A DNA stretch of 64,000 bases. It comes from Candidatus Daviesbacteria bacterium. Lineage in GTDB: Bacteria; Patescibacteriota; Microgenomatia; Daviesbacterales; UBA10151. Location of the stretch: contig JACPKP010000006.1 of the NCBI GenBank assembly GCA_016186955.1, positions 4,055 to 68,054 on the forward strand, read 5' to 3'. This document shows positions 1 through 64,000 of the stretch, piece after piece. A program made the translations under genes and the position numbers. The notes beneath the pieces were generated by a model. That model did no database searches, was not told the origin of the DNA, and worked only from the letters and a program-made list of their open reading frames with translations. Numbering within the stretch: the stretch's first letter is position 1; each line of letters begins with the position of its first letter.

Positions 1-65
1 ATGCCAAAAATAGGAATAAGGCCTCATTTTTTGCAAAGCTTAAGGGTATTGGCGGAAATTTAAAT

Positions 66-344
66 ATGAAAAGGACACTTGACAGCAGAAGGCAAAATAT
101 TAATATCCAGGTGGGGTTAAACGCAGATTTTGCCGGGAGCATCAATGAACAAACAGGAGAGGCCAGGATGGATTTGCAAATTTTAGCTGATAAGAAAAAT
201 TCAGAGATGAAAGCTTCTGAACTTAAAGCCAAAAAACAGCAGCAGATGGCAGCTGTCTCAGGAGGCGGTAAAAATTTAAGGACTCACCTTGGCGCACAGG
301 AAGGCCAAAGCATGGTGGCAAACGCCATTGCAACCGCAGGATAA
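66..344 (+). CDS. hypothetical small protein (92 aa)
   Basis: Intact ORF in the track; no recognisable motif. Confidence 0.3.
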   Translation: MKRTLDSRRQNINIQVGLNADFAGSINEQTGEARMDLQILADKKNSEMKASELKAKKQQQMAAVSGGGKNLRTHLGAQEGQSMVANAIATAG

Positions 345-347
345 GTT

Positions 348-1832
348 TTACCCTTGAGAAGATTTGTTATTTTTCATTAACCCAAAAACATCAGGGTGTG
401 TTCTCAAATTGAATCCATCTTTTTCCCATCCTAAAAGATTGGGGTCTAAATTTATTCGTTCTTCGTATCTTCTTTTTAAGATTTGATAATAAGATGCATC
501 AATAGCTCGAATATTTAAGTGAGGGAATTGATCCTGAGCCATCAAGAATTTAGCCCATCCATCTGGATCTTCAAGTGGGTGTGCCATAATTTCATATAAA
601 GCTCGTTTACCTCTTTTGTTTGTGGTTACAAAATCCACACTTAGTACTGTTTCAGGAGAATCAAATATATCTCTAAACTGATCCGTTACCGCTAAAGATA
701 AGTTGAGCCCTATTTCATAATCCCTACAGATCAACTGCAATATCCTTGCTACATTAGCTTCCCATGTTGACTGAGCATAAAAACCAATATCTGGTCTAAA
801 CCCATGGATGGTAGGTAAATAATAGTGGTCTCTCCTCTCAGGATCTAATCTAGCTGTCCGCAAAGCTTGCGTAATCATCTGTCGGTATTCAGGGTTTTTC
901 CAAAGTTCAGTGTGTATGCGACTTAATTGAGAACGGTAATCAGTATTTTGCCATAAAGCTAAGGCAATTTCTCTGCGACATGCACTATATCCAGGGGACC
1001 GTCTTGTTCGTCTGCTTGCCTCAGCCCCTCTTTCCAAACAATCAGGATTCTGCCGCAACACCAGCATTTGTTGTCGAGATCTCTCAGTAGCCACAGCTTT
1101 GTATTCAGGATCTTGCCAAAGCTGAGCTAAAGTTTTAGATGAAGATACACGTTTAGATTCTCTAAAATCTGCATCCTCCCACTGTTTTTTTGCTTTTTCA
1201 GCTTGTTTTACCCTTGCCTCAGAACCTTGGTAATAGGTTCTTAGGGAAGCTGCAACCCTTCTTTTATGTTCGGGGTCAACCATTCTTTTTTTTTGTGCTT
1301 CTGATTGGATTTTTCTCCGCTCTTCGTCGGTATATTTAGCAATTCTTCTTGGTTTTTTTACTCTTTCTGATGTAGCACGCCTTGTTAAGTTACCAACTCG
1401 TAACTTTTCTGCTGTCCGTTCTTTTCTATCAGAGTCTTGCCAATATTGATCAAGCCCTTTTTCAACAGCCTTATGATTCTTTTGTCTAAATTCTTCGTTC
1501 TGTCAGAGTCTTTGAATAGCCTCACGGCGGGAGAAATATGGTATATTAGAAATTTTCATTAATTTCCCAACTAATTTATGAGTTAATCCATACTGTGAGG
1601 CAATATCCCTCAAGCTATCACCTTTAGTAGCCATTTGAGATATACGGAATAAAAGATTAGGTTCTCCCTCCGTAGATAAATTTGACGCCTCTATAGCTCT
1701 GAAACGATCTTGTATTCTTGCCGAAAAAGGACGTAACCCTTTAAGAGGTTGGGTAAATACTACATCAACACTGATAGCTCTAAATTTATCAGGATTAAAA
1801 GTTTCATTAGTCATAAATACAGTATTATACAA
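348..1832 (-). pseudogene. LysM-domain protein with W(Q/K)(D/N)PEYR-type repeats, single reading frame interrupted by one in-frame TGA at 1503..1505 (track ORFs 1503..1832 and 348..1283 share a frame)
   Basis: The N-terminal part has a LysM-like motif (GDSLRDIASQYGLTHKLVGKLMKISNI). I translated 1284..1502 by hand on the minus strand and found no further stop; it reads QNEEFRQKNHKAVEKGLDQYWQDSDRKERTAEK... and continues into MVDPEH. Repeats of YWQDSD, QWEDAD, LWQDPEY, LWQNTDY and LWKNPEY follow. An A9 homopolymer lies at 1284..1292 on the coding strand. Confidence 0.5.
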
Positions 1833-1886
1833 TAATGAAGAAAAATATCAAACTATAAGTTTAATTTTGGGTTTTAAATCTGATCT

Positions 1887-1909
1887 GTGGGCAGTAGAGC
1901 ACTCGAACC
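1887..1909 (-). repeat. degenerate copy of the tRNA-Val 3' end (gtgggcagtagagcactcgaacc)
   Basis: It shares 20 of 23 nt with the 3' end of the tRNA-Val gene at 2974..2996, in the same orientation. Confidence 0.5.
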
Positions 1910-1917
1910 TTTTAAAA

Positions 1918-1940
1918 AAACGCCCCCATTGCTGGGGGCG
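1918..1940 (-). terminator. rho-independent terminator for the membrane-protein gene
   Basis: Hairpin cgccccc-attgct-gggggcg followed by a run of T on the minus strand (aaaaaaa on plus). Confidence 0.6.
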
Positions 1941-1962
1941 AAGCCTGTGGTTTTTGGTCGAT

Positions 1963-2361
1963 CTACTGAAAGTACGACAGGAAATATGAGGGAGGATTCC
2001 AATCAGGGCTGGGATTAAACCAGCCATAAATGAAATGGCCCCCGATAACCAGAGTTAATATTCCGAAGAATACCACTCCAGTCAAACTGCCCTCAAAATC
2101 GCCTGAATTTTTGCTCTCTGCCAATCCCTGGTAATTACAAAGGGTCAAGAGCGAGAAGAAAACAATCGGAATCAACCCGCCCAAACCCGACCACAGGATA
2201 TACCCGAACAACACAGAAGCACCTATGATCACTACCAAAGCGATCAATGCTATGGCTAGACCAGCTATAAGCTGACCCAACCCCTTCGCGAAAGAGAGAA
2301 CCATGTGCTTTCCTCCAGAGGTTTGCAACCAGCAAACTATTAAGGTACTCTGACAAACCAA
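1963..2361 (-). CDS. small integral membrane protein (132 aa, several hydrophobic helices)
   Basis: Strongly hydrophobic translation (GLAIALIALVVIIGASVLFGYILWSGLGGLIPIVFF...). An upstream repeat is shared with the neighbouring gene. Confidence 0.5.
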   Translation of the reverse strand: MVCQSTLIVCWLQTSGGKHMVLSFAKGLGQLIAGLAIALIALVVIIGASVLFGYILWSGLGGLIPIVFFSLLTLCNYQGLAESKNSGDFEGSLTGVVFFGILTLVIGGHFIYGWFNPSPDWNPPSYFLSYFQ

Positions 2362-2469
2362 TCAGGCATGGGTATTATATAGAAAGAAGTACTACATGTC
2401 AAACTATGAGTTTAATGTTTAATTTTGGGTTGCTAAATCTGAAAAGAAGTTGGTCAGTATGTAACTATA

Positions 2470-2964
2470 TCAGGATGGTTCTATTAAACGGGATATGTCA
2501 ACAGGTTCTCCCAGCCTAAGCATATTCTTCTCTAAACCCGGTGTCCTGTTAACAAAAAGGAATTTACCTAAAGCTATTGCACTATTTTGAAGAATTCTTA
2601 ATTTCTTTTGGGTGAAGGATTTGAGGTCTTCATGAGTGTCATTGACCGGATTAAGATCACGATAAAAAGCATAGCCACGAAACCAAGCGTATTCATCTCC
2701 TATTTCCCATCTTACTCTGCTTGTCTCATTGAACCTATTAATAATAGGTTGAACAGTTCCCATAAGCAAATTTTCATAAAATACTCCATCATTTTGAAGC
2801 CCTACATTTGGGAAAGGAATCCTAACTCCATCTAGATGTCCTTCGCAGGATGACAAAGTCACAACTCCAACACTAATCAGACCTCTAACCAGACTCTGGA
2901 TTTTAGGGTCTATTTGGTTATGCGGCAGAGGTATATCATTTAACTCTCTAATTTGTTCGTTCAT
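2470..2964 (-). CDS. hypothetical protein; start trimmed to MNEQIREL so it does not overlap the tRNA
   Basis: Intact ORF. The track start at 3003 would overlap tRNA-Val, so I used the internal ATG at 2962..2964. Confidence 0.4.
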   Translation of the reverse strand: MNEQIRELNDIPLPHNQIDPKIQSLVRGLISVGVVTLSSCEGHLDGVRIPFPNVGLQNDGVFYENLLMGTVQPIINRFNETSRVRWEIGDEYAWFRGYAFYRDLNPVNDTHEDLKSFTQKKLRILQNSAIALGKFLFVNRTPGLEKNMLRLGEPVDISRLIEPS

Positions 2965-2973
2965 ATTTGTAAG

Positions 2974-3046
2974 TGGGCAGTAGAGGATTCGAACCTCTGA
3001 CATCGTTCACGTCAAGAACGCGCTCTACCAACTGAGCTAACTGCCC
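2974..3046 (-). tRNA. tRNA-Val (anticodon GAC)
   Basis: Reverse complement reads GGGCAGTTAGCTCAGTTGGTAGAGCGCGTTCTTGACGTGAACGATGTCAGAGGTTCGAATCCTCTACTGCCCA. It has a 7-bp acceptor stem, a D-loop with AGCTCAGTTGG, an anticodon loop TTGACGT and GGTTCGAATCC in the T-arm. Confidence 0.85.
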
Positions 3047-3156
3047 GTAAGCTTTAAGCAATTTTACCACTACTTGCCTTCAAATAAAAACTCCTATATT
3101 ATGATTTATGAGGGTTTATGTGTATATGAGAAAATCTGATGACAGTAAATTAGGGG

Positions 3157-3186
3157 GTTGACAAATTGTTTCTGATACTATAAGAT
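3157..3186 (+). promoter_or_regulatory. sigma70-like promoter (ttgaca - 16/17 nt - tataag) ahead of a leader of about 260 nt
   Basis: ttgacaaattgtttctgatactataagat read directly. Confidence 0.4.
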
Positions 3187-3445
3187 ATGTGCAGTTTAAT
3201 ATTTTGACGTTTGGATTTAGGACGAGAAGGTAAAGATTAGCTTGGGTAGGAAAAAAGGGCCACCGACTGAAAGCTCTTTAAACAAGTAACCCTTACGAAG
3301 GACCACCTGAAAAGTCAAGACGTGTGATTAGCGTTAACCAATCAAGAGCGGTTCGACAAAATGCCGAACAAACGAAGTGGAACCACGGTATTACCGTCTT
3401 CGATATAAATCGAGGGCGGATTTTTTTCGCCTTCATTGAAGGGAG

Positions 3446-3916
3446 GTGAGAAAAATGGAAATACCAAACCAGGAAAAACAACTTTATATAAAAAATTTAC
3501 AACTAATTTCCCCAAAAAGGGCTGTAAAATTGGGGATTAAAGCAATTTCACCACAATTTATGTCTCATGTTGTAAATATTTTCTTTAGGCAAGACGTGTT
3601 TAGCCGGATTGATGATGCTCCTTATCGGTTCAGATTAAACCAACCTATGCCGGCAAGGGAATGGATCTTAGGGAAAGAGGTGTTAGATAGTCGGCAAGTT
3701 AGCCATGATTTACCTTCGCATTCAGGAGGAGATTATGGAAAGTGGCTGGCTATACTGGAAGACCAGGGAGATAAAGAATGGCAGAAAGATCGGGTTATAA
3801 AAGCTAAGGAACTGAGAGCCTACTGCTGGAATGATAGGTGGAATGAAAGCCAGCATGTAGAGAGAATCTACAGGGGTTATCTTTTGTATGATCCAAGGCC
3901 AGGGAAATTGCTCTGA
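3446..3916 (+). CDS. hypothetical protein (156 aa)
   Basis: Intact ORF. A possible RBS gaagggaggtgag lies upstream. Confidence 0.4.
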   Translation: MRKMEIPNQEKQLYIKNLQLISPKRAVKLGIKAISPQFMSHVVNIFFRQDVFSRIDDAPYRFRLNQPMPAREWILGKEVLDSRQVSHDLPSHSGGDYGKWLAILEDQGDKEWQKDRVIKAKELRAYCWNDRWNESQHVERIYRGYLLYDPRPGKLL

Positions 3917-4046
3917 AAGCTGGATTTTATTATCCAGTTTGTGATTTAGAAAAACATCATAATTGGTATGAAAAATACCCGATATATGAATTTTCTATTT
4001 TAGAAAATGAGGTAGAATTTAAGGTTGTAAGATAGCCTTTGATTGG

Positions 4047-4078
4047 GAGCAGTAAAGATGGGTACCCATCTTTACTGC
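4047..4078 (+). terminator. perfect 13-bp hairpin (gcagtaaagatgg gtac ccatctttactgc) between the upstream ORF and thrS
   Basis: Perfect inverted repeat read directly. There is no strong T-tract, so it may be regulatory rather than an intrinsic terminator. Confidence 0.45.
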
Positions 4079-4116
4079 TTTAAGATGGATTTAATTTTTG
4101 TTATAGTATTAACATT

Positions 4117-5370
4117 ATGGATGATAAACAAAGCTTACCATTTGAAGATGACAAAAAGTTAAAAGATCATAAACAAATAGGTCAAGAGATGGAACTTTTT
4201 TTCACCGATGAAATTGCTCCAGGTGCGTCTTTTTGGCTTCCTAAGGGAATGGTAATCTTCAAGGAACTTGAGAAATATATTAGAGAATTGACCTTAGATG
4301 CAGGATACCTGGAAACTTCAACTCCAATTATGGTTAAAAGTGAGTTGTTTAAACAATCCGGACATTGGGAGAAATTTGGAGAACACAATATGTATAACTT
4401 AGTACTCTCTGAAGAGAATGACGAGTCTAAAGCTCTTTCATATTCCTTAAAACCTATGAACTGTCCTGAGTCGACTATTCTTTATAGGTTCAGACCAAGA
4501 AGTTATAAAGAATTACCCTTGCGTTTGATGGAGATTGGCAGGTTGCACAGAAGAGAAAAGTCTGGTGAAGTAAACGGGTTACTGCGGGTCAGACAACTGA
4601 CTATGGATGACGCTCATATTTATGCAAGAGAAGGTCAAATTTTTGATGAAGTATCGAATATTTTGGATACTATGGTAGAGTTTTACAAAAAGCTAGGCTT
4701 TGAACCTGAATTTAGATTTGCCACCAGACCTGAAACTAGGGCTGGGACAGATGAAATGTGGGATAAGGCAGAAGAAACATTATCTGAAGCTATAAAGAAG
4801 AAAGGGATTCAAGCAGGAGATAAAAAAGGTGATGGTGCTTTTTATGGACCTAAAATTGATTTACATATAAAGGATGCCCAAAAACGAGAATGGCAGCTGG
4901 CAACAGTCCAGCTCGATTTTCATATGCCGGAGGCATTTGATTTGAGATATATTAACGAGGAAGGACAAGCTCAAAAACCAGTAATGATACATCGTGCAAT
5001 TTTTGGCTCTTTTGAGAGGTTTATTGCTATTTTGACTGAGCATTTTCAGGGGGCTTTCCCTTTGTGGCTGTCACCAGTCCAGGCACAAATTATACCCATT
5101 TCAGATAAACACATCAACTATGCACAAAAATTACTCGGACAATTTAAGTCCCCAGGGATAAGGGTTGAGATTGACGGAAGGGCAGAAACTATGCAGTCTA
5201 AAATTAGGGATGCCCAAACGCAAAAAATCCCCTACATGATTATTGTAGGAGATAAGGAAGAGCAGTCCGGAAGTATTTCGATAAGAACCAGGGGTGGTGA
5301 AAATTTGGCTAACCAAGATATGGAACAATTTTTGGATAAAATAAAACAAGAGATTGCTGAAAAAGTTTAA
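4117..5370 (+). CDS. thrS: threonyl-tRNA synthetase, catalytic plus anticodon-binding core only (417 aa, no N-terminal TGS/editing domains)
   Basis: Aligns to the E. coli ThrRS C-terminal two-thirds: HRKIGKQLDLYH matches KDHKQIGQEMELFF, with PMNCP, the class II motifs, VMIHRAIFGSFERFIAIL and LAPVQ. Confidence 0.85.
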   Translation: MDDKQSLPFEDDKKLKDHKQIGQEMELFFTDEIAPGASFWLPKGMVIFKELEKYIRELTLDAGYLETSTPIMVKSELFKQSGHWEKFGEHNMYNLVLSEENDESKALSYSLKPMNCPESTILYRFRPRSYKELPLRLMEIGRLHRREKSGEVNGLLRVRQLTMDDAHIYAREGQIFDEVSNILDTMVEFYKKLGFEPEFRFATRPETRAGTDEMWDKAEETLSEAIKKKGIQAGDKKGDGAFYGPKIDLHIKDAQKREWQLATVQLDFHMPEAFDLRYINEEGQAQKPVMIHRAIFGSFERFIAILTEHFQGAFPLWLSPVQAQIIPISDKHINYAQKLLGQFKSPGIRVEIDGRAETMQSKIRDAQTQKIPYMIIVGDKEEQSGSISIRTRGGENLANQDMEQFLDKIKQEIAEKV

Positions 5371-5391
5371 CTGTGCTACAATATATGGTGT

Positions 5392-5460
5392 GTCATTCTA
5401 GGATTTTGTCATCCTGAGCAAAGCGAAGGATATATATTCTTCACTAAGTTCAGAATGACA
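5392..5460 (+). repeat. palindromic intergenic element (tgtcattct...agaatgaca) containing the gtcatcctgagcaaagcgaagga motif
   Basis: Terminal inverted repeats tgtcattct/agaatgaca. The internal motif is shared with other loci (see findings). Confidence 0.5.
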
Positions 5461-5501
5461 GGAAAAAGAGTGGCTTTTTTGAAGTTCAGGGAGGAAAACA
5501 A

Positions 5502-6059
5502 ATCGGTAAATATTATCGTCTAAATCTAAACATTCAAAGCCAAGAGCTTTTGGTAATTGATTCTGATGGCACTAAACTTGGTGTAATCAGCAAGGCAGAG
5601 GCATTGAATAAAGCACATGAACGTGGTTTAGACCTGGTGGAGATTGCGCCAAATGTTAAACCTCCGGTAGCGAAGATTTTGGATTTCCAAAAATTCCGCT
5701 ATGATGAAAGTAAAAAAGAGCAAGCTGCCAAAAAACATGCCAGGGATGTTTCCTTAAAAGAGATCTGGTTATCACCAAGAATCGCCGAGCATGATCTAAA
5801 CACCAGATTAAAAAGGGCTGATGGGTTTTTGAATGAGGGGGATAAGATTTTATTCAGGGTCAAGTTTAAAGGCAGGGAGATGGCACATTTGGAATTTGGG
5901 TTTCAGCTTTTAAAGAAGATTTTTAATCAATTCGGTGATAAAATAACAATTGAGCGTGAACCGAAGGTAGAAGGAAGAAGTATTACGGCAATAATAGGGA
6001 GGAGTAAAGGAGGGCCTAAAACAAATAATCAAGAAACAAGTAACGGAATAACAAAGTAA
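5502..6059 (+). CDS. infC: translation initiation factor IF-3, probable non-AUG start (AUC at 5502 after AGGGAGGA; the track uses TTG at 5550)
   Basis: YRLNLNIQSQELLVIDSDGTKLGVIS aligns to E. coli [25 protein letters not shown]. The frame is open back to 5470 with no ATG. IF3 classically starts with a rare codon. Confidence 0.8.
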   Translation: MGKYYRLNLNIQSQELLVIDSDGTKLGVISKAEALNKAHERGLDLVEIAPNVKPPVAKILDFQKFRYDESKKEQAAKKHARDVSLKEIWLSPRIAEHDLNTRLKRADGFLNEGDKILFRVKFKGREMAHLEFGFQLLKKIFNQFGDKITIEREPKVEGRSITAIIGRSKGGPKTNNQETSNGITK

Positions 6060-6084
6060 TATTCTTCGAGCAATAAACAATATT

Positions 6085-6285
6085 ATGAAAACTAAGCACA
6101 AAACAAAAAAGGCGCTAAGCAAACGGGTTAAAATTACCGGTACAGGTAAAATTTTGCGTTCGCATCAGTTGAGGGCAGGGCATCTTAAACGCCACAAAAC
6201 AAACAGGGCGCTCAGACGCCACAAAGAACCAATCCTGTTGAATAAAACAATGATAAAATCGTTTAAAAGAATGTTAGGTATATAG
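6085..6285 (+). CDS. rpmI: 50S ribosomal protein L35
   Basis: Small basic protein MKTKHKTKKALSKRVKITGTGKILRSHQ..., placed between infC and rplT as in the conserved operon. Confidence 0.8.
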   Translation: MKTKHKTKKALSKRVKITGTGKILRSHQLRAGHLKRHKTNRALRRHKEPILLNKTMIKSFKRMLGI

Positions 6286-6466
6286 AATATGGGGAGGACA
6301 AGGCGTTTTTTCAGGCAATCTAATAAATCAATGTCCGGTACGGAAGGGGCAAGAAATTTTAACCAGACCAACAGAGGAACCTGGCACGAACGGATATTAA
6401 ATTTTATTAAAGTGAGGGGGAAATCCTCCTACGCCAAGGCTTCGGAGGACAAGGGAATAAACTAAG

Positions 6467-6811
6467 ATGGCGAGAGTTAAAAGAGGCGTGGAGTCACACG
6501 CTAAACATAAAAAATTATTAAACTTAACAAAAGGCCATAAAGGCGGCCGGAGTAAGCTGGTCAAACAAGCCAAAGAATCACTCTTGCATGCAGGGCAATA
6601 TGCTTTTGCCGGGAGAAGACAAAGGAGGCGTGATATGAGGAGGCTTTGGATCACCCAGCTTAATGCTGCAACCAGAGTTGAGGGGATAAGTTATTCAAAG
6701 TTTATTGCAAAATTGAAAGAAAAAAATATCCTGCTTGACAGAAAAATCCTGGCAGATTTGGCAGTAAACCAACCAGCAGATTTTAAGAAAATTGTTTCCC
6801 AAGTTAAATAG
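6467..6811 (+). CDS. rplT: 50S ribosomal protein L20
   Basis: MARVKRGVESHAKHKKLLNLTKGHKGGRSKL... matches the L20 N-terminus. Confidence 0.9.
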   Translation: MARVKRGVESHAKHKKLLNLTKGHKGGRSKLVKQAKESLLHAGQYAFAGRRQRRRDMRRLWITQLNAATRVEGISYSKFIAKLKEKNILLDRKILADLAVNQPADFKKIVSQVK

Positions 6812-6821
6812 TATAATTGAT

Positions 6822-7184
6822 ATGGAAAAAATACCTTATTACCATGCTTCACGGTTTAAAACAGACGGTGATTGTAACCCCACATTCCTTTTAGCTGAAG
6901 AGGCTATTTCTGACAGGGCAAATGCTGATTTACATGTATCCTGCATTGGCGCTTCGTTTGGGGAACGAAGGTTTTCCTGGTTCGTTATTGTGTACGGGCC
7001 AAATTCCCCATCAAACAGCCTTGACCAACAATTACAAAGCATCTTATCAAAAGGGACAACCGTTACCATTCCGGATGATTTCATAAATGGTATGGTAGAA
7101 AGATACGTCCTAGAGGACCAAAAAGACAATAATCTATTAAGTAAACCTATCCATAAAGCCAATAAACCATTTAGCCCAAACTAA
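6822..7184 (+). CDS. hypothetical protein
   Basis: ORF between rplT and pheS. I used the internal ATG (MEKIPYY). Confidence 0.3.
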   Translation: MEKIPYYHASRFKTDGDCNPTFLLAEEAISDRANADLHVSCIGASFGERRFSWFVIVYGPNSPSNSLDQQLQSILSKGTTVTIPDDFINGMVERYVLEDQKDNNLLSKPIHKANKPFSPN

Positions 7185-7243
7185 TACCCAACCGCTCTTT
7201 TCATATCTTAAAACACAACTGCCAATATGCTAAAATTCAGCTT

Positions 7244-8302
7244 GTGGAAGAAAAGATTGAACAGTTATTAAATGAGTTCCCAGATAAAATAAAAAATGCC
7301 AAAACACTCAAGGATTGTGATATGCTTTTTCTGGAGCTTTATGGAAAAAAAGGTCATTTAACATTACTCACAAGAGAATTTAGGAATCTTGACAAAAACC
7401 TCCTGCAAAGGATCAGACCGAAGTTCCTCTCCGTAAAAAATCTGGAGATTGATTTAAACAAGCGCAAAGAGGAGATACGGGAAGAGGGATACCGAAAACT
7501 TGAAAGTGAAAAGTTGGATTTGGAAGAGATTGCTTCTCCGGCTTCGCCGGATCGCAATGACGGGCGCCGGAAAGGGCATTTGCATCCTACGACTATTTTC
7601 ATGCAGGAGATAGTTGAACTCTTTAAAAAGCTGGGGTTCCAGCAATATGATGCGCCCCAGATTGATACTGACTATAATAATTTTGAAGTATTAAACATTC
7701 CACCTGAACACCCAGCCAGGGATCTGTGGGACACATTGTACATAAATTCGAAATTCGAAATTCGAAATTCGAAATTACTCCTGAGGACTCATACATCTAA
7801 TTCCCAAATTCATATTATGAGGGAATTCAAACCCCCAATCAGGATGATGGTTTTGGGTAGATGCTTTAGGTATGAAAATTTGGACCCGAGACATGAACAT
7901 ACTTTTGACCAGTTTGAATTAGTTTATATAGACAAGGGCTTGAGCATGGCAAATCTGCAATTTCTTTCCGAATATTTTCTAAAGCACATGTTCGGGCAGG
8001 AGATTAAGGTCAGACTACAACCCGGATATTATCCCTTTACAGAACCTTCAGCAAAAATTTTAGGAGAGTGTATTTTTTGTAAAGGCAGCGGGTGTAAAAT
8101 TTGCGGCGGGGTGGGCTGGCTGGAACTGGCAGGTGCAGGTATGATCCACCCAAAAGTTTTAGAAAATGGCGGTGTTGACCCAAATATTTATTCAGGAATT
8201 GCTTGGGGCGTGGGTCCTGCCAGAATGGCAATGCTTAAATGGGGTATTGAGGATATCAGGGAATTTTTAAAAGGAGATTTGAAATTTCTTCAGAAATTTT
8301 AA
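7244..8302 (+). CDS. pheS: phenylalanyl-tRNA synthetase alpha subunit
   Basis: Class II core motifs (FTEPSAK... GAGMIHPKVLEN... GIAWGVGPARMAML). Contains an in-frame heptamer repeat (attcgaa)x4 at 7745..7776. Confidence 0.9.
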   Translation: MEEKIEQLLNEFPDKIKNAKTLKDCDMLFLELYGKKGHLTLLTREFRNLDKNLLQRIRPKFLSVKNLEIDLNKRKEEIREEGYRKLESEKLDLEEIASPASPDRNDGRRKGHLHPTTIFMQEIVELFKKLGFQQYDAPQIDTDYNNFEVLNIPPEHPARDLWDTLYINSKFEIRNSKLLLRTHTSNSQIHIMREFKPPIRMMVLGRCFRYENLDPRHEHTFDQFELVYIDKGLSMANLQFLSEYFLKHMFGQEIKVRLQPGYYPFTEPSAKILGECIFCKGSGCKICGGVGWLELAGAGMIHPKVLENGGVDPNIYSGIAWGVGPARMAMLKWGIEDIREFLKGDLKFLQKF

Positions 8303-8320
8303 ATTGTCATACAGAAAATT

Positions 8321-10054
8321 ATGAAAGTATCTATTGATTGGTTAAAAGAATTGGTTGAAATAAACGATATCGGCGAAGTGATTCGTCTTCTGCCTTTACG
8401 GACGATTGGAACCAAAGAAGAAACAGAAGATTTCATTGAATTGGACATGAAGGGTTATAACCGGGCTGACCTTTTATCAATGAGGGGGGTTGCTTATGAG
8501 GTGGCTGCGATCACTGATTCAAAAGTGAAATTTTCAGAAAATGAAAGCCAAATTAAAGAAGTTGGCAAAATTAATGTCGAAATTAACAACCCTAAACTCT
8601 GCCCAATTTATTGCGTTGCAAAGATCGAAAACCTAAAAGTTGAACAATCATCTGATGCATGGGTAAAAAAGTTGTCCGATTCTAGTTTGCGCTCAGTCAA
8701 CAAAATTGCAGATATAACAAATTTAATAATGCTGGAATACGGTCAACCGCTGCATGCTTTTGACGCATCTAAAGTTTCAAATGAAACTATTGTGGTAAGA
8801 ATTGCTAAAGATGGGGAAAGGATTACCACATTAGATGGGAAAACCAGGGATCTGGAAACCGCAGATTTGCTGATTGCTGACCCACAAAATAATTTAGGGA
8901 TAGCAGGGGTGATGGGTGGCAAGGATTCTGAAGTAAGTGATTCTACCTCAACAATTTTACTTGAGGCGGCAATTTTTGACCCTGCTGCTTTGCGGGCAAC
9001 CTCCACCAGGCTGGGGATATCATCTGAGGCAAGCAAAAGATTTTATCATGGGTTGACCAAGAAGAGATTGTTCCAAGCTTTGGATGCTGCAATCAAAATG
9101 TATCAGGGTTTGGGTGGAAAATTAACAGCTTTGACAATAGTTGGAGATTTTGAAGACAGGCAAAAAAATATTGTACTGACTAAAGAAAAACTTGATTCAC
9201 TGATTGGAGTTAATATCCCAGCAGATGAGGTTCAAAAATATTTAGAAAAACTACATTTCGCCCTGGCACACCCCCAAGGTGTAGACAGGGATTCGGCTGA
9301 ATTTCACCTCGGGGGTGAATCAAGCTGGACTGTCTCCCCTCCATACTGGAGGCTTGATATAAACATTGAAGAGGATCTGGTGGAAGAAGTAGCAAGGATG
9401 TACGGGTATGAAAAAATTCCTGCCAAAGAATTATCAAAAAACCTGCCTGCCGGCAGGCAGGTTGACCAGAGCTTATTTGAACTGATTTATAAAATAAAAA
9501 CATCCTTGGTCAATCTGGGACTTACTGAAATACAAACATATTCTTTTTACTCAACCCAAATCATAGAAAACTTACAAGTGGACACTGATAATTTGGTAAA
9601 GATAGCCAACCCAATTTCGTCGGAGACAGAATATTTGAGGGACAATATTTGGCCAAACCTTTTGGAAAAGGTTGCCCAAAATATGAAACACGGATTTTCT
9701 GACATAGCGGTATTTGAGGTAGGCAAGGTATATCAGGCTGTTGAGAATAACCGGCCCAAAGAAACTTACAAACTCTCAATTACCCTGTTAAACGGCAGTA
9801 ATAATCCCATCAGGGAGCTTTACCAAATTTTCCAGGATACTTTGTTACACCTGCCTGCCGGCAAGGCAGGCCTTCGAGGTGTGACAAAAAGGGGAAATGA
9901 AGAAAAATATTTCCATCCTACAAGACTTTCGTTTTTAGAACATAGCGGAAAAGAGGTTGGCAAAGTTGCAGAAGTACATCCAAAAATTGTCAATAGGTTT
10001 GGTGTAGAAAAAAGAATAGCGGTACTTGAAATAGAGATTGGAAACCCGTTATAA
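8321..10054 (+). CDS. pheT: phenylalanyl-tRNA synthetase beta subunit (short form, 577 aa)
   Basis: Immediately follows pheS. B3/B4 and B5-like regions are present (GQPLHAFD, FDPAALRATS). A small palindrome insertion lies at 9302..9320. Confidence 0.8.
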   Translation: MKVSIDWLKELVEINDIGEVIRLLPLRTIGTKEETEDFIELDMKGYNRADLLSMRGVAYEVAAITDSKVKFSENESQIKEVGKINVEINNPKLCPIYCVAKIENLKVEQSSDAWVKKLSDSSLRSVNKIADITNLIMLEYGQPLHAFDASKVSNETIVVRIAKDGERITTLDGKTRDLETADLLIADPQNNLGIAGVMGGKDSEVSDSTSTILLEAAIFDPAALRATSTRLGISSEASKRFYHGLTKKRLFQALDAAIKMYQGLGGKLTALTIVGDFEDRQKNIVLTKEKLDSLIGVNIPADEVQKYLEKLHFALAHPQGVDRDSAEFHLGGESSWTVSPPYWRLDINIEEDLVEEVARMYGYEKIPAKELSKNLPAGRQVDQSLFELIYKIKTSLVNLGLTEIQTYSFYSTQIIENLQVDTDNLVKIANPISSETEYLRDNIWPNLLEKVAQNMKHGFSDIAVFEVGKVYQAVENNRPKETYKLSITLLNGSNNPIRELYQIFQDTLLHLPAGKAGLRGVTKRGNEEKYFHPTRLSFLEHSGKEVGKVAEVHPKIVNRFGVEKRIAVLEIEIGNPL

Positions 10055-10062
10055 TTTAAGTC

Positions 10063-10308
10063 GTGGAAAGAATTCAGGTTGGCTTAGGAGTGTGGACAAA
10101 TATGTATACGCACGAAGAGATAGAAGAAAAAGTAAAAAGACCGCCAGACCCCTGGGTTGTTGAATTTGTGACAAAATCATCTTCTTTAACTGAGCAAGAG
10201 AAAAAAGAGTATTTGGATCCTGTAAATTACAGGCAGATGATGCTTGCAGCTTATGAACATATGTGCAAGGAACACGGCAGAAAGCACCATTCTATAATGC
10301 CACAGTAA
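10063..10308 (+). CDS. hypothetical small protein (81 aa)
   Basis: Intact ORF, convergent with the PBP gene. Confidence 0.3.
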   Translation: MERIQVGLGVWTNMYTHEEIEEKVKRPPDPWVVEFVTKSSSLTEQEKKEYLDPVNYRQMMLAAYEHMCKEHGRKHHSIMPQ

Positions 10309-12820
10309 CCCCGACTGAAGAAGAAAACACTCCACCACTGTTATCCTCCAGCGTCACTGTAATGTTATGTGAACCTTTATCACCTTCAGGAAACTCCACA
10401 TGCTGGGCAAAAGGTTCCTGAGTTTGGACATTTTTTTGAGCCCCATCTATACTCCAGGTAACTTTTTTTACCCCTGCGGGGGAATTTGCTTTCGCCAAAA
10501 CATCAAACACCCTGGGGACATTGACCCCGTTACCGATATTGACTATGGCAATTATTGCATTTGTTGAACCGCCCGAGTTAAATCCGGGGATACCGCTGCA
10601 ACCCCTTGCCATACCAACCAGCCTTTGGTCAGGCGCTGTCAGGACCCAATCATCAATCCCTTTCTGCCATTTATTTGCACCTGTGGGGTCATCCTCCTTG
10701 AGCAATACAACATCTTTTTCCTCTGTATCCTCCCCATCATTTGCAATCCTGTGCAGATTGCTTTTACAAACCTTTTGGCGCTGGTAAGAGGGGGCTGCTG
10801 AATTTGGCATTGTTCCTTTCAGGAAAAACTCCTTCCTGGTGGGAGAACCTTCTTTTGGTATACCACCCATCAATCCGTCTACATCACCTGATATGACATT
10901 TTCAGGCTGTTTGGGTCTTTCATCACCCATATCTTTTAAGGCTAGCGTCATAATTTTCTGCCAGATGGGTGAAGCGCCAGTTACACCTGATGTGATAACA
11001 GGGTTCATAACAGAGTTATCGTTATTGCCAACCCAAACCCCAACCACCCTGGAAGACGTATAGCCAAAAGTCCAGTTGTCCCTTTTCTGGTCAGTAGTTC
11101 CTGTTTTGACAGCAACTGTTTTGCCCGGAATATTTAAAACAGAATTGGAGCCAAAAGCTGCCGACCTGGCGCCGTTATCAGACAAAATATTGGAAATGAT
11201 AAAAGCAATCCCTTCATCCAAAACCTTAACTCCTTCCGAATCCCGGTTTTCATATAAAGTCTTGCCCTTGGAATCCTCAACTTTCAAAATTGAAATTGCA
11301 TCATGTTTTTTCCCGCCATTTGCCAACACACCATATGCTGAAGTCAAATCCAGGAGCCTAATTTCCCGTCCGCCTAAAGTCAGGGCTAGACCGGCATTGT
11401 TAATATTTTCTTCTGTTGGCTCCCAGGTTGTCACACCCATCTTGTATGCTAAATCCATGGCATTTTTTACCCCAACCAAAGCCAGCATTTTAACAGCCGG
11501 AATGTTGTAAGAGTTGCCGAGGGCATAGCGTACCTGGACAGGTCCGCGGAATTGGCCGTCATAGTTGACGGGAATATAGGAGGGCCTGTCACCCCCCGGA
11601 AACTCAGTTGATACATCAACCAACACTGATGCTGCGGTGTACCCCTTTTGCAAAGCTGCAGAATAAGTAATTGGCTTTGTGGCGGAGCCCGGCTGCCTTA
11701 AAGCCAGCGCCACATTAACATTCCCGTCATAATCTTTTGCAAAATAATCCTTAGATCCAACCATAGCCAAAATTGCACCAGTCCGGGGATCTAACACAAC
11801 CGCCGCGCCGTTGCCTACTTTATAATTTTTCAGTTTTTCAATCTCCGTCTGGACAATTTTTTGAGTATCTTCCTGTAGTTTATAATCAAGTGTTGTTGTC
11901 ACCTTTAACCCCCCCTGCTCAACCATCTTATCCCCGAATTGTTCAATCAGTTTTTGCTTAACGTACAACACAAAGTGGGGGGCCTTAAACCCGATTTCGT
12001 TTTGGGCGGTCCGGTAAGCCAGCTCCTCGTTTTTTGCTGCTTCAGCCTGGTCTTTCGAAATATAATTATCCTCAACCATCCGCCGCAGTACTTCTGTCTG
12101 CCGTACTTTAGCTAGTTCGGGATGGGTGCCATACGGGGAATAAACAGAAGGCCGCTGGGGCAAACCTGCCAATAGGGAAGCCTCAGCTAAATCCAGCTCT
12201 TTGGCATGTTTTCCAAAATAAAGGTTGGCTGCAGCTTCTATCCCATATGCAGTCCCGCCGTAAGGGATCTCATTTAAATACATTTCTAAAATCTTATCTT
12301 TGGAATAGACCCTTTCAACCTGGACTGCGAGTATCAACTCTTTTACCTTCCTGATCAGGCTGCGGTCGCTGGTCAAAAGCGCATTTTTGACCAATTGCTG
12401 TGTTAGGGTTGAACCCCCGCCTTCCACCTTCCTGTACAACACCAGCTCAAAAAAAGACCTGGCGATGCCTACAGGTGAAAAGCCCTGGTGATTGTAAAAA
12501 TCCTTATCTTCAATAGAGATAGTGGATTTTTTGACCACATCAGGGACTTCTTCAAGTTTGACAGTGGTGCGGTTCTGGTTTTGGAAGATATCATATAAAA
12601 GTTCACCATTGCGGTCGTAAATTTTTGTTGATTGGGCAACATCACGGTTTTGCAGACTTTCAGGTGTGGGAACTTGGGTAAAAAAGAATAAAACCGCGAT
12701 AATAAAAATCAGCACCAGAAAAACCAGGCTGTAAAGTGAGAAGCTTGACAATGTCGATAAAAACCTTAATTTCGAGATATCTGAATAATCAGGATGCCTT
12801 TTAATTCTCCTAAGGGACAT
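10292..12820 (-). CDS. class A penicillin-binding protein (transglycosylase plus transpeptidase) with a C-terminal Ig-like extension
   Basis: N-terminal TM segment, GT51 motifs (EDKDFYNHQG, GGSTLTQQL, RKVKE), transpeptidase SATKP, SYN and KTGT. Confidence 0.9.
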   Translation of the reverse strand: MSLRRIKRHPDYSDISKLRFLSTLSSFSLYSLVFLVLIFIIAVLFFFTQVPTPESLQNRDVAQSTKIYDRNGELLYDIFQNQNRTTVKLEEVPDVVKKSTISIEDKDFYNHQGFSPVGIARSFFELVLYRKVEGGGSTLTQQLVKNALLTSDRSLIRKVKELILAVQVERVYSKDKILEMYLNEIPYGGTAYGIEAAANLYFGKHAKELDLAEASLLAGLPQRPSVYSPYGTHPELAKVRQTEVLRRMVEDNYISKDQAEAAKNEELAYRTAQNEIGFKAPHFVLYVKQKLIEQFGDKMVEQGGLKVTTTLDYKLQEDTQKIVQTEIEKLKNYKVGNGAAVVLDPRTGAILAMVGSKDYFAKDYDGNVNVALALRQPGSATKPITYSAALQKGYTAASVLVDVSTEFPGGDRPSYIPVNYDGQFRGPVQVRYALGNSYNIPAVKMLALVGVKNAMDLAYKMGVTTWEPTEENINNAGLALTLGGREIRLLDLTSAYGVLANGGKKHDAISILKVEDSKGKTLYENRDSEGVKVLDEGIAFIISNILSDNGARSAAFGSNSVLNIPGKTVAVKTGTTDQKRDNWTFGYTSSRVVGVWVGNNDNSVMNPVITSGVTGASPIWQKIMTLALKDMGDERPKQPENVISGDVDGLMGGIPKEGSPTRKEFFLKGTMPNSAAPSYQRQKVCKSNLHRIANDGEDTEEKDVVLLKEDDPTGANKWQKGIDDWVLTAPDQRLVGMARGCSGIPGFNSGGSTNAIIAIVNIGNGVNVPRVFDVLAKANSPAGVKKVTWSIDGAQKNVQTQEPFAQHVEFPEGDKGSHNITVTLEDNSGGVFSSSVGVTVAL

Positions 12821-12866
12821 GTACTAATTATACAAGCCCAAAACTCAAAATTCAAAAGTAAGTAAT

Positions 12867-12895
12867 TTGACTTTTAACCCATAGTATGGTATAGT
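12867..12895 (+). promoter_or_regulatory. sigma70-like promoter ttgact-17-tatagt for the high-GC small gene
   Basis: ttgacttttaacccatagtatggtatagt followed by the RBS ggaggaag. Confidence 0.5.
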
Positions 12896-12926
12896 AATCA
12901 GGCACTTAAATCTTTGGAGGAAGAGG

Positions 12927-13172
12927 ATGAAAGTTTATTACCTTCCCTACGGCGTCAACCATCCGGTTGACACCGAGAGCCTCGCCGCCCTCAAGGCGGC
13001 GGGGATTCCTTTCTCCGTCCTGGAGAAGGACGGAGCGTCCCGGGTTTTAAGAAACCTGGTAGGCGGAGTCGCCTTGGTCGAAGGCCACGGAGCCTTCGAA
13101 ACAGGGCGGTTGATCCGCCGCATCCGCAAGGCCGGGGTTCCGGCCGAGTGCCTGCCGCTGAAGTCACACTGA
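12927..13172 (+). CDS. high-GC small protein (81 aa), function unknown
   Basis: Intact ORF. Its codon usage is GC-rich (GCC, GGC, CGG) in a low-GC context. Confidence 0.5.
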   Translation: MKVYYLPYGVNHPVDTESLAALKAAGIPFSVLEKDGASRVLRNLVGGVALVEGHGAFETGRLIRRIRKAGVPAECLPLKSH

Positions 13173-13175
13173 GCG

Positions 13176-13215
13176 GTAGTTTGCCCCCTACCAGCTGGTA
13201 GGGGGCTTTTTTTGC
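13176..13215 (+). terminator. intrinsic terminator (cccctaccagctggtaggggg plus T8)
   Basis: GC-rich hairpin plus T-tract read directly. Confidence 0.8.
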
Positions 13216-13249
13216 TAAAAAAATCTGTACTTGGTAAAATACAATATAA

Positions 13250-13322
13250 CCGCAGGTGGCAGAACGGTTGATGCAACAGACTGTAAATCTGTGCCAAGTA
13301 GGTTCGACTCCTACCCTGCGGA
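13250..13322 (+). tRNA. tRNA-Tyr (anticodon GTA), class-I-like with a 5-nt variable loop
   Basis: CCGCAGG acceptor stem pairs with CCTGCGG. Anticodon stem ACAGA/TCTGT with loop CTGTAAA, T-arm GTAGG-TTCGACT-CCTAC, discriminator A. Confidence 0.8.
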
Positions 13323-13378
13323 CACAGCGAAGCGAAGGACACAGCGAAGCGAAAGACACAGGGCAAGCTTTACCCTGC
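13323..13378 (+). repeat. tandem acacagcgaagcgaa(g/a)ga units followed by a second copy of the tRNA-Tyr 3' end (taccctgcggac)
   Basis: Read directly. taccctgcggac occurs at 13312, 13365 and 14498. Confidence 0.6.
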
Positions 13379-13551
13379 GGACCGCAAAATATTTCTTTTT
13401 AGACTTAAACTGCCTATGAATAAAAGATGTCAAGACTTCAATATTGCACTTTTGTTTTGCTTAGTCAGAAGGACAAAAAATTCTATAAAGGACCTATAAG
13501 TCATGTGAGGGAATTATAAGATATTTATTTTTTATGCTATAATCAATACTT

Positions 13552-14364
13552 ATGGATACCCCTGAAGAGTTAAGGAATACATTATCTTTAGAATCAAATC
13601 TTTCTAGAATTGGTATCACTTCCTTAACATTTCCTCAAATCTTTGAAAAATCAAGAATATTTGGTTTAAAAGCTAATCGTGCTTTTATACCTGAACAAAG
13701 GGGGAGGGTGGCAGATGCCTTATTATTGATGCTAGAGGTTCATTTTGATCAAAATCCTCGTCCAGATGGCACTCCTTATACGGACCACCCCCTAACCGTA
13801 GCAGATAAAATTATGGATATTATGGTTAATCCTGACCCAGAATTAGTCATAGCAGCCCTATTACATGATAGTGTAGAAGACCAAAGTAATAAACTAGCCA
13901 GAAAATATAGAGGATACAACGCAGATTCAACACTAACAGATGAGCAAGCGGCACTAGAATTTATAAAAGTACACTATGGTGCAAGGGTTGGAAGAACTGT
14001 AGCTGCTCTTTCAAATCCCGATTTCAATGCACAATTAGCAATTTTAGGAATAAATGAGAATCACCCTGATTATAGAATACATAAAAATATTCTTTACGCT
14101 CAACACGTTGCGGAAATCTCTGAAAATCCTGATGCGTTTTTAATTAAATTAATGGATTTTACTTCAAATGCTGGAGATTTAATGAAATTACCAGATGGAT
14201 CCCAAAAAATTAAACTAATGAGGAAATATGGCCCTGTTGTGGGTACCATGAAAGATGGACTGTCCCGATTAAATCTTCCTATTAAGGAAAAAGCAAAAAT
14301 TTTATTAGAAGCTAAATTAGAAGACATCGACAATTATATTAGTCAACAGATATCTGCAAAATGA
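13552..14364 (+). CDS. small alarmone hydrolase, RelA/SpoT-family HD domain (standalone SAH/Mesh1-like; 270 aa)
   Basis: HD motifs R-x-x-G-x-PY-x-x-HPL-x-VA and AALLHDSVED, then LIKLMD...N, match the Rel hydrolase-domain signature. TGA stop. Confidence 0.75.
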   Translation: MDTPEELRNTLSLESNLSRIGITSLTFPQIFEKSRIFGLKANRAFIPEQRGRVADALLLMLEVHFDQNPRPDGTPYTDHPLTVADKIMDIMVNPDPELVIAALLHDSVEDQSNKLARKYRGYNADSTLTDEQAALEFIKVHYGARVGRTVAALSNPDFNAQLAILGINENHPDYRIHKNILYAQHVAEISENPDAFLIKLMDFTSNAGDLMKLPDGSQKIKLMRKYGPVVGTMKDGLSRLNLPIKEKAKILLEAKLEDIDNYISQQISAK

Positions 14365-14495
14365 TTTTTTTCTTATAAATTTCTATAAACATTTATCTCC
14401 TCAAAGCTCAGAAATGGTATCAGGGTGCGACTAGCGTTCACTAGGCGGACCGAACGAAGTGAGGGGAGCAGGGCAACGTTCTTGCGGAGCAAAGT

Positions 14496-14512
14496 TGTTA
14501 CCCTGCGGACAG
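14496..14512 (+). repeat. third copy of the tRNA-Tyr 3' end (gttaccctgcggacag) inside a GC-rich segment at 14420..14512
   Basis: Exact 12-nt match to the tRNA 3' end. Confidence 0.5.
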
Positions 14513-14554
14513 TTTAATCCTATAGTTGCTTTTATTTCTAATTTTAAGTAAAAT

Positions 14555-16402
14555 GTGGTGCTAAATATGAAAGAAGAAGATTTTTCAAGCATCAACAAGG
14601 CAAGGATTTTACCTCCCATTGGTTCAGAGCTTTTCCTTGCCAAACCCGAGCGCAAAGGTAGTTTACCTCCTAAAATTGCCCAAGACAATAGGCTCATTGA
14701 GCATGCAACGTTCAGGAGAGATCTTTATAAATTATTCGATCATATTTTTGAGTCTATTCAAAACCAAAATCTCAGTATTGGCCAAGCGGTTAAAAAGGGA
14801 TTGATCGGAAAATCAGTTGTTACACGCTTATGGGATGGGCTATCCGATTTTCTTAAGCAGGACGAAAACAATGCCAGAATCCTCCTTTATCTTCCGTTTG
14901 AAACCCTGCCGGATTTAACCGCCGAAAATTGTGTAGAGACTGCCACAGGGCAAAGACTGGTAAATTTATACCAAGATGCTTGGATCAGGCTTCTTCATGA
15001 AACAGAACCCCGGGCGAACTTTGTTGACGGCGATATATTGGAACCGGGTCTTGAACAACCCGAAAGAGTCAGCAAAGCAGGCCATCTTACCCCGGAACTT
15101 CTTATTAGGAAAATAATAACAATTACGGATATACTGCTACTTTTAGAAATAATCCCTGACGGAGATCCGTTAAAATCTATTGCCCAAGGAGTAATGGTTT
15201 CCAAAGATCGGGGACTCATAAGCGGGACAGATTGGGAAAAAGCTTGTGAAATTATTGAAAAAAGGATTAAAGACTTAAGCCTTTTATACCAAAGGGGAGA
15301 AGTTTTTAAAGACCCAAGCTCAGATAAAATTAGCCTGGAAAGGGCAAGTTGGTTAAGAAAAGTGCAGGAGGAAGAAGAGGAAAATAAAAAAGCGTACCTG
15401 CTGTCCCAACAAATTCTTGGCGGACAAAATTTAGAGGCTTTAGTCAAACTTGAGGGGTTGGGAACAGTAGTCATGGCATTAATAAAAACCGGTCAATACT
15501 TGGCCAAGAAGGACAGCGGACAAGCCAAAGAATTTGCCTGCCGGGCGGAAAAAATTATTCAGGAAGCTTGGGAATCAAACGAAATTTCCCTAAAGGATGC
15601 AGTATTGGGAGGGTTGAATCAATGGGCAAGGCTGGGAATTGTTGACAATGCATTTTTACAAACGTTGGGAATTAAATTGACTGATCTATCATCCCCATTC
15701 CAATACGATGAGGGGGGACTTTCTTATGAATTCAAAAGTTTGGTTACAGCCGCAAATAAAATAAAATCCCACCCATTTTTGTCCGGAGTTTTGTACCCGG
15801 GTTTTTTGGTATTTGGATCCAGGCTTAAGGGTTATGCGGATCTGAATGCCGACTTGGATGCTGCAATGTTTTTCAGGCCTAATGCAGATTTTAAAAACAG
15901 GATGCAAATTCTCAGAGTTTTAAGAAGAGAGATTCCTGAAATCCCCAGCATTGATAAATTTCTTGAGTATTGGACAACTTTTGAGGAAGGGAAATTGGTA
16001 TTTGGATCAATCAAGGAGGATACCAGAACATTTGTCGGAGAATCGGCAATACATTTTTTTATGGGCGGGGTTTGGATTGTTGGAGAGCCGGAAATTGCGG
16101 AGCTGCGTGACAACATGCTTGAAAGGTATTTAAATTTGTCCCGTTTTGGCGACGCTAAAATACAAATCAGGCAGAAATTCTTAGGCCAAATTGAACTGGA
16201 CATCCTGCAATACAGGTTAATGCATAAAGGATATGGGAAATTTTATCCGCGGGCAGATAAGGGATACACGCAAAATTCGGATTTGATCGATTATCAAAGC
16301 GATTTTTGGGATCCGGGATACAGGAGGGTTGCAACTAAATTATTTTTAAGCCGGGTTTTCCTGCCAGATCTATACCCAAAATACTTCAATCTGCAACTTT
16401 AA
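14555..16402 (+). CDS. large protein (615 aa) with a C-terminal pol-beta-superfamily nucleotidyltransferase motif
   Basis: LVFGSRLKGYADLNADLDAAMFF fits hG[GS]-x(9-13)-DhD of minimal nucleotidyltransferases. The N-terminal roughly 400 aa is helical with no recognisable motif. Confidence 0.55.
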   Translation: MVLNMKEEDFSSINKARILPPIGSELFLAKPERKGSLPPKIAQDNRLIEHATFRRDLYKLFDHIFESIQNQNLSIGQAVKKGLIGKSVVTRLWDGLSDFLKQDENNARILLYLPFETLPDLTAENCVETATGQRLVNLYQDAWIRLLHETEPRANFVDGDILEPGLEQPERVSKAGHLTPELLIRKIITITDILLLLEIIPDGDPLKSIAQGVMVSKDRGLISGTDWEKACEIIEKRIKDLSLLYQRGEVFKDPSSDKISLERASWLRKVQEEEEENKKAYLLSQQILGGQNLEALVKLEGLGTVVMALIKTGQYLAKKDSGQAKEFACRAEKIIQEAWESNEISLKDAVLGGLNQWARLGIVDNAFLQTLGIKLTDLSSPFQYDEGGLSYEFKSLVTAANKIKSHPFLSGVLYPGFLVFGSRLKGYADLNADLDAAMFFRPNADFKNRMQILRVLRREIPEIPSIDKFLEYWTTFEEGKLVFGSIKEDTRTFVGESAIHFFMGGVWIVGEPEIAELRDNMLERYLNLSRFGDAKIQIRQKFLGQIELDILQYRLMHKGYGKFYPRADKGYTQNSDLIDYQSDFWDPGYRRVATKLFLSRVFLPDLYPKYFNLQL

Positions 16403-16475
16403 ATAACAATTTTGGGTTCAAAATCGTTTAACGAGAGTTGCAAACTCGAGTTAAATGAGTTTATCTTGAGTATAT

Positions 16476-17933
16476 CTACCCTTTGTTGAGAATACTTTGC
16501 CATTTAGGAAGAAAGCGCCTGTCTGCCACTTTCGGTCCATAAGCAGTTCCAACAACAGGTACTTCCAGTTTTTGTGTTACGTATTGCAAAAAGGCTTGTT
16601 CCAAACTTTGGCCTTTAGAGGACGTAAGGGTTGTGACTATTGGACGGCACTCGTTTAAAAGTTGAGTAAGCCGGAATTGGCGCTTATAGTGTGCCGGGTC
16701 GCCAGTATCAGGATGCACTTTTATGCCAATGATTTTATCTGCCGCTAAATCAAAATATTCATCCAAATCAGCAACATAACCCTGATATTTATAAGATTCA
16801 ACTACTTGCCAGTCATTTCTTCCAGATAAAACATCCATGTAACTTACCAGTAAACCGTCAAACGCTTTGCTTCTTTCCGCAAAAGTAAGGGAATATTTAA
16901 GAGCAACTGTATCAAAGTATCCGGTTCTGAAATCACCAAGCCAATCATTTGCGGCATTGTTATACGTTTCTACGAGTGTCTCTGTAAGTTCCGGGTCAAA
17001 ACTTACCAAAGGTCCTGCGCCGTGTCTTGTCAGGTAACTTCTGACAACACCAATTCTAAGGATATTCCCACCATAATTATGGTTTTTCAGTGTTGTTAAA
17101 ACATCTCCTGAGGTTGGGTCAACCTGGGTTACATGGGGAACAAAACCATACCGGGGGTGGTGAAGCGCTCCATGGGAAACTTCATTGACTATGGAACCAT
17201 CCTTTTTGAGTAATTCATCTAAATAATCATCTCCGGTAATTTTTATCAGATCCGCAGCATATCCAAAAGCATCTGCTACAAGACTGACAAGCTCTTTATC
17301 TCTCAACACGCTCATTTCGGAATAAACCCTATCCGGGGGAGCTCCTTCGTAAGAAACTAGTAACTCTTCCGCCGTCTTAAGTTTGGCCAGCCTAATATTT
17401 TCAACTTTTCTTAAGATTGTTTCCCTGTCGCTGAATTCACCTGCCCTTATTGAAAGTTCACTGTTAACTGAATCCTGCACTGCTTCACCAACACCTTTTC
17501 CAATTGTGCCTTTTCTATTCAGTCCGCGTAGTACCTCACGGGTTCTGCTTATTCCGCTATGGAAAGGGGTAGTTGCCAGACAATTTTCATCAATAAACAT
17601 TTTTTCCAGAGGGTTTGGGACTCCAAGCTTTTCTAAATCTAGCGCTTCCTGGAAAAGTTCGACCGGGCTTATGACCATATGTTTTAAATAGGTATCCGCA
17701 CCCTCAAACACACCCGCGCCAAAGTGGCTTAGCGCCATCTCGCGTCCGTCATCGTGGATAATATGGTGTCCGCCTTGCCAACCGCCGGAGCGCCACACAG
17801 TATGGGCATTCAGTTTCCGGACAAGCGCTTGGACAGTATTTCCTTTTGATTCTTCGCCCAAAGCAAGACCATTAACTATGGCAAAATATCTTTCGGTTCC
17901 CATAATTTTCCCTTTCGTCCTGAGCGTAGCCAA
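16476..17933 (-). CDS. adenylosuccinate synthetase (PurA)-family protein with a degenerate P-loop
   Basis: Reads NGLALGEESKGN where PurA has GDEGKGK. WQGGHHIIHDDG matches QGGHNAGHT, and YLTRHGAGPL matches TTRVGAGPFP. Confidence 0.6.
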   Translation of the reverse strand: MATLRTKGKIMGTERYFAIVNGLALGEESKGNTVQALVRKLNAHTVWRSGGWQGGHHIIHDDGREMALSHFGAGVFEGADTYLKHMVISPVELFQEALDLEKLGVPNPLEKMFIDENCLATTPFHSGISRTREVLRGLNRKGTIGKGVGEAVQDSVNSELSIRAGEFSDRETILRKVENIRLAKLKTAEELLVSYEGAPPDRVYSEMSVLRDKELVSLVADAFGYAADLIKITGDDYLDELLKKDGSIVNEVSHGALHHPRYGFVPHVTQVDPTSGDVLTTLKNHNYGGNILRIGVVRSYLTRHGAGPLVSFDPELTETLVETYNNAANDWLGDFRTGYFDTVALKYSLTFAERSKAFDGLLVSYMDVLSGRNDWQVVESYKYQGYVADLDEYFDLAADKIIGIKVHPDTGDPAHYKRQFRLTQLLNECRPIVTTLTSSKGQSLEQAFLQYVTQKLEVPVVGTAYGPKVADRRFLPKWQSILNKG

Positions 17934-18133
17934 GTCATGCTTGGCTAGTCGAAGGACTCATCAGTACGGATTTAATCCGCAGAGGGTTGGCAGCGGCCTG
18001 CGGAGACGATGTAATCCGGGGAAAGCATCACTTTATTGATGCAGCCCCAAAGAACAAAGTTTCCGCAGACCTTGAGCTTTTCAGCTCATGCTGCCCGCTT
18101 GCTCACCTTCGGGTGAGCGGTGAAGAGTGTTTG

Positions 18134-19309
18134 CTAACGATCCAAAGCCGGCGCATTCCAGTTGTCGCCACGTACGAGCGCCGGATCCCGCCTTGGCGGG
18201 CGAGAGGCAGCCTGTTTCCGGTTTGAGTCCTGTTCCTGGTCCAGCTTGTCCCAGGGAATGGCCCCCCCTAGCTGTAGTAGGGCGCCCAGGTAACCGTACT
18301 CCTCGTTGCCTGTAGCGACGTTGGACAGCTCCATGATACCCAAGGCATACCGAGTGATGTTACGTTCGAGACGGACGTAGTCCGCTCCAACGTTGACACC
18401 GAGCATCTTGAGCATCATGTCGCGGGTAGTAGCTCCGACAGTTGCCGGAAGTGCGGGGTCCTCCAGGATCCCCTTAATGCGCGTCGCGTCGTGCGCGAGA
18501 GCCCGAGCAACCGGAATTCCAAGGCCGCCAAAGACCTTGTTGATCCGGTTGATGACGGCTTCTGCCTCATCGCGCAGGCCGGCGGTGTCAGGCGGTTGGA
18601 GCATGCCTGGTGGCATAACAGCGGCACCCCCACGGCCGGTCTGAGCCATGGCGAGGACGGAAAGGGCCATCATAGGATTGTTCACCCCCTTGGCCCACGT
18701 ATCGGTCCAGTTGATGAGCAGCTCGTTGAAGCTGCGAAGCGCCGGCCAGAGTTCGGTGTTGAGCCGGGCGAGGAAAGCGCTCTTGCGCTTGTCGCTCATG
18801 AAATTGCCCGGGTACCCGAGCGCCGACAGGACATCCCCGTAACGGCGTTGCTGAGCCAGCTGGTAGACCTTCTTGAAGTTCTCACCGGCAGGCTCTTCCT
18901 GCTCATCGGCAAACTGCTCTGCACGCGCCAGCAGGACTTCAGGTAGTTCGTACAACCCGACCCTTGCAGCGATTGCAGCTCTCATAGCCGACATCACGTC
19001 GATCCGCTCAACCTTGAGCATCCCTCCGACCTTGAGCATCTCCAGGAAGCTTGAGTCGTCAGGAACGGTCGGAAGCGTGTCGAGCGAAGCCGGTTCGGCA
19101 GTGACCTGTTCGGCCGCAGGTGGCGCGGGGGCGAAGGCTTTAGCAGCCTTCTTGGCCGCGATCACGGTGCATCCGGTGATTTCCCGGATTTCATACTCGT
19201 TTAGGAGCACCATTTCGGCATCGCCCGCGACCCCCTGGTCGGCAAGCTTGCCGGTTTGCTCCTCCGAGAAGCCCAGCTCTGTGAGCCGGGTCTTCAGTTC
19301 CTCGTTCAT
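18134..19309 (-). CDS. high-GC hypothetical protein (about 391 aa; start MNEELKTRL preceded by AAAGGAG)
   Basis: Ala/Arg/Gly-rich with GC-rich codons. I used the internal start at 19307..19309, which has a strong RBS. Confidence 0.5.
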   Translation of the reverse strand: MNEELKTRLTELGFSEEQTGKLADQGVAGDAEMVLLNEYEIREITGCTVIAAKKAAKAFAPAPPAAEQVTAEPASLDTLPTVPDDSSFLEMLKVGGMLKVERIDVMSAMRAAIAARVGLYELPEVLLARAEQFADEQEEPAGENFKKVYQLAQQRRYGDVLSALGYPGNFMSDKRKSAFLARLNTELWPALRSFNELLINWTDTWAKGVNNPMMALSVLAMAQTGRGGAAVMPPGMLQPPDTAGLRDEAEAVINRINKVFGGLGIPVARALAHDATRIKGILEDPALPATVGATTRDMMLKMLGVNVGADYVRLERNITRYALGIMELSNVATGNEEYGYLGALLQLGGAIPWDKLDQEQDSNRKQAASRPPRRDPALVRGDNWNAPALDR

Positions 19310-19401
19310 GAAAAACTCCTTTTTGTTTGCTGTCCACAACACATAGCTGTGGATGCGGGGAAACTTCCGTTTCCTCCTTTCTTCACAGTTTCGGGCTGTT
19401 A

Positions 19402-20526
19402 CTAAGAATCGGCTTCTAAAGGTGTAACGTTTTCGCCTTGCCTCGAGTGGCTGATGGGCCATGCGTGGCGGTAGTGGGCGAATACATCTCCCGGGCGGGG
19501 GATGTCCTGGTAGCCGGGCAGCTTAGACTGAGCGCCAAAATGCTCCTGCGCTACCTGAACCATCCGCCAAACCTGATTGAGGTTGGCGGCGTCAATCGTT
19601 ACCTTATCGCCGGTCCGCAGGAACTCGATTAGACCCTGCTTGCTCGGCTTTGACGCCTCCGTCACATAGACGAGGGCTGCACGCACGTCAGCCAAAAGAC
19701 CCGGGTTTTCAACCTGGATGATCCGGCTGCGTCCTCCCAGCTTCTCCGCCCACCAATCCGTAGTGTACGGAAGGAGTCGGCCGGTATAAGTAGGGACTTG
19801 CAGTACGAAAGGATGCCAATGCTCCAAGAGCTGCCGGCAGATTTCCTCCGTCGCCATATTCAAGAAATCAGCTGCCTGGCCAAGATATTCCCTGACGCCC
19901 TCAGCGGTCACGAACCCGCGTCCGATCTCGTCTAAGGCGATCGTCAAATAGCCCTTGAGACCGTAGTAGGTCCATGTGTCCGCGTAGACCGACAGGGCGT
20001 AGTACAGGCCCAAATCGTAATCTTCGGCTGACGAGTCGTTTCCCATGCTTGCAGGCTGGAGCAGCCGCACCTGTTCGGCGCTCCGCTCATCAGACTCAAA
20101 CTGAGAAACTTGAACGACCGGAAGTCCGTCGTTATGGACATTGTAAAAGTCATTTACAACGCCTGTTGCGAGCTGCGGGTTGTACCGGGTTCGCACTCCA
20201 TCAAGCAGCTTGTACTGTCGCTCGGCTGTGCGGAAGAAATCCCCAACATATTGGGATGTACTCCCGGTGCCGTCGAAAAGACTGAGAACCGGCAAGGAAA
20301 CACCGTGGGTCAGAAGATAGGTACCTGGTTCATCACTGGGAACCATCGCGTTATGGCTTTCCCGCGGCTTCTTGCCGACGATGTCGACATTGGGATGAAG
20401 GTGGCCTGTTACGTCGCGGTACGTTTTTCCCGCATCGTGAACACCCTCATGCCGTTGATTCATAGAGCGGACAGTCGCCCGGTAGGATTCCGGGTCAAAT
20501 TGCCGTACATTTTGGGGATTCCCCAT
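19402..20526 (-). CDS. high-GC hypothetical protein (374 aa); possible vWA-like MIDAS-type motif LFDGTGST
   Basis: RBS ggaaaggag before the ATG. The flanking promoter region is AT-rich. The motif assignment is tentative. Confidence 0.45.
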   Translation of the reverse strand: MGNPQNVRQFDPESYRATVRSMNQRHEGVHDAGKTYRDVTGHLHPNVDIVGKKPRESHNAMVPSDEPGTYLLTHGVSLPVLSLFDGTGSTSQYVGDFFRTAERQYKLLDGVRTRYNPQLATGVVNDFYNVHNDGLPVVQVSQFESDERSAEQVRLLQPASMGNDSSAEDYDLGLYYALSVYADTWTYYGLKGYLTIALDEIGRGFVTAEGVREYLGQAADFLNMATEEICRQLLEHWHPFVLQVPTYTGRLLPYTTDWWAEKLGGRSRIIQVENPGLLADVRAALVYVTEASKPSKQGLIEFLRTGDKVTIDAANLNQVWRMVQVAQEHFGAQSKLPGYQDIPRPGDVFAHYRHAWPISHSRQGENVTPLEADS

Positions 20527-20941
20527 CTCAGACTCCTTTCCAAAGGTTATTTACAGTCCAACCAATCAAGATACGTTACGTGCCTTTGATCAGCCGTTGA
20601 TAGTTACCTCCTTTCACTCTTCACTTGTCAATGTGCCTTTTGCCTAGTTTTCTAGACAAACAGGTAAATCTTTATCAGGATCCACTTGTTTGTTTAGAAA
20701 ACGTCGTCAATTGTACTCTAAAATGTAATTTTGTGTCAAGGAACGCTGGCATGAAACAATATAGTGTTAATATTACACTAACTATTGGGAGAAATCAAGA
20801 TCCAAAAGCTCGGTATTTCAATTAAACTCTTCTGAGTATGACGCAACAAATTTACTACAAGATAATATGGTATAATTCAATTATGAATAAAAATGCAGCA
20901 TACAAAGCTAAAGAACCAAAAAAGTTTTAACAGTTCAATTT

Positions 20942-21781
20942 ATGGATCAACAGGAATCTGACCCGGAAAGTACGTTAATTGAGGAGGAGGCAAAAAGTAA
21001 AATAAGGGATTTTTTATCAGATCCAAAATTAAAATTCCACTTCTCCCGTCCATACAGGCTCCAGCAAATACTTTCGCAGGGGATTATTTCCAAGTCATTC
21101 GCAGACCGTGCAAAGCTTGATTATGAAAGTAATTTAGGAATTAGAAATCCAAGGTTAATCAGTATTTCAGACCGGGTAAAAAATAACGAATGGGGCGACT
21201 GGTGGTTGATACAATTTGCGTCGGAGAGGGACAATATCGGTTATTTGCTGCCAAGTGATTTGGAGATTGAATCAACGACCCCTCATCCTTCCGAATCACA
21301 GGTTAAATTCAGGATCAGCCCGAGACAAATAGAAGGCATCTTCGTTATGGATACAAAAACCTTACAAGAACCCATCAGCCAAATTGATTACAGTCTTGAT
21401 GCAACCGGTTTTGTTGCCAGGTATACATTAGCATTAGAAAAAGTTTCCGATTTCAACAGGGAATCGATTCGGAAAAATCATCCCCGTCTTAAATATCTGG
21501 AACACGAACTAAGGGACTTAAGACAAGGTGTGGCTGGTATGAAATATAAGGACTGGCCGGAAGGTGTAAAAAAAGCAATCAGCCTGTTTATTGACCGGGA
21601 AGACGAGATTATTGATGAAATTGCAAAGAAACAGTTGGAAGAATTAATCGGTAAACCCGCTGAAACTATTACACAGCTTGACCTTTACACCCACTTTGCA
21701 AAAAAAGCCGGAATACCAATTTATATTATTGATAAAAATTTATTGGCTGCCAAAGTAGTTTGGCCTCCTGTTGGTAGGTAA
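20942..21781 (+). CDS. hypothetical protein (279 aa)
   Basis: Intact ORF with no motif recognised. Confidence 0.4.
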   Translation: MDQQESDPESTLIEEEAKSKIRDFLSDPKLKFHFSRPYRLQQILSQGIISKSFADRAKLDYESNLGIRNPRLISISDRVKNNEWGDWWLIQFASERDNIGYLLPSDLEIESTTPHPSESQVKFRISPRQIEGIFVMDTKTLQEPISQIDYSLDATGFVARYTLALEKVSDFNRESIRKNHPRLKYLEHELRDLRQGVAGMKYKDWPEGVKKAISLFIDREDEIIDEIAKKQLEELIGKPAETITQLDLYTHFAKKAGIPIYIIDKNLLAAKVVWPPVGR

Positions 21782-21807
21782 ACGAGGTTAAATTAGTATT
21801 AACTTTC

Positions 21808-22434
21808 TTAAGGCTTTCTCCAAATAGGGTAGCAGTGCTCCTTAGTAAATTCTCTGATAAATTCCAGGCTGGATGCAACCAATTCTCCCGGCTTTTTACC
21901 GCTGATCTCAATATATCCAATCATCCTGCCTAAAAACTCTTCCGACCCTCTTTGCCCAAAGGTTATAGTTGAAAGTTTCCCGTCCCGGCGTTGCGACTGG
22001 GTAAACTCAAAGCTGTTTTTAACAATTTTTAAATTACCACAATCCTGCATTTTGATACGAAAACTACTGTCATATTTATCGGAGCTTTTACCAAGTTCAA
22101 ACAATGTCACATGTCCGTCAAGATCAAGGTAACCACTATCTCCACCACCCCATTTAGTTAGATCCATCATACCCGGTTTATAATCTAATTCTGCTGCTTT
22201 CAAACAGCCGTCAGAAAAATGTGCGGGTTTAAATTGCAATCTTTTGGTATCTGGAAAGGCTACAGCTAAATGTTCAATTAATTTAGTAGGTAAAGCAAAC
22301 GGGTCTCCCGGTATGAAATACTCATTAGGCCATTTATAAATCTGGCCTTCATCGGGATCTGTGGAGATCTGATATCTGCCCTCTAGACCAATCTCCTGCA
22401 CCCGGGTGTGTTTAGATTCTAAATGTAAACCCAT
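21808..22434 (-). CDS. hypothetical protein (208 aa)
   Basis: Intact ORF with no motif recognised. Confidence 0.4.
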   Translation of the reverse strand: MGLHLESKHTRVQEIGLEGRYQISTDPDEGQIYKWPNEYFIPGDPFALPTKLIEHLAVAFPDTKRLQFKPAHFSDGCLKAAELDYKPGMMDLTKWGGGDSGYLDLDGHVTLFELGKSSDKYDSSFRIKMQDCGNLKIVKNSFEFTQSQRRDGKLSTITFGQRGSEEFLGRMIGYIEISGKKPGELVASSLEFIREFTKEHCYPIWRKP

Positions 22435-22493
22435 TGAACCAGATTCTATATAGTTTATATCTGTGTGTCAAGTGCGAGTGCAATTGCAAAATC

Positions 22494-24359
22494 TTATCTA
22501 CTGAAGAAGAAATCCCAAATAATCTGGAGGAAATCGCGTCCGGCAGAAACTGATACACCCTGGACACTGGGAGCTGGGGTAGACTGCTGCGGGGCAGGAG
22601 TTGACTGATCCGGGGCAGGGGTAGATGATGAAGTTGTCGGCGCCGGGGTAGAGTTGCTGGTACTGCCGGATGAAGCACACTGGCATTGGCAATAATCACC
22701 GCTCCAGTTGCAACTCCCGCCGCACGAGGTGCAACCTGCTTGCTGCTGGTCACGGCTCATTGTAGATGTAGTCGTAGAAGTTGAATTGGAAGTACTACCG
22801 CTAGGCATTTGGCAGTAAGAGCCGTTCCAACTACCTCCTGCCTGTCCACAGGCTGTGGCAGGATCGCTGCTATAACCTGAAGATGAATAAGGATAGGGCG
22901 TAGCATAGCTCCCTCCGCTTGTTGTCCCTGAAGAATTGTATCCGGCGCATCTGCAATAACCCGGGCTCCAGTCACAGGTTCCTCCGCCAGACCTACATGT
23001 TGACTCCTGACTCTCCCTGCTTCCATAATAGCCGGAAGAAGATGGATAACTAGACGTTCCCGGGTAAGGTGAGTAGCTTGCTCCCGGTGCGCCACCACTA
23101 ATCGGGCTTTGGTAACCCTTGCAATAACAGTGTCCTGAACTCCAATCGCATGTCCCGCCTCCAGACTTACAAGTCGATTCCTGGCTTTCTTTACTTCCGT
23201 AATAACCATCCTGCGAACCAGGGGTGTATGTTTTGATCTCCCCGTTAAAAGCGCACGCACATGAATTGTTTGTCCATTTACAATTAGTTGTCCTGTTACA
23301 CATATCCTGGGGATTATAATTTCCGGTAGTGCCTTCAGGTGAAGAATCACGGCAGGATCCGCCATCCCAATACCTACCCGCCTGGGAACACCTCCAAGCG
23401 TCCTGACTTTTATCCAGGGGTGTACAAACACCTCCAGGACCGTAGTAATAGTTAGCGGGACAAGCTTGTGTATAAACATTCCCACCGTATGAACCGCAGG
23501 CGCAGGTATTATTATTCCATGCGCAATTAGGCGTCCTGGCGCAGTATTCCTGAGGGGTATAGTTGCTACCACCCTCACGGTTTTGCGATATAGACCGGCA
23601 TTTTTCCGGGTTTTGTCTGCAGTATGCAGCGCAGGATTCTGCAGTGTTACAACCGCCCGGACCACTGAAGGATTCCACCCCGACTGATTTTGAATATGAT
23701 GAACATATGTTGTAGTTAGCTGGGTCGCTGCAAAAGGCTTTACAGGTGCCTTCTGAGCTGCATCCACCCGGACCAACCTGCTGCTGGCCGCCGCGCAAAC
23801 CTACCTCCTTTGCAAACTCTGAGCATTTTTGCTTGTTTGCCTCCAATCCGCAAAACGTCATGCAATCTTGGGGTGAAGTACAACCTAAGGCCTCTTTTGC
23901 TTTTTCCAGGATCTTTTTTTCTTCTGTTGACCTGACCTGGCCTCCAACCAGGTTATTTTTCCTGGCAAACGAGTCGCATTCATCTACATGCTCCGGCTTA
24001 TCGCAATAACTTTTACAGCTTTCAAAGGAATTACACCCAAAACTTTGTTTTGCCTTGGCTAAAATCTCATCTTTTTTGACAGTTTCCTGCTCTTCTTTAT
24101 AAAAACCTTTCTTTTTGGCAAAATCAATACAGGTCGTATAGTTTACCGGATCCTCACAAAAGCTCCTGCATGATGAGATATCCTGGCAATCACCAAGTTC
24201 TGCAACCGGAAATGTCACACCATATTTTTGGGCAGTCTCGGCAGAATCACTGGCTGATTGGGTTTGGGCAAAAACACCTTTTACCCCAAAAAACAAAAAA
24301 ATAACAGCCGCAAGAGGGAAAATTATTTTTTTGTATTGTCCGTATATAGTTTCTGTCAT
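22494..24359 (-). CDS. secreted Cys-rich repeat protein with a Ser/Tyr/Pro/Thr-rich tail and a C-terminal QIIWDF motif (621 aa)
   Basis: N-terminal signal peptide. Repeated modules of about 40 aa (C-x-SFC-x-P-x-NY-x-C-x-FAKK-G-(F/Y)) and GPGGC-x-T-x-E-x-C. Ends with DFLQIIWDFFFSR. Confidence 0.6.
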   Translation of the reverse strand: MTETIYGQYKKIIFPLAAVIFLFFGVKGVFAQTQSASDSAETAQKYGVTFPVAELGDCQDISSCRSFCEDPVNYTTCIDFAKKKGFYKEEQETVKKDEILAKAKQSFGCNSFESCKSYCDKPEHVDECDSFARKNNLVGGQVRSTEEKKILEKAKEALGCTSPQDCMTFCGLEANKQKCSEFAKEVGLRGGQQQVGPGGCSSEGTCKAFCSDPANYNICSSYSKSVGVESFSGPGGCNTAESCAAYCRQNPEKCRSISQNREGGSNYTPQEYCARTPNCAWNNNTCACGSYGGNVYTQACPANYYYGPGGVCTPLDKSQDAWRCSQAGRYWDGGSCRDSSPEGTTGNYNPQDMCNRTTNCKWTNNSCACAFNGEIKTYTPGSQDGYYGSKESQESTCKSGGGTCDWSSGHCYCKGYQSPISGGAPGASYSPYPGTSSYPSSSGYYGSRESQESTCRSGGGTCDWSPGYCRCAGYNSSGTTSGGSYATPYPYSSSGYSSDPATACGQAGGSWNGSYCQMPSGSTSNSTSTTTSTMSRDQQQAGCTSCGGSCNWSGDYCQCQCASSGSTSNSTPAPTTSSSTPAPDQSTPAPQQSTPAPSVQGVSVSAGRDFLQIIWDFFFSR

Positions 24360-24658
24360 TTTATTGTATCAAACGGATTTTTATATGCGGAAAATGGATT
24401 AACATACTGAGAGCTTTTGTCAAAAGGGTTTTTATAGGCGGTTTGCAATTTAACTGTTGGTTCCTTAGTATTTTGTTGAACCTTATCGGTGATAAGTTTT
24501 GTAGGGTTTTTGATAATACCAGAGGTGATTAGCAAAAACAGCGCTGATATAAAAATAACTGCAACTAGAAGTAGAATAAGATGTGCTATTCCTGACTGGG
24601 CAAGGAGCAGTTTTTTAACCACTAAACATATAATCCCCAAAGACAGGGATTTTGTCAA
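24356..24658 (-). CDS. small single-TM protein with a C-terminal triple NPF-repeat tail (YKNPF...NPF...AYKNPF)
   Basis: Start overlaps the upstream gene stop (ATGA coupling). Paralogous to 30014..30253. Confidence 0.5.
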   Translation of the reverse strand: MTKSLSLGIICLVVKKLLLAQSGIAHLILLLVAVIFISALFLLITSGIIKNPTKLITDKVQQNTKEPTVKLQTAYKNPFDKSSQYVNPFSAYKNPFDTIK

Positions 24659-24672
24659 GTGTCAAAATATGG

Positions 24673-27264
24673 TTAAACCACACTCAAACACCACGTTTGT
24701 TGTTTTTGGTTTTGAATTTTTTTGCACTCATTTTTGGCAAAGTTTTTATCAGAATCCCAATCGAGTAAGGAAGTACCTATCTGTTTAAAACAACTTTCCT
24801 GATGAATGCTGCTCAAATTCGAGCAAAAATCAATCATCTTATTAGTCTTGCCCACGAATCTATACGACAGAGAAGATATTACTCCACCTATGCAAACACT
24901 TTGAAAATGCAAAGAAAGCATACTCTCACAATTTGTTTTCATTAAAGCAAAATCTTTTGTAAAACCAACTTGGTTGGTGCCAATGGTCCTGATGCAATTA
25001 TCCTGGAACTTTTCAGGGATTTTGAAACACATACGGGCTACCTTAGCAAAATCCTGGTGGTTCAAAATTGCAAAATATGAACTCTGGTATTGCCAACAAA
25101 GCGCCAAATATTTTTCTTCTAAAATGTTACATGGATAAAACGGATCATCTTTTTTCAGGTATACTGTTGCGTGATCAAGTGAGGTAGATGAAGAAGAATT
25201 TTCCATAAATACCCCTGTGTAACATTTTTCTTTATGTATTTGCGACTCAAGGGCATCACAAAGTCTCAAGGATTCCTTAAGTTCCATATCCGTTACAAAC
25301 ATGGCTGCATGCCCCAACCCATGTAAACACTCATAATATTCCAAAGGTTTTGTATAATCTTCCAATTTCCCACAAATTTTTGGGAATTGTGCAGCAAGGC
25401 TTGCTTCGGTTTCAAGGTTTTGACTTTTTAAGTAAGCCTCAATTGTGCCATGATAGCAACCCCCATGACAGGTTGAATCACACTGGCTATAAACACCACT
25501 TATATTATTTAACTTTTCAAATTCTAGCCGGGAGAGGTAGTGGGTAACTTCGTGGCATCTGGCAAAAACTTCCTGATAGTCTTCGTTTTCTCTCAAAAGA
25601 CTCATGGTTTTTGACAAACCAAACTGGTCATATAAAACTTTTGCAACCCTCTTATAACAATTATCCCGACCGCCACTGCCATAACAGATGTTTAACTGAT
25701 CCCTCAAATATGCATTTTTATCCTGCCCTATCTCTACCGAGCTGAAATTATTTTTTTTTTGCCTGCCATATTCTTTGATAATTGTCTCCAGATATTTTAA
25801 GCATTCATCCGGGTTTTGCAGACTCTGACAAACCATTGTTGATTTATCACCCCAACCTGGAATTTCCTGAAATATTAATTCTCCTGCGGCAGCTTTTGTA
25901 CAGGCTGCCAAGTAATTTGGGTCGCTTATTTGCCGGCAACCGCTTATGATTTGTTTGGGATCGCCCGATGCAGCTATATAAAAACCTAATGAATCAACAC
26001 AAGCTTTTTTAAACTGCTCAGAGGTTGAATTTAAACAAACCTTTATCACATCATCAAAGCTTAAATGAAATCTACTCATCAGCAGAGTAGCCTGATTTCT
26101 ACCACAGCTAAATGAATATTTTGGTCCAAAATTTGCCTCTAAATCATCGCAGGGGTAATAAGGGTCATCCTTTTTATAAAAATTTTGGCTTGCCGACCTT
26201 GCAAACTCCATAAAAACTCCATCAAAACAGTAATCGTTTCCTGATTGCAATTTTCTACAGGCAGCCAATGCCTCCTGAAGGTCTTTGGTTGTATAAAAAC
26301 TTGCAACCCCGTGGCCTATTCCATGCATACAACTTGCAAAAGGACCACCTGTTCCGAGTTTATTGCATGCATCTTCTGCTTTGGGTAAATCTTTTAAGCT
26401 TTTCTCAAAAGCCTTATCTAAAAAGCCATGGAAGCAGCCAAAAGCAAAGTCCTGCGAACAAATAGTGATACCTGAAAAACTTTTCTTTTCGTAAATAAGC
26501 TTTCCCATCAGGTGAGTCAAATCATGAACATTTCCGGTAGTTCCTCCCTGTCCTTGATAAGTTTGTTTTAGAAACTGCCAAGTATTTTCAACCCCCTCAA
26601 TCTCCACCATCTCATTTATACTTTTAATTTGTTCATCAGGAGAAAGTTTGTTTAAGTTTGGGCGGATAAAACTTTTATTTTGGTTTTGTGTTTGATTATT
26701 TTTTTTGAAGTTAAAATGAAACAAACTACTGAAAAAGTTTGAAATTTTATTTTTAGCAATTTCAAACCAATTTTGTTTAGTAGTTTTTGGAGGCGGAAAA
26801 TCCTGATCAACCGCACTTGTTTCACCATTGACAATCAATTCTCCTCGAAAATGCGGATAAAGGTGATCATGGAATTTCCAATTGCCGGTTTTAGGTTTAA
26901 AAGCCCAATCCCTTCCAGGGTCTATCTCATGTTTGGGGTCAAACTCAGGATAGGTATCATGAGTAGGATGGATGTTGGAAGCTGGCCAATGCGCATTACT
27001 GCCTTCATTAATAAATATTACAGTTGTATCGGAATCAATCTCAATTGTTTGCGGATCAAACCCATTATCTGTTATTTTAATCACTTGAGTTGCAGAGTGG
27101 GCAAAAGTCGGTTGAGGGAAAAATGAACTATTCTGCAGTAAACTGCGGAGTATCCCTTCGGGAAAGTTCTTCTGTGAACCATTCATCCTCCACAAAGCTT
27201 GCGAGGTATTCTGGTTCAAGAATAACAAAAAGGAGATTAAAAAAAATTTTAAAAAACCCCCCAT
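24673..27264 (-). CDS. secreted protein (863 aa) with an N-terminal cupredoxin-like beta domain and repeated C-x-HG-x-GH modules
   Basis: Signal peptide. VIKITDNGFDPQTIEIDSDTTVIFINEGSNAHWPAS resembles a cupredoxin-like segment. Repeats include CFHGFLD, CMHGIGHG, CYHGTIE and CLHGLGHA. Paralogous to 31051..32274. Confidence 0.55.
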   Translation of the reverse strand: MGGFLKFFLISFLLFLNQNTSQALWRMNGSQKNFPEGILRSLLQNSSFFPQPTFAHSATQVIKITDNGFDPQTIEIDSDTTVIFINEGSNAHWPASNIHPTHDTYPEFDPKHEIDPGRDWAFKPKTGNWKFHDHLYPHFRGELIVNGETSAVDQDFPPPKTTKQNWFEIAKNKISNFFSSLFHFNFKKNNQTQNQNKSFIRPNLNKLSPDEQIKSINEMVEIEGVENTWQFLKQTYQGQGGTTGNVHDLTHLMGKLIYEKKSFSGITICSQDFAFGCFHGFLDKAFEKSLKDLPKAEDACNKLGTGGPFASCMHGIGHGVASFYTTKDLQEALAACRKLQSGNDYCFDGVFMEFARSASQNFYKKDDPYYPCDDLEANFGPKYSFSCGRNQATLLMSRFHLSFDDVIKVCLNSTSEQFKKACVDSLGFYIAASGDPKQIISGCRQISDPNYLAACTKAAAGELIFQEIPGWGDKSTMVCQSLQNPDECLKYLETIIKEYGRQKKNNFSSVEIGQDKNAYLRDQLNICYGSGGRDNCYKRVAKVLYDQFGLSKTMSLLRENEDYQEVFARCHEVTHYLSRLEFEKLNNISGVYSQCDSTCHGGCYHGTIEAYLKSQNLETEASLAAQFPKICGKLEDYTKPLEYYECLHGLGHAAMFVTDMELKESLRLCDALESQIHKEKCYTGVFMENSSSSTSLDHATVYLKKDDPFYPCNILEEKYLALCWQYQSSYFAILNHQDFAKVARMCFKIPEKFQDNCIRTIGTNQVGFTKDFALMKTNCESMLSLHFQSVCIGGVISSLSYRFVGKTNKMIDFCSNLSSIHQESCFKQIGTSLLDWDSDKNFAKNECKKIQNQKQQTWCLSVV

Positions 27265-27317
27265 ACTTAATCAAAATTATACATAAATGAAAATTTTAAG
27301 AAAGTGTTAAAAAAATT

Positions 27318-28322
27318 TTACTTGCCTGTAAGAAAATCCCAAATAATCTGCCAATAACTACGCTCTGTGCTCACACCTGAAACACCCGGGGTTGGGTAAG
27401 CATAACTAGGTGTGCCATAAGATGGGGTGTCATAGCTTGGGGTGCCATAGGATGGAGTTCCATAAGATGGGGTGTCATAGCTTGGTGTGCCATAAGATGG
27501 AGTAGCATATGAGTCACTAGGGGTGCCATAACTAGGCGTACCATAAGATGGGGTTCCATAGGAAGGGGTGCCATAACTTCCTGGGGTGGGATAAGCATAC
27601 CCTGGGGTGTAATAAGTCCCACTTGGTGTTCCATAAGTCCCTGGTGTGTAGTAGCTTGGTGATGGATAGCTGTAGCCTGTCCCTGGGGTGGGATAAGCAT
27701 ATGGTGATGGATATGCGTAACTAGCGCCTGGAGTCGGATAATAATAATTTGGCGAAGCATAAGGACTATAGTATGTGCTCGGAGTCACATACCCTGAATC
27801 CGGCGTGATGTAACCGCTTCCAGGAGTATAGTAAGGACTTGTATAAGTGCCTCCCGGAGTGTAATAGGATGGTGAATAATAAGTCGGGGTGTAGTAATTT
27901 GGTGTTGAGTATGGCGTGTAGTAAGACGGGGAAGTATAGGTTGAGCCCTCGGGAGGGGTGTAATATTGCGGGGTTGAATAGGGTGTATAGTAGGTTGGGG
28001 TCGAATAAGGAGTCGGTGTGTAATAAGTAGGAGTGTTGTAAACAGCAGGAGTATAGTAAGAAGGGCTGGTATAAGTACTTCCTGCTGGTGGTGTTGGATA
28101 AGTAGGAGTGCTATAAGCAACCGGAGTATTATAGGCAGGCGGAGTTGGATAAGTTCCTGGTGTGTAATAATTTGGTGTTGTATAAGGAGGCGGCGGGGTA
28201 TAGTAGGACGGGCTTGTATAATTTGAACCTGCTGGAGGAGTGTAATAGGTTGGGGTTGAATAGGTTGGAGGAGTGTAATAGGTTGGGGTTGAATAACCTC
28301 CGCCTGTCCATGGTGTGTAGTA
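27318..28322 (-). pseudogene. Tyr/Pro/Thr-rich low-complexity tail (about 334 codons) in frame with 28323..30017 and separated from it by a single TGA; ends in YWQIIWDFLTGK
   Basis: Both track ORFs lie in the same minus-strand frame (coordinates 0 mod 3). My hand translation of 27789..28322 gives YYTPWTGGGYSTPTYYTPP... with no stop. Confidence 0.5.
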
Positions 28323-30017
28323 TCATGGTGTGTAGTATTGCGGTGTGGTGTAGGTTGGTGGGGTTGTATAACTCGGTGTAGTGTAAGTAGAACCTGCTGG
28401 AGGAGTGTAATAATAAGGAGTCATATACTGAGGAGGTGTGTAGTAATAAGGTGTTGTGTAATTTGAACCTGCTGGAGGAGTGTAATAAGAAGGCGTTGAA
28501 TAAGTTGGGGTTGGGTATGCACCGGTCGGCGTTGGGTAATTATTCCATGGTGTGTAGTAATTTGGTGTTGTGTAATTTGAACCTGCTGGAGGAGTGTAAT
28601 AAGAAGGCGTTGAATAAGTTCCTGGTGTGTAGTAATTTGGTGTTGTGTAATTTGAACCTGCTGGAGGAGTGTAATACAACGGCGTTGTATAGAAATTAGT
28701 TACAGGTGGTGTCACATACTCAATGTTGTGCGGGGGGGTGTAATAAGTACCCGGAATATAAATGTCGGGTGGCCTGGGCGCCTTTTCATTAAAACCCGGG
28801 CAAGCATCTTTATGATCCTTACAATAATCATAACAACCCCCAGGAGTTGTACAATCACCCATTTCTTTAATCGGTTCATGTTTGACTTCTGTACCAGGGG
28901 TAAAATAAACATAGGGCGTATAATCATCTGTAGGTCTTTGGGAATTACCATCAAATCCTTTGCAGCTTTCAGCCGTTGGGTTTGCCTTACAATAGTCATA
29001 ACATTCACCAGGCGTTTTACAATTTCCCATATCGGCCCTGGCTTCGAAATGAGCATTGGGTACAGTGGGATCAATTCCATCTGGAGCTTGATCCTGGCAA
29101 GAGTCACCATTCCAGTATTTATCCGCTCCAACACAATCTGTAGCCGGTTTAGTCTCTGAAACTGCAGTACATGCTCCTCCCGGCCCATGAAATTCATTAG
29201 AGGGACAAACAAACGGTACATAGTAACCACTTGAATCCGGTGCATAGCTTCTGCATTGGTCCGGATTAGATTCACAATAATTTCTACATGAAGTTACATC
29301 CGTACAACCGCCAGGTCCCCGGAAATCATTTCCCGGGCTAAAGCTCTGGCATGCTTTAAAATTGTTTGGATCAGAACAAAAGGAACCACAGGTCTCCGGG
29401 GTTTGACATCCCCCCGGACCGCCGGTCTCTTTTCCACCCAATAATCCTGTTTTATTAGCAAATTCATTACATTTATCCTGATTGTTCGGATCAGCACAAA
29501 AAGCGCTACAATTCTCTTTAGAATCACAACCCAAATCCTGTTTTGCAGTTTCTAATATCTCTTTTTTATCAGGTTGTTTGACATACCCTCCCAAGATATC
29601 ATGCCTTTTAGCATAGGATTCGCAAGTATCATGGTTGTCATCTTTCGAACAAAAATCCAAACAAGCGCTTGTGGAACCACAACCCAATTCTTTATTTGTA
29701 TCATCCCAAAATTTTGTATCACCATAAACAGTAGGATCATCTTTATAAAAACCGTTTTGCTTCGCATATTCAGAGCAATTATTGTAATTTATCGGGTCAT
29801 TACAAAAATTTGTGCAATCTTCCAGGTTTTTACAACTTCCTAAATCAATAATGGGGTAGGTCAAATCCTGAGAAGTACTATTTGTTGTGCCATTTGATGT
29901 CGGAGATGCTGGTTGTGCATAAATAATGTTTGTAAAAATCAATAAAAGAAAAGCAACTAAAAATAAGGTTAAAGTTTTAGTTAAATTCAAGGATAGGTCT
30001 TTTGTTAAATTGTTCAT
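28323..30017 (-). CDS. secreted Cys-rich repeat protein (564 aa), paralogous to 22494..24359, truncated by TGA at 28323..28325
   Basis: Signal peptide and the same Cys modules (GSCKNLEDCTNFCNDPINYNNCSEYAKQNGFY...). A PY repeat tail begins before the stop. Confidence 0.6.
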   Translation of the reverse strand: MNNLTKDLSLNLTKTLTLFLVAFLLLIFTNIIYAQPASPTSNGTTNSTSQDLTYPIIDLGSCKNLEDCTNFCNDPINYNNCSEYAKQNGFYKDDPTVYGDTKFWDDTNKELGCGSTSACLDFCSKDDNHDTCESYAKRHDILGGYVKQPDKKEILETAKQDLGCDSKENCSAFCADPNNQDKCNEFANKTGLLGGKETGGPGGCQTPETCGSFCSDPNNFKACQSFSPGNDFRGPGGCTDVTSCRNYCESNPDQCRSYAPDSSGYYVPFVCPSNEFHGPGGACTAVSETKPATDCVGADKYWNGDSCQDQAPDGIDPTVPNAHFEARADMGNCKTPGECYDYCKANPTAESCKGFDGNSQRPTDDYTPYVYFTPGTEVKHEPIKEMGDCTTPGGCYDYCKDHKDACPGFNEKAPRPPDIYIPGTYYTPPHNIEYVTPPVTNFYTTPLYYTPPAGSNYTTPNYYTPGTYSTPSYYTPPAGSNYTTPNYYTPWNNYPTPTGAYPTPTYSTPSYYTPPAGSNYTTPYYYTPPQYMTPYYYTPPAGSTYTTPSYTTPPTYTTPQYYTP

Positions 30018-30253
30018 TTGTTTAAAAATGGATTTTTATATGCCTGAAAAGGGTTAAGATATTGGGTGTCTTTGTTGAAAGGATTACGGTACCCGGTTTT
30101 TAAGGTTACTTTGGGGCTTTGTTTTTTACTTAAACCCGGAAGATTTTTAAAAGGGTTATTAATAAAACCGAAATAAATAAGGAGGCTGCCCGCAATAACA
30201 AGCAGTAACAACAACGGTAATGCTAGATGAATTACTCCTTTTTGTTTCCCCAC
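30014..30253 (-). CDS. small single-TM protein with a C-terminal NPF-repeat tail, paralogous to 24356..24658
   Basis: Ends YRNPFNKDTQYLNPFQAYKNPFLNK. Start overlaps the upstream stop. Confidence 0.5.
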   Translation of the reverse strand: MGKQKGVIHLALPLLLLLVIAGSLLIYFGFINNPFKNLPGLSKKQSPKVTLKTGYRNPFNKDTQYLNPFQAYKNPFLNK

Positions 30254-30337
30254 TCTATTAAAACTTTCTTATATATTGTAATCTTGCTCACAATTATTTA
30301 TGCTTGTCAAGAGGCAATTTTTTATGAAGCTCCACGG

Positions 30338-31054
30338 TTAAAACCGTGGTTTTCTGCTTTTTGCTGATGAATCTACCCACGACTTTACAGTCGGGGTTTT
30401 ATCGAGATAAAAGGCATACTCTTCCTCTAATTTTGACAAATCATAAATAAATAATTTTTTACCGACGTAACCAATTAGATTATTATCCCGAAGTTTTTTA
30501 AATTCCTTGGTCACTGACTCCCTAGCCAGACCTGCTTGATAAGCCAGTTGTTCATGGGTAGGGGAGTAGTCAAAAGTAACTTTACCATTGATATTTTTAC
30601 CAAACCTTTTTGAGTAGATAATCAGATGAGTTATGATTTTTAAATATGCATCACCCAAAAGCAATACTTCCACTCTCTGAAAAAATCCATCCAACCCCAG
30701 GTATATTCTTTTTAACAAATCCAGCATAATATCCGGGTTATTCTTTAAAAATTTTTTAAAATAAGTTTTGGGGGCAAAATACCCTTCAACCTCTGATAAA
30801 GCATCATAACTATACTTATCCTGAATATTCCTTAATATTAAAGACATCGGAAATAGGGAGTAGGGTTTATAAATATTCAGTGTCAGCCGGTTATCGTTTA
30901 AAGCGCTAAACATCCTGACTGCCCCTTTTGTTAAGAAAAATATTTTTTTACTCTTCGGATTGATCACTTGTTTTCCCCTGGCAAAAGTCTTTAACCGATA
31001 TTTACTAAAAAAAGATAAAAGTAGTGTTTGAACCTTAGGATGCATAGAATTCAT
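30338..31054 (-). CDS. Crp/FNR-family transcriptional regulator
   Basis: cNMP-binding-like N-terminus and a C-terminal HTH (THEQLAYQAGLARESVTKEFKKLRDNNLI). Overlaps the upstream gene by 4 nt. Confidence 0.7.
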   Translation of the reverse strand: MNSMHPKVQTLLLSFFSKYRLKTFARGKQVINPKSKKIFFLTKGAVRMFSALNDNRLTLNIYKPYSLFPMSLILRNIQDKYSYDALSEVEGYFAPKTYFKKFLKNNPDIMLDLLKRIYLGLDGFFQRVEVLLLGDAYLKIITHLIIYSKRFGKNINGKVTFDYSPTHEQLAYQAGLARESVTKEFKKLRDNNLIGYVGKKLFIYDLSKLEEEYAFYLDKTPTVKSWVDSSAKSRKPRF

Positions 31055-32274
31055 TGGGAGATAAGCGGGGTAAAATTAGACAAACACTGGTTTTGGAATG
31101 GCTGCTCAATTTTTTTACACCAAAACTCTTTTTGGCTTCTGTCTATCGGGTCTGAGATAATTTGGCTGATAATTGTTTGGTAGCATTCCTGTTTGACGCT
31201 TGGGGGGGTATTTTCGCATATAAATATGGCTTGACCCCGACCGCCAACAGAATAAAATGATCCAGCGTTTACAACAATACAGTTGTCATACCATTTAGCG
31301 CCTGCCTGTTGGCAGAGTTGAAATGCTTTAGAAGGATCGCCATTTGTTAAAGGGTGTATTTGCCTGGCTACATTATCCATACACCAAGCGGCATATTGAT
31401 CATTGCCAACTTCCTGACACAGTTGAGATGTTTTAGCAATATCTCCTTTGTTTATTTGATAAATCCTGGCAGCCTGGTTTAACCAACAACCTTTTTGGTA
31501 TTTTTCTTCAAATGCATTACAGGGAAAATACGGGTCGTTGGACAACCAATCCCTTTTTTGTTCCTTCGCGGTCCCCCAATCATGAACACCAAATAAATTT
31601 TCCATAAAGGCGCCGTTATGACAAGAGCTTAAGGCTTCCGGAAATTTATCTTCTTTTTCATAAAGCCTGTCACAGGTTTTTAATGCCTGCGGTAGATCAT
31701 AATTCCAAATCGCCAGGATCGAGTGGCCAGCTGCATGGACACATTGGAAATACCTAACAGAGGATTCTTTACATTTATCAGTCATCTTGGTGATTGCATC
31801 AAACCCTTGGTCTGATGCAGCCTCAATAATCGCTCCATGATAGCAAGCATAAAGAAAGTAGTCTTTGCACTTTAAAATAGCATCTACTCCGTATTTTTGG
31901 TAGGCATAGAAACCAATCTGATGAACTACCAGATGCCCTTCACCGGTGTGGGGCAGTGGTGAGCGTTCTAAGATTTCTAAGGCTTTCTCCACATCAACCC
32001 TTTCTACTAATTTCCTGGCGGCTTTTAAACGAACTGCCTGTTCAGAGGACATAATATCTTTCATTTCCGGGACATCCTCTTTGGCACCTAAAACAGAATT
32101 GGGGGAAGAATTGTTAAAATTAATTGAAGACTGTTTATTATTCGATTGTAGAGAGGTCTTTTTTGGCTGGTGGCGGTATTCCTGCAGTTGAAAAACAACT
32201 GCCGCAGTAATAAAAAGAAGTAAAATAATTTTAAGGTTGACTTTACTATTTCTTTTATTCCATTTAAACTTCAT
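31051..32274 (-). CDS. secreted or membrane-anchored protein (407 aa) with repeated C-x-H-x-GH modules, paralogous to the C-terminal half of 24673..27264
   Basis: CYHGAIIEAAS, CVHAAGHSILA, CHNGAFMENLFG and CMDNVARQ repeats, with an N-terminal hydrophobic segment. Confidence 0.55.
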   Translation of the reverse strand: MKFKWNKRNSKVNLKIILLLFITAAVVFQLQEYRHQPKKTSLQSNNKQSSINFNNSSPNSVLGAKEDVPEMKDIMSSEQAVRLKAARKLVERVDVEKALEILERSPLPHTGEGHLVVHQIGFYAYQKYGVDAILKCKDYFLYACYHGAIIEAASDQGFDAITKMTDKCKESSVRYFQCVHAAGHSILAIWNYDLPQALKTCDRLYEKEDKFPEALSSCHNGAFMENLFGVHDWGTAKEQKRDWLSNDPYFPCNAFEEKYQKGCWLNQAARIYQINKGDIAKTSQLCQEVGNDQYAAWCMDNVARQIHPLTNGDPSKAFQLCQQAGAKWYDNCIVVNAGSFYSVGGRGQAIFICENTPPSVKQECYQTIISQIISDPIDRSQKEFWCKKIEQPFQNQCLSNFTPLISQ

Positions 32275-32324
32275 TAATCTTGTATAACAGAACCTGAGAA
32301 AATTTTCCAGATGCTTACTAAATA

Positions 32325-32753
32325 TTAATGTACTCTGTTCTTTCTTTTTACCCGAAGTTGGGCAAGGGATTTCTCCAGGATTGCCAATGTTTCTACATAT
32401 TCTTCATCAGATAATTTTTGTTCCAAAGCTTGCTCAGCTCTTTTTCTGGCTTCCTCAACCTTTTTCTCATCAATCTCATCCTCATCTACAGCCAAATCTG
32501 TCAATATTGTCAGGGTGTTTTCTGCAATCTGCATAAACCCTGCCCCAACAGCCATAACCTGGGTTTTATTCCCATGTTTTATCTTTAATTCTCCGGGAAC
32601 CGTTTTTGCCATCAAATTTGCATGGTGGGGAAGTATACCCAGTTCACCTTCAGATGACGGCAGTGTCACAAGATCAACCAATCCTTCAAAAATCTGCTTT
32701 TCCGGAGTGACAATTTTTAAATTCAGCTGGGACATACTTGGAATTATATTCAA
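32325..32753 (-). CDS. atpC: F1 ATP synthase epsilon subunit
   Basis: LNLKIVTPEKQIFEGLVDLVTLPSSEGELGILPHHANL is typical of the epsilon subunit. Confidence 0.85.
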   Translation of the reverse strand: MNIIPSMSQLNLKIVTPEKQIFEGLVDLVTLPSSEGELGILPHHANLMAKTVPGELKIKHGNKTQVMAVGAGFMQIAENTLTILTDLAVDEDEIDEKKVEEARKRAEQALEQKLSDEEYVETLAILEKSLAQLRVKRKNRVH

Positions 32754-33139
32754 TTTATAGTAGCATTGCCAATATGGCAGAACACGGGTGCGGGGCGATA
32801 ATAATAACCTGTATCGACTACCGCTTTCAGGAATATATCAATAAGTGGATCGGGGAAAATTTCTTGCCCGGCACATATGACAGGGGGGCATTTGCAGGCG
32901 CTGCAAAAAGCCTTGATACCATAGTTGAACAAGTCGGGATATCTGCCAAACTGCACCATATAAAAAAAGTTGTTTTAATCAACCATGAGGACTGCGGGGC
33001 ATATGGGAAAGAGGGGAGAATTGACCAACATATCAAGGACCTTAAAAAAGCCCGTCAAAGAATTACAAAACAGTACCCCATATTTGAAATAGATACCTTC
33101 TATCTTAAACTTGATGGTACTTTTGAACAGGACTTCTAG
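32738..33139 (+). CDS. small beta-carbonic-anhydrase-like protein (133 aa)
   Basis: Motifs C-I-D-Y-R and H-E-D-C-G fit the beta-carbonic-anhydrase zinc ligand pattern CxDxR...HxxCG. Confidence 0.45.
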   Translation: MELYSIYSSIANMAEHGCGAIIITCIDYRFQEYINKWIGENFLPGTYDRGAFAGAAKSLDTIVEQVGISAKLHHIKKVVLINHEDCGAYGKEGRIDQHIKDLKKARQRITKQYPIFEIDTFYLKLDGTFEQDF

Positions 33140-33183
33140 CCCTATAGTTTGACAAACCGGCGGATTTAAGATATAATCATCGC

Positions 33184-33744
33184 ATGATTATTGAATCAAT
33201 TTCCCATACTGTGGAAGTAAAAAGGAATTTTGTGAAACCGGCCGAACAGGTTGTGAGAAAACTTGCAGAGGATTACAGCAAGTCATACATGTCATACAGG
33301 AATGCTGTTTGGCTAGATAATAGTGGTGCTGACTACTTTATTATCGGTAGGATACCGGCGCTGGAATTTCTTTTGCAGTCATTGAACCAAAGCAGACTGG
33401 TCAAACTTGTTAAAATAGGTACGTCGTTTGATCAAATCCAAAATGTAAAATTTGAGTCTTTCCCAATGATAGGCGAAAGCGCTATAAGAGGTGTCCTTGA
33501 ATATTATGAAGCAGCACAATCCGAAGTATGCCGCGCTTACCATGCAAGCATGATATCACCCGGCAACCGGTTTGTGTTGGAAAATTGGCTGGGAGCAAGC
33601 TCGGTATATGAGGAATTTCTGGCTGCAATCGGACAGTCCCAAGCCGCTTTAAGAATCGCAAATTTTGCAATCAACAGATTAAACGCCCAAGTTTTCCACA
33701 AATTAGCACAGAATTCTCAACATGAAAGAATATTTACCCATTGA
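33184..33744 (+). CDS. hypothetical protein (186 aa)
   Basis: Intact ORF. Confidence 0.35.
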   Translation: MIIESISHTVEVKRNFVKPAEQVVRKLAEDYSKSYMSYRNAVWLDNSGADYFIIGRIPALEFLLQSLNQSRLVKLVKIGTSFDQIQNVKFESFPMIGESAIRGVLEYYEAAQSEVCRAYHASMISPGNRFVLENWLGASSVYEEFLAAIGQSQAALRIANFAINRLNAQVFHKLAQNSQHERIFTH

Positions 33745-34279
33745 CTTCTGTTTAGAATTTAACTTAGAGAGAAATGGTTTAATTTGGAAATTTTTGGGTT
33801 TACCGCTAGCAAATGACACGGGTTTTACTTCACATATGATCAATTACGTTAATTGTTATGTAGATTGGCACGATGTTTATAAAAATCCAAGAGAAGCCAG
33901 AATGCACATGTATTTAGACGGACTTCACCCTCTTGGTTTAGAAAAACCAAACTTTGAAGAAAAACTATTCAGGATGAGAAGATGGGCGGATGCCATTTTA
34001 GCTTTTGATTCAATAATGACGGATGATTATAATCCCAAGATAGATGTTAATGAACTAAAAAAAATGCTAAGTAACAGTACTCTTCCAAGACCCAGTATTT
34101 TAATACATCCAACAGGAAAAGAAAGTTTAATCAAACTTTTTAGTAATTTAGATTGCTTCTATAACCCATACGATAGACATTTGAATACTGCCCCAATCAA
34201 ACATAATTGGAACGGTTTTGTAGACAACGTAAAATCTGGAAAATTTATAGAGGAATGGAAACGTCAAAAAGGGAGATAG
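33722..34279 (+). CDS. hypothetical protein (185 aa)
   Basis: Intact ORF overlapping the previous one. Confidence 0.35.
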   Translation: MKEYLPIDFCLEFNLERNGLIWKFLGLPLANDTGFTSHMINYVNCYVDWHDVYKNPREARMHMYLDGLHPLGLEKPNFEEKLFRMRRWADAILAFDSIMTDDYNPKIDVNELKKMLSNSTLPRPSILIHPTGKESLIKLFSNLDCFYNPYDRHLNTAPIKHNWNGFVDNVKSGKFIEEWKRQKGR

Positions 34280-34341
34280 GTTATTTTAAATCTTCAGCTC
34301 CACCGATCATGATCATATAGAAAACAGTTTTTAGTTAATTT

Positions 34342-34665
34342 TTAATCTCTGATTCTGGTGAATTTTCTTTTAAAATTTTTGCCTGATTTTATTGCTCTTA
34401 AAAGAACTTTCTTTTTATTTTCTACTGACTCATCTTTTAAACGCAGCAATATTACACCGAAATGAACTAATTTTTCTTTGAAGACTAATTCACCAAAATC
34501 TTTGTCCATGGTTAGGAGAATTCTATTTTCTTTATTGGCAATATCTAAAATGTCAGAATCAGGTTTATTTAGAGCTACTTCTATTGCAGAAATTACATCA
34601 AGACCTAAATCTTTTAAGTATTTAGGTATTTGAATACCCAGATTTTCATCTGTTATAAATTTCAT
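34342..34665 (-). CDS. DUF5615-like (PIN-related) putative toxin
   Basis: MKFITDENLGIQIPKYLKDLGLDVISA...ILLTMDKDFGEL matches the DUF5615 pattern (hxxDENL...LTxDKDF). Confidence 0.6.
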   Translation of the reverse strand: MKFITDENLGIQIPKYLKDLGLDVISAIEVALNKPDSDILDIANKENRILLTMDKDFGELVFKEKLVHFGVILLRLKDESVENKKKVLLRAIKSGKNFKRKFTRIRD

Positions 34666-34888
34666 GAAGGTAAGAGACAGCTTGGGATTGGGGTTTGGAA
34701 ACCTGTTTTACAGCATATTCTACAGCTGCTTTAATATCAGCTTCCTCAAGTTGTGGGAAATCTTCTAGAATGTCTTTTATAGTTAACTTCTGAGCTAAAA
34801 GCCTTAAAATTTGCTCCACTGTTATTCTTGTCCCTGCAACAATTGGTTTTCCCAACATAATTTTAGGATCAGTTATAATCTTTGGCAT
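34646..34888 (-). CDS. DUF433-like putative antitoxin
   Basis: PKIMLGKPIVAGTRITVEQILRLL is typical of DUF433. Overlaps the downstream partner by 20 nt. Confidence 0.6.
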   Translation of the reverse strand: MPKIITDPKIMLGKPIVAGTRITVEQILRLLAQKLTIKDILEDFPQLEEADIKAAVEYAVKQVSKPQSQAVSYLHEIYNR

Positions 34889-34912
34889 AAACTTATTATA
34901 GCATAGAGTGGG

Positions 34913-37226
<2,314 letters not shown>

Positions 37227-37248
37227 ATTTTAAATTGCAAATTAAAAA

Positions 37249-38805
37249 TTATTTTTTATTTGTTTTCTGAAACATCTTCATAAACTCAGTGGTAATTTTC
37301 TCCAACTCTTTAGTCAATTTTTCATCCAACTCTTTTTTTTCAGCAATTTCGCCTAAAAGTTTTTTCTCTTTCAACCTTAAATTTTTGATAAACTCTGTTT
37401 CAATCTCTTTAACTTTTTCAACATCAACCTCATCAAAATACCCGTTTGTGACAACCCAAAGGATAACAACTTGTTCTTCAACAGGAACAGGGGAGTAGGG
37501 CGGCTGTTTTAAAACCTCTGTTATACGCCTACCTCTTTCGATCTGCGCCTTAGTAGAAGCATCCAGATCTGATGAAAACTGGGCAAAAGCAGCCAGTTCC
37601 CTAAATTGGGCCAAATTCAACCTTAATTTCCCCGCAACTGATTTCATGGCTTTAGTCTGGGCTGCACCGCCAACCCTGGACACTGATAAACCCACATTAA
37701 GGGCCGGCCTTGTCCCTGCATAGAATAAATCAGACTCTAGGTAAATCTGCCCGTCTGTAATGGAAATAACATTGGTCGGAATATAGGCGGACACATCTCC
37801 AGCCTGCGTTTCAATAATCGGTAAGGCTGTCAGGGAACCTCCGCCAAAATCCTGGTTTAATCTGGCAGCCCGCTCAAGTAACCTGGAATGCAGGTAAAAT
37901 ACATCTCCTGGATAAGCTTCGCGGCCAGAAGGCCTTCTCAGCAGAAGCGACATCTGGCGGTAAGCCCAAGCATGTTTTGACAAGTCATCAAAAATGACCA
38001 GTGCATCTTTCCCCTGGTCCATAAAATATTCACCGATTGCACAACCTACGTAGGGAGCAAGATATTGCATGGATGCCGGGTCGGAAGCAGATGCCACAAC
38101 CACAATTGTATGGTCCATGGCTTTATTTTCTTCAAGTTTGGCCACAAGCTGGGCAACCTTGGAAACTTTTTGGCCGATTGCCACATAAATACAAATAACA
38201 GGACTTTCACCTCGGGGGTGTCCACCAGACTTAAACCGAGCTTCACCCCCGAGGTGGGCCTGGTTGATGATGGTGTCAACAGCTATTGTAGTTTTACCGG
38301 TATTGCGGTCACCGATAATAAGCTCCCTTTGGCCCCTGCCTATAGGGATCATGCTGTCTATGGCCTTAATGCCTGTTTGAAGAGGGATATCAACACCTTG
38401 GCGGGTTATAACACCTGAGGCAATTTTTTCAACAGGATAATATGTCTTAGTCTTGACCGGACCTTTGCCATCAAGCGGCTGGCCTAAGGCATTAACAACC
38501 CTACCTACCAAAGCTTCTCCAACAGGCACTTCTAAAACCCTGCCTGTTGTTTTTACCAAATCTCCCTCTTTAATTTTGGTAAAATCTCCCAGGATAACCG
38601 CACCAACGTTGTAGGTTTCCAGGTTCAAAGCTAAGCCAAAAATTGACCCGGGGAATTCAATCAGCTCAGAGGCCTGGACATCTGATAACCCTTCTATCCT
38701 GGCAATACCGTCTCCCACTTCCACAACAGTACCGACATTGGTCTTGCCTGCCTTCATTTTCAAACCCTTAATTTCTTTTTCAATCTGGTTGATTATATCT
38801 GACAT
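37249..38805 (-). CDS. atpA: F1 ATP synthase alpha subunit
   Basis: [19 protein letters not shown]-loop, with IYVAIGQK. An insertion encoded by palindromes lies at 38205..38258. Confidence 0.95.
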
Positions 38806-38807
38806 TT

Positions 38808-39203
38808 TTAACTTCTTATTACGTTTCTGACTTGTTCAATCCTGTTGGCAAAAGTGTCCTCAAAAACTTCATCACCTATCTTAAGCCTAAAACCTCCCAA
38901 AAGTTCCGTGTTGATAACAATTTCGGTTTCAAAAATTTTCTGGTTCATACTGATTAATTTAGTTATCCCATTAAGTTGATGTTTTGATAACGGGTAAGGA
39001 ACTTCAACAATCAGCCGGTGTTTATCCAGCTCATTTTTAATAAGTTTCATATATAAGTTTAATGATTCAACCGCTTCACCCTTAGGCTGTTTTTTTAAAA
39101 GGTCTAAAAACATCCTAACCTTTTGGGCGCTTAACTTATCATTTACAAAACTCTCCCTTGCAAGTTTGATAATTAAATTTTTTAAGTTGGCATTTTTAGT
39201 CAT
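38808..39203 (-). CDS. atpH: F1 ATP synthase delta subunit (short, 131 aa)
   Basis: Position between atpF and atpA, with delta-like C-terminal helices. Confidence 0.7.
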
Positions 39204-39205
39204 TT

Positions 39206-39697
39206 TTAAAGTTTTTTAATAGCGCTATCAACTACCTCTTGCTGTTTTTTAAGATCCAATGAACCTGCAATAACTTTCCTCAAACTAACAATAACTACCT
39301 CAGACAACTCTTCCCTCATCTCCTGTTGCATCTTCTCCCGCTCTGATACTATCGCCTGCTGGCCTTTGGCCAGCATATCTTTAATGTCCAACTGTGCTCT
39401 TGCATGGGCATCCGCTAAAACCTGTTCCCCTGATTTTGTAGCTTCATCTATAATTTTTTTAGCATCATTTGCAGCCACTCTTAAAACCTTTTCTTTCTCC
39501 TCTTCGGTTTTTAAGAGTTTTTTTTCAATCTCCTCCGCATTTTTTAAGCTTTGGGCAATGGTATCCTTACGCTCTTTTAACACCTTAAGGATTGGCTTAT
39601 AAAGCAGCTTTTTAAGTATAAAAAGCAGCGCCAAAAAATTAACTATCTGGGCTGCAAGCAGTATAGGTTGTACACCAAAATCTTTTAAAAAATCCAT
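39206..39697 (-). CDS. atpF: Fo ATP synthase subunit b
   Basis: N-terminal TM helix then a long charged coiled coil. Operon position. Confidence 0.8.
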   Translation of the reverse strand: MDFLKDFGVQPILLAAQIVNFLALLFILKKLLYKPILKVLKERKDTIAQSLKNAEEIEKKLLKTEEEKEKVLRVAANDAKKIIDEATKSGEQVLADAHARAQLDIKDMLAKGQQAIVSEREKMQQEMREELSEVVIVSLRKVIAGSLDLKKQQEVVDSAIKKL

Positions 39698-39702
39698 AGA
39701 GA

Positions 39703-40040
<338 letters not shown>

Positions 40041-40164
40041 TTAGCGGTTTCAATCAGCGTTTTACTGCCGAATTGTCCACTACAACCTTTAATTTGTATT
40101 CCCTCCTTTCTTTAAATTTTTAATTTTAACTTGCATTTTTGACCTTTTATTTTTGAATTTTGGC

Positions 40165-40887
40165 TTAATGGCTTTCGTGTTTTTCGCTCAAAAGCACCAT
40201 AAAAACCAGCGTCAGCATCATAAATACCGCAGCTTGTACAAACCCAACTATAATCTCCAGAAAATAAAAGGGGAGCGGCAGCAGGAAAGCAGCAATGTTT
40301 GAGATTGTTGCCAAAACTACCTCTCCTGCAAATATATTACCAAAAAGCCGAAAGGAAAGCGACATTATCTTGGTAAACTCAGATACTATCTCCAACATCC
40401 CGACGAAAAGGAAGATCGGGTTTAGCGAAACCCAGCGGATTAGATAATTTTTAATGCCCAGATATTTTACCGCCAGGATATGGGTTGCCGCTGCGGAAAC
40501 CAGCGCCAAAGCCAAGGTAGTATTTAAATCTGAGTTCATTGAGCGAAGAAGCGGCGCCCCATTAAAACTGATGGTGGAAAACCCCGGTAATAGGCCGAGG
40601 AGGTTTCCCATCACAATCAGCAGGAAAAAAGTCATGACAATTGGAAAAATAACAGCAGTTTTAGAGTGTGCCAGGTCTTCAACGGTCTGAAACCCCAATT
40701 CTACAACCATCTCAAAAAAGTTCTGGATCCCAGAAGGAACCTTCTGAATTCTCCTGGTTGCCAGAAAACTTAGTATTACCAAAAACCCCATTGTTATCCA
40801 GGTTACAAGCAGAGTATTGGTTAAAGGCAGGCTGCCGATTTGTCCGATAATTTCCGGTTTCAAAACTATTTCATTTTCCATATTCAA
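40165..40887 (-). CDS. atpB: Fo ATP synthase subunit a
   Basis: Polytopic membrane protein with the conserved R in LSFRLFGNIFAGE. Confidence 0.85.
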   Translation of the reverse strand: MNMENEIVLKPEIIGQIGSLPLTNTLLVTWITMGFLVILSFLATRRIQKVPSGIQNFFEMVVELGFQTVEDLAHSKTAVIFPIVMTFFLLIVMGNLLGLLPGFSTISFNGAPLLRSMNSDLNTTLALALVSAAATHILAVKYLGIKNYLIRWVSLNPIFLFVGMLEIVSEFTKIMSLSFRLFGNIFAGEVVLATISNIAAFLLPLPFYFLEIIVGFVQAAVFMMLTLVFMVLLSEKHESH

Positions 40888-40954
40888 TCCTAAGTATTGT
40901 AACCAATAGCAAGGTGACGAGTCAACAGATTCAACTGTAGAAGTTTAGGAGTTG

Positions 40955-41028
40955 TCAAAACTTTGTCATCTCTCGCGAATGCGAGTATTTCTGAAACAAG
41001 TTCAGAGATTCCTCGTTATACTCGGAAT
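40955..41028 (+). repeat. TIR-bounded repeat of about 70 nt (ttgtcatctc ... ctcggaatgacag), related to the copy at 48328..48395
   Basis: Shares ttgtcatctc, agagattcctcg and actcgga blocks with the second copy. Confidence 0.55.
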
Positions 41029-41172
41029 GACAGCTTCTTTGTTAAATCCTGAACAATTACCTTGTCATGCTGGTTCACCTGGAACCCTTGACAACTATGG
41101 GTTAGATGTGTTAGGATTCTTTTTACGCACATTGACAAGGGGTTGGGGAGGAAAAATTCGGAGGAGGAGAAA

Positions 41173-41511
41173 ATGGGATTTTTGAGTAGTTGGTTCGGTT
41201 CGCCGGATGAAGTCCGGCTCACCCGGGAGGAGCTGACCGAGGCTTTGTCCTTGATCGGCACCACCCCAGCGGGGTTGGCTGGGCTCGCCAAGCAAGACTC
41301 TGCGGAGCTTTCCCGGCGGGCGGCCGAGGAAACCAAAAATGCCGACACGGCCGAGGCGGCCGTGTTAGCAGCGTACAACAAGCAGCTTCGTCAGCTGCAG
41401 CTCGAGCGGGACGGTGGTCTCGCTAATGCCGCATACACGCGGGGTTTGGCGCGAATCATTGACCGCAAGGCACAAATCCAAGCCTCGCTCGCGGGAAAGC
41501 TCGCGGGCTAA
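41173..41511 (+). CDS. high-GC small protein (about 112 aa) with its own promoter-like ttgaca at 41131, RBS GGAGGAG and terminator
   Basis: GC-rich codons. Start chosen at the ATG after GGAGGAGGAG. Confidence 0.45.
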   Translation: MGFLSSWFGSPDEVRLTREELTEALSLIGTTPAGLAGLAKQDSAELSRRAAEETKNADTAEAAVLAAYNKQLRQLQLERDGGLANAAYTRGLARIIDRKAQIQASLAGKLAG

Positions 41512-41559
41512 CAGAACATCCACACCTCCTCCTCTTCCCCTTTTGCCGGCCTGGGGCCG

Positions 41560-41597
41560 GCGTGCGGCCCCCTACCACCGTGGTAGGGGGCTTCTTT
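41560..41597 (+). terminator. intrinsic terminator (ccccctaccaccgtggtaggggg plus a T-run), near-identical to the terminator at 13176
   Basis: Hairpin plus cttcttttta. Confidence 0.75.
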
Positions 41598-41695
41598 TTA
41601 TTGGAGTCTGCCGAAAACCGTGGACTGTAGTCCACGGATGAAGGCGACGGAAAGAAGCGGAGCTTCATCTTTTTTAAAATGTTATAATACCGATT

Positions 41696-43294
41696 ATGTC
41701 TTCTGAAAAGTTTGAAACTTTAAGCGGCATACCCCTGGAAACTTATTACTCCCCTAAAAAACGCGGGAAAAATTATAAAATAAACCTGGGCAATCCCGGT
41801 GAATATCCTTACACAAGGGGGATCCACAAAACTGGTTACCGGGGGAAACTTTGGACCATGCGCCAGTTTGCCGGCTTTGGGACAGCCGAGGAAACCAACG
41901 GGAGGTTTAAATATCTTTTGTCAGAGGGCCAAACAGGGCTTTCCACAGCCTTTGACCTGCCAACCCTTTACGGAAGGGATACCGACGACCCGGGCAGGGA
42001 TGCCACCGAACCACCTGCATGGCCTGACTTTGGCGAAGGCGGGGTAGCATGCTCATCACTTTTGGATATGGAGGCGCTGTTTAAGGATATCCCCCTGGAA
42101 GATGTCTCCGTATCAATGACCATTAACGGCCCTGCCTCAATAATTTGGGCGATGTTTTTGGCAAACAGTGATAACAGGGGGTTTGAGAGAAAAAATTTAC
42201 GGGGGACGCTGCAAAATGATATATTAAAAGAATTCCATGCTCAAAACGAACAGCTTTTTCCGCTCCGGCCCAGTATGAGGCTGGTCGCCGATACTATTGG
42301 TTTTGCCATAAAAGAAGTCCCGCTTTTTAACCCGGTCTCCGTTTCCGGTTACCACATCCGGGAAAAAGGGTCAACAGCGGTCCAAGAGCTGGCTTTTACC
42401 TTATCCGACGGGTTTGCCTATCTGGATGAATGCCTCACCCGGGGCATGGATATTGATGAAGTGGCGCCAAGGCTTAGTTTTTTCTTTAACTCCCACAATG
42501 ATTTTTTTGAAGAGATCTGCAAATTTAGGGCTGCCAGAAGAATTTGGGCCAAGGAATTGAAGGAAAAATACGGGGCAAAACAGGAACGAAGTTGGAAACT
42601 CAAATTCCATACCCAAACCGCAGGCTGCAGTCTTTACCAAAACCGGATTGCCAATAACGAAGTCAGGATCACCCTGCAGGCTTTAGCAGCTGTATTGGGA
42701 GGGACGCAAAGCCTGCACACCGATGCCATAGACGAGGCTGAATCCCTGCCTACCCAGGAAGCAGTTAAAAAAGCCCTCCGCACCCAGCAGATCATCGCTT
42801 ATGAATCCGGGGTTGCCAAAACCGTTGACCCTTTGGGCGGAAGTTATTTTATAGAAGGGCTGACAAACCATATGGAACAAGAGGCAAGAAAATATTTTGA
42901 GGAGATTGAAAAAATAGGCGGTGTTATAGCTGCCGCTGAAGAAGGCTATCAAAAATATGTGATTGAAGAGGCCGGGTTTGAATATGAGATGGCCAAGGAC
43001 CGGGGGGATCTGGTGATCGTCGGGGTGAATAAATTTTTAGACCCAAGGGATGCGCCCACTGTCCGCAACAAAGACCCACAAGGTTTATCAAGACAATTGG
43101 ACAGGCTAAAAAATTTAAGGGCAAACCGCAACAATGATGAGGTTTTAAAATCCTTAGCTAAATTAAAAGATGTATGTCAAGGCCATGAAAATGTCATGCC
43201 GGCGCTGGTTGATGCAGCCAAAGCATATGCCACACTTGGTGAGATGACAAATAAAATGAAGGAGGTGTTTGGGGAAGCGCAAAGGCCAACTTAA
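41696..43294 (+). CDS. methylmalonyl-CoA mutase family, catalytic (substrate-binding TIM-barrel) domain only, 532 aa
   Basis: YPYTRGIHKTGYRGKLWTMRQFAGFGTAEETNGRFKYLLSEGQTGLSTAFDLPT is the MCM N-terminal signature. No B12-binding domain. Confidence 0.75.
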   Translation: MSSEKFETLSGIPLETYYSPKKRGKNYKINLGNPGEYPYTRGIHKTGYRGKLWTMRQFAGFGTAEETNGRFKYLLSEGQTGLSTAFDLPTLYGRDTDDPGRDATEPPAWPDFGEGGVACSSLLDMEALFKDIPLEDVSVSMTINGPASIIWAMFLANSDNRGFERKNLRGTLQNDILKEFHAQNEQLFPLRPSMRLVADTIGFAIKEVPLFNPVSVSGYHIREKGSTAVQELAFTLSDGFAYLDECLTRGMDIDEVAPRLSFFFNSHNDFFEEICKFRAARRIWAKELKEKYGAKQERSWKLKFHTQTAGCSLYQNRIANNEVRITLQALAAVLGGTQSLHTDAIDEAESLPTQEAVKKALRTQQIIAYESGVAKTVDPLGGSYFIEGLTNHMEQEARKYFEEIEKIGGVIAAAEEGYQKYVIEEAGFEYEMAKDRGDLVIVGVNKFLDPRDAPTVRNKDPQGLSRQLDRLKNLRANRNNDEVLKSLAKLKDVCQGHENVMPALVDAAKAYATLGEMTNKMKEVFGEAQRPT

Positions 43295-43297
43295 ATT

Positions 43298-44341
43298 ATG
43301 GTTGAATGGGAATTTAAAAAATTAAACCCAAATAGTGTAACTTTTGCCAGGCTTGATGGAGAGCTGGAAAAATTAAAGGCAGACTATACAAAAGTTCTCA
43401 GGATGGCTTTAGAATCTAAAGTTTCCTCTCCTTCCTTTTCAAAATATCCGGTTAGAGGCAGCCTGGGGACACCGGACTCCCACAAAATGTTTGCAGGAAA
43501 TATTGAGTATGGGTTTTGCCAGGCGCTTCATATGGAGGAAGCTGCTGTGGCATCATTCCGCTCAATATATAAAAGGCCGGGCCGGCAGCGGGCTATTTTG
43601 GGGATTGTTGCAGGAAATCCGGAAATTTTTACCGGACCTTGCGGAAACTGTAGGGACATCCTGCTTGATGAATTTAACCCAAACCTTGAGATAGTTTCAG
43701 GCTCCCCAACAGGCGGCACGGCAATTGTCTCAACACTTGGGGATTTTCTATTTGACAGGTTTAAAAAAATCCCCAGGCAAAATGCGCTAACCCTGGCGCC
43801 GGATGGTTTTATCACCAAAGTCTGGGACACGCTGCGGGAAGGGGAGAGGCTTACTTTTGACGGGTGCTCACCAGACAATATCCATCCGGAGAGAAGATAT
43901 TATGCTTCCATTTCCACAAAACGGAATATTTATTTTGGCGGACTGGACCTAATGTGTGATGACCATCCCATTTATCCGCTTAGGGATGCAATAAGAAGCG
44001 CACGGAGAACACATGATGCGGATATAAATTATGTTATAGTCCTGGGTAAAAATCCCTCAAACAACCCTCCCCATGTCATGTACAAAGACAGGCAGCACCT
44101 TTTCGAGCTTAACTGCCAGCAGGAAATGCTTTTAGGAAGACAACAGAACCCCAAGGTTTACCTGGTGTCCCAAAAAGAGCGGGGGGGTATAGGTAATGTC
44201 TGGCAAACTTCTGTCAAGGAGTGGCTGCCTTGCCCTTTTAGTGCAAGAAATTTTGGGGATGAATTTGTAAAAAATTTAACTCAATATTATCAAAACAAAA
44301 ACAACTCCAAACCTCCCCAGCTCTTTTGGCGGATAAATTAA
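43298..44341 (+). CDS. cytidine/deoxycytidylate-deaminase-family zinc-binding protein (347 aa)
   Basis: HMEEAAV ... PCGNCRDIL fits the H(A/C)E...PCxxC deaminase motif. Confidence 0.5.
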   Translation: MVEWEFKKLNPNSVTFARLDGELEKLKADYTKVLRMALESKVSSPSFSKYPVRGSLGTPDSHKMFAGNIEYGFCQALHMEEAAVASFRSIYKRPGRQRAILGIVAGNPEIFTGPCGNCRDILLDEFNPNLEIVSGSPTGGTAIVSTLGDFLFDRFKKIPRQNALTLAPDGFITKVWDTLREGERLTFDGCSPDNIHPERRYYASISTKRNIYFGGLDLMCDDHPIYPLRDAIRSARRTHDADINYVIVLGKNPSNNPPHVMYKDRQHLFELNCQQEMLLGRQQNPKVYLVSQKERGGIGNVWQTSVKEWLPCPFSARNFGDEFVKNLTQYYQNKNNSKPPQLFWRIN

Positions 44342-44428
44342 CAGGGGAGAGAGTAACCCCTCCCTTATTTTTTAAAATCACTGATACCCTTTGGCCTGAA
44401 GTTTAAAAAGTTATGTTATAATTCCTTT

Positions 44429-44701
44429 ATGTTTAAACAAACAGAAAAAGTTTCCGAATATGAGTTGCCTATTAAAATATGGCCTCAAAAAAATGGAGGC
44501 TTTGTTGTAACCTCACCCTTGTGGAATGACTGTTATGCACAAGGAGACACAGTGGACGAGGCAGTACTGGAAATTACCGCACTTGCTCAATCTTTAATTG
44601 AATTATATAAGGAAGAAGGGTTAAAAATCCCTCTAAAATTAGCTGGTGAAAAAAAGTTTGATAACCCAAATCTCTCTGTGCCAATTTTAGTAGCAGTATG
44701 A
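44429..44701 (+). CDS. hicB: HicB-family antitoxin
   Basis: A small protein of about 90 aa whose TGA stop overlaps the ATG of the next gene. Confidence 0.6.
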   Translation: MFKQTEKVSEYELPIKIWPQKNGGFVVTSPLWNDCYAQGDTVDEAVLEITALAQSLIELYKEEGLKIPLKLAGEKKFDNPNLSVPILVAV

Positions 44702-44910
44702 ATCCTCTCACGTACAGAGAAATTATCAAAAAGGCCCGTAAAGTGGGTTTTGTATTCCGCAGGAACACAGGAGGAACCCATGAAATCTGGTGGAATGAAG
44801 CCAAAAGGAAAACATGTATTATCCCTCACCACCATGAAATTAAACCGGGAACTTTAAAAAATATCTTGAGACAAATGGGACTAACTGAAGCAGAATTTAA
44901 AAAACTATAA
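44698..44910 (+). CDS. hicA: HicA-family mRNA interferase toxin
   Basis: GFVFRRNTGGTHEIWWNE...IPHHHEIKPGTLKNILRQMGL matches the HicA pattern (GSHxxx...IPxH..l..GTl..Il+Q.gl). Confidence 0.7.
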   Translation: MNPLTYREIIKKARKVGFVFRRNTGGTHEIWWNEAKRKTCIIPHHHEIKPGTLKNILRQMGLTEAEFKKL

Positions 44911-44912
44911 TC

Positions 44913-46733
44913 TTACTGATACCCCTTGGCCTGAAGTTTAAAAAGCCCAGCATATTGACCGTTTAATTTTATCAGCTCTTTGTGGCTGCCTGATTCAACT
45001 ATTTTCCCGTCTCCTATCACATAAATTTTATCCGCATTCCGAACAGTTGAAAACCTGTGGGAGATTATAATCACTGTTTTATCTTTAGAAAGTCTCTCAA
45101 CCCGGTTAAAAACCTCGCTTTCAGCCTTGGCATCAAGCGCTGCGGTGGGTTCATCCAAAATTAAAACAGGGGCGTTTCTGAAAAAAGCCCTGGCCAGGGC
45201 AACCTTTTGCCACTGGCCGCCGGATAACTCCTGTCCGCCCTCAAAGGTCCTGCCCAGCATCTGGTCGTAATTTTCCTCCAGATCTTCAACCATTGACTTT
45301 GCCCCGGCATTTTTAACGGCATCCTTAATATCCGCTAAATTATTGTCTCCCCAAACCCTGCCGAAGAAAATATTTTCCCTGACACTATATTCATACTTGC
45401 TGTAGTCCTGAAACAATACCCCCAGGCTTTTCCACCACGATTCAAGCTCCAAATCCTTCAGGCTTACCCCATCCACCAGGATTTCCCCAGAGTCAACATC
45501 ATAAAACCTGGCCAGAAGTTTTACCAGGGTGGTTTTGCCGGCGCCGTTTTCCCCAACCAACGCCACTTTTTCTCCGGGATCAACAGTCAAAGAGAAGTTA
45601 TCAAAAACCTTTTTATTGGTCGCTGGGTAAGTAAAGCTGATGTTTTTAAACTCGATGGCAGGCGTTTTATTAAAATCCCGCTTGATTGGATTTTCCCTTT
45701 CTGCAACCAGCGGTTGCTTGTCTAAAACCTCAAACATTGACGAAACATAAAGGCTGGTTTCAAACATGTTGACCAGGTTGCGGAAAAACCCGGCCACGCC
45801 GTTTTGGAAGTTTGAGACAGCTGTCGTAAAGTAGCTGATGTCACCGATGGTGATCTTTTTTGATATTGACTGCATGATGATGAAAACCAATATGCCAACA
45901 AATACAATTCCGCTGAATAAGTCAAACAGCATATTCAAAAAAAGGTATTTTGTGGCAAGATCCCGGTTTTTTTTATAGAAGTTTTCATGCAGCCCCCTCA
46001 TCTCCCCTAAAAACCAGGCCGGCAGCCTGAAAATTTTCATATCCGCTATGGCATTTCTATCCTGCAAAAGCCATGACAGGTACCAGAATTTTTTTCTGTT
46101 GGGGGAATTCTCATCCCAAAGCACCCATGAAAGCTCTGATTGTTTAGTCCTGTTGATAAACTCAGGCACTGCAACAACCAAAATTACCAGTATCAAAACT
46201 GGGGAGAGGCTAAACAAAATCACCATTGATGCCGCCATCTGGACAAAACCCTGGAAGGTAAAAAATATATACTGGATCATATTAAGCGGCCTCCAGGCAT
46301 AAGAATCCCTGACTTTCTCCAATGTATTTTTAAATTCGCTGTCATCAAAGTAGGCCAGATCCAAACTTGAGACTTTCAGCAAAACTTTCTGGTATAAAGC
46401 AATGGGGATTTTTGTATTGATTAACCTTAAGAAATAATCCTGGATGGAAAAAACAATGCTTTGCAGGGTATAGAGCAAAACCGCTGCCGCAACCAAAGCT
46501 GTTATAGATTTGTAGTCCGGCAAGCCTCCTGAGACAACCGGAACTATTTGGTCAATAATCAGCTTAAAATTATACGCTATGGCAAACGGCACCAGGGCGG
46601 GCAGGGTAACCGCTATGCTGTAAAAAATAAAAAGCCGCTTATCTATAGACCAGAAAAGTCTAATCAATCTTCCTGAGGTGATGATGGTGCTTTTAAGTTT
46701 GGTAAATTTTTCCGAGTATCTGGTTTTGAACAT
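44913..46733 (-). CDS. ABC exporter, fused permease plus ATPase (MsbA-like, 606 aa)
   Basis: N-terminal six-TM region, Walker A GENGAGKTT, signature LSGGQWQKVALARA, Walker B LILDEPTAALD. Confidence 0.85.
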   Translation of the reverse strand: MFKTRYSEKFTKLKSTIITSGRLIRLFWSIDKRLFIFYSIAVTLPALVPFAIAYNFKLIIDQIVPVVSGGLPDYKSITALVAAAVLLYTLQSIVFSIQDYFLRLINTKIPIALYQKVLLKVSSLDLAYFDDSEFKNTLEKVRDSYAWRPLNMIQYIFFTFQGFVQMAASMVILFSLSPVLILVILVVAVPEFINRTKQSELSWVLWDENSPNRKKFWYLSWLLQDRNAIADMKIFRLPAWFLGEMRGLHENFYKKNRDLATKYLFLNMLFDLFSGIVFVGILVFIIMQSISKKITIGDISYFTTAVSNFQNGVAGFFRNLVNMFETSLYVSSMFEVLDKQPLVAERENPIKRDFNKTPAIEFKNISFTYPATNKKVFDNFSLTVDPGEKVALVGENGAGKTTLVKLLARFYDVDSGEILVDGVSLKDLELESWWKSLGVLFQDYSKYEYSVRENIFFGRVWGDNNLADIKDAVKNAGAKSMVEDLEENYDQMLGRTFEGGQELSGGQWQKVALARAFFRNAPVLILDEPTAALDAKAESEVFNRVERLSKDKTVIIISHRFSTVRNADKIYVIGDGKIVESGSHKELIKLNGQYAGLFKLQAKGYQ

Positions 46734-46815
46734 ATTTTAATCCTAGCATAAAGGTTAAAAGATTGGGTATAATGAATATTACTCTTTAAACGGAGTGAGA
46801 AGTTATCTTTAAAAT

Positions 46816-47997
46816 ATGACAAATGACGAAAAGTATAAACTAATAACCAGGAATCTGGAAGAAGTTTTAACTGATAGAGAGCTAAAAGAGCTCATTGCTT
46901 CAGGAAAACCTTTAAAACACTACATCGGCCTTGAGATTTCAGGAAAAGCCCATGCAGGATGGGTTTTTATGATGCTTAAAATTAAAGACTTGCAGGATGC
47001 AGGCGTTGAAACAAATATTCTTTTGGCTGATTGGCATACCTGGCTTAATAAAAAACTTGACGGAACGTTAGAAACTGCCAAAAGGCTGGCAAGGGATTAT
47101 TTTGAAGAAGCGCTTAAAGCAACAGCACTTTGCGCCGGAGCAGATCCTGATAGAATAAACTTTGTTTTAGGAAGTGAACTTTATAAAAAATTGGGAAGTG
47201 ATTACTGGGCGAAAGTCATCAAAGTAGCCAAAGCCACTACAGTTGCCAGGATGATGCGCTCCACAACAATAATGGGGCGCAAAGAATCTGAAGTTTCAGA
47301 CACTGCCATGTTATTTTACCCGGCGATGCAATCTGCTGATATTTTTGCACTTGGGGTAAATATAGCCCACTCAGGAACTGATCAAAGAAACGTTCATGTT
47401 GTAGCCAGGGAAGCAGCTGGGGAGTTGGGGGAAGAAAAACCAATTGCCATCCATCACCACTTATTACTTGGCTTAGCACGTCCCACTGGTATATACACAC
47501 AGCAGGAGATAAAACAAGCACAACAAATTTCACAAGAACTTCCTGACAATTTCGATCAGGTAATAAAAAATGCCCAAGATTTATCAGGTAAACCTAGTTT
47601 AGATGCAATAAAATTGGCCTTGAAAATGAGTAAATCTGTTCCTGACAGCGCAGTTTTTATTCATGATTCCCCTGAAGAGATCAAAAGAAAGGTGATGAAT
47701 GCTTTTTGCCCAGAGGGAAAGGTAACATTCAACCCGATTCTGGACTGGGTAAAATGGCTGATATTCTACAACCCCACAACCTTTACAGTAAAACGCGACC
47801 CTAAGTATGGATCGAATTTGACATATACGTCTTATTTTGATTTAGAAAAGGATTATGTTTCTAAAAATTTGCACCCCCAGGATTTAAAAACTGCAGTTGC
47901 GGATTGGTTAATCGAAAAACTGGAACCTGCCCGCAAATACTTTGAAGGCCCAAAAAGAAAAACTGCACTGGAGGAGATTGATAGATTAACAAATTAA
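46816..47997 (+). CDS. tyrS: tyrosyl-tRNA synthetase, archaeal/eukaryotic-like class Ic form (393 aa)
   Basis: The HIGH-region variant YIGLEISGKAHAGW plus DLQDAGVETNILLADWHTWLNKK matches the archaeal-type TyrRS pattern. KMSKS is present. TrpRS cannot be fully excluded. Confidence 0.65.
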   Translation: MTNDEKYKLITRNLEEVLTDRELKELIASGKPLKHYIGLEISGKAHAGWVFMMLKIKDLQDAGVETNILLADWHTWLNKKLDGTLETAKRLARDYFEEALKATALCAGADPDRINFVLGSELYKKLGSDYWAKVIKVAKATTVARMMRSTTIMGRKESEVSDTAMLFYPAMQSADIFALGVNIAHSGTDQRNVHVVAREAAGELGEEKPIAIHHHLLLGLARPTGIYTQQEIKQAQQISQELPDNFDQVIKNAQDLSGKPSLDAIKLALKMSKSVPDSAVFIHDSPEEIKRKVMNAFCPEGKVTFNPILDWVKWLIFYNPTTFTVKRDPKYGSNLTYTSYFDLEKDYVSKNLHPQDLKTAVADWLIEKLEPARKYFEGPKRKTALEEIDRLTN

Positions 47998-48314
47998 CTT
48001 TTACGTAAAAGGCCCTGACTTAAACCTAACCACAACCCTAATAAACCTACGAGACCTATTATGGTCTGCGGCCCTTCTTTGAGTAATAATTGAGTTACAT
48101 AATCCATATCATGGCCTTGCGCTAATGATGCCTGAGTCATCCACAAAGTTGACCCGACAACTCCAATCAAAAAACCTGTTGCGCCCCATTTTAATGCATT
48201 CTTCCACGACCATCTCAAACCCCCTCTTTCAGAAGGCGCTTGAACAATATTTTGTGGTATTGGTTCTTGTTCCTGATAACTCATGATAAGAAGTTTATCA
48301 CAACTTATCAACAA
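47994..48314 (-). CDS. small membrane protein (106 aa)
   Basis: Two hydrophobic helices (GFLIGVVGSTLWM, TIIGLVGLLGLWLGL). Confidence 0.4.
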   Translation of the reverse strand: MLISCDKLLIMSYQEQEPIPQNIVQAPSERGGLRWSWKNALKWGATGFLIGVVGSTLWMTQASLAQGHDMDYVTQLLLKEGPQTIIGLVGLLGLWLGLSQGLLRKS

Positions 48315-48472
48315 TTGTATTTGTCATCTCGACCGTAGTGAAGAGGCCCCTTTAATCAAGAGATTCCTCGACTACGCTCGGAGTACCAGTTGACTGGGAA
48401 GAACTGAACTCATACTTGTAATTAATAACTCATTTCCTGTTCCCTTAACATCTCCTTTTTTACATTACTGTC

Positions 48473-48501
48473 TTGACTCTAATTCTCTCGTGTATTAGAG
48501 T
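48473..48501 (+). promoter_or_regulatory. promoter ttgact-17-tagagt overlapped by a 26-nt palindrome (actctaattctctcgtgtattagagt); putative operator
   Basis: Read directly. A second copy of ctctcgtgtattagagt lies at 48986..49003. Confidence 0.5.
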
Positions 48502-48508
48502 TTTAAGA

Positions 48509-48979
48509 ATGACAAAGATCTCAAGAATCCCTATAGAAGTAAGGCGGATGGGATATTTTATTTCAAATCTTTGGAATGCTTTCAGCCTTCTTGAAAGTAG
48601 GGAAGAAGCTGTGATTTTTTTGAAGGAACTACTAACTCCTACTGAAATAAGAATGATGGCAAAAAGAATCCAAATTGCTAAAATGTTGCTCGAAGGATAT
48701 AAATATGATGACATCAAAACCCATGTGAGGGTTACTAATAATACTATTTCGTCAGTAAACAGTAAGCTGCAGTTTGAGGATGGTGGAGGATATTTAAAAA
48801 TAGTAAAGCGATTAATTCAAATTGAGAGTAAAAGACAAGACAAATTGGAGGGTAAAAAAAGTATTTTTGATCCAGGTCCTTATGCTGGAAGAAAAACTAC
48901 TGAGTGGCTTTTAAATAAATCTGCTAAGAAATTACAAAACTATATCAAAAGAAAATCCGTTGAGAAACAAACTGATTAA
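48509..48979 (+). CDS. TrpR-like (YerC/YecD family) DNA-binding protein
   Basis: LLTPTEIRMMAKRIQIAKMLLEGYKYDDIKTHVRVTNNTISSVN matches the TrpR/YerC HTH pattern. Start trimmed to MTKISRIP. Confidence 0.55.
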   Translation: MTKISRIPIEVRRMGYFISNLWNAFSLLESREEAVIFLKELLTPTEIRMMAKRIQIAKMLLEGYKYDDIKTHVRVTNNTISSVNSKLQFEDGGGYLKIVKRLIQIESKRQDKLEGKKSIFDPGPYAGRKTTEWLLNKSAKKLQNYIKRKSVEKQTD

Positions 48980-49039
48980 CTCTGATACTCTCGTGTATTA
49001 GAGTATGTTTCGGAAAGATCTTTTCAAAAGTTGTTAACT

Positions 49040-49098
49040 TCGGAAAATTCAAAAAGAAAAGCTGCGCTGGAGGAAATGGAGAGATTAACTGCTAAGTA
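49040..49098 (+). repeat. diverged duplicate of the tyrS 3' end (about 80% identity to 47950..47997), encoding ...KRKAALEEMERLTAK*
   Basis: Direct comparison of the two segments, which differ at only a handful of positions. Confidence 0.6.
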
Positions 49099-49387
49099 AT
49101 TTAAAATCAACAAGATATCTGACAGGTATTTTTTCAATATATTTAATCCCGGGGTGAGGTAACAATTGTTGTAATATGGCATCCTGTAAATCAGATTCAA
49201 CTTTTAAAATATACCTGAGGCAGAGCATAGGATTCGGGTGCCCGGGAAGCTCATGTATCACTTCTAAAACACCCTGCATTGTTTTAATATCCAATATAGT
49301 AGCTTTATAATCTGTATTTTCTGCAAGCTCTGCAGACAATTCATCTGCTAAATAATCACTTAATACATTCTCTGCTTCCATAGACAA
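49085..49387 (-). CDS. hypothetical small protein (100 aa)
   Basis: Intact ORF. Confidence 0.3.
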   Translation of the reverse strand: MSMEAENVLSDYLADELSAELAENTDYKATILDIKTMQGVLEVIHELPGHPNPMLCLRYILKVESDLQDAILQQLLPHPGIKYIEKIPVRYLVDFKLLSS

Positions 49388-49773
49388 AATTTAGCATATT
49401 TCCTGTAAAAATTACAACTCTTTGATTTTTCCCGATCATTATATCTGTTTGCAGTTGATTTTAAAATGTAATCCTGGGTGGTATCCCTAAAGTTTTTTGT
49501 CTCACCCCATATTTTTTCACCCAAATACCCCAAACTGCCCCCACCGTAGGGGGATAAAAACAGTGGCCACCATCTTTCAAACATTGTTTGCTGCATCTTC
49601 AGATGAAGTGCAGCTATATTTGCTTCACCAACCACAATCATTCCTCCGGCAAAAATAATTCCTCCCACTCCTCCAACTATAGTCCAGGGGCTGGTTATAA
49701 AATTTTTAAGTTCTTGCTTTGGCAGGTTAATGACGTCTTCAACCTTCAATGGCTTGTATGCACGTTCAAACAT
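49360..49773 (-). CDS. hypothetical small membrane protein (137 aa)
   Basis: Intact ORF with the hydrophobic segment PWTIVGGVGGIIFAGGMIVV. Confidence 0.35.
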   Translation of the reverse strand: MFERAYKPLKVEDVINLPKQELKNFITSPWTIVGGVGGIIFAGGMIVVGEANIAALHLKMQQTMFERWWPLFLSPYGGGSLGYLGEKIWGETKNFRDTTQDYILKSTANRYNDREKSKSCNFYRKYAKFCLWKQRMY

Positions 49774-50190
49774 GTGCTCTATATAACATTATGCAGGATA
49801 ATATGCAAGAAGGATTACTCAGGTCTTGGTTGCCTAAAACTCAACAAAAACGCAGCTGTCAGTAAACTTCCAACTACAAATCCTGTCAGAAAGGGCTGTT
49901 TATCTGGAAAATAATCAATCGCATTATTAAGCTTTTTGATCTGTGCATGAGTCCTGATAATAGCCTCAGCTTGTTTGACAGCCCAAAAACCTTCTAACCC
50001 ATCTTTTTCCTGCATATGGTATTATTATCTTGAAAGAGCGGATTATTTGCAAGGACTAAAATGGATACATTTATCAGGAAATACCGCCTGCTTTATATAA
50101 TACTTACTGCAATTGGAACCATAGCAATCATTTTGTTTGCATTGGCGCCTCTCTTTTACTAGAATCCACCCGCTTTGGTATAATTCCTTC

Positions 50191-52317
50191 ATGAATCTGA
50201 ACTCCTCCTTATTATCTATACCCGGCATTGGCTCATATTTTTCCTGGAAGCTTAAAAAGTTAAATTTAAATACCCTGGAAGATTTAATTTATCACTTTCC
50301 TTTCCGCTATGATGATTTTTCGGCAATAAAACACACCCTGGAAGCACAAATTGGGGACAAAGTGACAATTATCGGGGAGGTCTGGTCAATTAAAAATATC
50401 TATACCAGATACGGTAAAGTTTTAACCCAGGCAATTTTCAATGACGGGACATCGCCGGTAACTTTAACCTGGTTTAACTCCGCCTGGCTTACCAAACAAA
50501 TTAAAGCAGGGGACAGGCTGCAAGTCTCCGGAAAAATCAGCAAATACAAAAACCGTTTCTCAATAATGATGCCTGTTTGGGAGAAGATTTCCGAAATCCG
50601 AAATAATACGCCCGCTTCGCGAACGAAATCCGAAATCCGAAATCCGTTGCATACCGGCAGGCTGGTCCCGGTTTATCCTGAAACTGAAGGGTTGTCTTCA
50701 AAATGGTTAAGGGCAAAGATATCTTTTTTCCTGCCAAAAATATTACCCCAGATAGAAGACCCGTTGCCCAACCGAATAAAAGAAAACATGCTTGATTTAA
50801 CTAAAGCGCTGGGACAGGTGCATTTCCCTTCTTCCTGGGGAGAAATTGAAAAAGCAAGGCAACGTTTAGGTTTTGATGAACTGTTTTATCTCCAATTGGC
50901 TACTTTAAAATCCCGCCATGACTGGGAGTTGAAACCCACAATTGAAAAATTTCAAATTTCAAATTTCAAATTCCAAATTGTCAATTTTTTGGACAATCTT
51001 CCTTTTAAATTAACTACCGCCCAACAAAAAGTTATTGATGAGATCATGGTGGATTTTGAAAAAACTACTCCCATGAACAGGCTGGTGCAGGGCGAGGTGG
51101 GATCCGGAAAAACAGTTGTGGCGGCGGCCGCTGCTTTCATTGCATACCTGAACGGTTTTAAAACCCTTTATATGGCGCCAACGGAAATTTTAGCTTTTCA
51201 GCATTACACAACCTTAAGCGATCTTTTTAAATCCTTTAGCGTAGGGGTGGGGATTTATACCGGGTCAAGAAAATTTACATCCTCGTCATTGCGAGCGAAG
51301 CGAAGCAATCTCAAAAAAAAGATTGCTTCTTCGCCTTCGGCTCCTCGCAATGACGTTCCTGATATCATAGTCGGAACCCATGCATTGCTTTCATCTAAAC
51401 TTCCTACTGAAAATGTGGGGCTTGTGATTGTTGATGAACAGCAACGCTTTGGTGTGGAACAGCGCTCGCTTTTGCGCTCAAAAGCCAAGGTGCCGCATTT
51501 TTTAACAATGACCGCAACCCCAATCCCCAGGACTGTTGCCCTAACTTTATACGGGGATTTGGATTTATCAATAATTGACAAACTTCCAAAGGGCAGAAAG
51601 AAGGTTAAAACATATGTAGTCCCCAACAAAAAACGCTCTGATGCTTATAAATTTATAGAAAAAAAGGTGCGGGCAGGCGGCCAGGTCTATATTATTACCC
51701 CTTTAATTGAGGAGTCAGAGACTATGCTGGCTGTAAAAGCGGTCAAGGTTGAATTTGAAAGGTTGAAAAAAGAGATCTTCCCGAAACTTAATTTAGGGCT
51801 TTTGCATGGCAGACTCAAATCAAAAGAAAAAGAGCAGGTTATCAGTGATTTTAAAGACGGTAAAATTAATATCCTGGTATCAACATCAGTAGTAGAGGTG
51901 GGGGTTGATGTTAAAAATGCCACTATTATGCTAATTGAAGGCGCGGAAAGATTTGGGCTGGCACAACTCCATCAGCTCCGGGGCAGGGTAGGAAGGGAAG
52001 AAAAACAGTCGTATTGCCTGCTCTTTCCGTCAACCGAAGAATCATCAATTAAATCCAGGTTGAAAAACCTGGAGCGGATTTTTGACGGGTTGAAACTTGC
52101 TGAGCTTGACCTGAAGATCAGGGGGTCAGGGGAGATTTTCGGCGCCAGGCAATCAGGCAGGTTTGAACTGAAAATCGCCAGCTTTCAAGACCTTAACCTG
52201 ATAGAAAAAACCAGGGCTGCAGCCAAACAAATTTTGGCAGAGGATTCAACACTTGCCAAGTACCCACAACTTGCGCTAAAATTAGAAACTATAACATCAG
52301 GCGCAATGCCTGATTGA
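50191..52317 (+). CDS. recG: ATP-dependent DNA helicase RecG
   Basis: Wedge/OB region, helicase motif I GEVGSGKT, DEQQRFGV, TATPIPRT and the motif VI region QLRGRVGR. Start chosen at MNLNSS. Contains three in-frame repeat insertions. Confidence 0.85.
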   Translation: MNLNSSLLSIPGIGSYFSWKLKKLNLNTLEDLIYHFPFRYDDFSAIKHTLEAQIGDKVTIIGEVWSIKNIYTRYGKVLTQAIFNDGTSPVTLTWFNSAWLTKQIKAGDRLQVSGKISKYKNRFSIMMPVWEKISEIRNNTPASRTKSEIRNPLHTGRLVPVYPETEGLSSKWLRAKISFFLPKILPQIEDPLPNRIKENMLDLTKALGQVHFPSSWGEIEKARQRLGFDELFYLQLATLKSRHDWELKPTIEKFQISNFKFQIVNFLDNLPFKLTTAQQKVIDEIMVDFEKTTPMNRLVQGEVGSGKTVVAAAAAFIAYLNGFKTLYMAPTEILAFQHYTTLSDLFKSFSVGVGIYTGSRKFTSSSLRAKRSNLKKKIASSPSAPRNDVPDIIVGTHALLSSKLPTENVGLVIVDEQQRFGVEQRSLLRSKAKVPHFLTMTATPIPRTVALTLYGDLDLSIIDKLPKGRKKVKTYVVPNKKRSDAYKFIEKKVRAGGQVYIITPLIEESETMLAVKAVKVEFERLKKEIFPKLNLGLLHGRLKSKEKEQVISDFKDGKINILVSTSVVEVGVDVKNATIMLIEGAERFGLAQLHQLRGRVGREEKQSYCLLFPSTEESSIKSRLKNLERIFDGLKLAELDLKIRGSGEIFGARQSGRFELKIASFQDLNLIEKTRAAAKQILAEDSTLAKYPQLALKLETITSGAMPD
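51283..51357 (+). repeat. 75-nt palindromic element inserted in frame in recG, encoding TSSSLRAKRSNLKKKIASSPSAPRNDV
   Basis: cgtcattgcgagcgaagcgaagcaatc-tcaaaaaaaaga-gattgcttcttcgccttcggctcctcgcaatgacg. The two arms are reverse complements. Confidence 0.65.
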
Positions 52318-52323
52318 TACTTT

Positions 52324-52527
52324 ATGCCGCAGGAACCAAAGAAAAAACATTCTAAAGCAAGAAAGCGCACAAGACGAGCCTCTATTATTTTGGAGGCTGT
52401 AGATTTGGTGGCCTGCAAAAACTGCAACCAAAAGACCCTGGCTCACATGGCCTGCAGAAACTGCGGCTTTTACGCCGGAAAAAATATATTGAATATTAAG
52501 AAAAAAGCTGTTGTAATGCGCGCCTAG
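52324..52527 (+). CDS. rpmF: 50S ribosomal protein L32
   Basis: The basic N-terminus and CxxC...CxxC pattern (CKNCNQ, CRNCG) are typical of L32. Confidence 0.8.
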   Translation: MPQEPKKKHSKARKRTRRASIILEAVDLVACKNCNQKTLAHMACRNCGFYAGKNILNIKKKAVVMRA

Positions 52528-52896
52528 ATGAAAACATCAAATGACCCAAGGCATCTGCAAAGAATAAAGGTCATGCAGGAACTTTTTGCCTGGAATTTTA
52601 AAAAAAATAGCGCTCCGGGGAGTGAAACGGGGAAAAAAATAGTCAGCAACCTAGCACAAATTGATTTATTAATCCAATCATCTGCACCCTCCTGGCCTCT
52701 GGATAAAATTAACAGGGTGGATTTGGCAATTTTGCGCCTGGCTGTTTATGAGCTTATGCTGGACAAAAAAAATCCGCTTAAGGTCATTATAGACGAAGCT
52801 GTGGAACTTGCCAAAGAGTTTGGAGGAGAATCTTCCCCCTCTTTTATCAATGGCGCTTTAGGTAAACTTATCACTGACAATCAAATCATGGTATAA
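52528..52896 (+). CDS. nusB: transcription antitermination factor NusB (short)
   Basis: RVDLAILRLAVYELML...VIIDEAVELAKEFGG...FINGALGKL matches NusB. Confidence 0.7.
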   Translation: MKTSNDPRHLQRIKVMQELFAWNFKKNSAPGSETGKKIVSNLAQIDLLIQSSAPSWPLDKINRVDLAILRLAVYELMLDKKNPLKVIIDEAVELAKEFGGESSPSFINGALGKLITDNQIMV

Positions 52897-52954
52897 TACC
52901 CCCTTGACTTACCTTAACAATATTGCGTAAGTTTAAGAAAGCATACCCGCCAAT

Positions 52955-53185
52955 ATGCAACAACAAGTTATTGAGGAAATTGCAAAACATTTAGGAATTA
53001 CCGCAGCTGACATAGATCCAAGCGCTTCTTTGGGTGAAGACTTGGGAATAGGTCCGGTTGAACTGACAGACCTGTTATCTGCAATCGCTGTTAAATTTAA
53101 AGTAAATTTTGAGCCTTCAGAACTGGAAGGGCTGAGAACAGTCAATGATATCGTGGTAATGGTTGAAGACCAAAGCTTGGAATAA
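52955..53185 (+). CDS. acyl-carrier-protein-like protein lacking the conserved phosphopantetheine-attachment Ser
   Basis: It has an ACP-like four-helix pattern (EIAKHLGI...DLGIGPVELTDLL). No DSL motif is present; the aligned position reads EDL/GIGP. Confidence 0.45.
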   Translation: MQQQVIEEIAKHLGITAADIDPSASLGEDLGIGPVELTDLLSAIAVKFKVNFEPSELEGLRTVNDIVVMVEDQSLE

Positions 53186-53850
53186 TGTTTAATGAGGACT
53201 TGCTTAAAAAGAAAATCTACCAGACCGCCTTCACCCACCGTTCTTTTTTAAACGAGAACAAGAAGGCAACTGAGTCTAACGAAAGGCTGGAATTTTTGGG
53301 GGACAGCGTACTGTCACTGATCATCTCCTCTTTCCTGTATAATTCACGCCCGCAAGATGCAGAGGGGGATTTAACAAACCTACGGTCATTTATAGTCAAA
53401 ACCCAATCGTTGGCAAAAGCTGCAAGGTCGTTGGACCTCGGAAAATTCCTGGGGTTATCAAAAGGCGAAGAGATGTCCGGAGGAAGGGAAAATACCCAGA
53501 TTCTCGCCAATACCTTTGAAGCCTTCTTGGGGGCTATTTATCTTGACCAAGGACTGGAGGCTGCAAGAAGGTTTATTGAAGATAACCTGCTGCCCTTTTT
53601 TACAGAAGAGCTTAAAAGCGGACCTCCCAAAGACGCTAAATCAATGCTTCAAGAGCTTACCCAAACAAAAACAAAGCAATCACCCAAATACAAAATTATC
53701 CAAACCTTTGGTCCTGACCATGCCAAAGAATTTAAAGTGGGGGCCTTTTTACAAAACCGCCAGATCGGGGAGGGTAGCGGACCGAGCAAGCAGGTGGCGG
53801 AGGAACAAGCTGCCAACAAAGCTTTGGATTTTTTCACCAAACAGGATTAG
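53185..53850 (+). CDS. rnc: ribonuclease III
   Basis: Signature ERLEFLGDSVL, with a C-terminal dsRBD (SGPSKQVAEEQAANKAL). Confidence 0.9.
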   Translation: MFNEDLLKKKIYQTAFTHRSFLNENKKATESNERLEFLGDSVLSLIISSFLYNSRPQDAEGDLTNLRSFIVKTQSLAKAARSLDLGKFLGLSKGEEMSGGRENTQILANTFEAFLGAIYLDQGLEAARRFIEDNLLPFFTEELKSGPPKDAKSMLQELTQTKTKQSPKYKIIQTFGPDHAKEFKVGAFLQNRQIGEGSGPSKQVAEEQAANKALDFFTKQD

Positions 53851-53907
53851 TGCTTGCTCTTCTCTCAATATCAGGCTATAATTTTAGGGTTAGAAATAGG
53901 ATATCAT

Positions 53908-54297
53908 ATGCTAAAGATTAGACTCATGCGAATAGGTGCGAAAAAACGACCATTTTACCGGGTGGTGGCTGTTGATGAGAGAAATAAACGGACAGGGGGT
54001 TATCTTGAACTACTGGGAACCTATAACCCAATTAGCAACCCTCATGAAATAAATTTAAAACAGGACCGGATTGATGAATGGTTCAAAAAAGGCGCCCAGC
54101 CATCAGACGGTTTTTTGCGGATAATTGGTAAAGCGCCCCAAAGGCTGCCAAGAAAACCAAAGAAAACAGCAGTCAACCTTCAGGTTCCAAAATCAACTGA
54201 GCAAAAACCTTTAGCTACCAATACACAGTCTGATGAGAACAACCCTGAAAAAGAGCAAGACCAGAAAATAGGTTTATCAGAACCATCTTTAGAATAA
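53908..54297 (+). CDS. rpsP: 30S ribosomal protein S16 with a C-terminal extension
   Basis: MLKIRLMRIGAKKRPFYRVVAVDERNKRTGGYLELLGTYNP matches S16. I used the internal ATG at 53908. Confidence 0.85.
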   Translation: MLKIRLMRIGAKKRPFYRVVAVDERNKRTGGYLELLGTYNPISNPHEINLKQDRIDEWFKKGAQPSDGFLRIIGKAPQRLPRKPKKTAVNLQVPKSTEQKPLATNTQSDENNPEKEQDQKIGLSEPSLE

Positions 54298-54593
54298 TGA
54301 AAGACCTTGTAGAATATATCGTTAAACAGATTGTCAACAACCCTGATGACGTATCAGTAGACGAGGAAAACAGTGAGGGCAGGGTCAATTTAACTCTTGG
54401 TGTAAATCCTGAAGATATGGGCATAGTAATCGGTAAAGGCGGACATACTATTAAAGCGATCCGCAAGCTTTTAATCATACGGGCTATGGCAGACAACAGT
54501 CTGGTAAATTTACAGCTTGCTGAACCTGCAGATAGCGGCAAGAATCCAACCGCCAAAGACAAACCCGGTCAAGGGCAGGAAGAACCGGCTTAA
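54297..54593 (+). CDS. KH-domain RNA-binding protein (YlqC-like)
   Basis: GIVIGKGGHTIKAIRKL is a KH GxxG loop. Conserved position after rpsP. Confidence 0.7.
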   Translation: MKDLVEYIVKQIVNNPDDVSVDEENSEGRVNLTLGVNPEDMGIVIGKGGHTIKAIRKLLIIRAMADNSLVNLQLAEPADSGKNPTAKDKPGQGQEEPA

Positions 54594-54621
54594 ACCCTGG
54601 ATGATGATACCCGGCCCAGCT

Positions 54622-55299
54622 ATGAAGATTTCCATCATAACTTTATTTCCGGAAATTTTTCTTCCTGTATTTAACTCTTCAATTTTAGGAAGGGCGCAAA
54701 AAAAGGGTAAGGTAGCGTTTGAAATGATCAATTTACGGGATTTTGGCCAGGGGAGACATAAAACAGTTGATGATAAACCATACGGCGGAGGGGTAGGCAT
54801 GGTACTGAAAGTTGACGTACTGGCTAAAGCTTTAAATTCAGCGGCAAGAGTCCAGAGTCCAGAGTCCAGGGTAATTTTGATGTCCGCCTCCGGTAAAACT
54901 TTTAACCAAACAAAGGCGAAGAGCCTTTCCAAGCGCAAACAATTAATTATTGTTTGCGGGCATTACGAGGGTGTAGACCAAAGGTTTATTGACAAATACA
55001 TTGACGAGGAGATATCGATAGGTGATTATATCTTAACCGGGGGAGAAATTCCCGCCATGGCTGTAATTGATTCCCTCACCAGACTTTTACCGGGTGTTTT
55101 AGAAAAACCAGAAGCTACTAAAAAAGAGAGTTTTGAAAATGGGTTGCTGGAACATCCCCAATATACCAGGCCGGAAACTTTCAAGGGCATGAAAGTACCC
55201 AAGGTGTTACTCTCGGGAAACCATGCAAAAATAGCAAACTGGCAGGATGAAAAATCCCGCCAAAAAACTAATAAAGTCCGTCCTGACCTCTTGGGGTAA
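54622..55299 (+). CDS. trmD: tRNA (guanine37-N1)-methyltransferase
   Basis: MKISIITLFPEIF ... IVCGHYEGVDQRFID ... GGEIPAMAVIDS are TrmD signatures. I used the ATG at 54622. Confidence 0.85.
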   Translation: MKISIITLFPEIFLPVFNSSILGRAQKKGKVAFEMINLRDFGQGRHKTVDDKPYGGGVGMVLKVDVLAKALNSAARVQSPESRVILMSASGKTFNQTKAKSLSKRKQLIIVCGHYEGVDQRFIDKYIDEEISIGDYILTGGEIPAMAVIDSLTRLLPGVLEKPEATKKESFENGLLEHPQYTRPETFKGMKVPKVLLSGNHAKIANWQDEKSRQKTNKVRPDLLG

Positions 55300-55310
55300 T
55301 TCTTTTTCAA

Positions 55311-56618
55311 ATGGCTTCCAGAATTGAAAAATGGCTTAAAATTGACAAATCAATACCACAAAGGATTGCTGTGTTAGAAAGTAAATATGCTGAGCTTTAT
55401 GGTAAAAACCCCCGCAACCATACAGTCTTTCTGACGCCGGGAAGAGCTGAGGCTTTGGGAGGGCATACAGATTATAATGAAGGTTTTACAATCTCCGCCA
55501 ATATCCCGCAAAACCTGCTTATTCTGGGTGAGGCAAGAGAGGATAACATAGGTTTGGTAAACTCCTTAAATCAAGACAACTCAGTTATTCCTTTTACGGT
55601 TGATGGAAAAAAACTTATTCTGGAGAAATCAAATCCAGGAGATAAGGATGCATGGTCAAATTACATTAAAGGGGTTGTTTGGGGCCTGTTAAAATACGGT
55701 ATACCGCTAAAGGGTTTTAATGCAGTTTTAGAAAGTACTATCCCAACAGGGGCGGGCGTCAGCTCTTCTGCTGCCATAGAAGTAGCTGCCGCCAAGCTTG
55801 CAGTTGGCTTATCCAAGGCAGAAATAACAGACCTGGAACTTGTTAAGGTATGCAGGGAGGCTGAAAACAGTTATGTTGGAGTCCCATGCGGATATTTGGA
55901 CCAGGCAACGATCACTTTATCCGATGGCAACTGGCTTTTTATAAGCCACAGAGCAGATGAAAATCTGCCGTTTACCTTTAAAAATATACCTTTGGATTTA
56001 CAAGCCCTAGGCCTGTCTATGGTGGTCGGGTTTGACCCGGAAATCAAACATATCCTCACAGAAGGTAAATTTAAAGCCCGGAAAAAAGCATGCGATTATT
56101 CAATCTTGATACTCCAAGAGCTTTTAGGAGAAAAGGTTGTATCTCTGCGTGATGTTTCCCCGAAAAAACTCCAGCCCTTCTATAACAAACTGTCCGGTAA
56201 GCTTGGGGAAAGAAGAGCCAGGTGGATCAAACATATTGTTGAGGAAAATGAACGCGTCAAAAAAGCGGCAAATGCTTTAATAAAAGGGGATACAATAACC
56301 ATGGGAAAACTGATGACAATTGCCGGGAAAAGCGCAATTTTCGGTTATGAGCTTGGTGAAGATACCGATGAATTGGGATTTGTTTATAACCTAGTTGTCA
56401 AAGAAAAAAAGGCTTGGGGAGTCAAAGGCATCAGGAATATGGGAGGGGGTTTCAACCCGACAACTATTGCTTTGATAGAAACGGACAAGGTGGAAAGGTA
56501 TAAGGAGTCTGTTTCAAAATATTATCAGGCGGCTTTCAAAAGGGAGTACCGGCTATTCGATTTTATACCTGCACCAGCTACAGTAAGGCTTAAAATGGAT
56601 TCATTGGAAAGGATTTGA
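55311..56618 (+). CDS. GHMP-family sugar kinase, galactokinase-like
   Basis: PTGAGVSSSAAIEVA is GHMP motif II, with N-terminal GRAEALGGHTDYNEG as in GalK. Confidence 0.7.
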   Translation: MASRIEKWLKIDKSIPQRIAVLESKYAELYGKNPRNHTVFLTPGRAEALGGHTDYNEGFTISANIPQNLLILGEAREDNIGLVNSLNQDNSVIPFTVDGKKLILEKSNPGDKDAWSNYIKGVVWGLLKYGIPLKGFNAVLESTIPTGAGVSSSAAIEVAAAKLAVGLSKAEITDLELVKVCREAENSYVGVPCGYLDQATITLSDGNWLFISHRADENLPFTFKNIPLDLQALGLSMVVGFDPEIKHILTEGKFKARKKACDYSILILQELLGEKVVSLRDVSPKKLQPFYNKLSGKLGERRARWIKHIVEENERVKKAANALIKGDTITMGKLMTIAGKSAIFGYELGEDTDELGFVYNLVVKEKKAWGVKGIRNMGGGFNPTTIALIETDKVERYKESVSKYYQAAFKREYRLFDFIPAPATVRLKMDSLERI

Positions 56619-57332
56619 TTTCCCCTTAGCGCCTGTGACTTCTTCTGATTCTATAATTGGAGTGTTTTTCTGGAAATTTTTAATTTGTGCAAGCAGGGCT
56701 TCTTCATCTGTAGAAAGCGATGAAACAGGCTGGTCAATATTCCCAATACTGGTGGGCACACCCTGATAAAAAGCAGCCAGTGTGAGCGTAACCTGAATAT
56801 TATTGGAAGCCCTCCCTCCGGTTATGTCCAATTGGTTGATTTTCATAACACGGGCAGCATCCTTGACCTTTAATATAAATTCTTTTAGCGCACTTACTTC
56901 ACCGGTGGCTGTTATATTAATCACATAATCGGAAATTTTATCACTTGAGGGTTGTGCATTGCCGGATATGGCAAAATTCATATCATCAAGCTGCATTTTA
57001 CTGCTTTGTAATAAAAACAACAGCTGGTTGGCTGCACCCGGGACATCTTTTTCAGCAGGGACAGCAGCCAAAGCTAATTTGAAATTATCCTGATATAAAG
57101 CTTTATCAGTTTGCCTCAAAATATCCAGTTTTTTACTTAAAGTGTCATTCCTGATATTTATATCTTTTATCAGTTTATTGGTTTCGTTTAAGGATTTAAT
57201 ATGGGGTACAATAATTAAAATGATTAAAATTAAACACACCAAAGCAGAGAAAACAGGCACTACCATCACCTTGTACCGGGACAGTGCGGGGTTTGAAAAA
57301 ACTTCACTCAACTGTTCTTTAATCCTATTCAT
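56601..57332 (-). CDS. type IV pilus assembly protein PilO-like
   Basis: Single N-terminal TM segment plus a coiled coil, placed after pilN. Confidence 0.55.
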   Translation of the reverse strand: MNRIKEQLSEVFSNPALSRYKVMVVPVFSALVCLILIILIIVPHIKSLNETNKLIKDINIRNDTLSKKLDILRQTDKALYQDNFKLALAAVPAEKDVPGAANQLLFLLQSSKMQLDDMNFAISGNAQPSSDKISDYVINITATGEVSALKEFILKVKDAARVMKINQLDITGGRASNNIQVTLTLAAFYQGVPTSIGNIDQPVSSLSTDEEALLAQIKNFQKNTPIIESEEVTGAKGKSNPFQ

Positions 57333-57892
57333 GTTTTGGCCTTTGCACCGGCTAAGATAATTGTTAAATCGAATCTGATATTGCCATTTGCCCCCCTGCT
57401 TAGGTTATCAACTTTGGCTGCAGCTATCTTACCTTCGTTTACCGAAGAGTCTGTCAGGTTACCAAAAAAAGTTTCCAGGGCCAATATGTTGGTCGTATCA
57501 CCTGAAAATGAAGTCTGCCCGTTTTTTCCTATACTAAAAGTTAACATCCTGATATCTGCCGGCATTAAAGCTACAATCAAATTAAAAGACTGTGGCGGTA
57601 GTGAATCCTGCTCGTTCAAAGAGCTGATGCTTTTCAACCTATTTTTAAGCACAAAGCTTAGGATTTCTTCTTCGTGTAAAAAACTGACCTGTTCTTTGGT
57701 ATTGTTTAATTTCTTTTCTGCTTCAGATAATTTTAAACGCTGGTAGATTTCCATCCCTAAAATTGTGGCGCTCAAAATTATTGTCAGAACAAGAAACAAT
57801 ATGGAAATCCGTAGTATTTTTTTTCTACTGACTTTTTCTTTAATTGAAACACCTATCTCCGGAGGCAGAAGATTGATTGAAATATTTGCCAT
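57329..57892 (-). CDS. type IV pilus assembly protein PilN-like
   Basis: The INLLPPE motif at the N-terminus is a PilN hallmark, followed by a TM helix. Confidence 0.65.
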   Translation of the reverse strand: MANISINLLPPEIGVSIKEKVSRKKILRISILFLVLTIILSATILGMEIYQRLKLSEAEKKLNNTKEQVSFLHEEEILSFVLKNRLKSISSLNEQDSLPPQSFNLIVALMPADIRMLTFSIGKNGQTSFSGDTTNILALETFFGNLTDSSVNEGKIAAAKVDNLSRGANGNIRFDLTIILAGAKAKT

Positions 57893-58930
57893 TTATATTT
57901 GTTTTAAAGCTAAACCCACGGCTACTGAATAGAGTGGGCCTTCTGTAGCCAGTTTACCTTTTAGGCTGGGGTCTATATTTATAGTAGACCAGGGGTCAGC
58001 TTCCTGAACTTCCAATTCTAAAACACTGGTGAAATACCTGACTAACCCGGGTAATTGTGAACCACCCCCTGTTAATACCACCCTTTTGACAGGTATCTGG
58101 CGGTTTTGGATCTCATGGGCCTGGATGACCCTTTTGCCTTCTGCGGCAATTACATCAATAATCGGCCTTATTATCTGGAATAGTTTCCCCTCAAGCTGGT
58201 CTTCCAATAAACCATAAACTTTTTTATATTCTTCTGACTGGACTAGCTCAAAATTAAAATTTTGGGCGATGGCCCGGGTTAAGGCATTACCCCCGGTTGA
58301 AATTGACCTTGTTAAAAGTATCAGGTCTTCCGAGACAATTGCATAATCAGTGGTGGTTGCCCCCAGTTGAACTAGCAAAGTAGTCGGGGAATAAGGGTTA
58401 GTGCTGATCAACGATCTTGTTGCCGCAATGACCTCAGTCTCAATCACTACAGGTTTAAGTTCAGCTATCCCTAAAACTTTTAGGTATTTGTTGACTAACA
58501 TTTTAGAGGAGGCTATAACAAACACCACTGTCCTGCTTTTGGGCCCTTTTTGCGGAGAGCGGAAAATAACCTGGTAGTTTAGATTAACATCCTGCACCGG
58601 CATAGGCACAAACTCCTCAGCTGCAAAACGGATTGCCTGGCCAAGCTCATCATCAGACAGGTAAGGCAGGTCGTAAATCACCCGGGTAAAGATTCTGGAT
58701 TCAGGAAGGGCAATAATTACATCCTTGGTAGGCGCTTTTACTTCACTAACTAGGTTTTTGATGGCATTGGCTACAGCCTCTAAATCCAAATCCGAATCTG
58801 AAACAATACCCGGAGATGGTGATACCACATGACCTAAAGATACCAGTTTCTTATTTTTACCATCAGTTGACAGTACTACAACTTTTATGGAAGAGAAACC
58901 GATATCAAGCCCCATGGTTATTTTACCCAT
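57893..58930 (-). CDS. pilM: type IV pilus assembly ATPase-fold protein PilM
   Basis: Actin-like fold start (GLDIGFSSIKVVVL). Length 345 aa. Placed upstream of pilN. Confidence 0.7.
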   Translation of the reverse strand: MGKITMGLDIGFSSIKVVVLSTDGKNKKLVSLGHVVSPSPGIVSDSDLDLEAVANAIKNLVSEVKAPTKDVIIALPESRIFTRVIYDLPYLSDDELGQAIRFAAEEFVPMPVQDVNLNYQVIFRSPQKGPKSRTVVFVIASSKMLVNKYLKVLGIAELKPVVIETEVIAATRSLISTNPYSPTTLLVQLGATTTDYAIVSEDLILLTRSISTGGNALTRAIAQNFNFELVQSEEYKKVYGLLEDQLEGKLFQIIRPIIDVIAAEGKRVIQAHEIQNRQIPVKRVVLTGGGSQLPGLVRYFTSVLELEVQEADPWSTINIDPSLKGKLATEGPLYSVAVGLALKQI

Positions 58931-58977
58931 ATATCCATTTTAAACATAAATAAACCAAAAGATCAAACGGGATTTTT

Positions 58978-60792
58978 TTACTTTTTGATTTGGTAACTGC
59001 CTTTAACCAGGGTATAGCTGCCTGAAGGGCCGGCGGAAAAAAGGGTAGAAGCAAGGCCTGTTTCATATTCAATTATGGAGCTGTTTAGGACCTTTATCTT
59101 CCAACCGGTTAATTCTTTAAAAGTATTGCCTGTCCCAGGCTCTATAATACCATTATTGGCATAAAATACCCCTGAATTACCATTACTGTTAAATTTTATG
59201 GCTGAGATACCATTGGTCCTGGAATCATAGGTTGACAGCGCCATTACTAAGCTGCTTCCCTGGCCTGTCCCGTTTAAGTGGTTGTTGCTGTTTAAAGTTA
59301 TTATTCCTCCGCTTGAAGCATCACCCACAACTATAACCCCTGATGTTGTACCATAGCTTGAAGCAAGTGTAATAGTATTATGGCTGTCCATAGTCAGGTT
59401 ACCTGTAATCCATATAGGTGTGGTAATTGTGACATTACAGTTGCTACCCAAGTTAACACTGCCTACTATTTTTCCTGAAGCAAGGGTTGCAACACATCCT
59501 ACATCGCCAGTTCTTGTCTCAACCGCTGTAGCCTGGTTTTGCCATTCAATTATATTGGCTTCCGAAACTGGAAAAACCTTGGGCGGAGGGTCATCATATC
59601 CGGGATGTGACGTACCTGCTACAGTAGAATCAGCGATTGTTTTATAATAAGCATCACCCCCTATATCAGAACCTATAATTGTATTGGCATGTGCATTGCC
59701 TCCCACATCTATCGGTTGTTGCGGGTTTTCGCCCTCAAGTTTTGTAACTGACCCTCCCATATAGGTCTGAAAGCTTAAATCCCCGCTGAACGCATTCCAG
59801 GTTGGGTTGCCTGTATTCCAATTCGGGGACCATTTCGGCAAACCCCTGGTATAACCCTGGGCAATATCATTTTGCCATGACCAGTAATTAGAATTATTAG
59901 AGCTGGTGTCTAAAACAATCCAGTAGGTTGTTTCTGCAGTAAGTTTAGGGAGGGAGTTGAAAGTAACCTCTATCCAGCCGTAATCACCGGTAACCAAATT
60001 ACTATATAAACTTCCTGACGTTAAAACGCCGTTTTTATCCGGGCGCCCGCCTTGGTCTTCCATGATCCTAACTGTTATGTCCGGCGGATTGCCGAATTTT
60101 TTAATTTTTATCAGTACTTTATTGATGACTTCTGTAGTAGTCGGCTTAAAACTCTGAGCGATATCCAGCCTGTCATCACCTGAAACATTTTTCCCGAATA
60201 TAAAATCAGCACAGTTGGCCCCAACGCAATTCGGCTGCTGGTCCGCCTGAGGCTGAGTCCCTCCGGCAACCCAAGCATCACCGGTGATAACATTGTTATT
60301 GCCGGCTTCTATATTGCCATTTGAGTAAATCGACCCGTTGATAGTATTTGAGTTGCCCATCTCAAACCCCCCGGCGCCTATTTGCACCCCGTAAACAAAA
60401 GCTACCCCGATCCCCCTGGAAGCTTCAGCCTTAACTGTTTTCCTGCTTTTCGGGTTTGTTTTATTGGGTATATAACCGGTCGACTCAACTACTTTTGTCA
60501 CACCATCTGCTTTGGTGGTAATTATTGTGATATATTCACCGTCTCCAAAACTGATCCCGTTGGAACCGGTCCCTGAATAAGACCCGCCTGTTGTATTTAT
60601 CGAAGCTATGGCCTGATCCATCCCTGCTTCAGCAATATTTAAGGCTTTTTCAGAATTAATCGTATAGGTTGCATTCTGAAAGTAGAGCGTTGAACCGGCT
60701 ACAATCAGCAAGGTACCTAAAAATACAATCGATAAGGCGATCAAGGCCAGCACCAAAATTTGTCCTGACTGTGGATGGTTGTTCATTTTCAA
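58978..60792 (-). CDS. large secreted or pilus-associated protein (604 aa) with an N-terminal hydrophobic anchor and a Gly/Asn/Thr-rich beta-rich body (PilX/PilY1-like candidate adhesin)
   Basis: N-terminus QSGQILVLALIALSIVFLG (pseudopilin-like without Glu5). Located at the head of the pseudopilin operon. Confidence 0.4.
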   Translation of the reverse strand: MKMNNHPQSGQILVLALIALSIVFLGTLLIVAGSTLYFQNATYTINSEKALNIAEAGMDQAIASINTTGGSYSGTGSNGISFGDGEYITIITTKADGVTKVVESTGYIPNKTNPKSRKTVKAEASRGIGVAFVYGVQIGAGGFEMGNSNTINGSIYSNGNIEAGNNNVITGDAWVAGGTQPQADQQPNCVGANCADFIFGKNVSGDDRLDIAQSFKPTTTEVINKVLIKIKKFGNPPDITVRIMEDQGGRPDKNGVLTSGSLYSNLVTGDYGWIEVTFNSLPKLTAETTYWIVLDTSSNNSNYWSWQNDIAQGYTRGLPKWSPNWNTGNPTWNAFSGDLSFQTYMGGSVTKLEGENPQQPIDVGGNAHANTIIGSDIGGDAYYKTIADSTVAGTSHPGYDDPPPKVFPVSEANIIEWQNQATAVETRTGDVGCVATLASGKIVGSVNLGSNCNVTITTPIWITGNLTMDSHNTITLASSYGTTSGVIVVGDASSGGIITLNSNNHLNGTGQGSSLVMALSTYDSRTNGISAIKFNSNGNSGVFYANNGIIEPGTGNTFKELTGWKIKVLNSSIIEYETGLASTLFSAGPSGSYTLVKGSYQIKK

Positions 60793-61352
60793 TCGTTCCT
60801 TAAAAAAGCTTCTGTGGTAGCAATATTTTGCAGGATCGGCACACCTGCTTTTTGTTTTAGTGTGATGGAAATTTTAACCTTTGCTGCCGTGGTAGGGGGC
60901 ACTTCAGCTCCGCTGGCATCAAAATACTGAAACAATACATTATTTACATTAAAAGCCAGTATCTGGTCCGCAGCAGGCCTTTTGCTCACACTGTCCGGAA
61001 AAACTTTATATCTCAGTTTATCAATATCAAAATAATACAGCGCATAGTCATATGTATCCGGGATAAAGTTACCTGACGTATCCAGCGCCGGCAACTTCAG
61101 CGTTAAAACTTGGGCTGAAGTAGTGTATGTAGGCGAAGAAACAGGATATCCGGATGCTACACCACCCGAACCCTTAATACTGGCTTGTATGCTTGACAAA
61201 ACATTGTTGGCAGAAATCCCTTGGTCCACTTTTGAATTTTGCAGATAATAAAGACCGGTGTTTTGCACTATCAGCATAAAAGCATATACTCCTATTATTG
61301 CAATAATTGTGATAACAATTATTGTCTCAAGCAGTGTAAAACCTTTTTCCAC
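60789..61352 (-). CDS. type IV (pseudo)pilin, prepilin motif GFTLLE
   Basis: KGFTLLETIIVITIIAIIG is the class III signal. Confidence 0.7.
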   Translation of the reverse strand: MEKGFTLLETIIVITIIAIIGVYAFMLIVQNTGLYYLQNSKVDQGISANNVLSSIQASIKGSGGVASGYPVSSPTYTTSAQVLTLKLPALDTSGNFIPDTYDYALYYFDIDKLRYKVFPDSVSKRPAADQILAFNVNNVLFQYFDASGAEVPPTTAAKVKISITLKQKAGVPILQNIATTEAFLRND

Positions 61353-61353
61353 T

Positions 61354-61764
61354 TTAGTTTAACCCGTTCTCCGAGACCATAGTTTTTAAAGTTACCTTCT
61401 CATCCCGGCCGTTTTCCTGCCATGTTATGGTAACGGTAACTGCTTTAACCAATTCGCCTTGTGTACAAATTGCCGGGTCACAATCGCTAATTGACACCAC
61501 ACCGCTTCCGAAAGTAAGCAAACTCAACCTGCTGTCTGTTATTTGCTGATCACCATACGAAAGGTTGGGGTATTTTAGCTCCCTCTTTTCCTCAATCTGT
61601 TTTAAGGCAATCTCCCTGGCGGTGCTTAAATTACTGCTTTTACCAACCAGCCTGATTGAATTCGGCAGGCTGCCTATTAAAAACACTAAAAAACCTACAG
61701 TCACAACAACCAACAACAACTCAACCATACTGACACCCCGGTTATTTTTAAACTGATAGTTCAT
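61354..61764 (-). CDS. type IV (pseudo)pilin, motif GVSMVELL
   Basis: Prepilin-type N-terminus. Confidence 0.65.
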   Translation of the reverse strand: MNYQFKNNRGVSMVELLLVVVTVGFLVFLIGSLPNSIRLVGKSSNLSTAREIALKQIEEKRELKYPNLSYGDQQITDSRLSLLTFGSGVVSISDCDPAICTQGELVKAVTVTITWQENGRDEKVTLKTMVSENGLN

Positions 61765-62672
61765 TTTTTTATTTCACCGGTAGCGAAGATCGCATAATCA
61801 AAAAATAGGGGGATCATTTTGGCTTTATATACCTGAAGGGTTTTCTGGCTTTGGCCGGCTGTACCAATAGAAGTATAGATCGTAGCCTGAGGAGGCAGGG
61901 AACAATCACTGAATGGATCAGTAGTGCACCCCACACCAGGAATGATTGGCTGGACAGCTACCCTTTGGCTGTCATCAGCATAGAGGATACGCACCTTAAT
62001 GATCATTGGCGTCAGTGGCGACTGAGCTGAGAAATCAAAATTATACTTGCAAAGGAAAGACCTACTCGCGTCTGTTGTATTCAAGGAACTGGTGGTATTA
62101 ATCGGAGCAGGATTCGGGATAGCATCTGGCGCCTCACATCTGCTGAAACCATTTCCGCTTCTTGAAGAATCCGGGTCAACAAACTTTTTGACTGATTTGT
62201 ATATACCTGCACTATCCCTGTATATCAAGTTTATCTCTGCAGCAGGTACGGATGATGAGGCAGGGACGTTCCCAAAATAAACATCAACTTTGTTTTGTGT
62301 GTAATATGGGGCAAACGGCTGGTTGATATTGGCAAGCCAAAACTGGGCAACCTGATCTTTGCCGATGGGGGGGAATTCAAGCGCCTGTTTTGGCCTGGGC
62401 AAACTATCGGCAACTTTTACTTCTGCCTTTGACTGGTTCCCCAAGTCAAAACTCGGAATATTTAAAGGCAGGTCTCCTGCTTTTAAGGCTTTCTCAATCC
62501 CTGCCTCTGCCGCTGAAAAAGCCCTGGATGACTGCTCAGTTTGGGTTGATGTGGCAATATCAGTAATGGAACGCTGGGTAATGGTCAACCCGATGGCCAG
62601 CGCCACCAACATTGTTAAAAGTAAAACTATGACAATTTGCCCTTTTTTGTTTTTCATACCCGATACTTTCAT
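61761..62672 (-). CDS. PilX-like minor pilin (303 aa; no Glu5)
   Basis: KKGQIVIVLLLTMLVALAIGL N-terminus. Confidence 0.5.
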   Translation of the reverse strand: MKVSGMKNKKGQIVIVLLLTMLVALAIGLTITQRSITDIATSTQTEQSSRAFSAAEAGIEKALKAGDLPLNIPSFDLGNQSKAEVKVADSLPRPKQALEFPPIGKDQVAQFWLANINQPFAPYYTQNKVDVYFGNVPASSSVPAAEINLIYRDSAGIYKSVKKFVDPDSSRSGNGFSRCEAPDAIPNPAPINTTSSLNTTDASRSFLCKYNFDFSAQSPLTPMIIKVRILYADDSQRVAVQPIIPGVGCTTDPFSDCSLPPQATIYTSIGTAGQSQKTLQVYKAKMIPLFFDYAIFATGEIKK

Positions 62673-63316
62673 TTTAGCTGGACTGTTGTCTTAAAATCAA
62701 TAACTCCTGATCCACCAAGCTGGTTTTCAAACCCGGAACCAGCTGATACTGATGGGCCAACCTGGAATTGTATGGTAATTGCATCCTTATTCTGCCCTGA
62801 TTGGGGGATACTACTAAAACTGCCGTTTTGCACAGATACCCCGGCAGGTGAGTCATCAGTCAATTTAACAGGCGCTGAGAAAGTAAAATAATCTGTAAAA
62901 TCCCCCTCCGAATCTGTGCAATAATCCTGAAGAGCTGTAGGAGCCTTGATTGAATTAATAGAATTCTTAAAGATATAGCCGTTGACACCCGGACCCGGGG
63001 GGGCAAAAGAGTATCTTGAGGCCTGCCCTTTAGTTAAAATAACAATTTTACCGGGGGTCCAGCAAACCAGGACATCGGCATCCCTGAGCGCCTGGGTTAT
63101 ATTGTTTAGGGCCACCTGGCCGTTTTGGACAACTTTGCTAATCAGCCTGGTTTTATCACTACCCTTAAAAGTCCGCAACAACAAGTCTGTTAAGATAAAA
63201 CCGATCACCCCGATTATTAAAACCGCTATCAGCGCCTCAATAAGGGCAAAGCCTTTGTTAGTTTTTTTCATTTTGGAACTAAAATTCCGCCAGCACAGTA
63301 ACCAGGCGGGATTCAT
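62669..63316 (-). CDS. type IV (pseudo)pilin, motif GFALIEAL
   Basis: Prepilin-type N-terminus KGFALIEALIAVLIIGVIG. Confidence 0.65.
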   Translation of the reverse strand: MNPAWLLCWRNFSSKMKKTNKGFALIEALIAVLIIGVIGFILTDLLLRTFKGSDKTRLISKVVQNGQVALNNITQALRDADVLVCWTPGKIVILTKGQASRYSFAPPGPGVNGYIFKNSINSIKAPTALQDYCTDSEGDFTDYFTFSAPVKLTDDSPAGVSVQNGSFSSIPQSGQNKDAITIQFQVGPSVSAGSGFENQLGGSGVIDFKTTVQLK

Positions 63317-63803
63317 GCGTGCCAGTAGTATCTGTCCACTGGATCAAAACTGTAACTGTTTTCTGGCCTGGGACACCTGGGAGAGGAGCCTCACCGAGAA
63401 CAATTACCTGCCTTTTGAAATCCGTGCCTGAGATTGTCAGGGTTTCAGGCAGAACCTGGTAATTAAGCCATACTATGCTGGCAGGCGCGCCAGTGCAGGG
63501 TGTCCCTGAATCTTTCAAAATATACGTGCATGCGTTATTTACAGAAGGGCAACTTGTAGACCATAAATTACTCCACTGCAAGTTAGTGTCATAAGGCCCG
63601 CAGACTGCCAGGTTGCGCGACTTGATAGTCTTTACTTTTTCCATAGCCTCCTGCGCCAGCTTGGTAGCCTGGGTCTGGTTTCTGGAAAACTGGCTGTTCC
63701 GCAAGCCAATGATTGTAACTACTGTCAGGGCGGATAATACTACCGCCACCACCCCTGCAGTGACTGCAATTTCTAAAAGGGACTGTCCCTTTTGGTTGGT
63801 CAA
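63279..63803 (-). CDS. type IV (pseudo)pilin, motif GQSLLEIA
   Basis: Prepilin-type N-terminus. Confidence 0.65.
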   Translation of the reverse strand: MTNQKGQSLLEIAVTAGVVAVVLSALTVVTIIGLRNSQFSRNQTQATKLAQEAMEKVKTIKSRNLAVCGPYDTNLQWSNLWSTSCPSVNNACTYILKDSGTPCTGAPASIVWLNYQVLPETLTISGTDFKRQVIVLGEAPLPGVPGQKTVTVLIQWTDTTGTHESRLVTVLAEF

Positions 63804-64000
63804 TAGATTAATCCTCCTCTGTCAATATATACCTTTTGGGTCTTGTTATTTTTAGCATTTTTCAGTTCTACCCAGAAAGGGAAAAGTCCAGTGTAGGGTG
63901 CGCCCCGGCAAAGGAAATTGACTTGGGAGCCGGTAAATATGACATCATCCTGGTCAGTACCCGTCAATATCCCGCATTTATCCTCTGAAATGGTAACTTC

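Follow-up and report, generated by a model that had tools for sequence, protein, structure and literature searches.

In the icaR mRNA of Staphylococcus aureus, a 3′ UTR anti-Shine-Dalgarno (anti-SD) motif, UCCCCUG, pairs with the SD sequence in the 5′ UTR, as was demonstrated experimentally (PMC3868564). Experiments in Bacillus subtilis also showed that anti-SD-like sequences far from the ribosome-binding site act at long range (PMC12697547). The type I toxin mRNAs hok and aapA1 (the latter from Helicobacter pylori) have a long-distance 5′-3′ interaction (PMC5416894, PMC6733600), and in the B. subtilis hbs mRNA an interaction between the 5′ and 3′ UTRs controls ribonuclease access (PMC5737220). 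The two loci described here, cassette 1 and cassette 2, lie in a 64,000-nt stretch of a Candidatus Daviesbacteria contig, called the window throughout. CPR bacteria are mostly uncultured, and their post-transcriptional control and many orphan small proteins are almost uncharted.

Each cassette would be transcribed as a monocistronic unit from an extended -10, sigma-70-type promoter, with a GGAGG SD, a GC-rich ORF and a strong intrinsic terminator (Table 1). The transcript ends were placed from consensus matches only, with the cassette 1 start inferred from the position of its -10 element; the predicted RNAs span 12901-13213 (~310 nt) and 41124-41599 (~475 nt). A preliminary description of this DNA had recognized both units as self-contained arrangements of promoter, GGAGG, ORF (81 and 112 aa) and terminator with deviant composition, the first of them directly 5′ of tRNA-Tyr. 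Both were located as described, and tRNA-Tyr(GTA) was found where expected. The near-identity reported for the two terminators also held, in that the hairpins share a sequence and the sharing is non-random (0 of 100 shuffles), but the T-run of cassette 1 is T7 rather than the T8 given earlier. The balance of the evidence tips slightly towards reading the two loci as vertically inherited, lineage-specific small-protein genes that are not mobile and that have a common self-closing mRNA design.

Table 1. Features of the two cassettes, with positions in the window
Feature	Position	Strand	Remarks
Cassette 1 promoter-like site	12867..12895	+	TTGACT, 17-nt spacer, TG-extended TATAGT
Predicted cassette 1 transcript 5′ end, GGCACUU	12901..12907	+	5′ strand of end helix; partner 13146-13152
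ORF1 Shine-Dalgarno, GGAGG	12916..12920	+	Read from sequence; predicted pairing with CUUCC, codons 6-7
ORF1, HYW46_03660, 81 aa	12927..13172	+	ATG start; orphan small protein
GAGUGCC, cassette 1	13146..13152	+	3′ strand of end helix; within codons Ala-Glu-Cys-Leu
Cassette 1 intrinsic terminator	13183..13213	+	GCCCCCTACCAG/CTGGTAGGGGGC, then T7
tRNA-Tyr(GTA)	13250..13323	+	Conserved neighbour 3′ of cassette 1
Cassette 2 promoter-like site	41088..41117	+	TTGACA, 18-nt spacer, TG-extended TAGGAT
CGCAC near predicted cassette 2 transcript 5′ end	41126..41130	+	5′ strand of end helix; partner 41562-41566
Purine-rich leader including SD GGAGGAGGAG (41160-41169)	41137..41169	+	Inverted repeats I2, I16, I18
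ORF2, HYW46_03810, 112 aa	41173..41511	+	ATG start; predicted helical orphan, fast-evolving
Pyrimidine-rich anti-SD-like box in 3′ UTR	41523..41544	+	CACCUCCUCCUCUUCCCCUUUU
3′ UTR hairpin GCCGGCC-UGG-GGCCGGC, then GUGCG	41545..41566	+	Inverted repeats, fold, pairing
Cassette 2 intrinsic terminator	41567..41599	+	GCCCCCTACCAC-c-GTGGTAGGGGGC, then TTCTTTTT

Cassette 1 sits between PBP1A and tRNA-Tyr. The cassette was found with the same promoter, terminator and adjacent tRNA-Tyr in two related metagenome contigs, L033 and L034. PBP1A is also kept on the 5′ side in L034 (85% amino acid identity), where an extra insert of ~130 nt lies between the terminator and the tRNA. The cassette 1 sequence is identical in three independent Logan assemblies, so its junctions are not assembly artefacts. 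Contigs with cassette 1 derive from the groundwater runs SRR12113383, SRR12113384 and SRR12113430. Cassette 2 adjoins the atp operon and has the same placement in one related MAG, L020, whose AtpA and AtpB are 85% and 69% identical to those of the window. The neighbours of the cassettes are PBP1A, tRNA-Tyr, an HD-domain protein, ATP synthase genes, methylmalonyl-CoA mutase and a cytidine-deaminase-like gene. The AT-rich promoters resemble those of the host and are conserved; that of cassette 1 is kept in L033 and L034 and that of cassette 2 in L020, as TTGACAACTATAGGTTGAATGTGTTAAGGT. The exact 10-mer TAACCCATAG occurs twice in the window, each time in a cassette promoter spacer, at 12875-12884 in cassette 1 and inverted (CTATGGGTTA) at 41095-41104 in cassette 2.

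Both ORFs are 62% GC in a window of 42% GC. Their GC3 values of 0.74 (ORF1) and 0.71 (ORF2) compare with 0.386 ± 0.067 (maximum 0.53) for the 43 other long ORFs, counted without the 18-20.6 kb block, and both are outliers by ~5 standard deviations. ORF1 has accumulated 38 strong-to-weak substitutions (G/C to A/T) against 17 weak-to-strong, which indicates that its GC-richness is not at equilibrium and may be partly a relic of foreign origin rather than a product of selection for folding. Prophage morons are independent promoter-gene-terminator units of deviant GC inside prophages, and the preliminary description had suggested that the cassettes are moron-like genes from one mobile element or phage family, perhaps that of the GC-rich 18-20.6 kb block, with the shared terminator as the signature of the element. 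The GC3 deviation, the promoter and terminator of each unit and the drift of ORF1 towards AT, as expected of ameliorating foreign DNA, all fit this idea. A 374-aa ORF of the block matches the phage family phrog_2971, and the metagenome contigs in which a looser form of the hairpin stem was matched (at least 120 matches) are mostly GC-rich, with a median of 58%. However, the position is not variable, as it would be for a mobile cassette: the same neighbour, tRNA-Tyr or the atp operon, is kept in L033, L034 and L020, in genomes ~85% identical in conserved proteins. The host-like, conserved promoters also argue against such an origin, as do the absence of integrase or transposase genes and of cassette-bounding repeats beside either cassette. 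The 18-20.6 kb block contains no copy of the hairpin. No cassette relatives were found in IMG/VR or in phage and plasmid collections at the DNA or protein level, including tblastn against phages and plasmids, and the promoter and 3′ UTR patterns had 0 matches in IMG/VR. Derivation from the element family of the block is not supported, and a moron-like origin in general is unlikely. The common mobile origin proposed earlier survives as a shared origin of, or constraint on, the expression signals (the 10-mer and the GCAC/GUGC helix described below), and its mobility is not supported by the synteny. An ancient foreign origin of the ORFs themselves is conceivable. Having its own promoter and terminator does not by itself mark a GC-rich island in an AT-rich genome as recent mobile DNA.

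An integron cassette is a promoterless ORF with attC, an imperfect inverted repeat of 60-120 nt, near intI. Judged by anatomy only, the two loci are different, with promoter-like sites of their own and hairpins that are perfect palindromes of 24-25 nt followed by U-runs; none of the window ORFs that were scanned matched an integrase family.

Both ORFs look coding. The dN/dS of ORF1 is 0.24-0.28 in frame and at least 0.86 off-frame (Fisher p ~3-6e-5). This purifying selection is frame-specific in all three pairwise comparisons and extends along the whole 76-81 codon ORF, and the indel among the orthologues is in frame. ORF2 was compared with the only relative found, a 127-aa ORF in L020. The local alignment score of 69 exceeds the 32 ± 5.7 of shuffled sequences, and the similarity (~25% identity) is significant only in the annotated frames (0/0, z = 7.4). 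GC content at the three codon positions of ORF2 is 0.65/0.50/0.71, and GC shows a three-base periodicity in the annotated frame. Every cassette copy retains the SD and the start codon. Coding signatures, whose absence had been named as grounds for giving up the original proposal, are thus present in both genes, in frame only.

Word-indexed searches (three) and an exhaustive HMMER search of proteins recovered just two relatives of ORF1, both of 76 aa, and none of ORF2. Two giant cadherin-repeat proteins were discarded as homologues; their scores were sums of weak repeat matches. Scans of both proteins against Pfam, NCBIfam and PHROG gave sub-threshold noise only, the PDB sequence search matched neither protein, and BLASTP showed ORF1 and ORF2 to be unrelated. 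The AlphaFold2 models are too poor to use (pLDDT 52 and 61), and a Foldseek search of the PDB with both models gave no fold match (E at least 1). Predicted secondary structure, of low confidence, is mixed alpha/beta for one product and helical for the other, and neither appears hydrophobic on reading its sequence. The homologue check proposed in the preliminary description leaves both proteins as orphans, with two relatives for ORF1, and assigned no function.

Folding of the cassettes is predicted to be exceptional. Cassette 1 has a fold z-score of -10.3, cassette 2 one of -5.7 and its L020 copy one of -9.3. In a lower-resolution scan of 266 segments across the window, the cassettes came 2nd, 5th and 6th. 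On the plus strand they fold more stably than on the minus strand, by 18-22 kcal/mol; the z-score of the cassette 2 minus strand equals that of its plus strand. The cassette 1 consensus fold has 114 pairs with 92% of cells paired, and 14 of the pairs are double changes, compared with 6.5 ± 1.8 in shuffles (0 of 500 reach 14) and 1-6 in slid controls. These covariation statistics are thin, as the collections hold three cassette 1 lineages and two cassette 2 lineages.

A short helix is predicted to close each transcript. In all five modelled transcripts a GCAC near the 5′ end is paired to a GUGC near the 3′ end, with probabilities of 0.6-1.0. For the cassette 1 strand GGCACUU the predicted values are 0.83-1.0 in the window, 0.45-0.63 in L033 and 0.84-1.0 in L034. 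For cassette 2 they are 0.88-1.0 in the window and 0.99 for the equivalent GCAC/GUGC of L020. The 3′ strand of the cassette 1 helix lies inside a 15-nt stretch, CCGGCCGAGTGCCTG, with no difference among the three orthologues even at synonymous sites, and no variation is seen in seven of the eight consensus end-helix pairs. Because the end-closing helices barely vary, they contribute no covariation evidence.

Compared with L020, cassette 2 shows much stronger conservation of its UTRs than of its CDS. The 3′ UTR is 91% identical over 75 nt and the CDS cannot be aligned by blastn. The pyrimidine box of L020 is identical from the second base (ACCTCC...) on, and its 3′ UTR hairpin is 1 bp shorter through the loss of one base on each side. 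This pattern, the extreme z-scores and the cassette 1 covariation would suit structured non-coding RNAs, or units that function mainly at the RNA level, with the ORFs incidental to GC-rich sequence. GC-rich DNA readily gives long ORFs, as illustrated by shadow ORFs of 122-139 aa on the opposite strand of the cassettes, and neither ORF matches a protein family. Against this stand the frame-specific purifying selection on ORF1 in all three comparisons and its in-frame indel, the ORF2 similarity that is seen only at the protein level and in frame, the SD and start codon of every copy and the three-base periodicity. The cassettes also match no Rfam family. Only two tRNAs pass a gathering-threshold Rfam 15 scan of the window, and permissive scans of both cassettes gave sub-threshold matches only, in cassette 1 mostly to the terminator region. 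A purely RNA-level function is quite unlikely on these grounds; the cassettes could still be dual-function RNAs.

By sequence, both hairpins have the features of intrinsic terminators, with stems of 10-12 bp containing 8 G-C pairs and a U-run on the 3′ side. The cassette 1 hairpin is a perfect 12 + 12 nt palindrome (13183-13206) followed by T7, and begins 11 nt after the stop codon. The cassette 2 hairpin, GCCCCCTACCAC-c-GTGGTAGGGGGC, spans 41567-41591 with TTCTTTTT directly 3′, and begins 56 nt after the stop codon. The pattern CCCCTACCA-N0-8-TGGTAGGGG was found exactly twice in the window and had 0 matches in 100 shuffles; a lone 12-mer arm is also present in the 64 kb beside the two full copies. 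The remaining terminator-like sites in positions 1-60000 of the window do not have the hairpin sequence of the cassettes, and within the window the motif is not common after ordinary genes. Outside the stem the two loci are not identical, and neither a flanking repeat nor a target duplication is present. Orthologous cassette 1 terminators (L033, L034) read GCCCCTTGCCAG-loop-CTGGCAGGGGGC, in which a G-C pair replaces an A-T pair by compensatory change. In the L020 copy of cassette 2 the stem is unchanged, GCCCCCTACCA-tc-TGGTAGGGGGC, followed by T7.

The hairpin sequence is itself generic. The exact stem occurs 24 times, singly and in unrelated phyla, in the GTDB representative genomes (596 Gb), a set that apparently lacks the source genome, which gave no match. 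The hairpin is also found 3′ of a Clp ATPase gene in L016, another low-GC (39%) MAG. L020 was the sole relevant match in the hairpin scans of IMG/VR, GTDB representatives and metagenomes; the rest were unrelated singletons. Independent appearance in so many genomes, L016 among them, is what chance convergence of two strong GC-rich hairpins would predict, and the likeness would then say nothing about the genes. However, the 24 exact matches in 596 Gb never include two in one fetched locus, which makes two copies within 64 kb very unlikely to arise by chance. The shuffles of the window gave not one match, and the units also share the spacer 10-mer and the GCAC/GUGC closure. Convergence is very unlikely as the explanation. 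The terminator identity most likely goes back to one template from which both expression modules descend, or to a constraint common to the two within this genome.

REP- or MITE-like elements exist as many dispersed copies per genome and have conserved flanks or a cognate transposase. REP, MITE and uptake-sequence hairpins that double as terminators resemble the present case in placing a short identical palindrome 3′ of unrelated genes. As far as the 64 kb of the window shows, the present case differs in having two visible copies, with identity confined to the stem. The cassette terminators drift by compensatory change among orthologues as ordinary terminators do. A REP-type GTAG motif was ruled out as the orthologues carry GCAG. 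A weak likeness of the terminator arm to the T-arm/acceptor of tRNA-Tyr (11 of 14 bases) was also set aside; the orthologous terminators change and the tRNA is constant.

The SD of both cassettes is predicted to be paired, at P up to 0.97 in cassette 1. In the model of the full cassette 1 transcript, pairing probabilities are 0.85-1.0 for seven of the eight SD bases (12916-12923), with one A unpaired. In cassette 2, bases 41160-41167 are predicted to pair with 41525-41532 (P ~0.81), and the last two bases are mostly unpaired. The icaR-like arrangement thus applies to cassette 2 only, where the conserved CACCUCCUCCUCUUCCCC (41523-41540) would pair with the first eight bases of GGAGGAGGAG by compositional complementarity. 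Within the box, CACCUCCU matches the 3′ end of 16S rRNA. The energy of the cassette 2 5′/3′ UTR duplex is no better than with shuffled 3′ UTRs (p 0.15-0.35), a test that is uninformative because the complementarity is compositional (purine versus pyrimidine). With folding limited to -40..+60 around the start, the SD pairing of the cassettes (0.72-0.73) lies above the median of 17 other genes (0.59), but the cassettes are not outliers in this low-power control.

Type I toxins are typically membrane peptides of 30-60 aa. Type I toxin-antitoxin-like loci, in which a 5′-3′ interaction would keep a toxin mRNA inert and an antisense RNA would control it, are highly improbable here, even though the compact mRNAs, the 5′-3′ pairing and the paired SD are reminiscent of aapA1 and hok (PMC5416894, PMC6733600). 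The products of 81 and 112 aa exceed the ~60 aa of such peptides, are not visibly hydrophobic and have a predicted alpha/beta or helical structure, and a consensus scan, which could miss such a site, found no antisense promoter-like site within or just 3′ of the cassettes. It is barely credible that ORF1 is a leader-peptide-type sensor, in which stalling at Tyr codons Y4, Y5 and Y8 modulates terminator read-through into tRNA-Tyr: ORF1, terminator and tRNA-Tyr are adjacent in three genomes and every copy has 2-3 Tyr codons within its first eight codons, but the tRNA is preceded by a conserved promoter-like site of its own (13212-13240), purifying selection covers the entire ORF, the Tyr codons are ~230 nt away from the terminator and the ~130-nt insert of L034 separates terminator and tRNA.

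The vertically inherited small-protein genes favoured here encode unrelated proteins and would share a design for expression, made up of the spacer 10-mer, the GCAC/GUGC closure, a predicted occluded SD and a hairpin of the same sequence. The closed GC-rich fold would hide both RNA ends and may thereby protect them from exonucleases. It would also keep the ribosome-binding site paired, giving low translation until the fold is opened. The partner of the SD would be codons 6-7 in cassette 1 and the conserved anti-SD-like pyrimidine box of the 3′ UTR in cassette 2. A broader and rather doubtful extension is that Daviesbacteria-type CPR bacteria own a reusable RNA 'chassis' that hosts unrelated small ORFs and defines a limited group of co-regulated RNAs, hyper-stable and translationally gated (or dual-function). 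The chassis would combine an operator-like promoter-spacer motif, the GCAC/GUGC end helix, SD occlusion and one specific terminator hairpin. Trans-acting factors with sequence-specific recognition of the hairpin and the promoter motif could then maintain identity within the genome while the orthologues drift.

Coding constraint is seen in both orphan genes, and in cassette 1 the same sequence also shows RNA-structure constraint. The loci are a modest lead and a concrete, testable case for small-protein gene control in CPR bacteria. If the self-closing design is real, icaR-type 3′ UTR anti-SD control and stabilization by end pairing would extend to a distant lineage with reduced genomes, and the design would provide a search pattern for more members.

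The described systems share different parts of this design. Like prophage morons, each cassette is an autonomous transcription unit of deviant GC; unlike them, the cassettes lie outside any prophage, have housekeeping genes as neighbours and keep their synteny in diverged genomes. The hok and aapA1 mRNAs resemble the cassettes in their compact primary transcript, paired ends and predicted paired SD. The cassette products are larger and not visibly hydrophobic, and no antisense promoter or antitoxin RNA was detectable. The hbs mRNA likewise comes from a small-protein gene, with stability proposed to depend on pairing of the mRNA ends. Its sequence is unrelated, and for the cassettes the role in stability is a proposal. 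The likeness to icaR is in cassette 2, where the pyrimidine-rich 3′ UTR box CACCUCCUCCUCUUCCCC is predicted to pair with the SD of its own mRNA and conservation is higher in the 3′ UTR than in the CDS. The cassette mRNA, known here from sequence and prediction, is much shorter than icaR and GC-rich throughout, and the SD partner in cassette 1 would lie in the coding region instead of a 3′ UTR box. To the icaR arrangement the cassettes add a predicted GCAC/GUGC helix that would join both ends of the transcript.

ORF1 (HYW46_03660) and ORF2 (HYW46_03810), named from protein matches in a Candidatus Daviesbacteria MAG, are both 62% GC in a window of 42% GC. Their GC3 values of 0.74 and 0.71 compare with 0.386 ± 0.067 for 43 other long ORFs in the window. 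The two GC-rich small units with near-identical terminators seen in the preliminary description were thus found again. The hairpin of its terminators also stands; the thymidine run of cassette 1 has seven residues (T7), not eight, and the hairpin positions are amended in the table.

Features of the two cassettes and the adjacent tRNA gene, in window coordinates
Feature	Position	Strand	Basis
Cassette 1 promoter-like site, TTGACT-17-TG-TATAGT	12867-12895	+	consensus match
Cassette 1 SD, GGAGG	12916-12920	+	sequence
ORF1, 81 codons, ATG start	12927-13172	+	ORF call
Cassette 1 terminator, perfect palindrome GCCCCCTACCAG/CTGGTAGGGGGC, then T7	13183-13206 (palindrome)	+	repeat/terminator search
tRNA-Tyr(GTA), downstream of cassette 1	13250-13323	+	tRNA call
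Cassette 2 promoter-like site, TTGACA-18-TG-TAGGAT	41088-41117	+	consensus match
Cassette 2 SD region, GGAGGAGGAG	41160-41169	+	sequence
ORF2, 112 codons	41173-41511	+	ORF call
Cassette 2 terminator hairpin GCCCCCTACCAC-c-GTGGTAGGGGGC, then TTCTTTTT	41567-41591 (hairpin)	+	repeat/terminator search

ORF1 and ORF2 are most likely real protein genes because dN/dS is frame-specific in ORF1 and ORF2 combines frame-specific protein similarity with GC periodicity; the possibility raised earlier that the ORFs lack coding signatures is not borne out. In all three pairwise comparisons of ORF1, dN/dS was 0.24-0.28 in the annotated frame; the remaining two frames gave 0.86-3.1. Third codon positions differ most often (Fisher p about 3-6e-5), and the sole internal indel is 9 nt. 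ORF2 was compared with its counterpart on L020, a contig from a related genome. BLASTP gave no match between the two proteins; local BLOSUM62 alignment scored 69 versus 32 ± 5.7 in 2000 shuffles. The annotated pair had z = 7.4 among the nine frame combinations and the rest reached at most 1.1. Only the annotated frames are stop-free, and both copies have GC periodicity with GC2 lowest. ORF2 evolves very fast, with identity of about 25% compared to 69-85% for neighbouring proteins. Neither protein has a Pfam, NCBIfam, PHROG or PDB match, and the AlphaFold models were too weak for use.

Both cassettes have orthologues in conserved settings. The only relatives of ORF1 in protein collections are P0002 and P0004 (76 aa each). 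Their contigs, L033 and L034 from related metagenomes, carry the cassette 1 block in order, with promoter TTGACnTTTAACCCATAGTnTGnTATAGT, SD, ORF, hairpin terminator and tRNA-Tyr(GTA), and a PBP1A gene (85% amino acid identity) lies upstream in L034 as in the window. L020 was found by a hairpin scan of GTDB representatives and proved to carry the cassette 2 orthologue. There the cassette diverges from the atp operon, whose AtpA and AtpB share 85% and 69% identity with those of the window. Its promoter is the same, its ORF has 127 codons, and its 3' UTR and terminator are almost identical; a cytidine-deaminase-like gene comes next. The corresponding gene in the window (43298-44341) lies beyond an additional methylmalonyl-CoA mutase gene (41696-43294), which is missing at that position in L020; related genomes therefore differ in gene content directly beside cassette 2. 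L020 (CAZFVS010000020.1) is titled 'uncultured Gammaproteobacteria bacterium', yet it is 43% GC and its atp genes share 69-85% identity with their Daviesbacteria counterparts in the window, so its taxon label or binning looks doubtful. Three independent assemblies contain an identical cassette 1, which is therefore not a chimera.

Polarised substitutions in ORF1 comprise 38 strong-to-weak (G/C to A/T) and 17 weak-to-strong changes, which means that GC is being lost. The loss is greatest in L034, where some helices have decayed. This pattern fits a cassette 1 sequence that was ancestrally GC-rich, possibly foreign, with erosion slowed by structural constraint, and the cassette sequence was possibly acquired by ancient transfer into a common ancestor. 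Recent mobile insertion is not supported. The preliminary description had read the common terminator as a hint of a common mobile origin, with moron-like genes from the element family of the 18-20.6 kb insert as one possibility. What survives of that reading is that the expression signals have one origin or are under a shared constraint; the mobile morons do not, given the synteny in L033, L034 and L020, the absence of integrase or transposase genes and bounding repeats flanking either cassette, and the absence of relatives in IMG/VR, phage or plasmid collections. The GC-rich block itself (18134-20526) contains no copy of the hairpin. It is 54-62% GC and holds two overlapping minus-strand ORFs of 442 aa (GC3 0.70) and 374 aa. 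Pfam and NCBIfam gave no match to either; the shorter one, of 374 aa, belongs with phrog_2971, a family of unknown function.

The window has exactly two matches to the hairpin pattern, and none of 100 shuffles has any. No other terminator-like site within 1-60000 carries the sequence, so in the window it is not the common terminator of ordinary genes that had been considered earlier. A looser version of the stem had at least 120 metagenome matches, mostly in GC-rich contigs, and the hairpin type is generic. The exact 10-mer TAACCCATAG likewise has only two copies in the window, one in each cassette promoter spacer in opposite orientations. Both terminators and both 10-mers are identical within this genome, though orthologues drift: L020 keeps the stem of cassette 2 intact, and two paired positions of the cassette 1 stem differ in L033 and L034. 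Two explanations remain for the terminator identity: both modules derive from one template, or both are under a shared sequence-specific constraint. As the identity ends at the stem edges, ordinary gene conversion is unlikely. Chance is so improbable that it is ruled out, because the exact stem has 24 matches in 596 Gb of GTDB representative genomes (singletons in unrelated phyla, one of them L020), never with two copies in one fetched locus, versus two within 64 kb here.

Several related sequences were noted. L016 (JAZDKU010000005.1), from a MAG of 39% GC that may belong to CPR bacteria, carries the hairpin too (CCCCCTACCA-tc-TGGTAGGGGG, 570-591), in this case behind an ordinary gene for a Clp-type ATPase. 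Three further genome matches among the 24 are titled CPR (one Paceibacterota, two Saccharibacteria), which may represent enrichment. A lone 12-mer, GTGGTAGGGGGC, identical to the 3' arm of the terminator in cassette 2, lies at 60888-60899 (about 0.003 chance matches expected by our own base-composition estimate). It is inside a minus-strand pilin-like gene with an N-terminal methylation motif (60789-61352), so the mRNA of this gene would carry the complement of that arm. A 24-nt inverted repeat (75% complementary) joins the divergent atp-operon promoter (40886-40909) and the cassette 2 promoter (41095-41118); its atp copy holds a one-mismatch form of the shared 10-mer, TAACCAATAG, and the repeat is less conserved in L020.

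Transcript ends were inferred from consensus sites. The 312-nt cassette 1 transcript folds at -172.6 kcal/mol (z = -10.3) and the 477-nt cassette 2 transcript at -238.2 kcal/mol (z = -5.7); the L020 copy has z = -9.3. The cassettes rank 2nd, 5th and 6th in a scan of 266 window segments of 240 nt (mean z -0.57, sd 1.57), and the 18-20.6 kb block is moderate (z -2.6 to -4.0). The plus strand folds 18-22 kcal/mol better than the minus strand, with a clear z-score gap for cassette 1 only. An RNAalifold consensus of the three cassette 1 orthologues has 114 pairs with 92% of cells paired. Fourteen pairs changed on both sides. Shuffling the columns gave 6.5 ± 1.8, with none of 500 shuffles reaching 14, and slid controls gave 1-6. 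Among the changed pairs are one that flipped from C-G to G-C and several that went from C-G to U-A, by synonymous substitutions in Leu-Ala-Ala-Leu-Lys-Ala-Ala codons, and the terminator has a compensatory A-T to G-C change. With three sequences, this covariation is suggestive, not conclusive.

In all five transcripts (cassette 1 in the window, L033 and L034; cassette 2 in the window and L020), GCAC at the predicted 5' end pairs with GUGC near the 3' end with an ensemble probability of about 0.6-1.0. The cassette 1 helix joins 12901-12907 to 13146-13152, a partner inside an invariant 15-nt stretch coding Ala-Glu-Cys-Leu, and the cassette 2 helix joins 41126-41130 to 41562-41566, immediately before the terminator. 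These helices are invariant among orthologues, so no covariation evidence comes from them. Both window transcripts are predicted to have a paired SD, with codons 6-7 in cassette 1 (P up to 0.97) and with the 3' UTR box CACCUCCUCCUCUUCCCC in cassette 2 (P about 0.81). This box contains the anti-SD sequence of the 16S rRNA 3' end. L020 conserves the box in a 75-nt stretch of 91% identity, and the CDS is not alignable by blastn. The UTR complementarity reflects purine versus pyrimidine composition, and the duplex does not outperform those formed with shuffled 3' UTRs. SD pairing in a local -40 to +60 window was 0.72-0.73 for the cassettes versus a median of 0.59 in 17 other genes, and neither is an outlier.

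Other features of the window were recorded. A third self-contained small-gene unit lies on the minus strand at 1915-2402. Its promoter fits the consensus perfectly (TTGACA-17-TATAAT), its SD is GGAGG, its ORF encodes a hydrophobic protein of about 113 aa without a family match, and CGCCCCCAGCAATGGGGGCG plus T7 forms a strong terminator. GC-richness and the GCAC/GUGC design are both lacking in this unit. The strongest fold signal is intergenic (3841-4080, z = -8.7, 35% GC), directly upstream of a class II aminoacyl-tRNA synthetase gene (4117-5370), with a perfect 14-bp hairpin at ~4049-4078. It matches no Rfam family or T-box and may be a leader of a kind not yet recognised. The final 12 nt of tRNA-Tyr, TACCCTGCGGAC (13312-13323), are repeated 59 nt further downstream at 13371-13382, beyond a tandem pair of 17-mers, GGACACAGCGAAGCGAA (13320-13353), and the second copy forms a hairpin (13357-13379) mimicking the tRNA acceptor stem. 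An acceptor C-to-T change is present in both copies in L033 (519-585), so the two evolve together; the repeat may be what remains of an att-like duplication, or it may mimic the tRNA end. At 27300-30020 the plus strand is strongly G-rich (GC skew +0.4 to +0.58). GC at the second codon position is 0.51-0.69 in the minus-strand ORFs there (27318-27788 and 28323-30017), which have no family match and by eye look like genes for low-complexity, repetitive proteins.

We lean slightly toward reading the cassettes as conserved orphan genes for small proteins, whose mRNAs are unusually structured and close on themselves. Each mRNA would be compact, with its 5' end tied to the 3' region and a strong hairpin at the 3' end. 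The closed fold would limit exonuclease access and occlude the ribosome-binding site, keeping translation low or conditional. Identification of the cassettes as type I toxins was rejected on product size and hydrophobicity, and a promoter consensus scan found no antisense promoter at either cassette. The proposed mechanism has experimentally established parallels in icaR mRNA, where the 3' UTR pairs with the SD (PMC3868564), in long-range aSD-like sequences of B. subtilis that repress translation and speed decay (PMC12697547), in the 5'/3' UTR interaction of hbs mRNA (PMC5737220), and in type I toxins, whose primary transcripts are inert (PMC5416894, PMC6733600). The cassette design would extend this known 5'-3' and anti-SD mRNA control in a new form.

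Follow-up and report, generated by a model that had tools for sequence, protein, structure and literature searches.

In toxSAS modules (FaRel/PhRel/CapRel-type toxins, some of them neutralized by a small alarmone hydrolase, SAH), an SAH-type hydrolase adjoins a gene with a nucleotidyltransferase motif. The same juxtaposition is found downstream of a tRNA-Tyr gene in the 64-kb stretch of Candidatus Daviesbacteria DNA analyzed here (the window), an origin matched by P0001 at 100% identity. The locus also resembles the islets and cis-mobilizable remnants of integrative elements known from tRNA 3' ends: direct repeats of the tRNA terminus flank accessory cargo, several copies stand in tandem and a population polymorphism begins exactly at the tRNA end. 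We estimate a probability of roughly 70% that two unrelated things lie side by side at this locus, namely an accessory SAH insertion at tRNA-Tyr and the nucleotidyltransferase (NTase) of a conserved CPR cluster that includes a PurA-like enzyme. Gene identities are given at the level of domains.

The tRNA-Tyr gene (anticodon GTA, 74 nt) was called at 13250..13323 on the + strand by ARAGORN and Rfam alike (tRNA model, 57.7 bits) and has a short variable loop and a C1-G72 pair. It adjoins a PBP1A gene, as it also does in the relatives L093 and L097. The last 12 nt of the tRNA, TACCCTGCGGAC (13312-13323), recur exactly at 13371-13382 and 14499-14510, giving three copies in the window, all on the + strand. 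Shuffled sequences contained a mean of 0.10 matches and none of 100 shuffles reached three. The threefold recurrence of the tRNA end described in the initial annotation is therefore real; the position given for the first copy (13312) was correct, and those of the other two (13365 and 14498) were off by 6 and 1 nt. As had also been proposed, copies 2 and 3 flank the hydrolase gene, an ORF of 270 aa. Copy 2 ends a segment (13324..13382, + strand; direct repeat families D1 and D2) that begins with a 47-nt spacer, which contains two tandem 17-nt units, ACAGCGAAGCGAAGGAC and ACAGCGAAGCGAAAGAC, and folds no more strongly than its shuffles (z = -0.45). On the other side, the repeat search yielded a right-hand unit (14439..14510, + strand) composed of a degenerate 12-mer, CACTAGGCGGAC (14439-14450), which represents a fourth copy, a 48-nt spacer (14451-14498) and exact copy 3. 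The repeat exceeds 12 nt, as 13320-13382 and 14447-14510 form an imperfect direct repeat of ~63 nt (families D1/D2). Directly after the last copy lies a trailer, AGTTTAATCCTATAGTT (14511..14527, + strand), recognized by comparison with L096, L097 and L093 (respectively TTAAGTCCTATAGTT, TTATGCCCTATAGTT and TAATCCTGTGATT); the relatives have in common a (T/A)-rich...CCTATAGTT motif that follows the last tRNA-end copy.

The relative L097, with ~70% amino acid identity in the upstream PBP1A gene, presents tRNA-Tyr, a 68-nt spacer, a second 12-mer and the same trailer as the window. The 12-mers are not random, a point left to be checked in the initial annotation, and they also occur at the tRNA-Tyr of relatives. 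The start of the right-hand spacer is homologous to the spacer directly after the tRNA-Tyr of L097 (local score 27, reached by 1 of 500 shuffles), and downstream of the tRNA of L093, part of the T arm recurs. L096 and L097, two contigs of a related population, are 100% identical over 518 nt that end exactly at the last base of the 12-mer, and beyond this base they carry different genes. This indicates that the tRNA-Tyr end is a recombination hotspot. The genes 3' of tRNA-Tyr differ in every relative sampled, and for this reason the breakpoint may span more than 1.2 kb. The comparison across relatives fits the recurrent, site-specific insertion at tRNA-Tyr that had been suggested initially.

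The ~1.2-kb segment 13324-14510 is most likely an accessory insertion at the 3' end of tRNA-Tyr, built of units that each consist of a tRNA 3'-end copy and a spacer of ~50 nt, with the SAH gene as its sole cargo. Most likely, it would have arisen by repeated site-specific recombination at the tRNA end, through which elements accreted and were then deleted. A recombinase gene was found neither within the insertion nor close to it, and no relative showed an empty tRNA-Tyr/NTase junction or an excised form. Because no relative has the empty junction, we infer the insertion itself from the repeat architecture and from the polymorphism of another lineage. It is unlikely that the 12-mers are instead products of local tandem duplication or slippage, or decayed tRNA copies, and that SAH arrived otherwise than by integration at an att site. 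The absence of an integrase, the local duplication activity evident in the 17-nt tandem repeat and the imperfect ~63-nt units with no clean core would be consistent with such an origin. However, the spacers have no significant similarity to the tRNA body, the identity of L096 and L097 breaks off exactly where the 12-mer ends, three lineages share the trailer behind the last copy and the cargo after the tRNA is different in each relative.

The cargo of the insertion (13552..14364, + strand) is a standalone RelA/SpoT-type HD hydrolase with 35% GC in a genome of 42%. Its match to Pfam HD_4 (27.3 bits, cut-off 27.2) is marginal, lying at the threshold and covering ~50 residues plus a KLxD...N motif. 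Further matches were obtained with NCBIfam spoT_relA (local, E=1.2e-8), with MESH1/HDDC3 and Rel hydrolase domains in the PDB (E=3.5e-6 to 1e-3) and with PHROG 990 (E=1e-15). The translation contains HPLTVA, AALLHDSVED and LIKLMD, from which a RelA/SpoT hydrolase had first been recognized, and the full set of catalytic residues; H64, H79, H105, D106, E109, D110, K199, D202 and N206 are invariant in the family. These profile matches and residues bear out the assignment. With no more than 55 homologues, the family is small; these are dispersed among CPR, actinomycetes and Microbacterium jumbo phages, in gene contexts unrelated to one another. An extended -10-like element, TGCTATAAT (13535..13543, + strand), was read from the sequence 8 nt before the SAH ATG; it has no matching -35 element and was not listed by a consensus promoter scan. 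This suggests that SAH might have its own promoter, possibly giving a leaderless mRNA. Judging from its intact Mn2+ and catalytic residues, the enzyme would strip the 3'-pyrophosphate from (p)ppGpp- or (p)ppApp-type nucleotides, and it would work alone, in alarmone housekeeping or in protection against alarmone-synthetase toxins.

The insertion is the ordinary part of the locus; the neighboring cluster is the interesting and unexplained one. The NTase (14555..16402, + strand; 615 aa, or 611 aa from the NCBI start, an ATG at 14567) is encoded by the first gene of this conserved CPR cluster. An N-terminal all-alpha region with HEAT/ARM-like repeats precedes a C-terminal MNT-like minimal nucleotidyltransferase domain (G421 S422 ... 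D433 x D435). The translation contains VFGSRLKGYADLNADLD, the Pol-beta nucleotidyltransferase motif reported initially; its G-S...D-x-D pattern is invariant in the family, as are G421, S422, K425, D433 and D435 individually. The protein matches the profiles of the MNT protein HI0073 (E=7.4e-5) and NCBIfam MntA (E=7.5e-5), with Pfam and NCBIfam scores that fall below the curated cut-offs. The helical domain has no Pfam model and possesses its own invariants (R153, G159, H177, R263 and W266). No RelA/SpoT synthetase domain was detected with Pfam (no PF04607 match), in agreement with the earlier view that this is not a canonical RelA/SpoT synthetase.

We sampled 84 loci encoding NTase homologues across Patescibacteria. 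A PurA-like gene was adjacent in 77 of them, Y (a vWA/MIDAS protein) in 68, X (SAM-like) in 54, and Z (pseudokinase-like) in 53 of 82 loci. Two proteins (P0253 and P0285) are PurA-like::NTase fusions, and one locus (L104) presents the colinear operon Z-Y-PurAl-X-NT. The NTase belongs to a cluster of five genes and is distributed vertically across CPR. Parts of the cluster also occur in phages: Bxz1-type mycobacteriophages carry a Z-Y-PurA-like triad (gp250, gp251 and gp253 in Mycobacterium phage Rizal) and Vibrio phage Va1 carries a Y/PurA-like pair. In the window, the diverged PurA-family (adenylosuccinate-synthetase-like) enzyme is encoded on the - strand (16476..17903), convergent with the NTase, in an ORF spanning 16476-17933 whose likely start is the ATG at 17903. 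It matches Pfam PF00709 with 144 bits and reaches at most 110 bits with the NCBIfam PurA equivalogs, whose cut-offs are 300-947; it is probably not a housekeeping PurA. The convergent gene had been noticed initially and treated as incidental, whereas adjacency and fusions show it to be the NTase's real partner. Further along the - strand are X (18134..19309; 60% GC), a conserved protein of ~400 aa with an N-terminal SAM-like domain, and Y (19402..20526; 56% GC), in which the MIDAS-like motif D85-x-T87-x-S89 was read. PF22931 (SAM_TNK) was matched by 13 of 32 members of the X family, and a PDB sequence search with X gave no match.

A type III hammerhead-ribozyme motif (17910..17986, - strand; Rfam RF00008, 27 bits, E=0.016, below the gathering score, at which Rfam gave no hammerhead match) ends 6 nt upstream of the PurA-like ATG, and the 3' strand of its stem III overlaps the likely Shine-Dalgarno sequence. 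The predicted fold is the hammerhead secondary structure (z = -2.7). The motif is also found upstream of the PurA-like genes of five other loci (L003, L005, L007, L009 and L010), with compensatory changes in 9 of 15 pairs and none broken. In the Microgenomates-like branch, the putative ribozyme, which overlaps the PurA-like ribosome-binding site, would cut the operon mRNA. From domain content, we infer that the cluster would form a multi-protein GTP/NTP-dependent modification machine, with its substrates and its assembly into a complex both presumptive. Carbonyl activation with GTP and the coupling of an amine would fall to the PurA-like enzyme and, in concert with it, NMP transfer to the NTase, and the vWA/MIDAS protein, SAM-like domain and pseudokinase would serve assembly or target recognition.

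It is distinctly unlikely that the whole segment after tRNA-Tyr, including NTase, PurA-like, X and Y, arrived or moved to this place as a single block, such that SAH and the cluster share a mobile history. Relatives that have this tRNA-Tyr all lack the NTase cluster downstream of it, tRNA-Tyr lies upstream of no other NTase locus and X and Y are far richer in GC than the genome; furthermore, X is closer to distant Paceibacterota X proteins (E = 1e-113 to 1e-116) than to the weakly similar 332-aa protein in the X position of the closest relative (L001). Yet GC-rich X and Y genes are a family trait in nearly all 84 loci (mean +10 and +7.5 points) rather than a sign of recent transfer, and the similarity of NTase, PurA-like and Y follows relatedness, with the closest loci (L005 and L001) the most similar. 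No further 12-mer in the 64 kb could close a bigger island, and viral contigs hardly ever carry a member of the NTase family (2 loci among 2.9 million).

We regard it as improbable that the repeat units are not recombination scars but function as RNAs or in regulation, for example as tRNA-like minihelices, as processing signals or as terminators that reuse the 3' strand of the acceptor. In every unit, the CCCTG(C) of the 12-mer has a CAGGG or GCAGGG upstream with which it can pair, and copies 2 and 3 are exact despite lying outside any tRNA, but predicted folding energies resemble those of shuffles in all four units tested (z about -0.5), no T-run follows the units on the + strand, Rfam gave no match for them, and spacers vary between genomes in length and sequence.

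The toxin-immunity or defence module proposed in the initial annotation, a toxSAS-like pair in which SAH would undo the action of the NTase, be it synthesis of a toxic nucleotide or nucleotidylation of a target, is hardly credible and largely refuted by synteny: the genes are adjacent on the same strand, 190 nt apart, SAH is of the hydrolase family that neutralizes some toxSAS toxins and the layout recurs in five contigs of the same population, but these contigs represent one strain rather than independent occurrences, SAH is nearby in 0 of the 84 NTase loci, no NTase homologue occurred in the SAH contexts examined, PADLOC matched neither protein, and the NTase has no synthetase domain and belongs throughout CPR to its five-gene cluster with a vertical distribution, sometimes fused to its PurA-like partner. 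Because SAH precedes NTase in the same orientation and no terminator is obvious between the two genes, they may nevertheless be co-transcribed in the window strain.

The proposed accessory SAH insertion and the NTase cluster beside it differ from the systems that they resemble. Unlike in toxSAS modules, the neighbor of SAH is not an RSH synthetase, the NTase is conserved without SAH in 84/84 loci and no defence model matches. Unlike typical tRNA 3'-end islets, the insert has no integrase and a single-gene cargo, and its repeat unit comprises, besides the tRNA end, a spacer of ~50 nt with conservation of its own between genomes. The hydrolase shares with MESH1/HDDC3 and single-domain SpoT-like SAHs (HD_4, PF13328) a lone HD domain without synthetase domain and the H...HD...ED...D...N constellation, and in the PDB its sequence matches MESH1 and Rel hydrolase domains best; it differs by an insert of ~85 residues between the HD/ED and D/N motifs and by its small, patchy subfamily. 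The hammerhead motif has the complete CUGAUGA...GAAA core, three stems, a C at the cleavage position and covarying stems I and III of type III ribozymes, but it is minimal, with a stem III of 4-5 bp, and lies inside an operon with stem III over the ribosome-binding site. Like PurA and its phage paralogue PurZ, the PurA-like enzyme presents the PF00709 fold over ~370 residues and keeps the P-loop Lys, the catalytic His41, the T-R aspartate-site motif and the guanine-specificity Asp, whereas IMP-contact positions are altered relative to E. coli PurA (N38Q, T129I and Q224H; also D13E and K331Y) and the gene is invariably accompanied by that of a vWA protein and, in CPR, also by the NTase gene. 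Finally, the NTase shares with MNT/MntA, HI0073 and AbiEii-like Pol-beta enzymes (PF18765, PF01909) a G-S-x(10)-D-x-D motif flanked by hydrophobic strands, in a predicted beta-alpha-beta topology, but its NTase core occupies only ~100 of 615 residues after ~400 conserved helical residues, and in place of a HEPN partner it has PurA-like, vWA, SAM-like and pseudokinase-like proteins.

The initial annotation proposed that the RelA/SpoT-type HD hydrolase (SAH, 270 aa, 13552-14364, + strand) and the 615-aa nucleotidyltransferase-motif protein that follows it (NTase, 14555-16402, + strand) form a toxSAS-like toxin/immunity or defence module. The window belongs to a contig of Candidatus Daviesbacteria (Patescibacteria/CPR). 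Our results do not support such a functional pair. The SAH was found adjoining the NTase in none of the 84 related loci covered by our neighborhood census, and we did not find an NTase homologue in any of the contexts of SAH homologues that we examined. The 615-aa protein presented no match to the RelA_SpoT synthetase domain (PF04607) at E <= 0.1, its sole Pfam match being a weak one to Polbeta. The PADLOC defence models, including those of CD-NTase/CBASS and AbiE, also yielded no match at E <= 0.1 for the SAH, the NTase or the neighboring genes PurA-like, X and Y. Membership of the pair in a syntenic core conserved across relatives had been named as evidence against the proposal. Since the SAH is adjacent to the NTase in none of the 84 loci and the surroundings of the NTase are conserved, this argument holds with a modification: there is a conserved syntenic core that includes the NTase and leaves out the SAH.

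The nucleotidyltransferase identity of the 615-aa protein is supported at the domain level, as the annotation had read it from the motif. The protein is 100% identical to NCBI HYW46_03675 and, as a single query, gave weak matches (Pfam Polbeta, E = 1.3e-3; NCBIfam MntA, E = 7.5e-5; PDB HI0073, E = 0.47), with 19.3 bits against PF18765 (cut-off 26.9) and 22.6 bits against MntA (cut-off 60). A profile built from 40 sequences of the family matched the minimal nucleotidyltransferase HI0073 with E = 7.4e-5 over 43 residues. The motif hG[GS]-x(9-13)-Dh[DE]h is kept across these 40 sequences, in which G421, S422, K425, D433 and D435 are invariant and E471 is nearly so, and many homologues carry precomputed matches to PF18765 or PF01909. 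The N-terminal region matches no Pfam or NCBIfam model and has invariant residues of its own (R153, G159, H177, R263 and W266 among them), in motifs such as RANFVDGD. An exhaustive profile search retrieved 571 representatives (clustered at 50% identity), of which almost all are full length; the NTase family is discrete and moderately large. No homologue was found in GenBank phages, and only two of the 2.9 million IMG/VR contigs carried the NTase, both with the whole gene cluster described below.

A scan of species-representative genomes gave 80 NTase loci; Microgenomates, Parcubacteria, Saccharibacteria and Peribacteria-type lineages are among those represented. Across the 84 loci of the census, the NTase is adjacent to PurA-like (a diverged PurA-family gene; 16476-17903, - strand, in the window) in 77, to Y (a vWA/MIDAS protein; 19402-20526, - strand) in 68 and to X (a SAM-like protein; 18134-19309, - strand) in 54. 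Clustering of the neighboring ORFs at 82 loci further identified a fifth gene, Z, which encodes a pseudokinase-like protein of ~279 aa and is present in 53 of them (e.g., 6341-7159 in L083 and 14168-15004 in L012). The canonical order is NTase on the plus strand followed by X, PurA-like, Y and Z on the minus strand, and Z normally heads a Z-Y-PurA-like-X operon; in locus L104 all five genes are colinear (Z-Y-PurA-like-X-NTase). In the window, Z is absent from 20527-21800, where its position is taken by a divergent 279-aa ORF on the opposite strand without family match. Virtually all major Patescibacteria lineages that were sampled carry the cluster. In 22 of the 82 loci, the gene next to the cluster encodes a NUDIX protein that bears an NrtR-type winged-helix domain (e.g., 11808-12464 in L001); the window lacks this gene.

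The association between PurA-like and the NTase extends to gene fusion. Two proteins of the NTase family, P0253 (1129 aa) and P0285 (1102 aa), consist of a PurA-like N-terminus fused to a complete NTase-family C-terminus, and the two genes overlap on the same strand at 8184-11680 of locus L009. PurA-like belongs to the PurA fold (144 bits against PF00709), and it scored far under the cut-off of all PurA and PurZ equivalog models (the best NCBIfam score was 110 bits, the cut-off being 402). Relative to E. coli PurA, the P-loop lysine (K16), H41, the T-R motif of the aspartate site and D333 were kept, whereas five positions were changed (D13E, N38Q, T129I, Q224H and K331Y), the residue roles being those that we presume for PurA. 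This combination of kept and changed site residues suggests that PurA-like may perform a chemistry similar to that of PurA on a different substrate.

The remaining components are less well covered by known families. X presents an N-terminal SAM-like domain (PF22931 match in 13 of 32 members), the rest of the protein being assigned to no family, and Y has a vWA fold with a MIDAS motif. Neither X nor Y matched PDB sequences, and a Pfam search over all members of the two families returned SAM-like matches for X only. Most cluster components are covered by no model in Pfam, NCBIfam or PADLOC, PADLOC offers none for any component, and we found no relevant paper describing the cluster in the literature on CPR, Bxz1 phages, PurZ or hammerheads. 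Both X and Y are GC-richer than the local background in nearly all of the 84 related loci (on average by 10 and 7.5 points, respectively), and in the window they reach 60% and 56% GC relative to 42% for the genome. The block of 58-60% GC at 18-20.5 kb might be taken for a foreign insertion or an assembly chimera; we rejected both possibilities because the GC excess of X and Y is a property of these families, which explains the block without a foreign origin.

Upstream of PurA-like, the window carries a complete type III hammerhead motif (17910-17986, - strand) that ends 6 nt before the ATG of the gene. The motif was identified with Rfam and by folding: it scored 27 bits against RF00008, for which the gathering score is 48.5, and the predicted fold of the segment agrees with the hammerhead secondary structure. 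At the gathering threshold, Rfam returned no hammerhead match in six related loci. A motif scan detected the hammerhead core and stems upstream of PurA-like genes in six loci. The motif directly precedes PurA-like in L003, L005, L007, L009 and L010, and several loci have it at other positions. The copies are located at 9440-9490 in L003, 12331-12408 in L005, 13251-13301 and 15814-15862 in L007, 14988-15057 in L008, 8215-8265 in L009 and 13148-13220 in L010, all of them under the Rfam gathering threshold. When nine sequences were aligned, CUGAUGA and GAAA were invariant, nine of the 15 base pairs showed compensatory changes and none was broken. The probable Shine-Dalgarno sequence of PurA-like overlaps with stem III, namely with its 3' strand (AGGG, AGGA or AGGT); given this overlap, the predicted cleavage of the hammerhead might unmask translation of the gene.

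Part of the cluster was also found in large phages. In the Mycobacterium phage Rizal (L102, 149067-152846) and other Bxz1-type phages, gp250 (Z-like), gp251 (a Y-like vWA protein) and gp253 (PurA-like) are neighbors. Rizal gp250 presents a weak J-domain-like match together with a kinase-like domain and is homologous to the Z protein of CPR bacteria. In the Vibrio phage Va1 (L103, 16725-18807), the Y-like gene Va1_038 directly precedes Va1_039, a PurA-like gene annotated as adenylosuccinate synthase.

The NTase and PurA-like would work in a complex organized by the vWA/MIDAS, SAM-like and pseudokinase-like proteins. The cluster most likely modifies a macromolecule or a nucleotide in a GTP/NTP-dependent manner; for any particular substrate our confidence is low. 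A further-reaching reading, to which we assign a probability of roughly 40%, is that the NTase, a HEAT-repeat protein, is a subunit of an undescribed five-component system distributed across CPR, together with the pseudokinase-like Z, the vWA/MIDAS protein Y, PurA-like as a GTP-dependent ligase and the SAM-like X. The Z-Y-PurA-like core of this system would be common to Bxz1-type mycobacteriophages and Vibrio phage Va1, and in some lineages a hammerhead masking the ribosome-binding site of PurA-like would gate its expression. Such a system may modify a protein, RNA or metabolite in a new, nucleotide-dependent way that would be relevant to the reduced, host-dependent lifestyle of these bacteria. 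The fusions of PurA-like with the NTase, the core triad common to large phages and the covarying hammerhead inside the operon are the most notable features of the cluster. The cluster is carried by cultivable Saccharibacteria, with homologues for instance at loci L055, L062, L068 and L071, which makes its function amenable to genetic tests. Although the cluster came to light as a by-product, we consider it a more valuable result than the adjacent islet and one that deserves follow-up.

The identity of the SAH as an alarmone hydrolase, as initially annotated, is likewise supported at the domain level. It scored 27.3 bits against the RelA/SpoT hydrolase domain HD_4 (PF13328, cut-off 27.2) and presented a local match to the NCBIfam model spoT_relA (TIGR00691, E = 1.2e-8). 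Among solved structures, the best matches belong to MESH1/HDDC3 and to Rel hydrolase domains (PDB chains, E = 3.5e-6 to 1e-3). An alignment of 27 sequences revealed invariant residues at H64, H79, H105-D106, E109-D110, K199, D202 and N206, which we take to be the metal-binding and catalytic positions of MESH1 and Rel. No synthetase domain was found in the 270 aa of the protein, whose Pfam matches are restricted to HD_4 and HD. Based on these matches, the invariant residues and the lack of a synthetase domain, we accept the protein as a standalone SAH-type hydrolase. It would act alone, as a Mn2+-dependent 3'-pyrophosphohydrolase on alarmone-type nucleotides.

The SAH family is small and patchy, with 55 homologues (47 of which carry PF13328) in CPR, in Actinomadura and related actinomycetes and in five Microbacterium jumbo phages, where they are annotated as "SpoT-like". 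This distribution indicates mobility of SAH genes among CPR bacteria, actinomycetes and phages. Their genomic contexts are mutually unrelated: MFS and MarR genes in L090; serine recombinase, HTH, NUDIX and HEPN genes in L092; and other genes in L100. The L092 neighborhood (156-6870, Paceibacterota) comprises a serine recombinase, an HTH protein, a 597-aa protein without assignment, the SAH homologue, a NUDIX protein and a HEPN protein, and it looks like a mobile or defence-type region. The 597-aa protein, which lies upstream of the SAH homologue, was considered as a relative of the NTase and rejected for lack of any similarity.

How the SAH came to lie beside the NTase may be read from the flank of tRNA-Tyr(GTA), which ARAGORN and Rfam both placed at 13250-13323 (+ strand). 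Its final 12 nt, TACCCTGCGGAC, occur exactly three times in the 64 kb, at 13312, 13371 and 14499; the three copies reported initially are therefore confirmed, with two of the positions (13365 and 14498) slightly off, and every protein motif quoted with them was found in the translations. By chance, a mean of 0.10 matches is expected and none of 100 shuffles reached three copies; in L097, too, a second 12-mer follows tRNA-Tyr. A fortuitous origin of the repeats, which had been raised as an objection, is not borne out. The second and third copies enclose the SAH ORF. The repeat in fact exceeds 12 nt: 13320-13382 and 14447-14510 form an imperfect direct repeat of ~63 nt with the SAH in between, and a degenerate copy of the 12-mer, CACTAGGCGGAC, lies at 14439-14450, directly 5' of the right-hand spacer. 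The SAH gene has a GC content of 35%, relative to 42% for the genome, and an extended -10 element of its own, TGCTATAAT, is located 8 nt upstream of its ATG.

Several other features of this region were recorded. Two tandem 17-nt units, ACAGCGAAGCGAAGGAC and ACAGCGAAGCGAAAGAC, directly follow tRNA-Tyr (13324-13357). The tRNA measures 74 nt, and its 5-nt variable loop and C1-G72 pair are presumably archaeal/eukaryal-type features; bacterial tRNA-Tyr usually has a long variable arm. The same tRNA-Tyr is found in L093, L095, L096 and L097, while a Saccharibacteria locus (L043) has a tRNA-Tyr of 84 nt and L094 combines C1-G72 with a long arm. The interval from the PBP1A gene to tRNA-Tyr contains an 81-aa ORF (12927-13206, 62% GC, no family match), followed 3' by a perfect terminator hairpin with 12-bp arms; in L097 and L093 this interval is too small for the ORF.

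Relatives of the flank were searched by scanning metagenomes for the 3' 22-mer of the tRNA, which yielded four contigs with the same 74-nt tRNA-Tyr. Upstream of the tRNA, L093 and L097 keep the gene order of the window (PheT and PBP1A, ~50-70% amino acid identity); downstream, both carry other genes and neither the SAH nor the NTase. In L097, tRNA-Tyr is followed by a 68-nt spacer and then by a second exact 12-mer, and the start of this spacer, CGAACGTAGTGAGGG, is homologous to the right-hand spacer of the window, CGAACGAAGTGAGGGG (score of 27, reached by one of 500 shuffles). L093 presents a 17-nt copy of the T-arm 33 nt downstream of the tRNA. L096 and L097, from the metagenomes Ga0209541 and Ga0209542, share 518 nt at 100% identity ending on the last base of the 12-mer and tRNA-Tyr. 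Past the 12-mer, L097 possesses an extra 80-nt unit relative to L096; both share the trailer TTAnGnCCTATAGTT, whose counterpart after the third copy in the window is AGTTTAATCCTATAGTT, and all genes beyond it differ between the two. The difference between these two contigs is a naturally occurring polymorphism at the 3' end of the tRNA.

The repeat units might be structured RNAs, which we ruled out since they fold no better than shuffled sequences (z about -0.5), or decayed tRNA copies, which we ruled out since alignments of the spacers to the tRNA body score no better than shuffles. The simplest reading is that site-specific recombination, recurring at the 3' end of the tRNA, would have left accreted and eroded units, one such event having brought the SAH gene into the window. 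Integration at tRNA-Tyr, as initially suggested, is reasonably supported by the repeats and by the L096/L097 polymorphism. It finds no support in a recombinase or integrase, as domain scans detected none in the insertion, whose sole ORF is the SAH, or in the neighbors examined (10292-24359). Nor does it find any in an empty site, since none of the relatives compared has one for the exact SAH junction and the L096/L097 polymorphism does not involve the SAH segment. A search of the 84 loci found tRNA-Tyr upstream of the NTase in none of the others. The segment flagged initially is an ordinary tRNA-linked islet with the SAH as accessory cargo, and it points to site-specific insertion at tRNA genes operating in Daviesbacteria.

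The islet resembles tRNA-targeting integrative elements and genomic islets in the direct repeats of a tRNA 3' end around its cargo but differs from them in carrying no integrase or recombinase in the insertion. In contrast to toxSAS systems, the NTase of the window gives no match to the RelA/SpoT synthetase domain, and no conserved bicistronic unit of SAH and NTase was found in the loci examined. The NTase also differs from MNT/AbiE systems, as no HEPN or AbiEi match was found among its neighbors SAH, PurA-like, X and Y. Its likeness to known systems is with the Pol-beta/MNT-like nucleotidyltransferases, whose catalytic motif is conserved across its family.

What the first reader, a model, noticed from the sequence alone, without database searches (positions are those of the whole stretch)
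16476..17933. PurA-family protein with a degenerate GDEGKGK P-loop
The 485-aa protein aligns by eye to adenylosuccinate synthetase along its length (QGGHNAGHT-like WQGGHHIIHDDG; TRVGAGP-like TRHGAGPL). The N-terminal GTP-binding loop reads GEESKGN instead of GDEGKGK.

PurA homologs with altered active sites are known to have been recruited for non-canonical roles, such as phage PurZ for 2-aminoadenine synthesis. This copy sits between the SAH/NTase island and the high-GC insert. It may not be a housekeeping PurA, and most reduced CPR-type genomes lack purine biosynthesis anyway.
Basis: partly seen in the sequence, partly recalled or inferred. Interest (0 to 1): 0.55.

Follow-up and report, generated by a model that had tools for sequence, protein, structure and literature searches.

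The report
Non-canonical PurA-like enzyme in conserved module
This gene is annotated as adenylosuccinate synthetase but has lost the aspartate-binding site, and it is one part of a conserved gene set shared by tiny CPR (Patescibacteria) bacteria and large phages, preceded by a self-cleaving hammerhead ribozyme, so it probably makes something other than the AMP precursor.

Summary
Window 16476-17903(-) encodes a 475-aa PF00709 protein whose P-loop reads GEESKGN. The ATG at 17903 is the likely start, and the 485-aa ORF begins at a TTG.

It is not a credible housekeeping PurA. It scores 97-110 bits against PurA equivalog models whose cut-offs are 395-402. In 81 close relatives, catalytic Asp13 is Glu, Gln224 is His, and the aspartate-binding loop (Thr300/Thr301/Arg303/Arg305) is replaced by W-L-G-x-F. 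Lys16, His41 and Asp333 are kept. It is not PurZ either.

It belongs to an undescribed PurA-like clade that is always encoded next to a vWA protein. This holds in Patescibacteria and in Mycobacterium, Rhizobium and Vibrio phages. In Patescibacteria the gene is also adjacent to a 615-aa nucleotidyltransferase, and the two are fused in one metagenomic protein.

Their GC-richness recurs in every locus examined.

A type III hammerhead ribozyme motif lies directly 5' of the start codon (17910-17986). It shows covariation, and its stem III contains the Shine-Dalgarno sequence.

Most likely this is a GTP-dependent ligase with a non-aspartate nucleophile. Its substrate is unknown.

The parts
16476..17903 (-). 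PurA-like CDS, 475 aa (P). The longer ORF extends to a TTG at 17933.
   Evidence: ORF. PF00709 at E 6e-42. PurA equivalog models score 97-110 bits against cut-offs of 395-402. PDB PurA hits at E 3e-26. 100% identical to NCBI 'adenylosuccinate synthetase [Candidatus Daviesbacteria bacterium]'. SD plus ATG at 17903.
17838..17858 (-). Variant P-loop GEESKGN (E. coli GDEGKGK): Asp13->Glu, Gly15->Ser, Lys16 kept, Lys18->Asn.
   Evidence: Translation. In 81 relatives: Glu 80/81, Lys16 81/81.
16926..16949 (-). NDWLGDFR, the segment that replaces the aspartate-binding loop GATTGRRR of PurA.
   Evidence: Translation. Trp 81/81, Leu 74/81, Phe 79/81, and no Arg303 or Arg305 equivalent. PurZ keeps TT..KKVRR.
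17910..17986 (-). Type III hammerhead ribozyme motif. Layout: stem III CCC/GGG, cleavage triplet CUC, stem I UGCGGAU/AUCCGUA, core CUGAUGA, stem II GUCC/GGAC with a 33-nt insert, then GAAA. The predicted cut is between 17982 and 17981. The stem III 3' strand is the Shine-Dalgarno sequence of the PurA-like gene.
   Evidence: Rfam RF00008 at 27 bits, E 0.0018, below the gathering score. A descriptor scan finds the same element before the PurA-like start in 7 further loci, with 0 hits in 20 shuffles. The MFE fold is the three-way junction, z -3.96. Covariation.
18134..19309 (-). X (type X1), 391 aa, no known domain, GC3 0.72. It fills the variable 'slot' of the module.
   Evidence: 53% identical to L007_412. 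Also found in L018 and L022. Its N-terminal ~60 aa are shared with the alternative slot protein X2. No Pfam, PHROG or PDB hit.
19402..20526 (-). B, a vWA-fold protein (NCBI start 20463, 353 aa) with an invariant MIDAS-like D85-x-T87-G88-S89. GC3 0.64.
   Evidence: Homologues lie directly upstream of the PurA-like gene in all loci. AF2 pLDDT 94.8. Foldseek finds integrin beta-I/vWA domains at E ~3e-6. Invariant columns.
14555..16402 (+). C, 615 aa: an alpha-helical N-terminal region plus a Pol-beta-type nucleotidyltransferase domain (G421-S422 ... D433-x-D435 invariant). Convergent with the PurA-like gene.
   Evidence: Pfam Polbeta, weak. Profile hit to the MNT protein HI0073. Present next to the PurA-like gene in 10 of 10 loci. 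Fused to a PurA-like domain in P0249. AF2 pLDDT 92 with no whole-chain fold match.
20710..20739 (-). Sigma-70-like promoter candidate (TTGACA-18-TACAAT, 11/12) upstream of B.
   Evidence: This is a consensus match only.

Best explanation
The gene encodes a catalytically competent member of a distinct, uncharacterised clade of the PurA (PF00709) superfamily. It is not adenylosuccinate synthetase.

What is shown:
- The protein keeps the phosphoryl-transfer and GTP-binding parts of PurA: the P-loop Lys16, Gly40/His41, the glycine-rich loops, the guanine-specifying Asp333, and Thr239.
- The family replaces the base-edge residues (Asp13->Glu, Gln224->His).
- It loses two of the IMP 5'-phosphate ligands (Thr129->Ile/Val, Arg143->Glu/Asp), while a Lys or His appears at position 126.
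- It replaces the whole aspartate pocket (Thr300, Thr301, Arg303, Arg305) with Trp-Leu-Gly-x-Phe.

What is inferred:
- The protein still uses GTP-Mg2+ to phosphorylate a carbonyl oxygen of a purine-type nucleotide.
- The activated intermediate is attacked by a nucleophile other than free L-aspartate, giving a 6-substituted nucleotide of unknown identity.
- The protein works as part of a conserved module. The vWA protein B is its invariable neighbour in both phages and CPR bacteria. The nucleotidyltransferase C is adjacent and once fused, so it is likely a physical partner acting on the same substrate or product. A pseudokinase-like protein A and/or a variable protein X complete the module.

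Expression of the gene is coupled to a hammerhead ribozyme whose stem III sequesters the Shine-Dalgarno sequence. Self-cleavage would separate the GC-rich upstream mRNA from the PurA-like mRNA and free the ribosome-binding site. Cleavage itself is inferred, not shown.
For: Superfamily membership without PurA membership:
- PF00709 at 144 bits, but TIGR00184 and NF002223 score 97/110 bits against cut-offs of 395/402, and PurZ scores 15.9 against 300.

Residue mapping on 81 relatives that are 41-84% identical:
- Changed: D13E 80/81, N38Q 76/81, Q224H 80/81, V273H 74/81, T300W 81/81, R305F 79/81.
- Kept: K16 81/81, H41 76/81, T239 81/81, D333 81/81.

The invariant columns sit on PurA's active-site loops, which indicates selection on a working active site.

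A distance tree places the family with phage PurA-like proteins, apart from both PurA and PurZ.

Conserved neighbourhood:
- B lies upstream and C downstream in 10 of 10 Patescibacteria loci with usable flanks. The same holds in Parcubacteria.
- B sits directly upstream of the PurA-like gene in Mycobacterium cluster C, Rhizobium and Vibrio phages.

Fusions: P0249 is PurA-like plus C. P0425 is probably A plus B.

Folds: B is a vWA fold. The NTase motif of C is invariant.

Housekeeping proteins in the same window match their Pfam families strongly, for example ATP synthase beta at 253 bits and PheS at 278 bits. General CPR divergence therefore does not explain the weak PurA score.

Published context: 99% of canonical PurA proteins keep Asp13 (PMC12884076). 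93% of Patescibacteria genomes lack de novo nucleotide synthesis (bioRxiv 10.64898/2026.06.21.733656).

Ribozyme.
Against: - No biochemical data exist for any member of the clade, and the substrate and nucleophile are unknown.
- Asp->Glu at position 13 is conservative and could still act as base and Mg2+ ligand. Thr239, Gln38 and a new Lys126 could still hold a 5'-phosphate. IMP as the nucleotide substrate is therefore not excluded.
- The assignment of residues to ligands rests on my knowledge of the E. coli AdSS crystal structures and on a sequence alignment. It does not rest on a model with ligands.
- The loop around 298-305 can be aligned in two registers. Neither register restores the Thr-Thr/Arg residues.
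- The single PurA-like+C fusion could be an assembly or gene-calling artefact.
- I could not check the rest of the genome for purB.
- The hammerhead scores below Rfam's gathering threshold, and self-cleavage is untested.
Confidence: 0.6

Rival explanations
1. It is a genuine but fast-evolving adenylosuccinate synthetase that converts salvaged IMP to adenylosuccinate for AMP supply in a reduced CPR genome.
For: - Full-length homology to PurA.
- Lys16, His41, Asp333 and Thr239 are conserved, and Asp13->Glu is conservative.
- NCBI and JGI annotate the family as adenylosuccinate synthase.
Against: - It scores about 290 bits below the PurA equivalog cut-offs.
- All four aspartate-binding residues are absent in 81 of 81 relatives, Gln224->His, and Arg143->Glu/Asp. 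PurZ, which also uses aspartate, keeps the Thr-Thr/basic loop.
- No purB in the window or in any 15-17 kb neighbourhood.
- The conserved neighbours are a vWA protein, a pseudokinase-like protein and an NTase, not purine genes.
- Other housekeeping proteins of this genome are not unusually divergent.
- 93% of Patescibacteria lack de novo nucleotide synthesis.
Confidence: 0.1
2. It is a non-catalytic GTP-binding subunit, either a pseudoenzyme or a switch. In this reading it scaffolds or regulates the vWA/pseudokinase/NTase complex, and the only real enzyme is the nucleotidyltransferase C.
For: - The substrate-binding residues for IMP phosphate and aspartate are lost, while the GTP-binding elements are kept.
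- The partners A (HRD and DFG aspartates missing; sequences) and B (vWA) are typical non-catalytic interaction modules.
- PurA belongs to the SIMIBI class of P-loop NTPases (my knowledge), and this class includes GTP-dependent switches.
Against: - The replacing residues are themselves almost invariant: Glu13, Gln38, His224, His273, Trp300 and Phe305 at 74-81 of 81. The catalytic His41 is kept. This pattern fits a remodelled pocket rather than a decayed one.
- The phage members of the clade keep Asp13 and Gln224.
Confidence: 0.13
3. It is a one-step aminase: GTP-dependent phosphorylation of IMP (or XMP/GMP) followed by attack of ammonia rather than aspartate. This would give AMP without PurB, which would be useful to phages and to CPR bacteria that live on scavenged nucleotides.
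For: - Loss of the aspartate pocket with retention of the phosphoryl-transfer core.
- The chemistry is analogous to other carbonyl-activating P-loop amidoligases such as CTP synthase (my knowledge).
- No purB nearby.
- The phage copies sit among nucleotide-metabolism genes: RNR, NMNAT/Nudix, PRTase and polynucleotide kinase.
Against: - No glutaminase or ammonia-channel partner is found in the module.
- It does not explain the obligatory vWA partner, the NTase fusion, or the pseudokinase and X proteins.
- The Glu13/His224 changes suggest a changed purine edge rather than IMP.
Confidence: 0.1
4. It is a PurZ-type enzyme that makes the precursor of 2-aminoadenine for Z-DNA.
For: Only the general precedent that PurA paralogues with an altered position 13 have new substrates.
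Against: - The PurZ model NF038379 scores 15.9 bits against a cut-off of 300.
- PurZ has Ser at position 13 in 100% of phage sequences, whereas this protein has Glu.
- PurZ keeps the aspartate loop.
- No datZ, mazZ or dpoZ in the neighbourhood.
- It falls in a separate clade in the tree.
Confidence: 0.02

Closest known systems
Adenylosuccinate synthetase PurA (EC 6.3.4.4; E. coli structures 1ADE, 1CG0, 1GIM)
   Same: Same fold and full-length homology (PF00709, E 6e-42). It keeps the P-loop Lys16, Gly40/His41, Thr239, the TR-x-GAGP loop, Asp333 of the guanine-specificity motif, and the C-terminal G-P motif.
   Different: - Asp13->Glu, Asn38->Gln, Thr129->Ile, Arg143->Glu, Gln224->His, Val273->His, Lys331->Tyr and Ser414->Ala.
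- The aspartate loop GATTGRRR is replaced by NDWLGDFR.
- There is a ~40-residue insertion in the C-terminal part.
- It scores 97-110 bits against equivalog cut-offs of 395-402.
- The gene context is vWA/NTase rather than purine genes.
PurZ / PurZ0 (N6-succino-2-amino-2'-deoxyadenylate synthase of Z-genome phages; PDB 6FM1, 7ODX, 7VF6)
   Same: It is another PF00709 paralogue in which the residue at position 13 has changed along with substrate specificity. It is also phage-associated.
   Different: PurZ is about 340 aa, has Ser at position 13, retains the Thr-Thr/Lys-Arg aspartate loop, and travels with datZ, mazZ and dpoZ. The window protein fails the PurZ HMM (15.9 against 300) and clusters elsewhere in the tree.
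'PurA-like adenylosuccinate synthetase' of cluster C mycobacteriophages (Bxz1 gp250, YoungMoneyMata gp263; phrog_1211), with homologues in Rhizobium and Vibrio phages
   Same: - It is the closest annotated relative: 31% identity, E 2e-46, better than any canonical PurA.
- Shared signatures: (H/K)G(S/T)xG, TRHGxGP, W-(Q/L)-G-x-(F/L)-R in place of the aspartate loop, and H/Y in place of Lys331.
- It always has a vWA gene directly upstream, and in mycobacteriophages a kinase-like gene as well.
   Different: The phage proteins keep Asp13 and Gln224, whereas the window's family has Glu13 and His224. The phages lack the NTase C and protein X. The phage kinase-like protein carries a J-domain, and the phage vWA gene carries an intein. 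No function has been published for the phage proteins in the library I could search.
TerY-P triad (vWA protein TerY + Ser/Thr kinase + PP2C phosphatase, linked to a 'nucleoside-like metabolite' pathway; Anantharaman, Iyer and Aravind 2012, recalled from memory and not checked here)
   Same: It combines a vWA protein and a protein-kinase-fold protein with nucleotide-modifying enzymes in one conserved neighbourhood.
   Different: No PP2C phosphatase and no Ter proteins are present. The kinase-like protein here lacks the catalytic aspartates. B gives no hit to the Pfam VWA models. The resemblance is architectural only.
Hammerhead ribozyme, type III (Rfam RF00008)
   Same: It has three stems with stems I and II capped and stem III open, the cores CUGAUGA and GAAA, and an N-U-H cleavage triplet. 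Covariation is seen in all three stems.
   Different: - It scores below Rfam's gathering threshold (27 against 48.5 bits).
- The window copy has a 33-nt insertion in stem II.
- It sits inside a bacterial operon, with its 3' stem III strand serving as the Shine-Dalgarno sequence of the downstream gene.
- One relative has the core variant CCGAUGA.

Membership tests
Adenylosuccinate synthetase (PurA, EC 6.3.4.4) | Homology to PF00709 over the whole catalytic domain | tested here: met
   E 6e-42, 144 bits, residues 19-388. PDB PurA hits at E 3e-26.
Adenylosuccinate synthetase (PurA, EC 6.3.4.4) | Score above the curated equivalog cut-off (TIGR00184 395.55, NF002223 402) | tested here: not met
   96.9 and 110.2 bits.
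Adenylosuccinate synthetase (PurA, EC 6.3.4.4) | Catalytic base and Mg2+ ligand Asp13 in GDEGKGK (99% conserved in canonical PurA, PMC12884076) | tested here: not met
   Glu in the window protein and in 80 of 81 relatives. Literature figure.
Adenylosuccinate synthetase (PurA, EC 6.3.4.4) | Phosphoryl-transfer residues Lys16 and His41 (with Gly40) | tested here: met
   Lys 81/81, His 76/81, Gly 77/81. The register is supported by phage intermediates.
Adenylosuccinate synthetase (PurA, EC 6.3.4.4) | L-aspartate site: Thr300, Thr301, Arg303, Arg305 | tested here: not met
   Replaced by Trp (81/81), Leu (74/81), a deletion, and Phe (79/81). Ligand roles are from my knowledge of the E. coli AdSS-hadacidin complexes.
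Adenylosuccinate synthetase (PurA, EC 6.3.4.4) | IMP site: Asn38, Thr129, Thr239 and Arg143' (5'-phosphate); Gln224 (base) | tested here: not met
   Only Thr239 is kept. Asn38->Gln, Thr129->Ile/Val, Arg143->Glu/Asp, Gln224->His.
Adenylosuccinate synthetase (PurA, EC 6.3.4.4) | Guanine specificity motif (T/N)KxD and Ser414 | tested here: inconclusive
   Asp333 is 81/81, but Lys331->Tyr/Phe/His and Ser414->Ala/Gly.
Adenylosuccinate synthetase (PurA, EC 6.3.4.4) | A partner adenylosuccinate lyase (purB) in the genome | not testable with these tools
   No Lyase_1 protein among the ORFs scanned, which include every window ORF long enough to encode PurB, or in the neighbourhoods of relatives. The rest of the genome could not be searched.
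PurZ (succino-amino-deoxyadenylate synthase) | Score above the NF038379 cut-off (300 bits), and Ser at position 13 | tested here: not met
   15.9 bits. The residue is Glu at position 13. PurZ has Ser in 100% of phage sequences.
vWA-associated PurA-like clade (phage 'PurA-like', phrog_1211; defined in this analysis) | Sequence signatures: basic residue at position 126, TRHGxGP, W-(Q/L)-G-x-(F/L)-R in place of GATTGRRR, and H/Y/F at position 331 | tested here: met
   KGTIG, TRHGAGP, WLGDFR and SYMD in the window protein. phrog_1211 at E 8e-45.
vWA-associated PurA-like clade (phage 'PurA-like', phrog_1211; defined in this analysis) | A vWA-fold gene immediately upstream | tested here: met
   Window 19402-20526, with the slot gene X in between. 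Seen in 10 of 10 Patescibacteria loci and 3 phage groups. vWA fold.
Hammerhead ribozyme type III (RF00008) | Conserved cores CUGANGA and GAAA, an N-U-H cleavage site, and a three-helix junction | tested here: met
   Window 17910-17986(-).
Hammerhead ribozyme type III (RF00008) | Helices supported by covariation | tested here: met
   98.5% of cells paired, 6 of 15 pairs with compensatory changes, 0 of 500 shuffles as high, and slid controls at most 51% paired. Hand parse of 9 elements.
Hammerhead ribozyme type III (RF00008) | Rfam gathering score (48.5 bits) | tested here: not met
   27 bits in the window. Nothing at gathering in 9 related loci.
Hammerhead ribozyme type III (RF00008) | Self-cleavage | not testable with these tools
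   Requires an in-vitro transcription and cleavage assay.

The most novel reading that the evidence does not exclude
The PurA-like protein, its vWA partner and the fused or adjacent nucleotidyltransferase may form a previously unrecognised nucleotide-ligation system shared by large phages and CPR bacteria. In this reading a GTP-activated purine nucleotide is joined to a non-aspartate amine. That amine could be on a protein, such as the variable X protein or another target held by the vWA MIDAS site, or it could be a small molecule that yields a new modified nucleotide or signal. The system would be expressed from an operon that hammerhead ribozymes cut into separately handled GC-rich and AT-rich mRNAs.
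Probability: 0.3. Interest if true: 0.85.

Novelty: new variant of a known kind. Interest (0 to 1): 0.66.

Why it matters
1. PF00709 hits are routinely read as 'purA'. They are used as markers of purine biosynthesis in metabolic reconstructions of CPR/Patescibacteria, for example in the 2026 preprint read. This family would be a systematic false positive.

2. The PurA superfamily has already yielded one new nucleotide chemistry (PurZ and the Z-genome). Here is a second, larger divergent clade: the partner vWA family alone has about 1,070 clusters at 50% identity. It has a remodelled third-substrate pocket and obligatory partner proteins, so it is a concrete and testable candidate for new chemistry.

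3. The same gene pair occurs in mycobacteriophages, in Rhizobium and Vibrio phages, and in the chromosomes of ultra-small bacteria. This links phage and CPR biology.

4. The module carries conserved hammerhead ribozymes that overlap a ribosome-binding site, and it combines GC-rich and AT-rich genes in one locus. This makes it a tractable natural case of ribozyme-mediated operon processing in bacteria.

Tried and rejected
- PADLOC defence models gave no hit for P, B, C, X or the HD protein. There was only a marginal PDC-S23 hit for the unrelated ORF 20942-21781.
- Profile searches against PDB sequences found nothing for B, X1 or X2. For C they found only the 33-residue NTase motif.
- Foldseek of the high-confidence C model against PDB and BFVD gave no significant whole-chain match.
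- Rfam at gathering threshold found only two tRNAs in the window and nothing in 9 related loci.
- The search for related loci failed with the broad alignment. With the narrow alignment it returned only 6 genome loci.
- Literature searches for PurA-like plus vWA, kinase, phage or CPR, and for hammerhead plus CPR, found no description of this clade or module.
- I considered whether the SAH-like HD protein (13552-14364) belongs to the module. I rejected this because it has no counterpart in any other locus.
- I considered highly-expressed-gene codon bias as the cause of the high GC of B and X. I rejected this because the ATP synthase genes in the window have GC3 of 0.42-0.45, against 0.64-0.72 for B and X.
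- I considered simple recent horizontal transfer. This is unlikely for B, because B proteins are as divergent as the PurA-like proteins (30-60% identity) yet are GC-rich in every genome.
- MAFFT mis-registered the hammerheads that have different loop lengths. Covariation was therefore counted on 9 copies of equal geometry and by a hand parse.
Full report
**1. The observation**

The ORF 16476-17933(-) exists (485 aa, TTG start). The ATG at 17903 is preceded by AAGGGA at the right distance. It gives the 475-aa protein that NCBI annotates as 'adenylosuccinate synthetase [Candidatus Daviesbacteria bacterium]' (P0001, 100% identical). That Met is invariant among close relatives. I number the protein from this Met.

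Homology to PurA is unambiguous:
- PF00709 at E 6e-42.
- E. coli AdSS structures at E 3e-26 over residues 19-383.
- A MAFFT alignment with E. coli PurA also aligns the C-terminal region up to the S-T-G-P motif, which reads AYGP here. A ~40-residue insertion lies before it.

The P-loop reads GEESKGN (17838-17858) and TRHGAGPL is present. Phage relatives read NGGAQAGHTV. They show that SGGWQGGHH, not WQGGHHIIH, corresponds to QGGHNAGHT. His41 and Gly40 are therefore conserved.

**2. It is not a canonical PurA and not PurZ**

NCBIfam PurA equivalog models score 97-110 bits against cut-offs of 395-402. The PurZ model scores 15.9 against 300.

The database search returned about 81 relatives at 41-84% identity. 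All are 465-520 aa and come from Patescibacteria (Daviesbacteria, Woesebacteria, Roizmanbacteria). A tail of more distant proteins followed. I aligned all 105 hits with E. coli PurA and mapped E. coli's ligand-contact residues onto them. The ligand roles come from my knowledge of the AdSS-GDP-6-phosphoryl-IMP-hadacidin complexes.

| E. coli residue | State in the 81 relatives | Count |
|---|---|---|
| Gly12, Lys16 | kept | 81/81 each |
| Gly17 | kept | 78/81 |
| Gly40 | kept | 77/81 |
| His41 | kept | 76/81 |
| Thr239 | kept | 81/81 |
| Asp333 | kept | 81/81 |
| Asp13 | Glu | 80/81 |
| Asn38 | Gln | 76/81 |
| Ile126 | Lys | 76/81 |
| Thr129 | Ile/Val | 76/81 |
| Arg143 | Glu/Asp | 60/81 |
| Gln224 | His | 80/81 |
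| Val273 | His | 74/81 |
| Thr300 | Trp | 81/81 |
| Thr301 | Leu | 74/81 |
| Arg303 | deleted | 81/81 |
| Arg305 | Phe | 79/81 |
| Lys331 | Tyr/Phe/His | 81/81 |
| Ser414 | Ala/Gly | 73/81 |

The TR-x-GAGP loop and the glycine-rich loop G-T-x-G-x-G-x-G are also kept.

So the phosphoryl-transfer and guanine-binding core is under strong selection. The aspartate pocket is gone, and the residues that read the purine edge have changed together. The replacements are themselves nearly invariant. That pattern fits a remodelled pocket, not a decayed one.

Three further points support this.
- PurZ of phiVC8, which still uses aspartate, keeps a Thr-Thr/Lys-Lys-x-Arg-Arg loop.
- A 2026 survey reports Asp13 in 99% of canonical PurA and Ser in 100% of phage PurZ (PMC12884076). 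Glu fits neither group.
- General CPR divergence is not the explanation. Housekeeping proteins in the same window match their families strongly: ATP synthase alpha and beta at 253-271 bits, PheS at 278 bits, methylmalonyl-CoA mutase at 644 bits.

**3. The clade**

The closest annotated relatives are not cellular PurA proteins. They are the 'PurA-like adenylosuccinate synthetase' of cluster C mycobacteriophages (31% identity, E 2e-46) and phrog_1211 (E 8e-45).

Motif tables define a broad clade:
- (H/K)G(S/T)xGxGxGE
- TRHGxGP
- W/x-(Q/L)-G-x-(F/L)-R in place of GATTGRRR
- (T/S)-(H/Y)-x-D in place of TKLD

A distance tree separates this clade from both canonical PurA and PurZ. Within it, the phage and Parcubacteria-type members keep Asp13 and Gln224. 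The Glu13/His224 pair is a derived feature of the window's subfamily.

**4. The surroundings are the partners**

I looked at where relatives are encoded and compared the neighbouring proteins. A conserved module emerges.

| Gene | Size | Nature | Position relative to the PurA-like gene (P) |
|---|---|---|---|
| A | 270-330 aa | weak protein-kinase fold | upstream of B (when present) |
| B | 350-400 aa | vWA fold | upstream |
| slot (X1 or X2) | 330-410 aa | no known domain | between B and P, or downstream of P (when present) |
| P | 465-520 aa | PurA-like | reference |
| C | 610-660 aa | helical region + NTase | downstream |

B is present upstream and C downstream in 10 of 10 Patescibacteria loci with sequence on that side. 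The same order holds in Parcubacteria-type loci.

In the window the module is:
- B = 19402-20526(-)
- X1 = 18134-19309(-)
- P = 16476-17903(-)
- C = 14555-16402(+)

- **B.** Its AF2 model is confident (pLDDT 94.8). It matches integrin beta-I/vWA domains (E ~3e-6). A MIDAS-like D-x-T-G-S is invariant in 83 sequences.
- **C.** It has an invariant GS...DxD Pol-beta NTase motif. The confident model (pLDDT 92) has no whole-chain match in PDB or BFVD.
- **A.** It matches Pkinase and phrog_3043 weakly. In Patescibacteria it lacks the HRD and DFG aspartates (sequences), so it is likely a pseudokinase.
- **The slot proteins.** They share an N-terminal ~60-aa domain (MNEELKxxLxxLG...) but come in two unrelated bodies, X1 and X2. 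Each body is conserved across distant lineages.

Three lines tie P to its neighbours beyond adjacency.
- *Phage co-occurrence.* The B-then-P gene pair recurs in three unrelated phage groups. These are Mycobacterium cluster C (gp261 vWA with an intein, next to gp263; a J-domain kinase-like gp260 lies upstream), Rhizobium Kleczkowskaviridae, and 191-kb Vibrio phages. The phage hit lists for P and B show the same Rhizobium (10) and Vibrio (6) counts, and Mycobacterium phages dominate both lists (201 for P, 140 for B).
- *Fusions.* P0249 (1081 aa) is P fused to C, and it is itself preceded by A and B. P0425 (679 aa) appears to be A fused to B, on weak evidence.
- *Overlapping genes.* In L003 and L019, P and C are co-directional with overlapping stop and start codons.

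The B family alone comprises about 1,070 clusters at 50% identity, of which 109 reach E <= 1e-30.

**5. A ribozyme in front of the gene**

While checking the start codon I noticed CUGAUGAGUCC...GGACGAAA immediately upstream.

- *Rfam.* Hammerhead_3 matches window 17907-17989(-) at 27 bits. E is 0.0018 in a 701-nt search and 0.025 in a 9.5-kb search. This is below the gathering score.
- *Descriptor scan.* A structure descriptor I wrote finds the same architecture ending 0-22 nt before the PurA-like start codon in L003, L005, L014, L017, L018 and L020. It finds nothing in 20 shuffles of 412 kb, and only one unrelated weak hit.
- *Variants.* L015 and L001 carry variants: CUGACGA with one stem I mismatch, and CCGAUGA.
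- *Predicted fold.* The MFE fold of the window element is exactly the three-way junction (-29.2 kcal/mol, z -3.96).
- *Covariation.* All three stems covary. On nine compact copies, 98.5% of cells pair, 6 of 15 pairs show compensatory changes, 0 of 500 shuffles reach this, and slid controls give at most 51% paired.

The 3' strand of stem III (GGG, AGG or AGGA) is the Shine-Dalgarno sequence of the PurA-like gene. In L017 the stem even reaches the AUG.

Cleavage after C17 (window 17982|17981) would detach the upstream B-X transcript. Because stem III is only 3-5 bp, it should also release the SD. This is an inferred mechanism.

Eight of these carry module genes (L038, L044, L084, L088, L101, L107, L114, L126). 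In them, hammerheads also occur upstream of A, just downstream of B, and about 500 nt downstream of X. Ribozymes therefore bracket the GC-rich genes of the module. I found no paper linking hammerheads with CPR bacteria.

**6. The GC anomaly**

B and X have GC3 of 0.64 and 0.72. Every other ORF in the window lies at 0.22-0.53, P is at 0.36, and C is at 0.39.

The same contrast holds in every locus examined. L003 is an example. Its genome is 36% GC, A and B have GC3 of 0.67 and 0.68, and P and C have 0.19 and 0.18. B proteins are only 30-60% identical between loci.

The GC-richness of A, B and X is thus a conserved property, not a recent insertion. It is not explained by highly-expressed-gene codon bias. 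I have no tested explanation. Speculatively, the cause could be phage ancestry maintained by selection, or an mRNA-level requirement connected with the ribozyme processing.

**7. What it most likely does**

*Shown:*
- An intact, selected GTP/phosphoryl-transfer core.
- A remodelled third-substrate pocket.
- An obligatory vWA neighbour in phages and in CPR bacteria.
- An adjacent NTase, which is fused in one case.

*Inferred:*
- P is a GTP-dependent ligase that activates a purine-nucleotide carbonyl as PurA does, but couples it to a nucleophile other than free aspartate.
- B, C and A/X act with it as a complex, or as consecutive steps or targets.

The basic residue that appears at position 126 across the clade, together with the loss of Arg143 (which in PurA comes from the other subunit of the dimer), suggests that a 5'-phosphate is still bound, but in cis.

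I cannot name the product. Rival readings are scored in the report:

| Reading | Score |
|---|---|
| Genuine divergent AdSS | 0.10 |
| Pseudoenzyme or switch | 0.13 |
| Ammonia-dependent one-step aminase | 0.10 |
| PurZ-like | 0.02 |

**8. Context and novelty**

93% of Patescibacteria genomes are reported to lack de novo nucleotide synthesis. Adenylosuccinate synthase is used as a marker for that pathway (bioRxiv 10.64898/2026.06.21.733656). This family would be a false positive for that marker.

The existence of 'PurA-like' genes in cluster C mycobacteriophages is recorded in annotations. A recent phylogeny lumps such sequences as 'other PurA homologs'. I found no description of the following:
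- the clade's active-site signature;
- its vWA/NTase/pseudokinase module;
- its presence in CPR chromosomes;
- the associated hammerheads.

I rate it a new variant of a known kind, with interest 0.66.

**Limits**
- There is no biochemistry for any member.
- There is no ligand-bound model.
- The genome-wide purB check was not possible.
- Only one P-C fusion is known.
- Ribozyme activity is untested.

Noticed in passing
window 17910-17986 (-); also L003 7930-7980, L005 7935-7996, L014 244-321, L017 7951-8001, L018 4751-4811, L020 7929-7994: A type III hammerhead ribozyme motif lies directly 5' of the PurA-like start codon. Its stem III 3' strand doubles as the Shine-Dalgarno sequence. It is supported by covariation but scores below Rfam's gathering threshold (27 against 48.5 bits).
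   Followed up: yes
L038 34-58, L114 410-434, L044 4012-4037 and 5977-6001, L084 7975-7999, L107 5257-5281 on the - strand (coordinates on the reverse complement): In metagenomic copies of the module, further hammerheads sit upstream of gene A, just downstream of gene B, and about 500 nt downstream of gene X. Ribozymes therefore bracket the GC-rich genes. Eight of 120 loci hit by a generic hammerhead core pattern belong to this module.
   Followed up: partly
window 18134-20526 (-); L001 5708-7795, L003 5734-7878, L006 2977-5160, L007 5826-7892 and 9639-10877: Genes A, B and X of the module are much GC-richer than their genomes in every locus (GC3 0.57-0.72 against 0.18-0.43 for the adjacent PurA-like and NTase genes). 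The proteins are only 30-60% identical between loci. The cause is unknown.
   Followed up: partly
window 18134-19309 (-); L005 6812-7843, L015 6819-7817, L017 6713-7792, L023 9623-10636: The 'slot' gene between B and the PurA-like gene comes in two unrelated bodies, X1 and X2. They share a ~60-aa N-terminal domain (MNEELKxxLxxLG(L/F)(T/S)(D/E)EQ). X1 is more conserved between distant lineages (53% identity) than P, B or C (about 30%). No known domain or structure matches.
   Followed up: partly
P0249 (L020 7997-11242); P0425: These are natural fusion proteins. P0249 is PurA-like plus NTase C (1081 aa). P0425 is probably kinase-like A plus vWA B (679 aa). Each is a single sequence from metagenome assemblies.
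   Followed up: partly
L011 4933-6714 (Mycobacterium phage YoungMoneyMata gp261) and 3824-4897 (gp260): The phage vWA homologue is interrupted by an intein-like insert (CNTPD...HN). The neighbouring 'serine/threonine kinase' has an N-terminal J-domain with an HPD motif, but reads HGA instead of HRD in the catalytic loop.
   Followed up: no
L001 4791-5447, L005 4756-5430, L015 4807-5463, L016 4907-5575, L023 4937-5611: An NrtR-type regulator (Nudix plus winged helix) lies just upstream of the module in five loci from both Microgenomates and Parcubacteria. L023 also has a NAMPT_N fragment. In Rhizobium phage the B-P pair sits beside NAMPT-like and NMNAT/Nudix genes. This is a possible link to NAD/ADP-ribose metabolism. 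No counterpart is present in the window.
   Followed up: partly
It is not conserved next to the module in any other locus, and it has the lowest GC3 (0.22) in the window.
   Followed up: yes
window 17990-18133 (-); L015 7815-7930; L001 7790-7930: The spacer between the upstream gene and the hammerhead contains further GC-rich hairpins (window GCUCACC-CGAA-GGUGAGC). A short motif CUGCUC/CUGUUC recurs just 5' of stem III in most copies.
   Followed up: no
window 41696-43294 (+) and 43298-44341 (+): A full-length methylmalonyl-CoA mutase (644 bits) lies in a CPR-type genome, followed by a 347-aa ORF with no Pfam hit. The preceding kilobase, 41001-42000, which overlaps only the first ~300 bp of the gene, is locally GC-rich (0.53); the mutase ORF itself is 0.47 GC.
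   Followed up: no
window 22494-24359 (-): A 621-aa protein with a signal-peptide-like N-terminus, many regularly spaced cysteines, and a long Ser/Thr/Pro/Gly-rich tail. It has no Pfam hit.
   Followed up: no
window 27001-29000; ORF 28323-30017 (-): This region has a strong local GC skew (+0.25 to +0.42). It overlaps a 564-aa ORF with no Pfam hit and an unusual GC2 of 0.51.
   Followed up: no
L003 1143-3918: A CBASS-like pair (a SAVED protein plus a SMODS/AGS_C nucleotidyltransferase) lies 2-4 kb upstream of the module in one relative.
   Followed up: no
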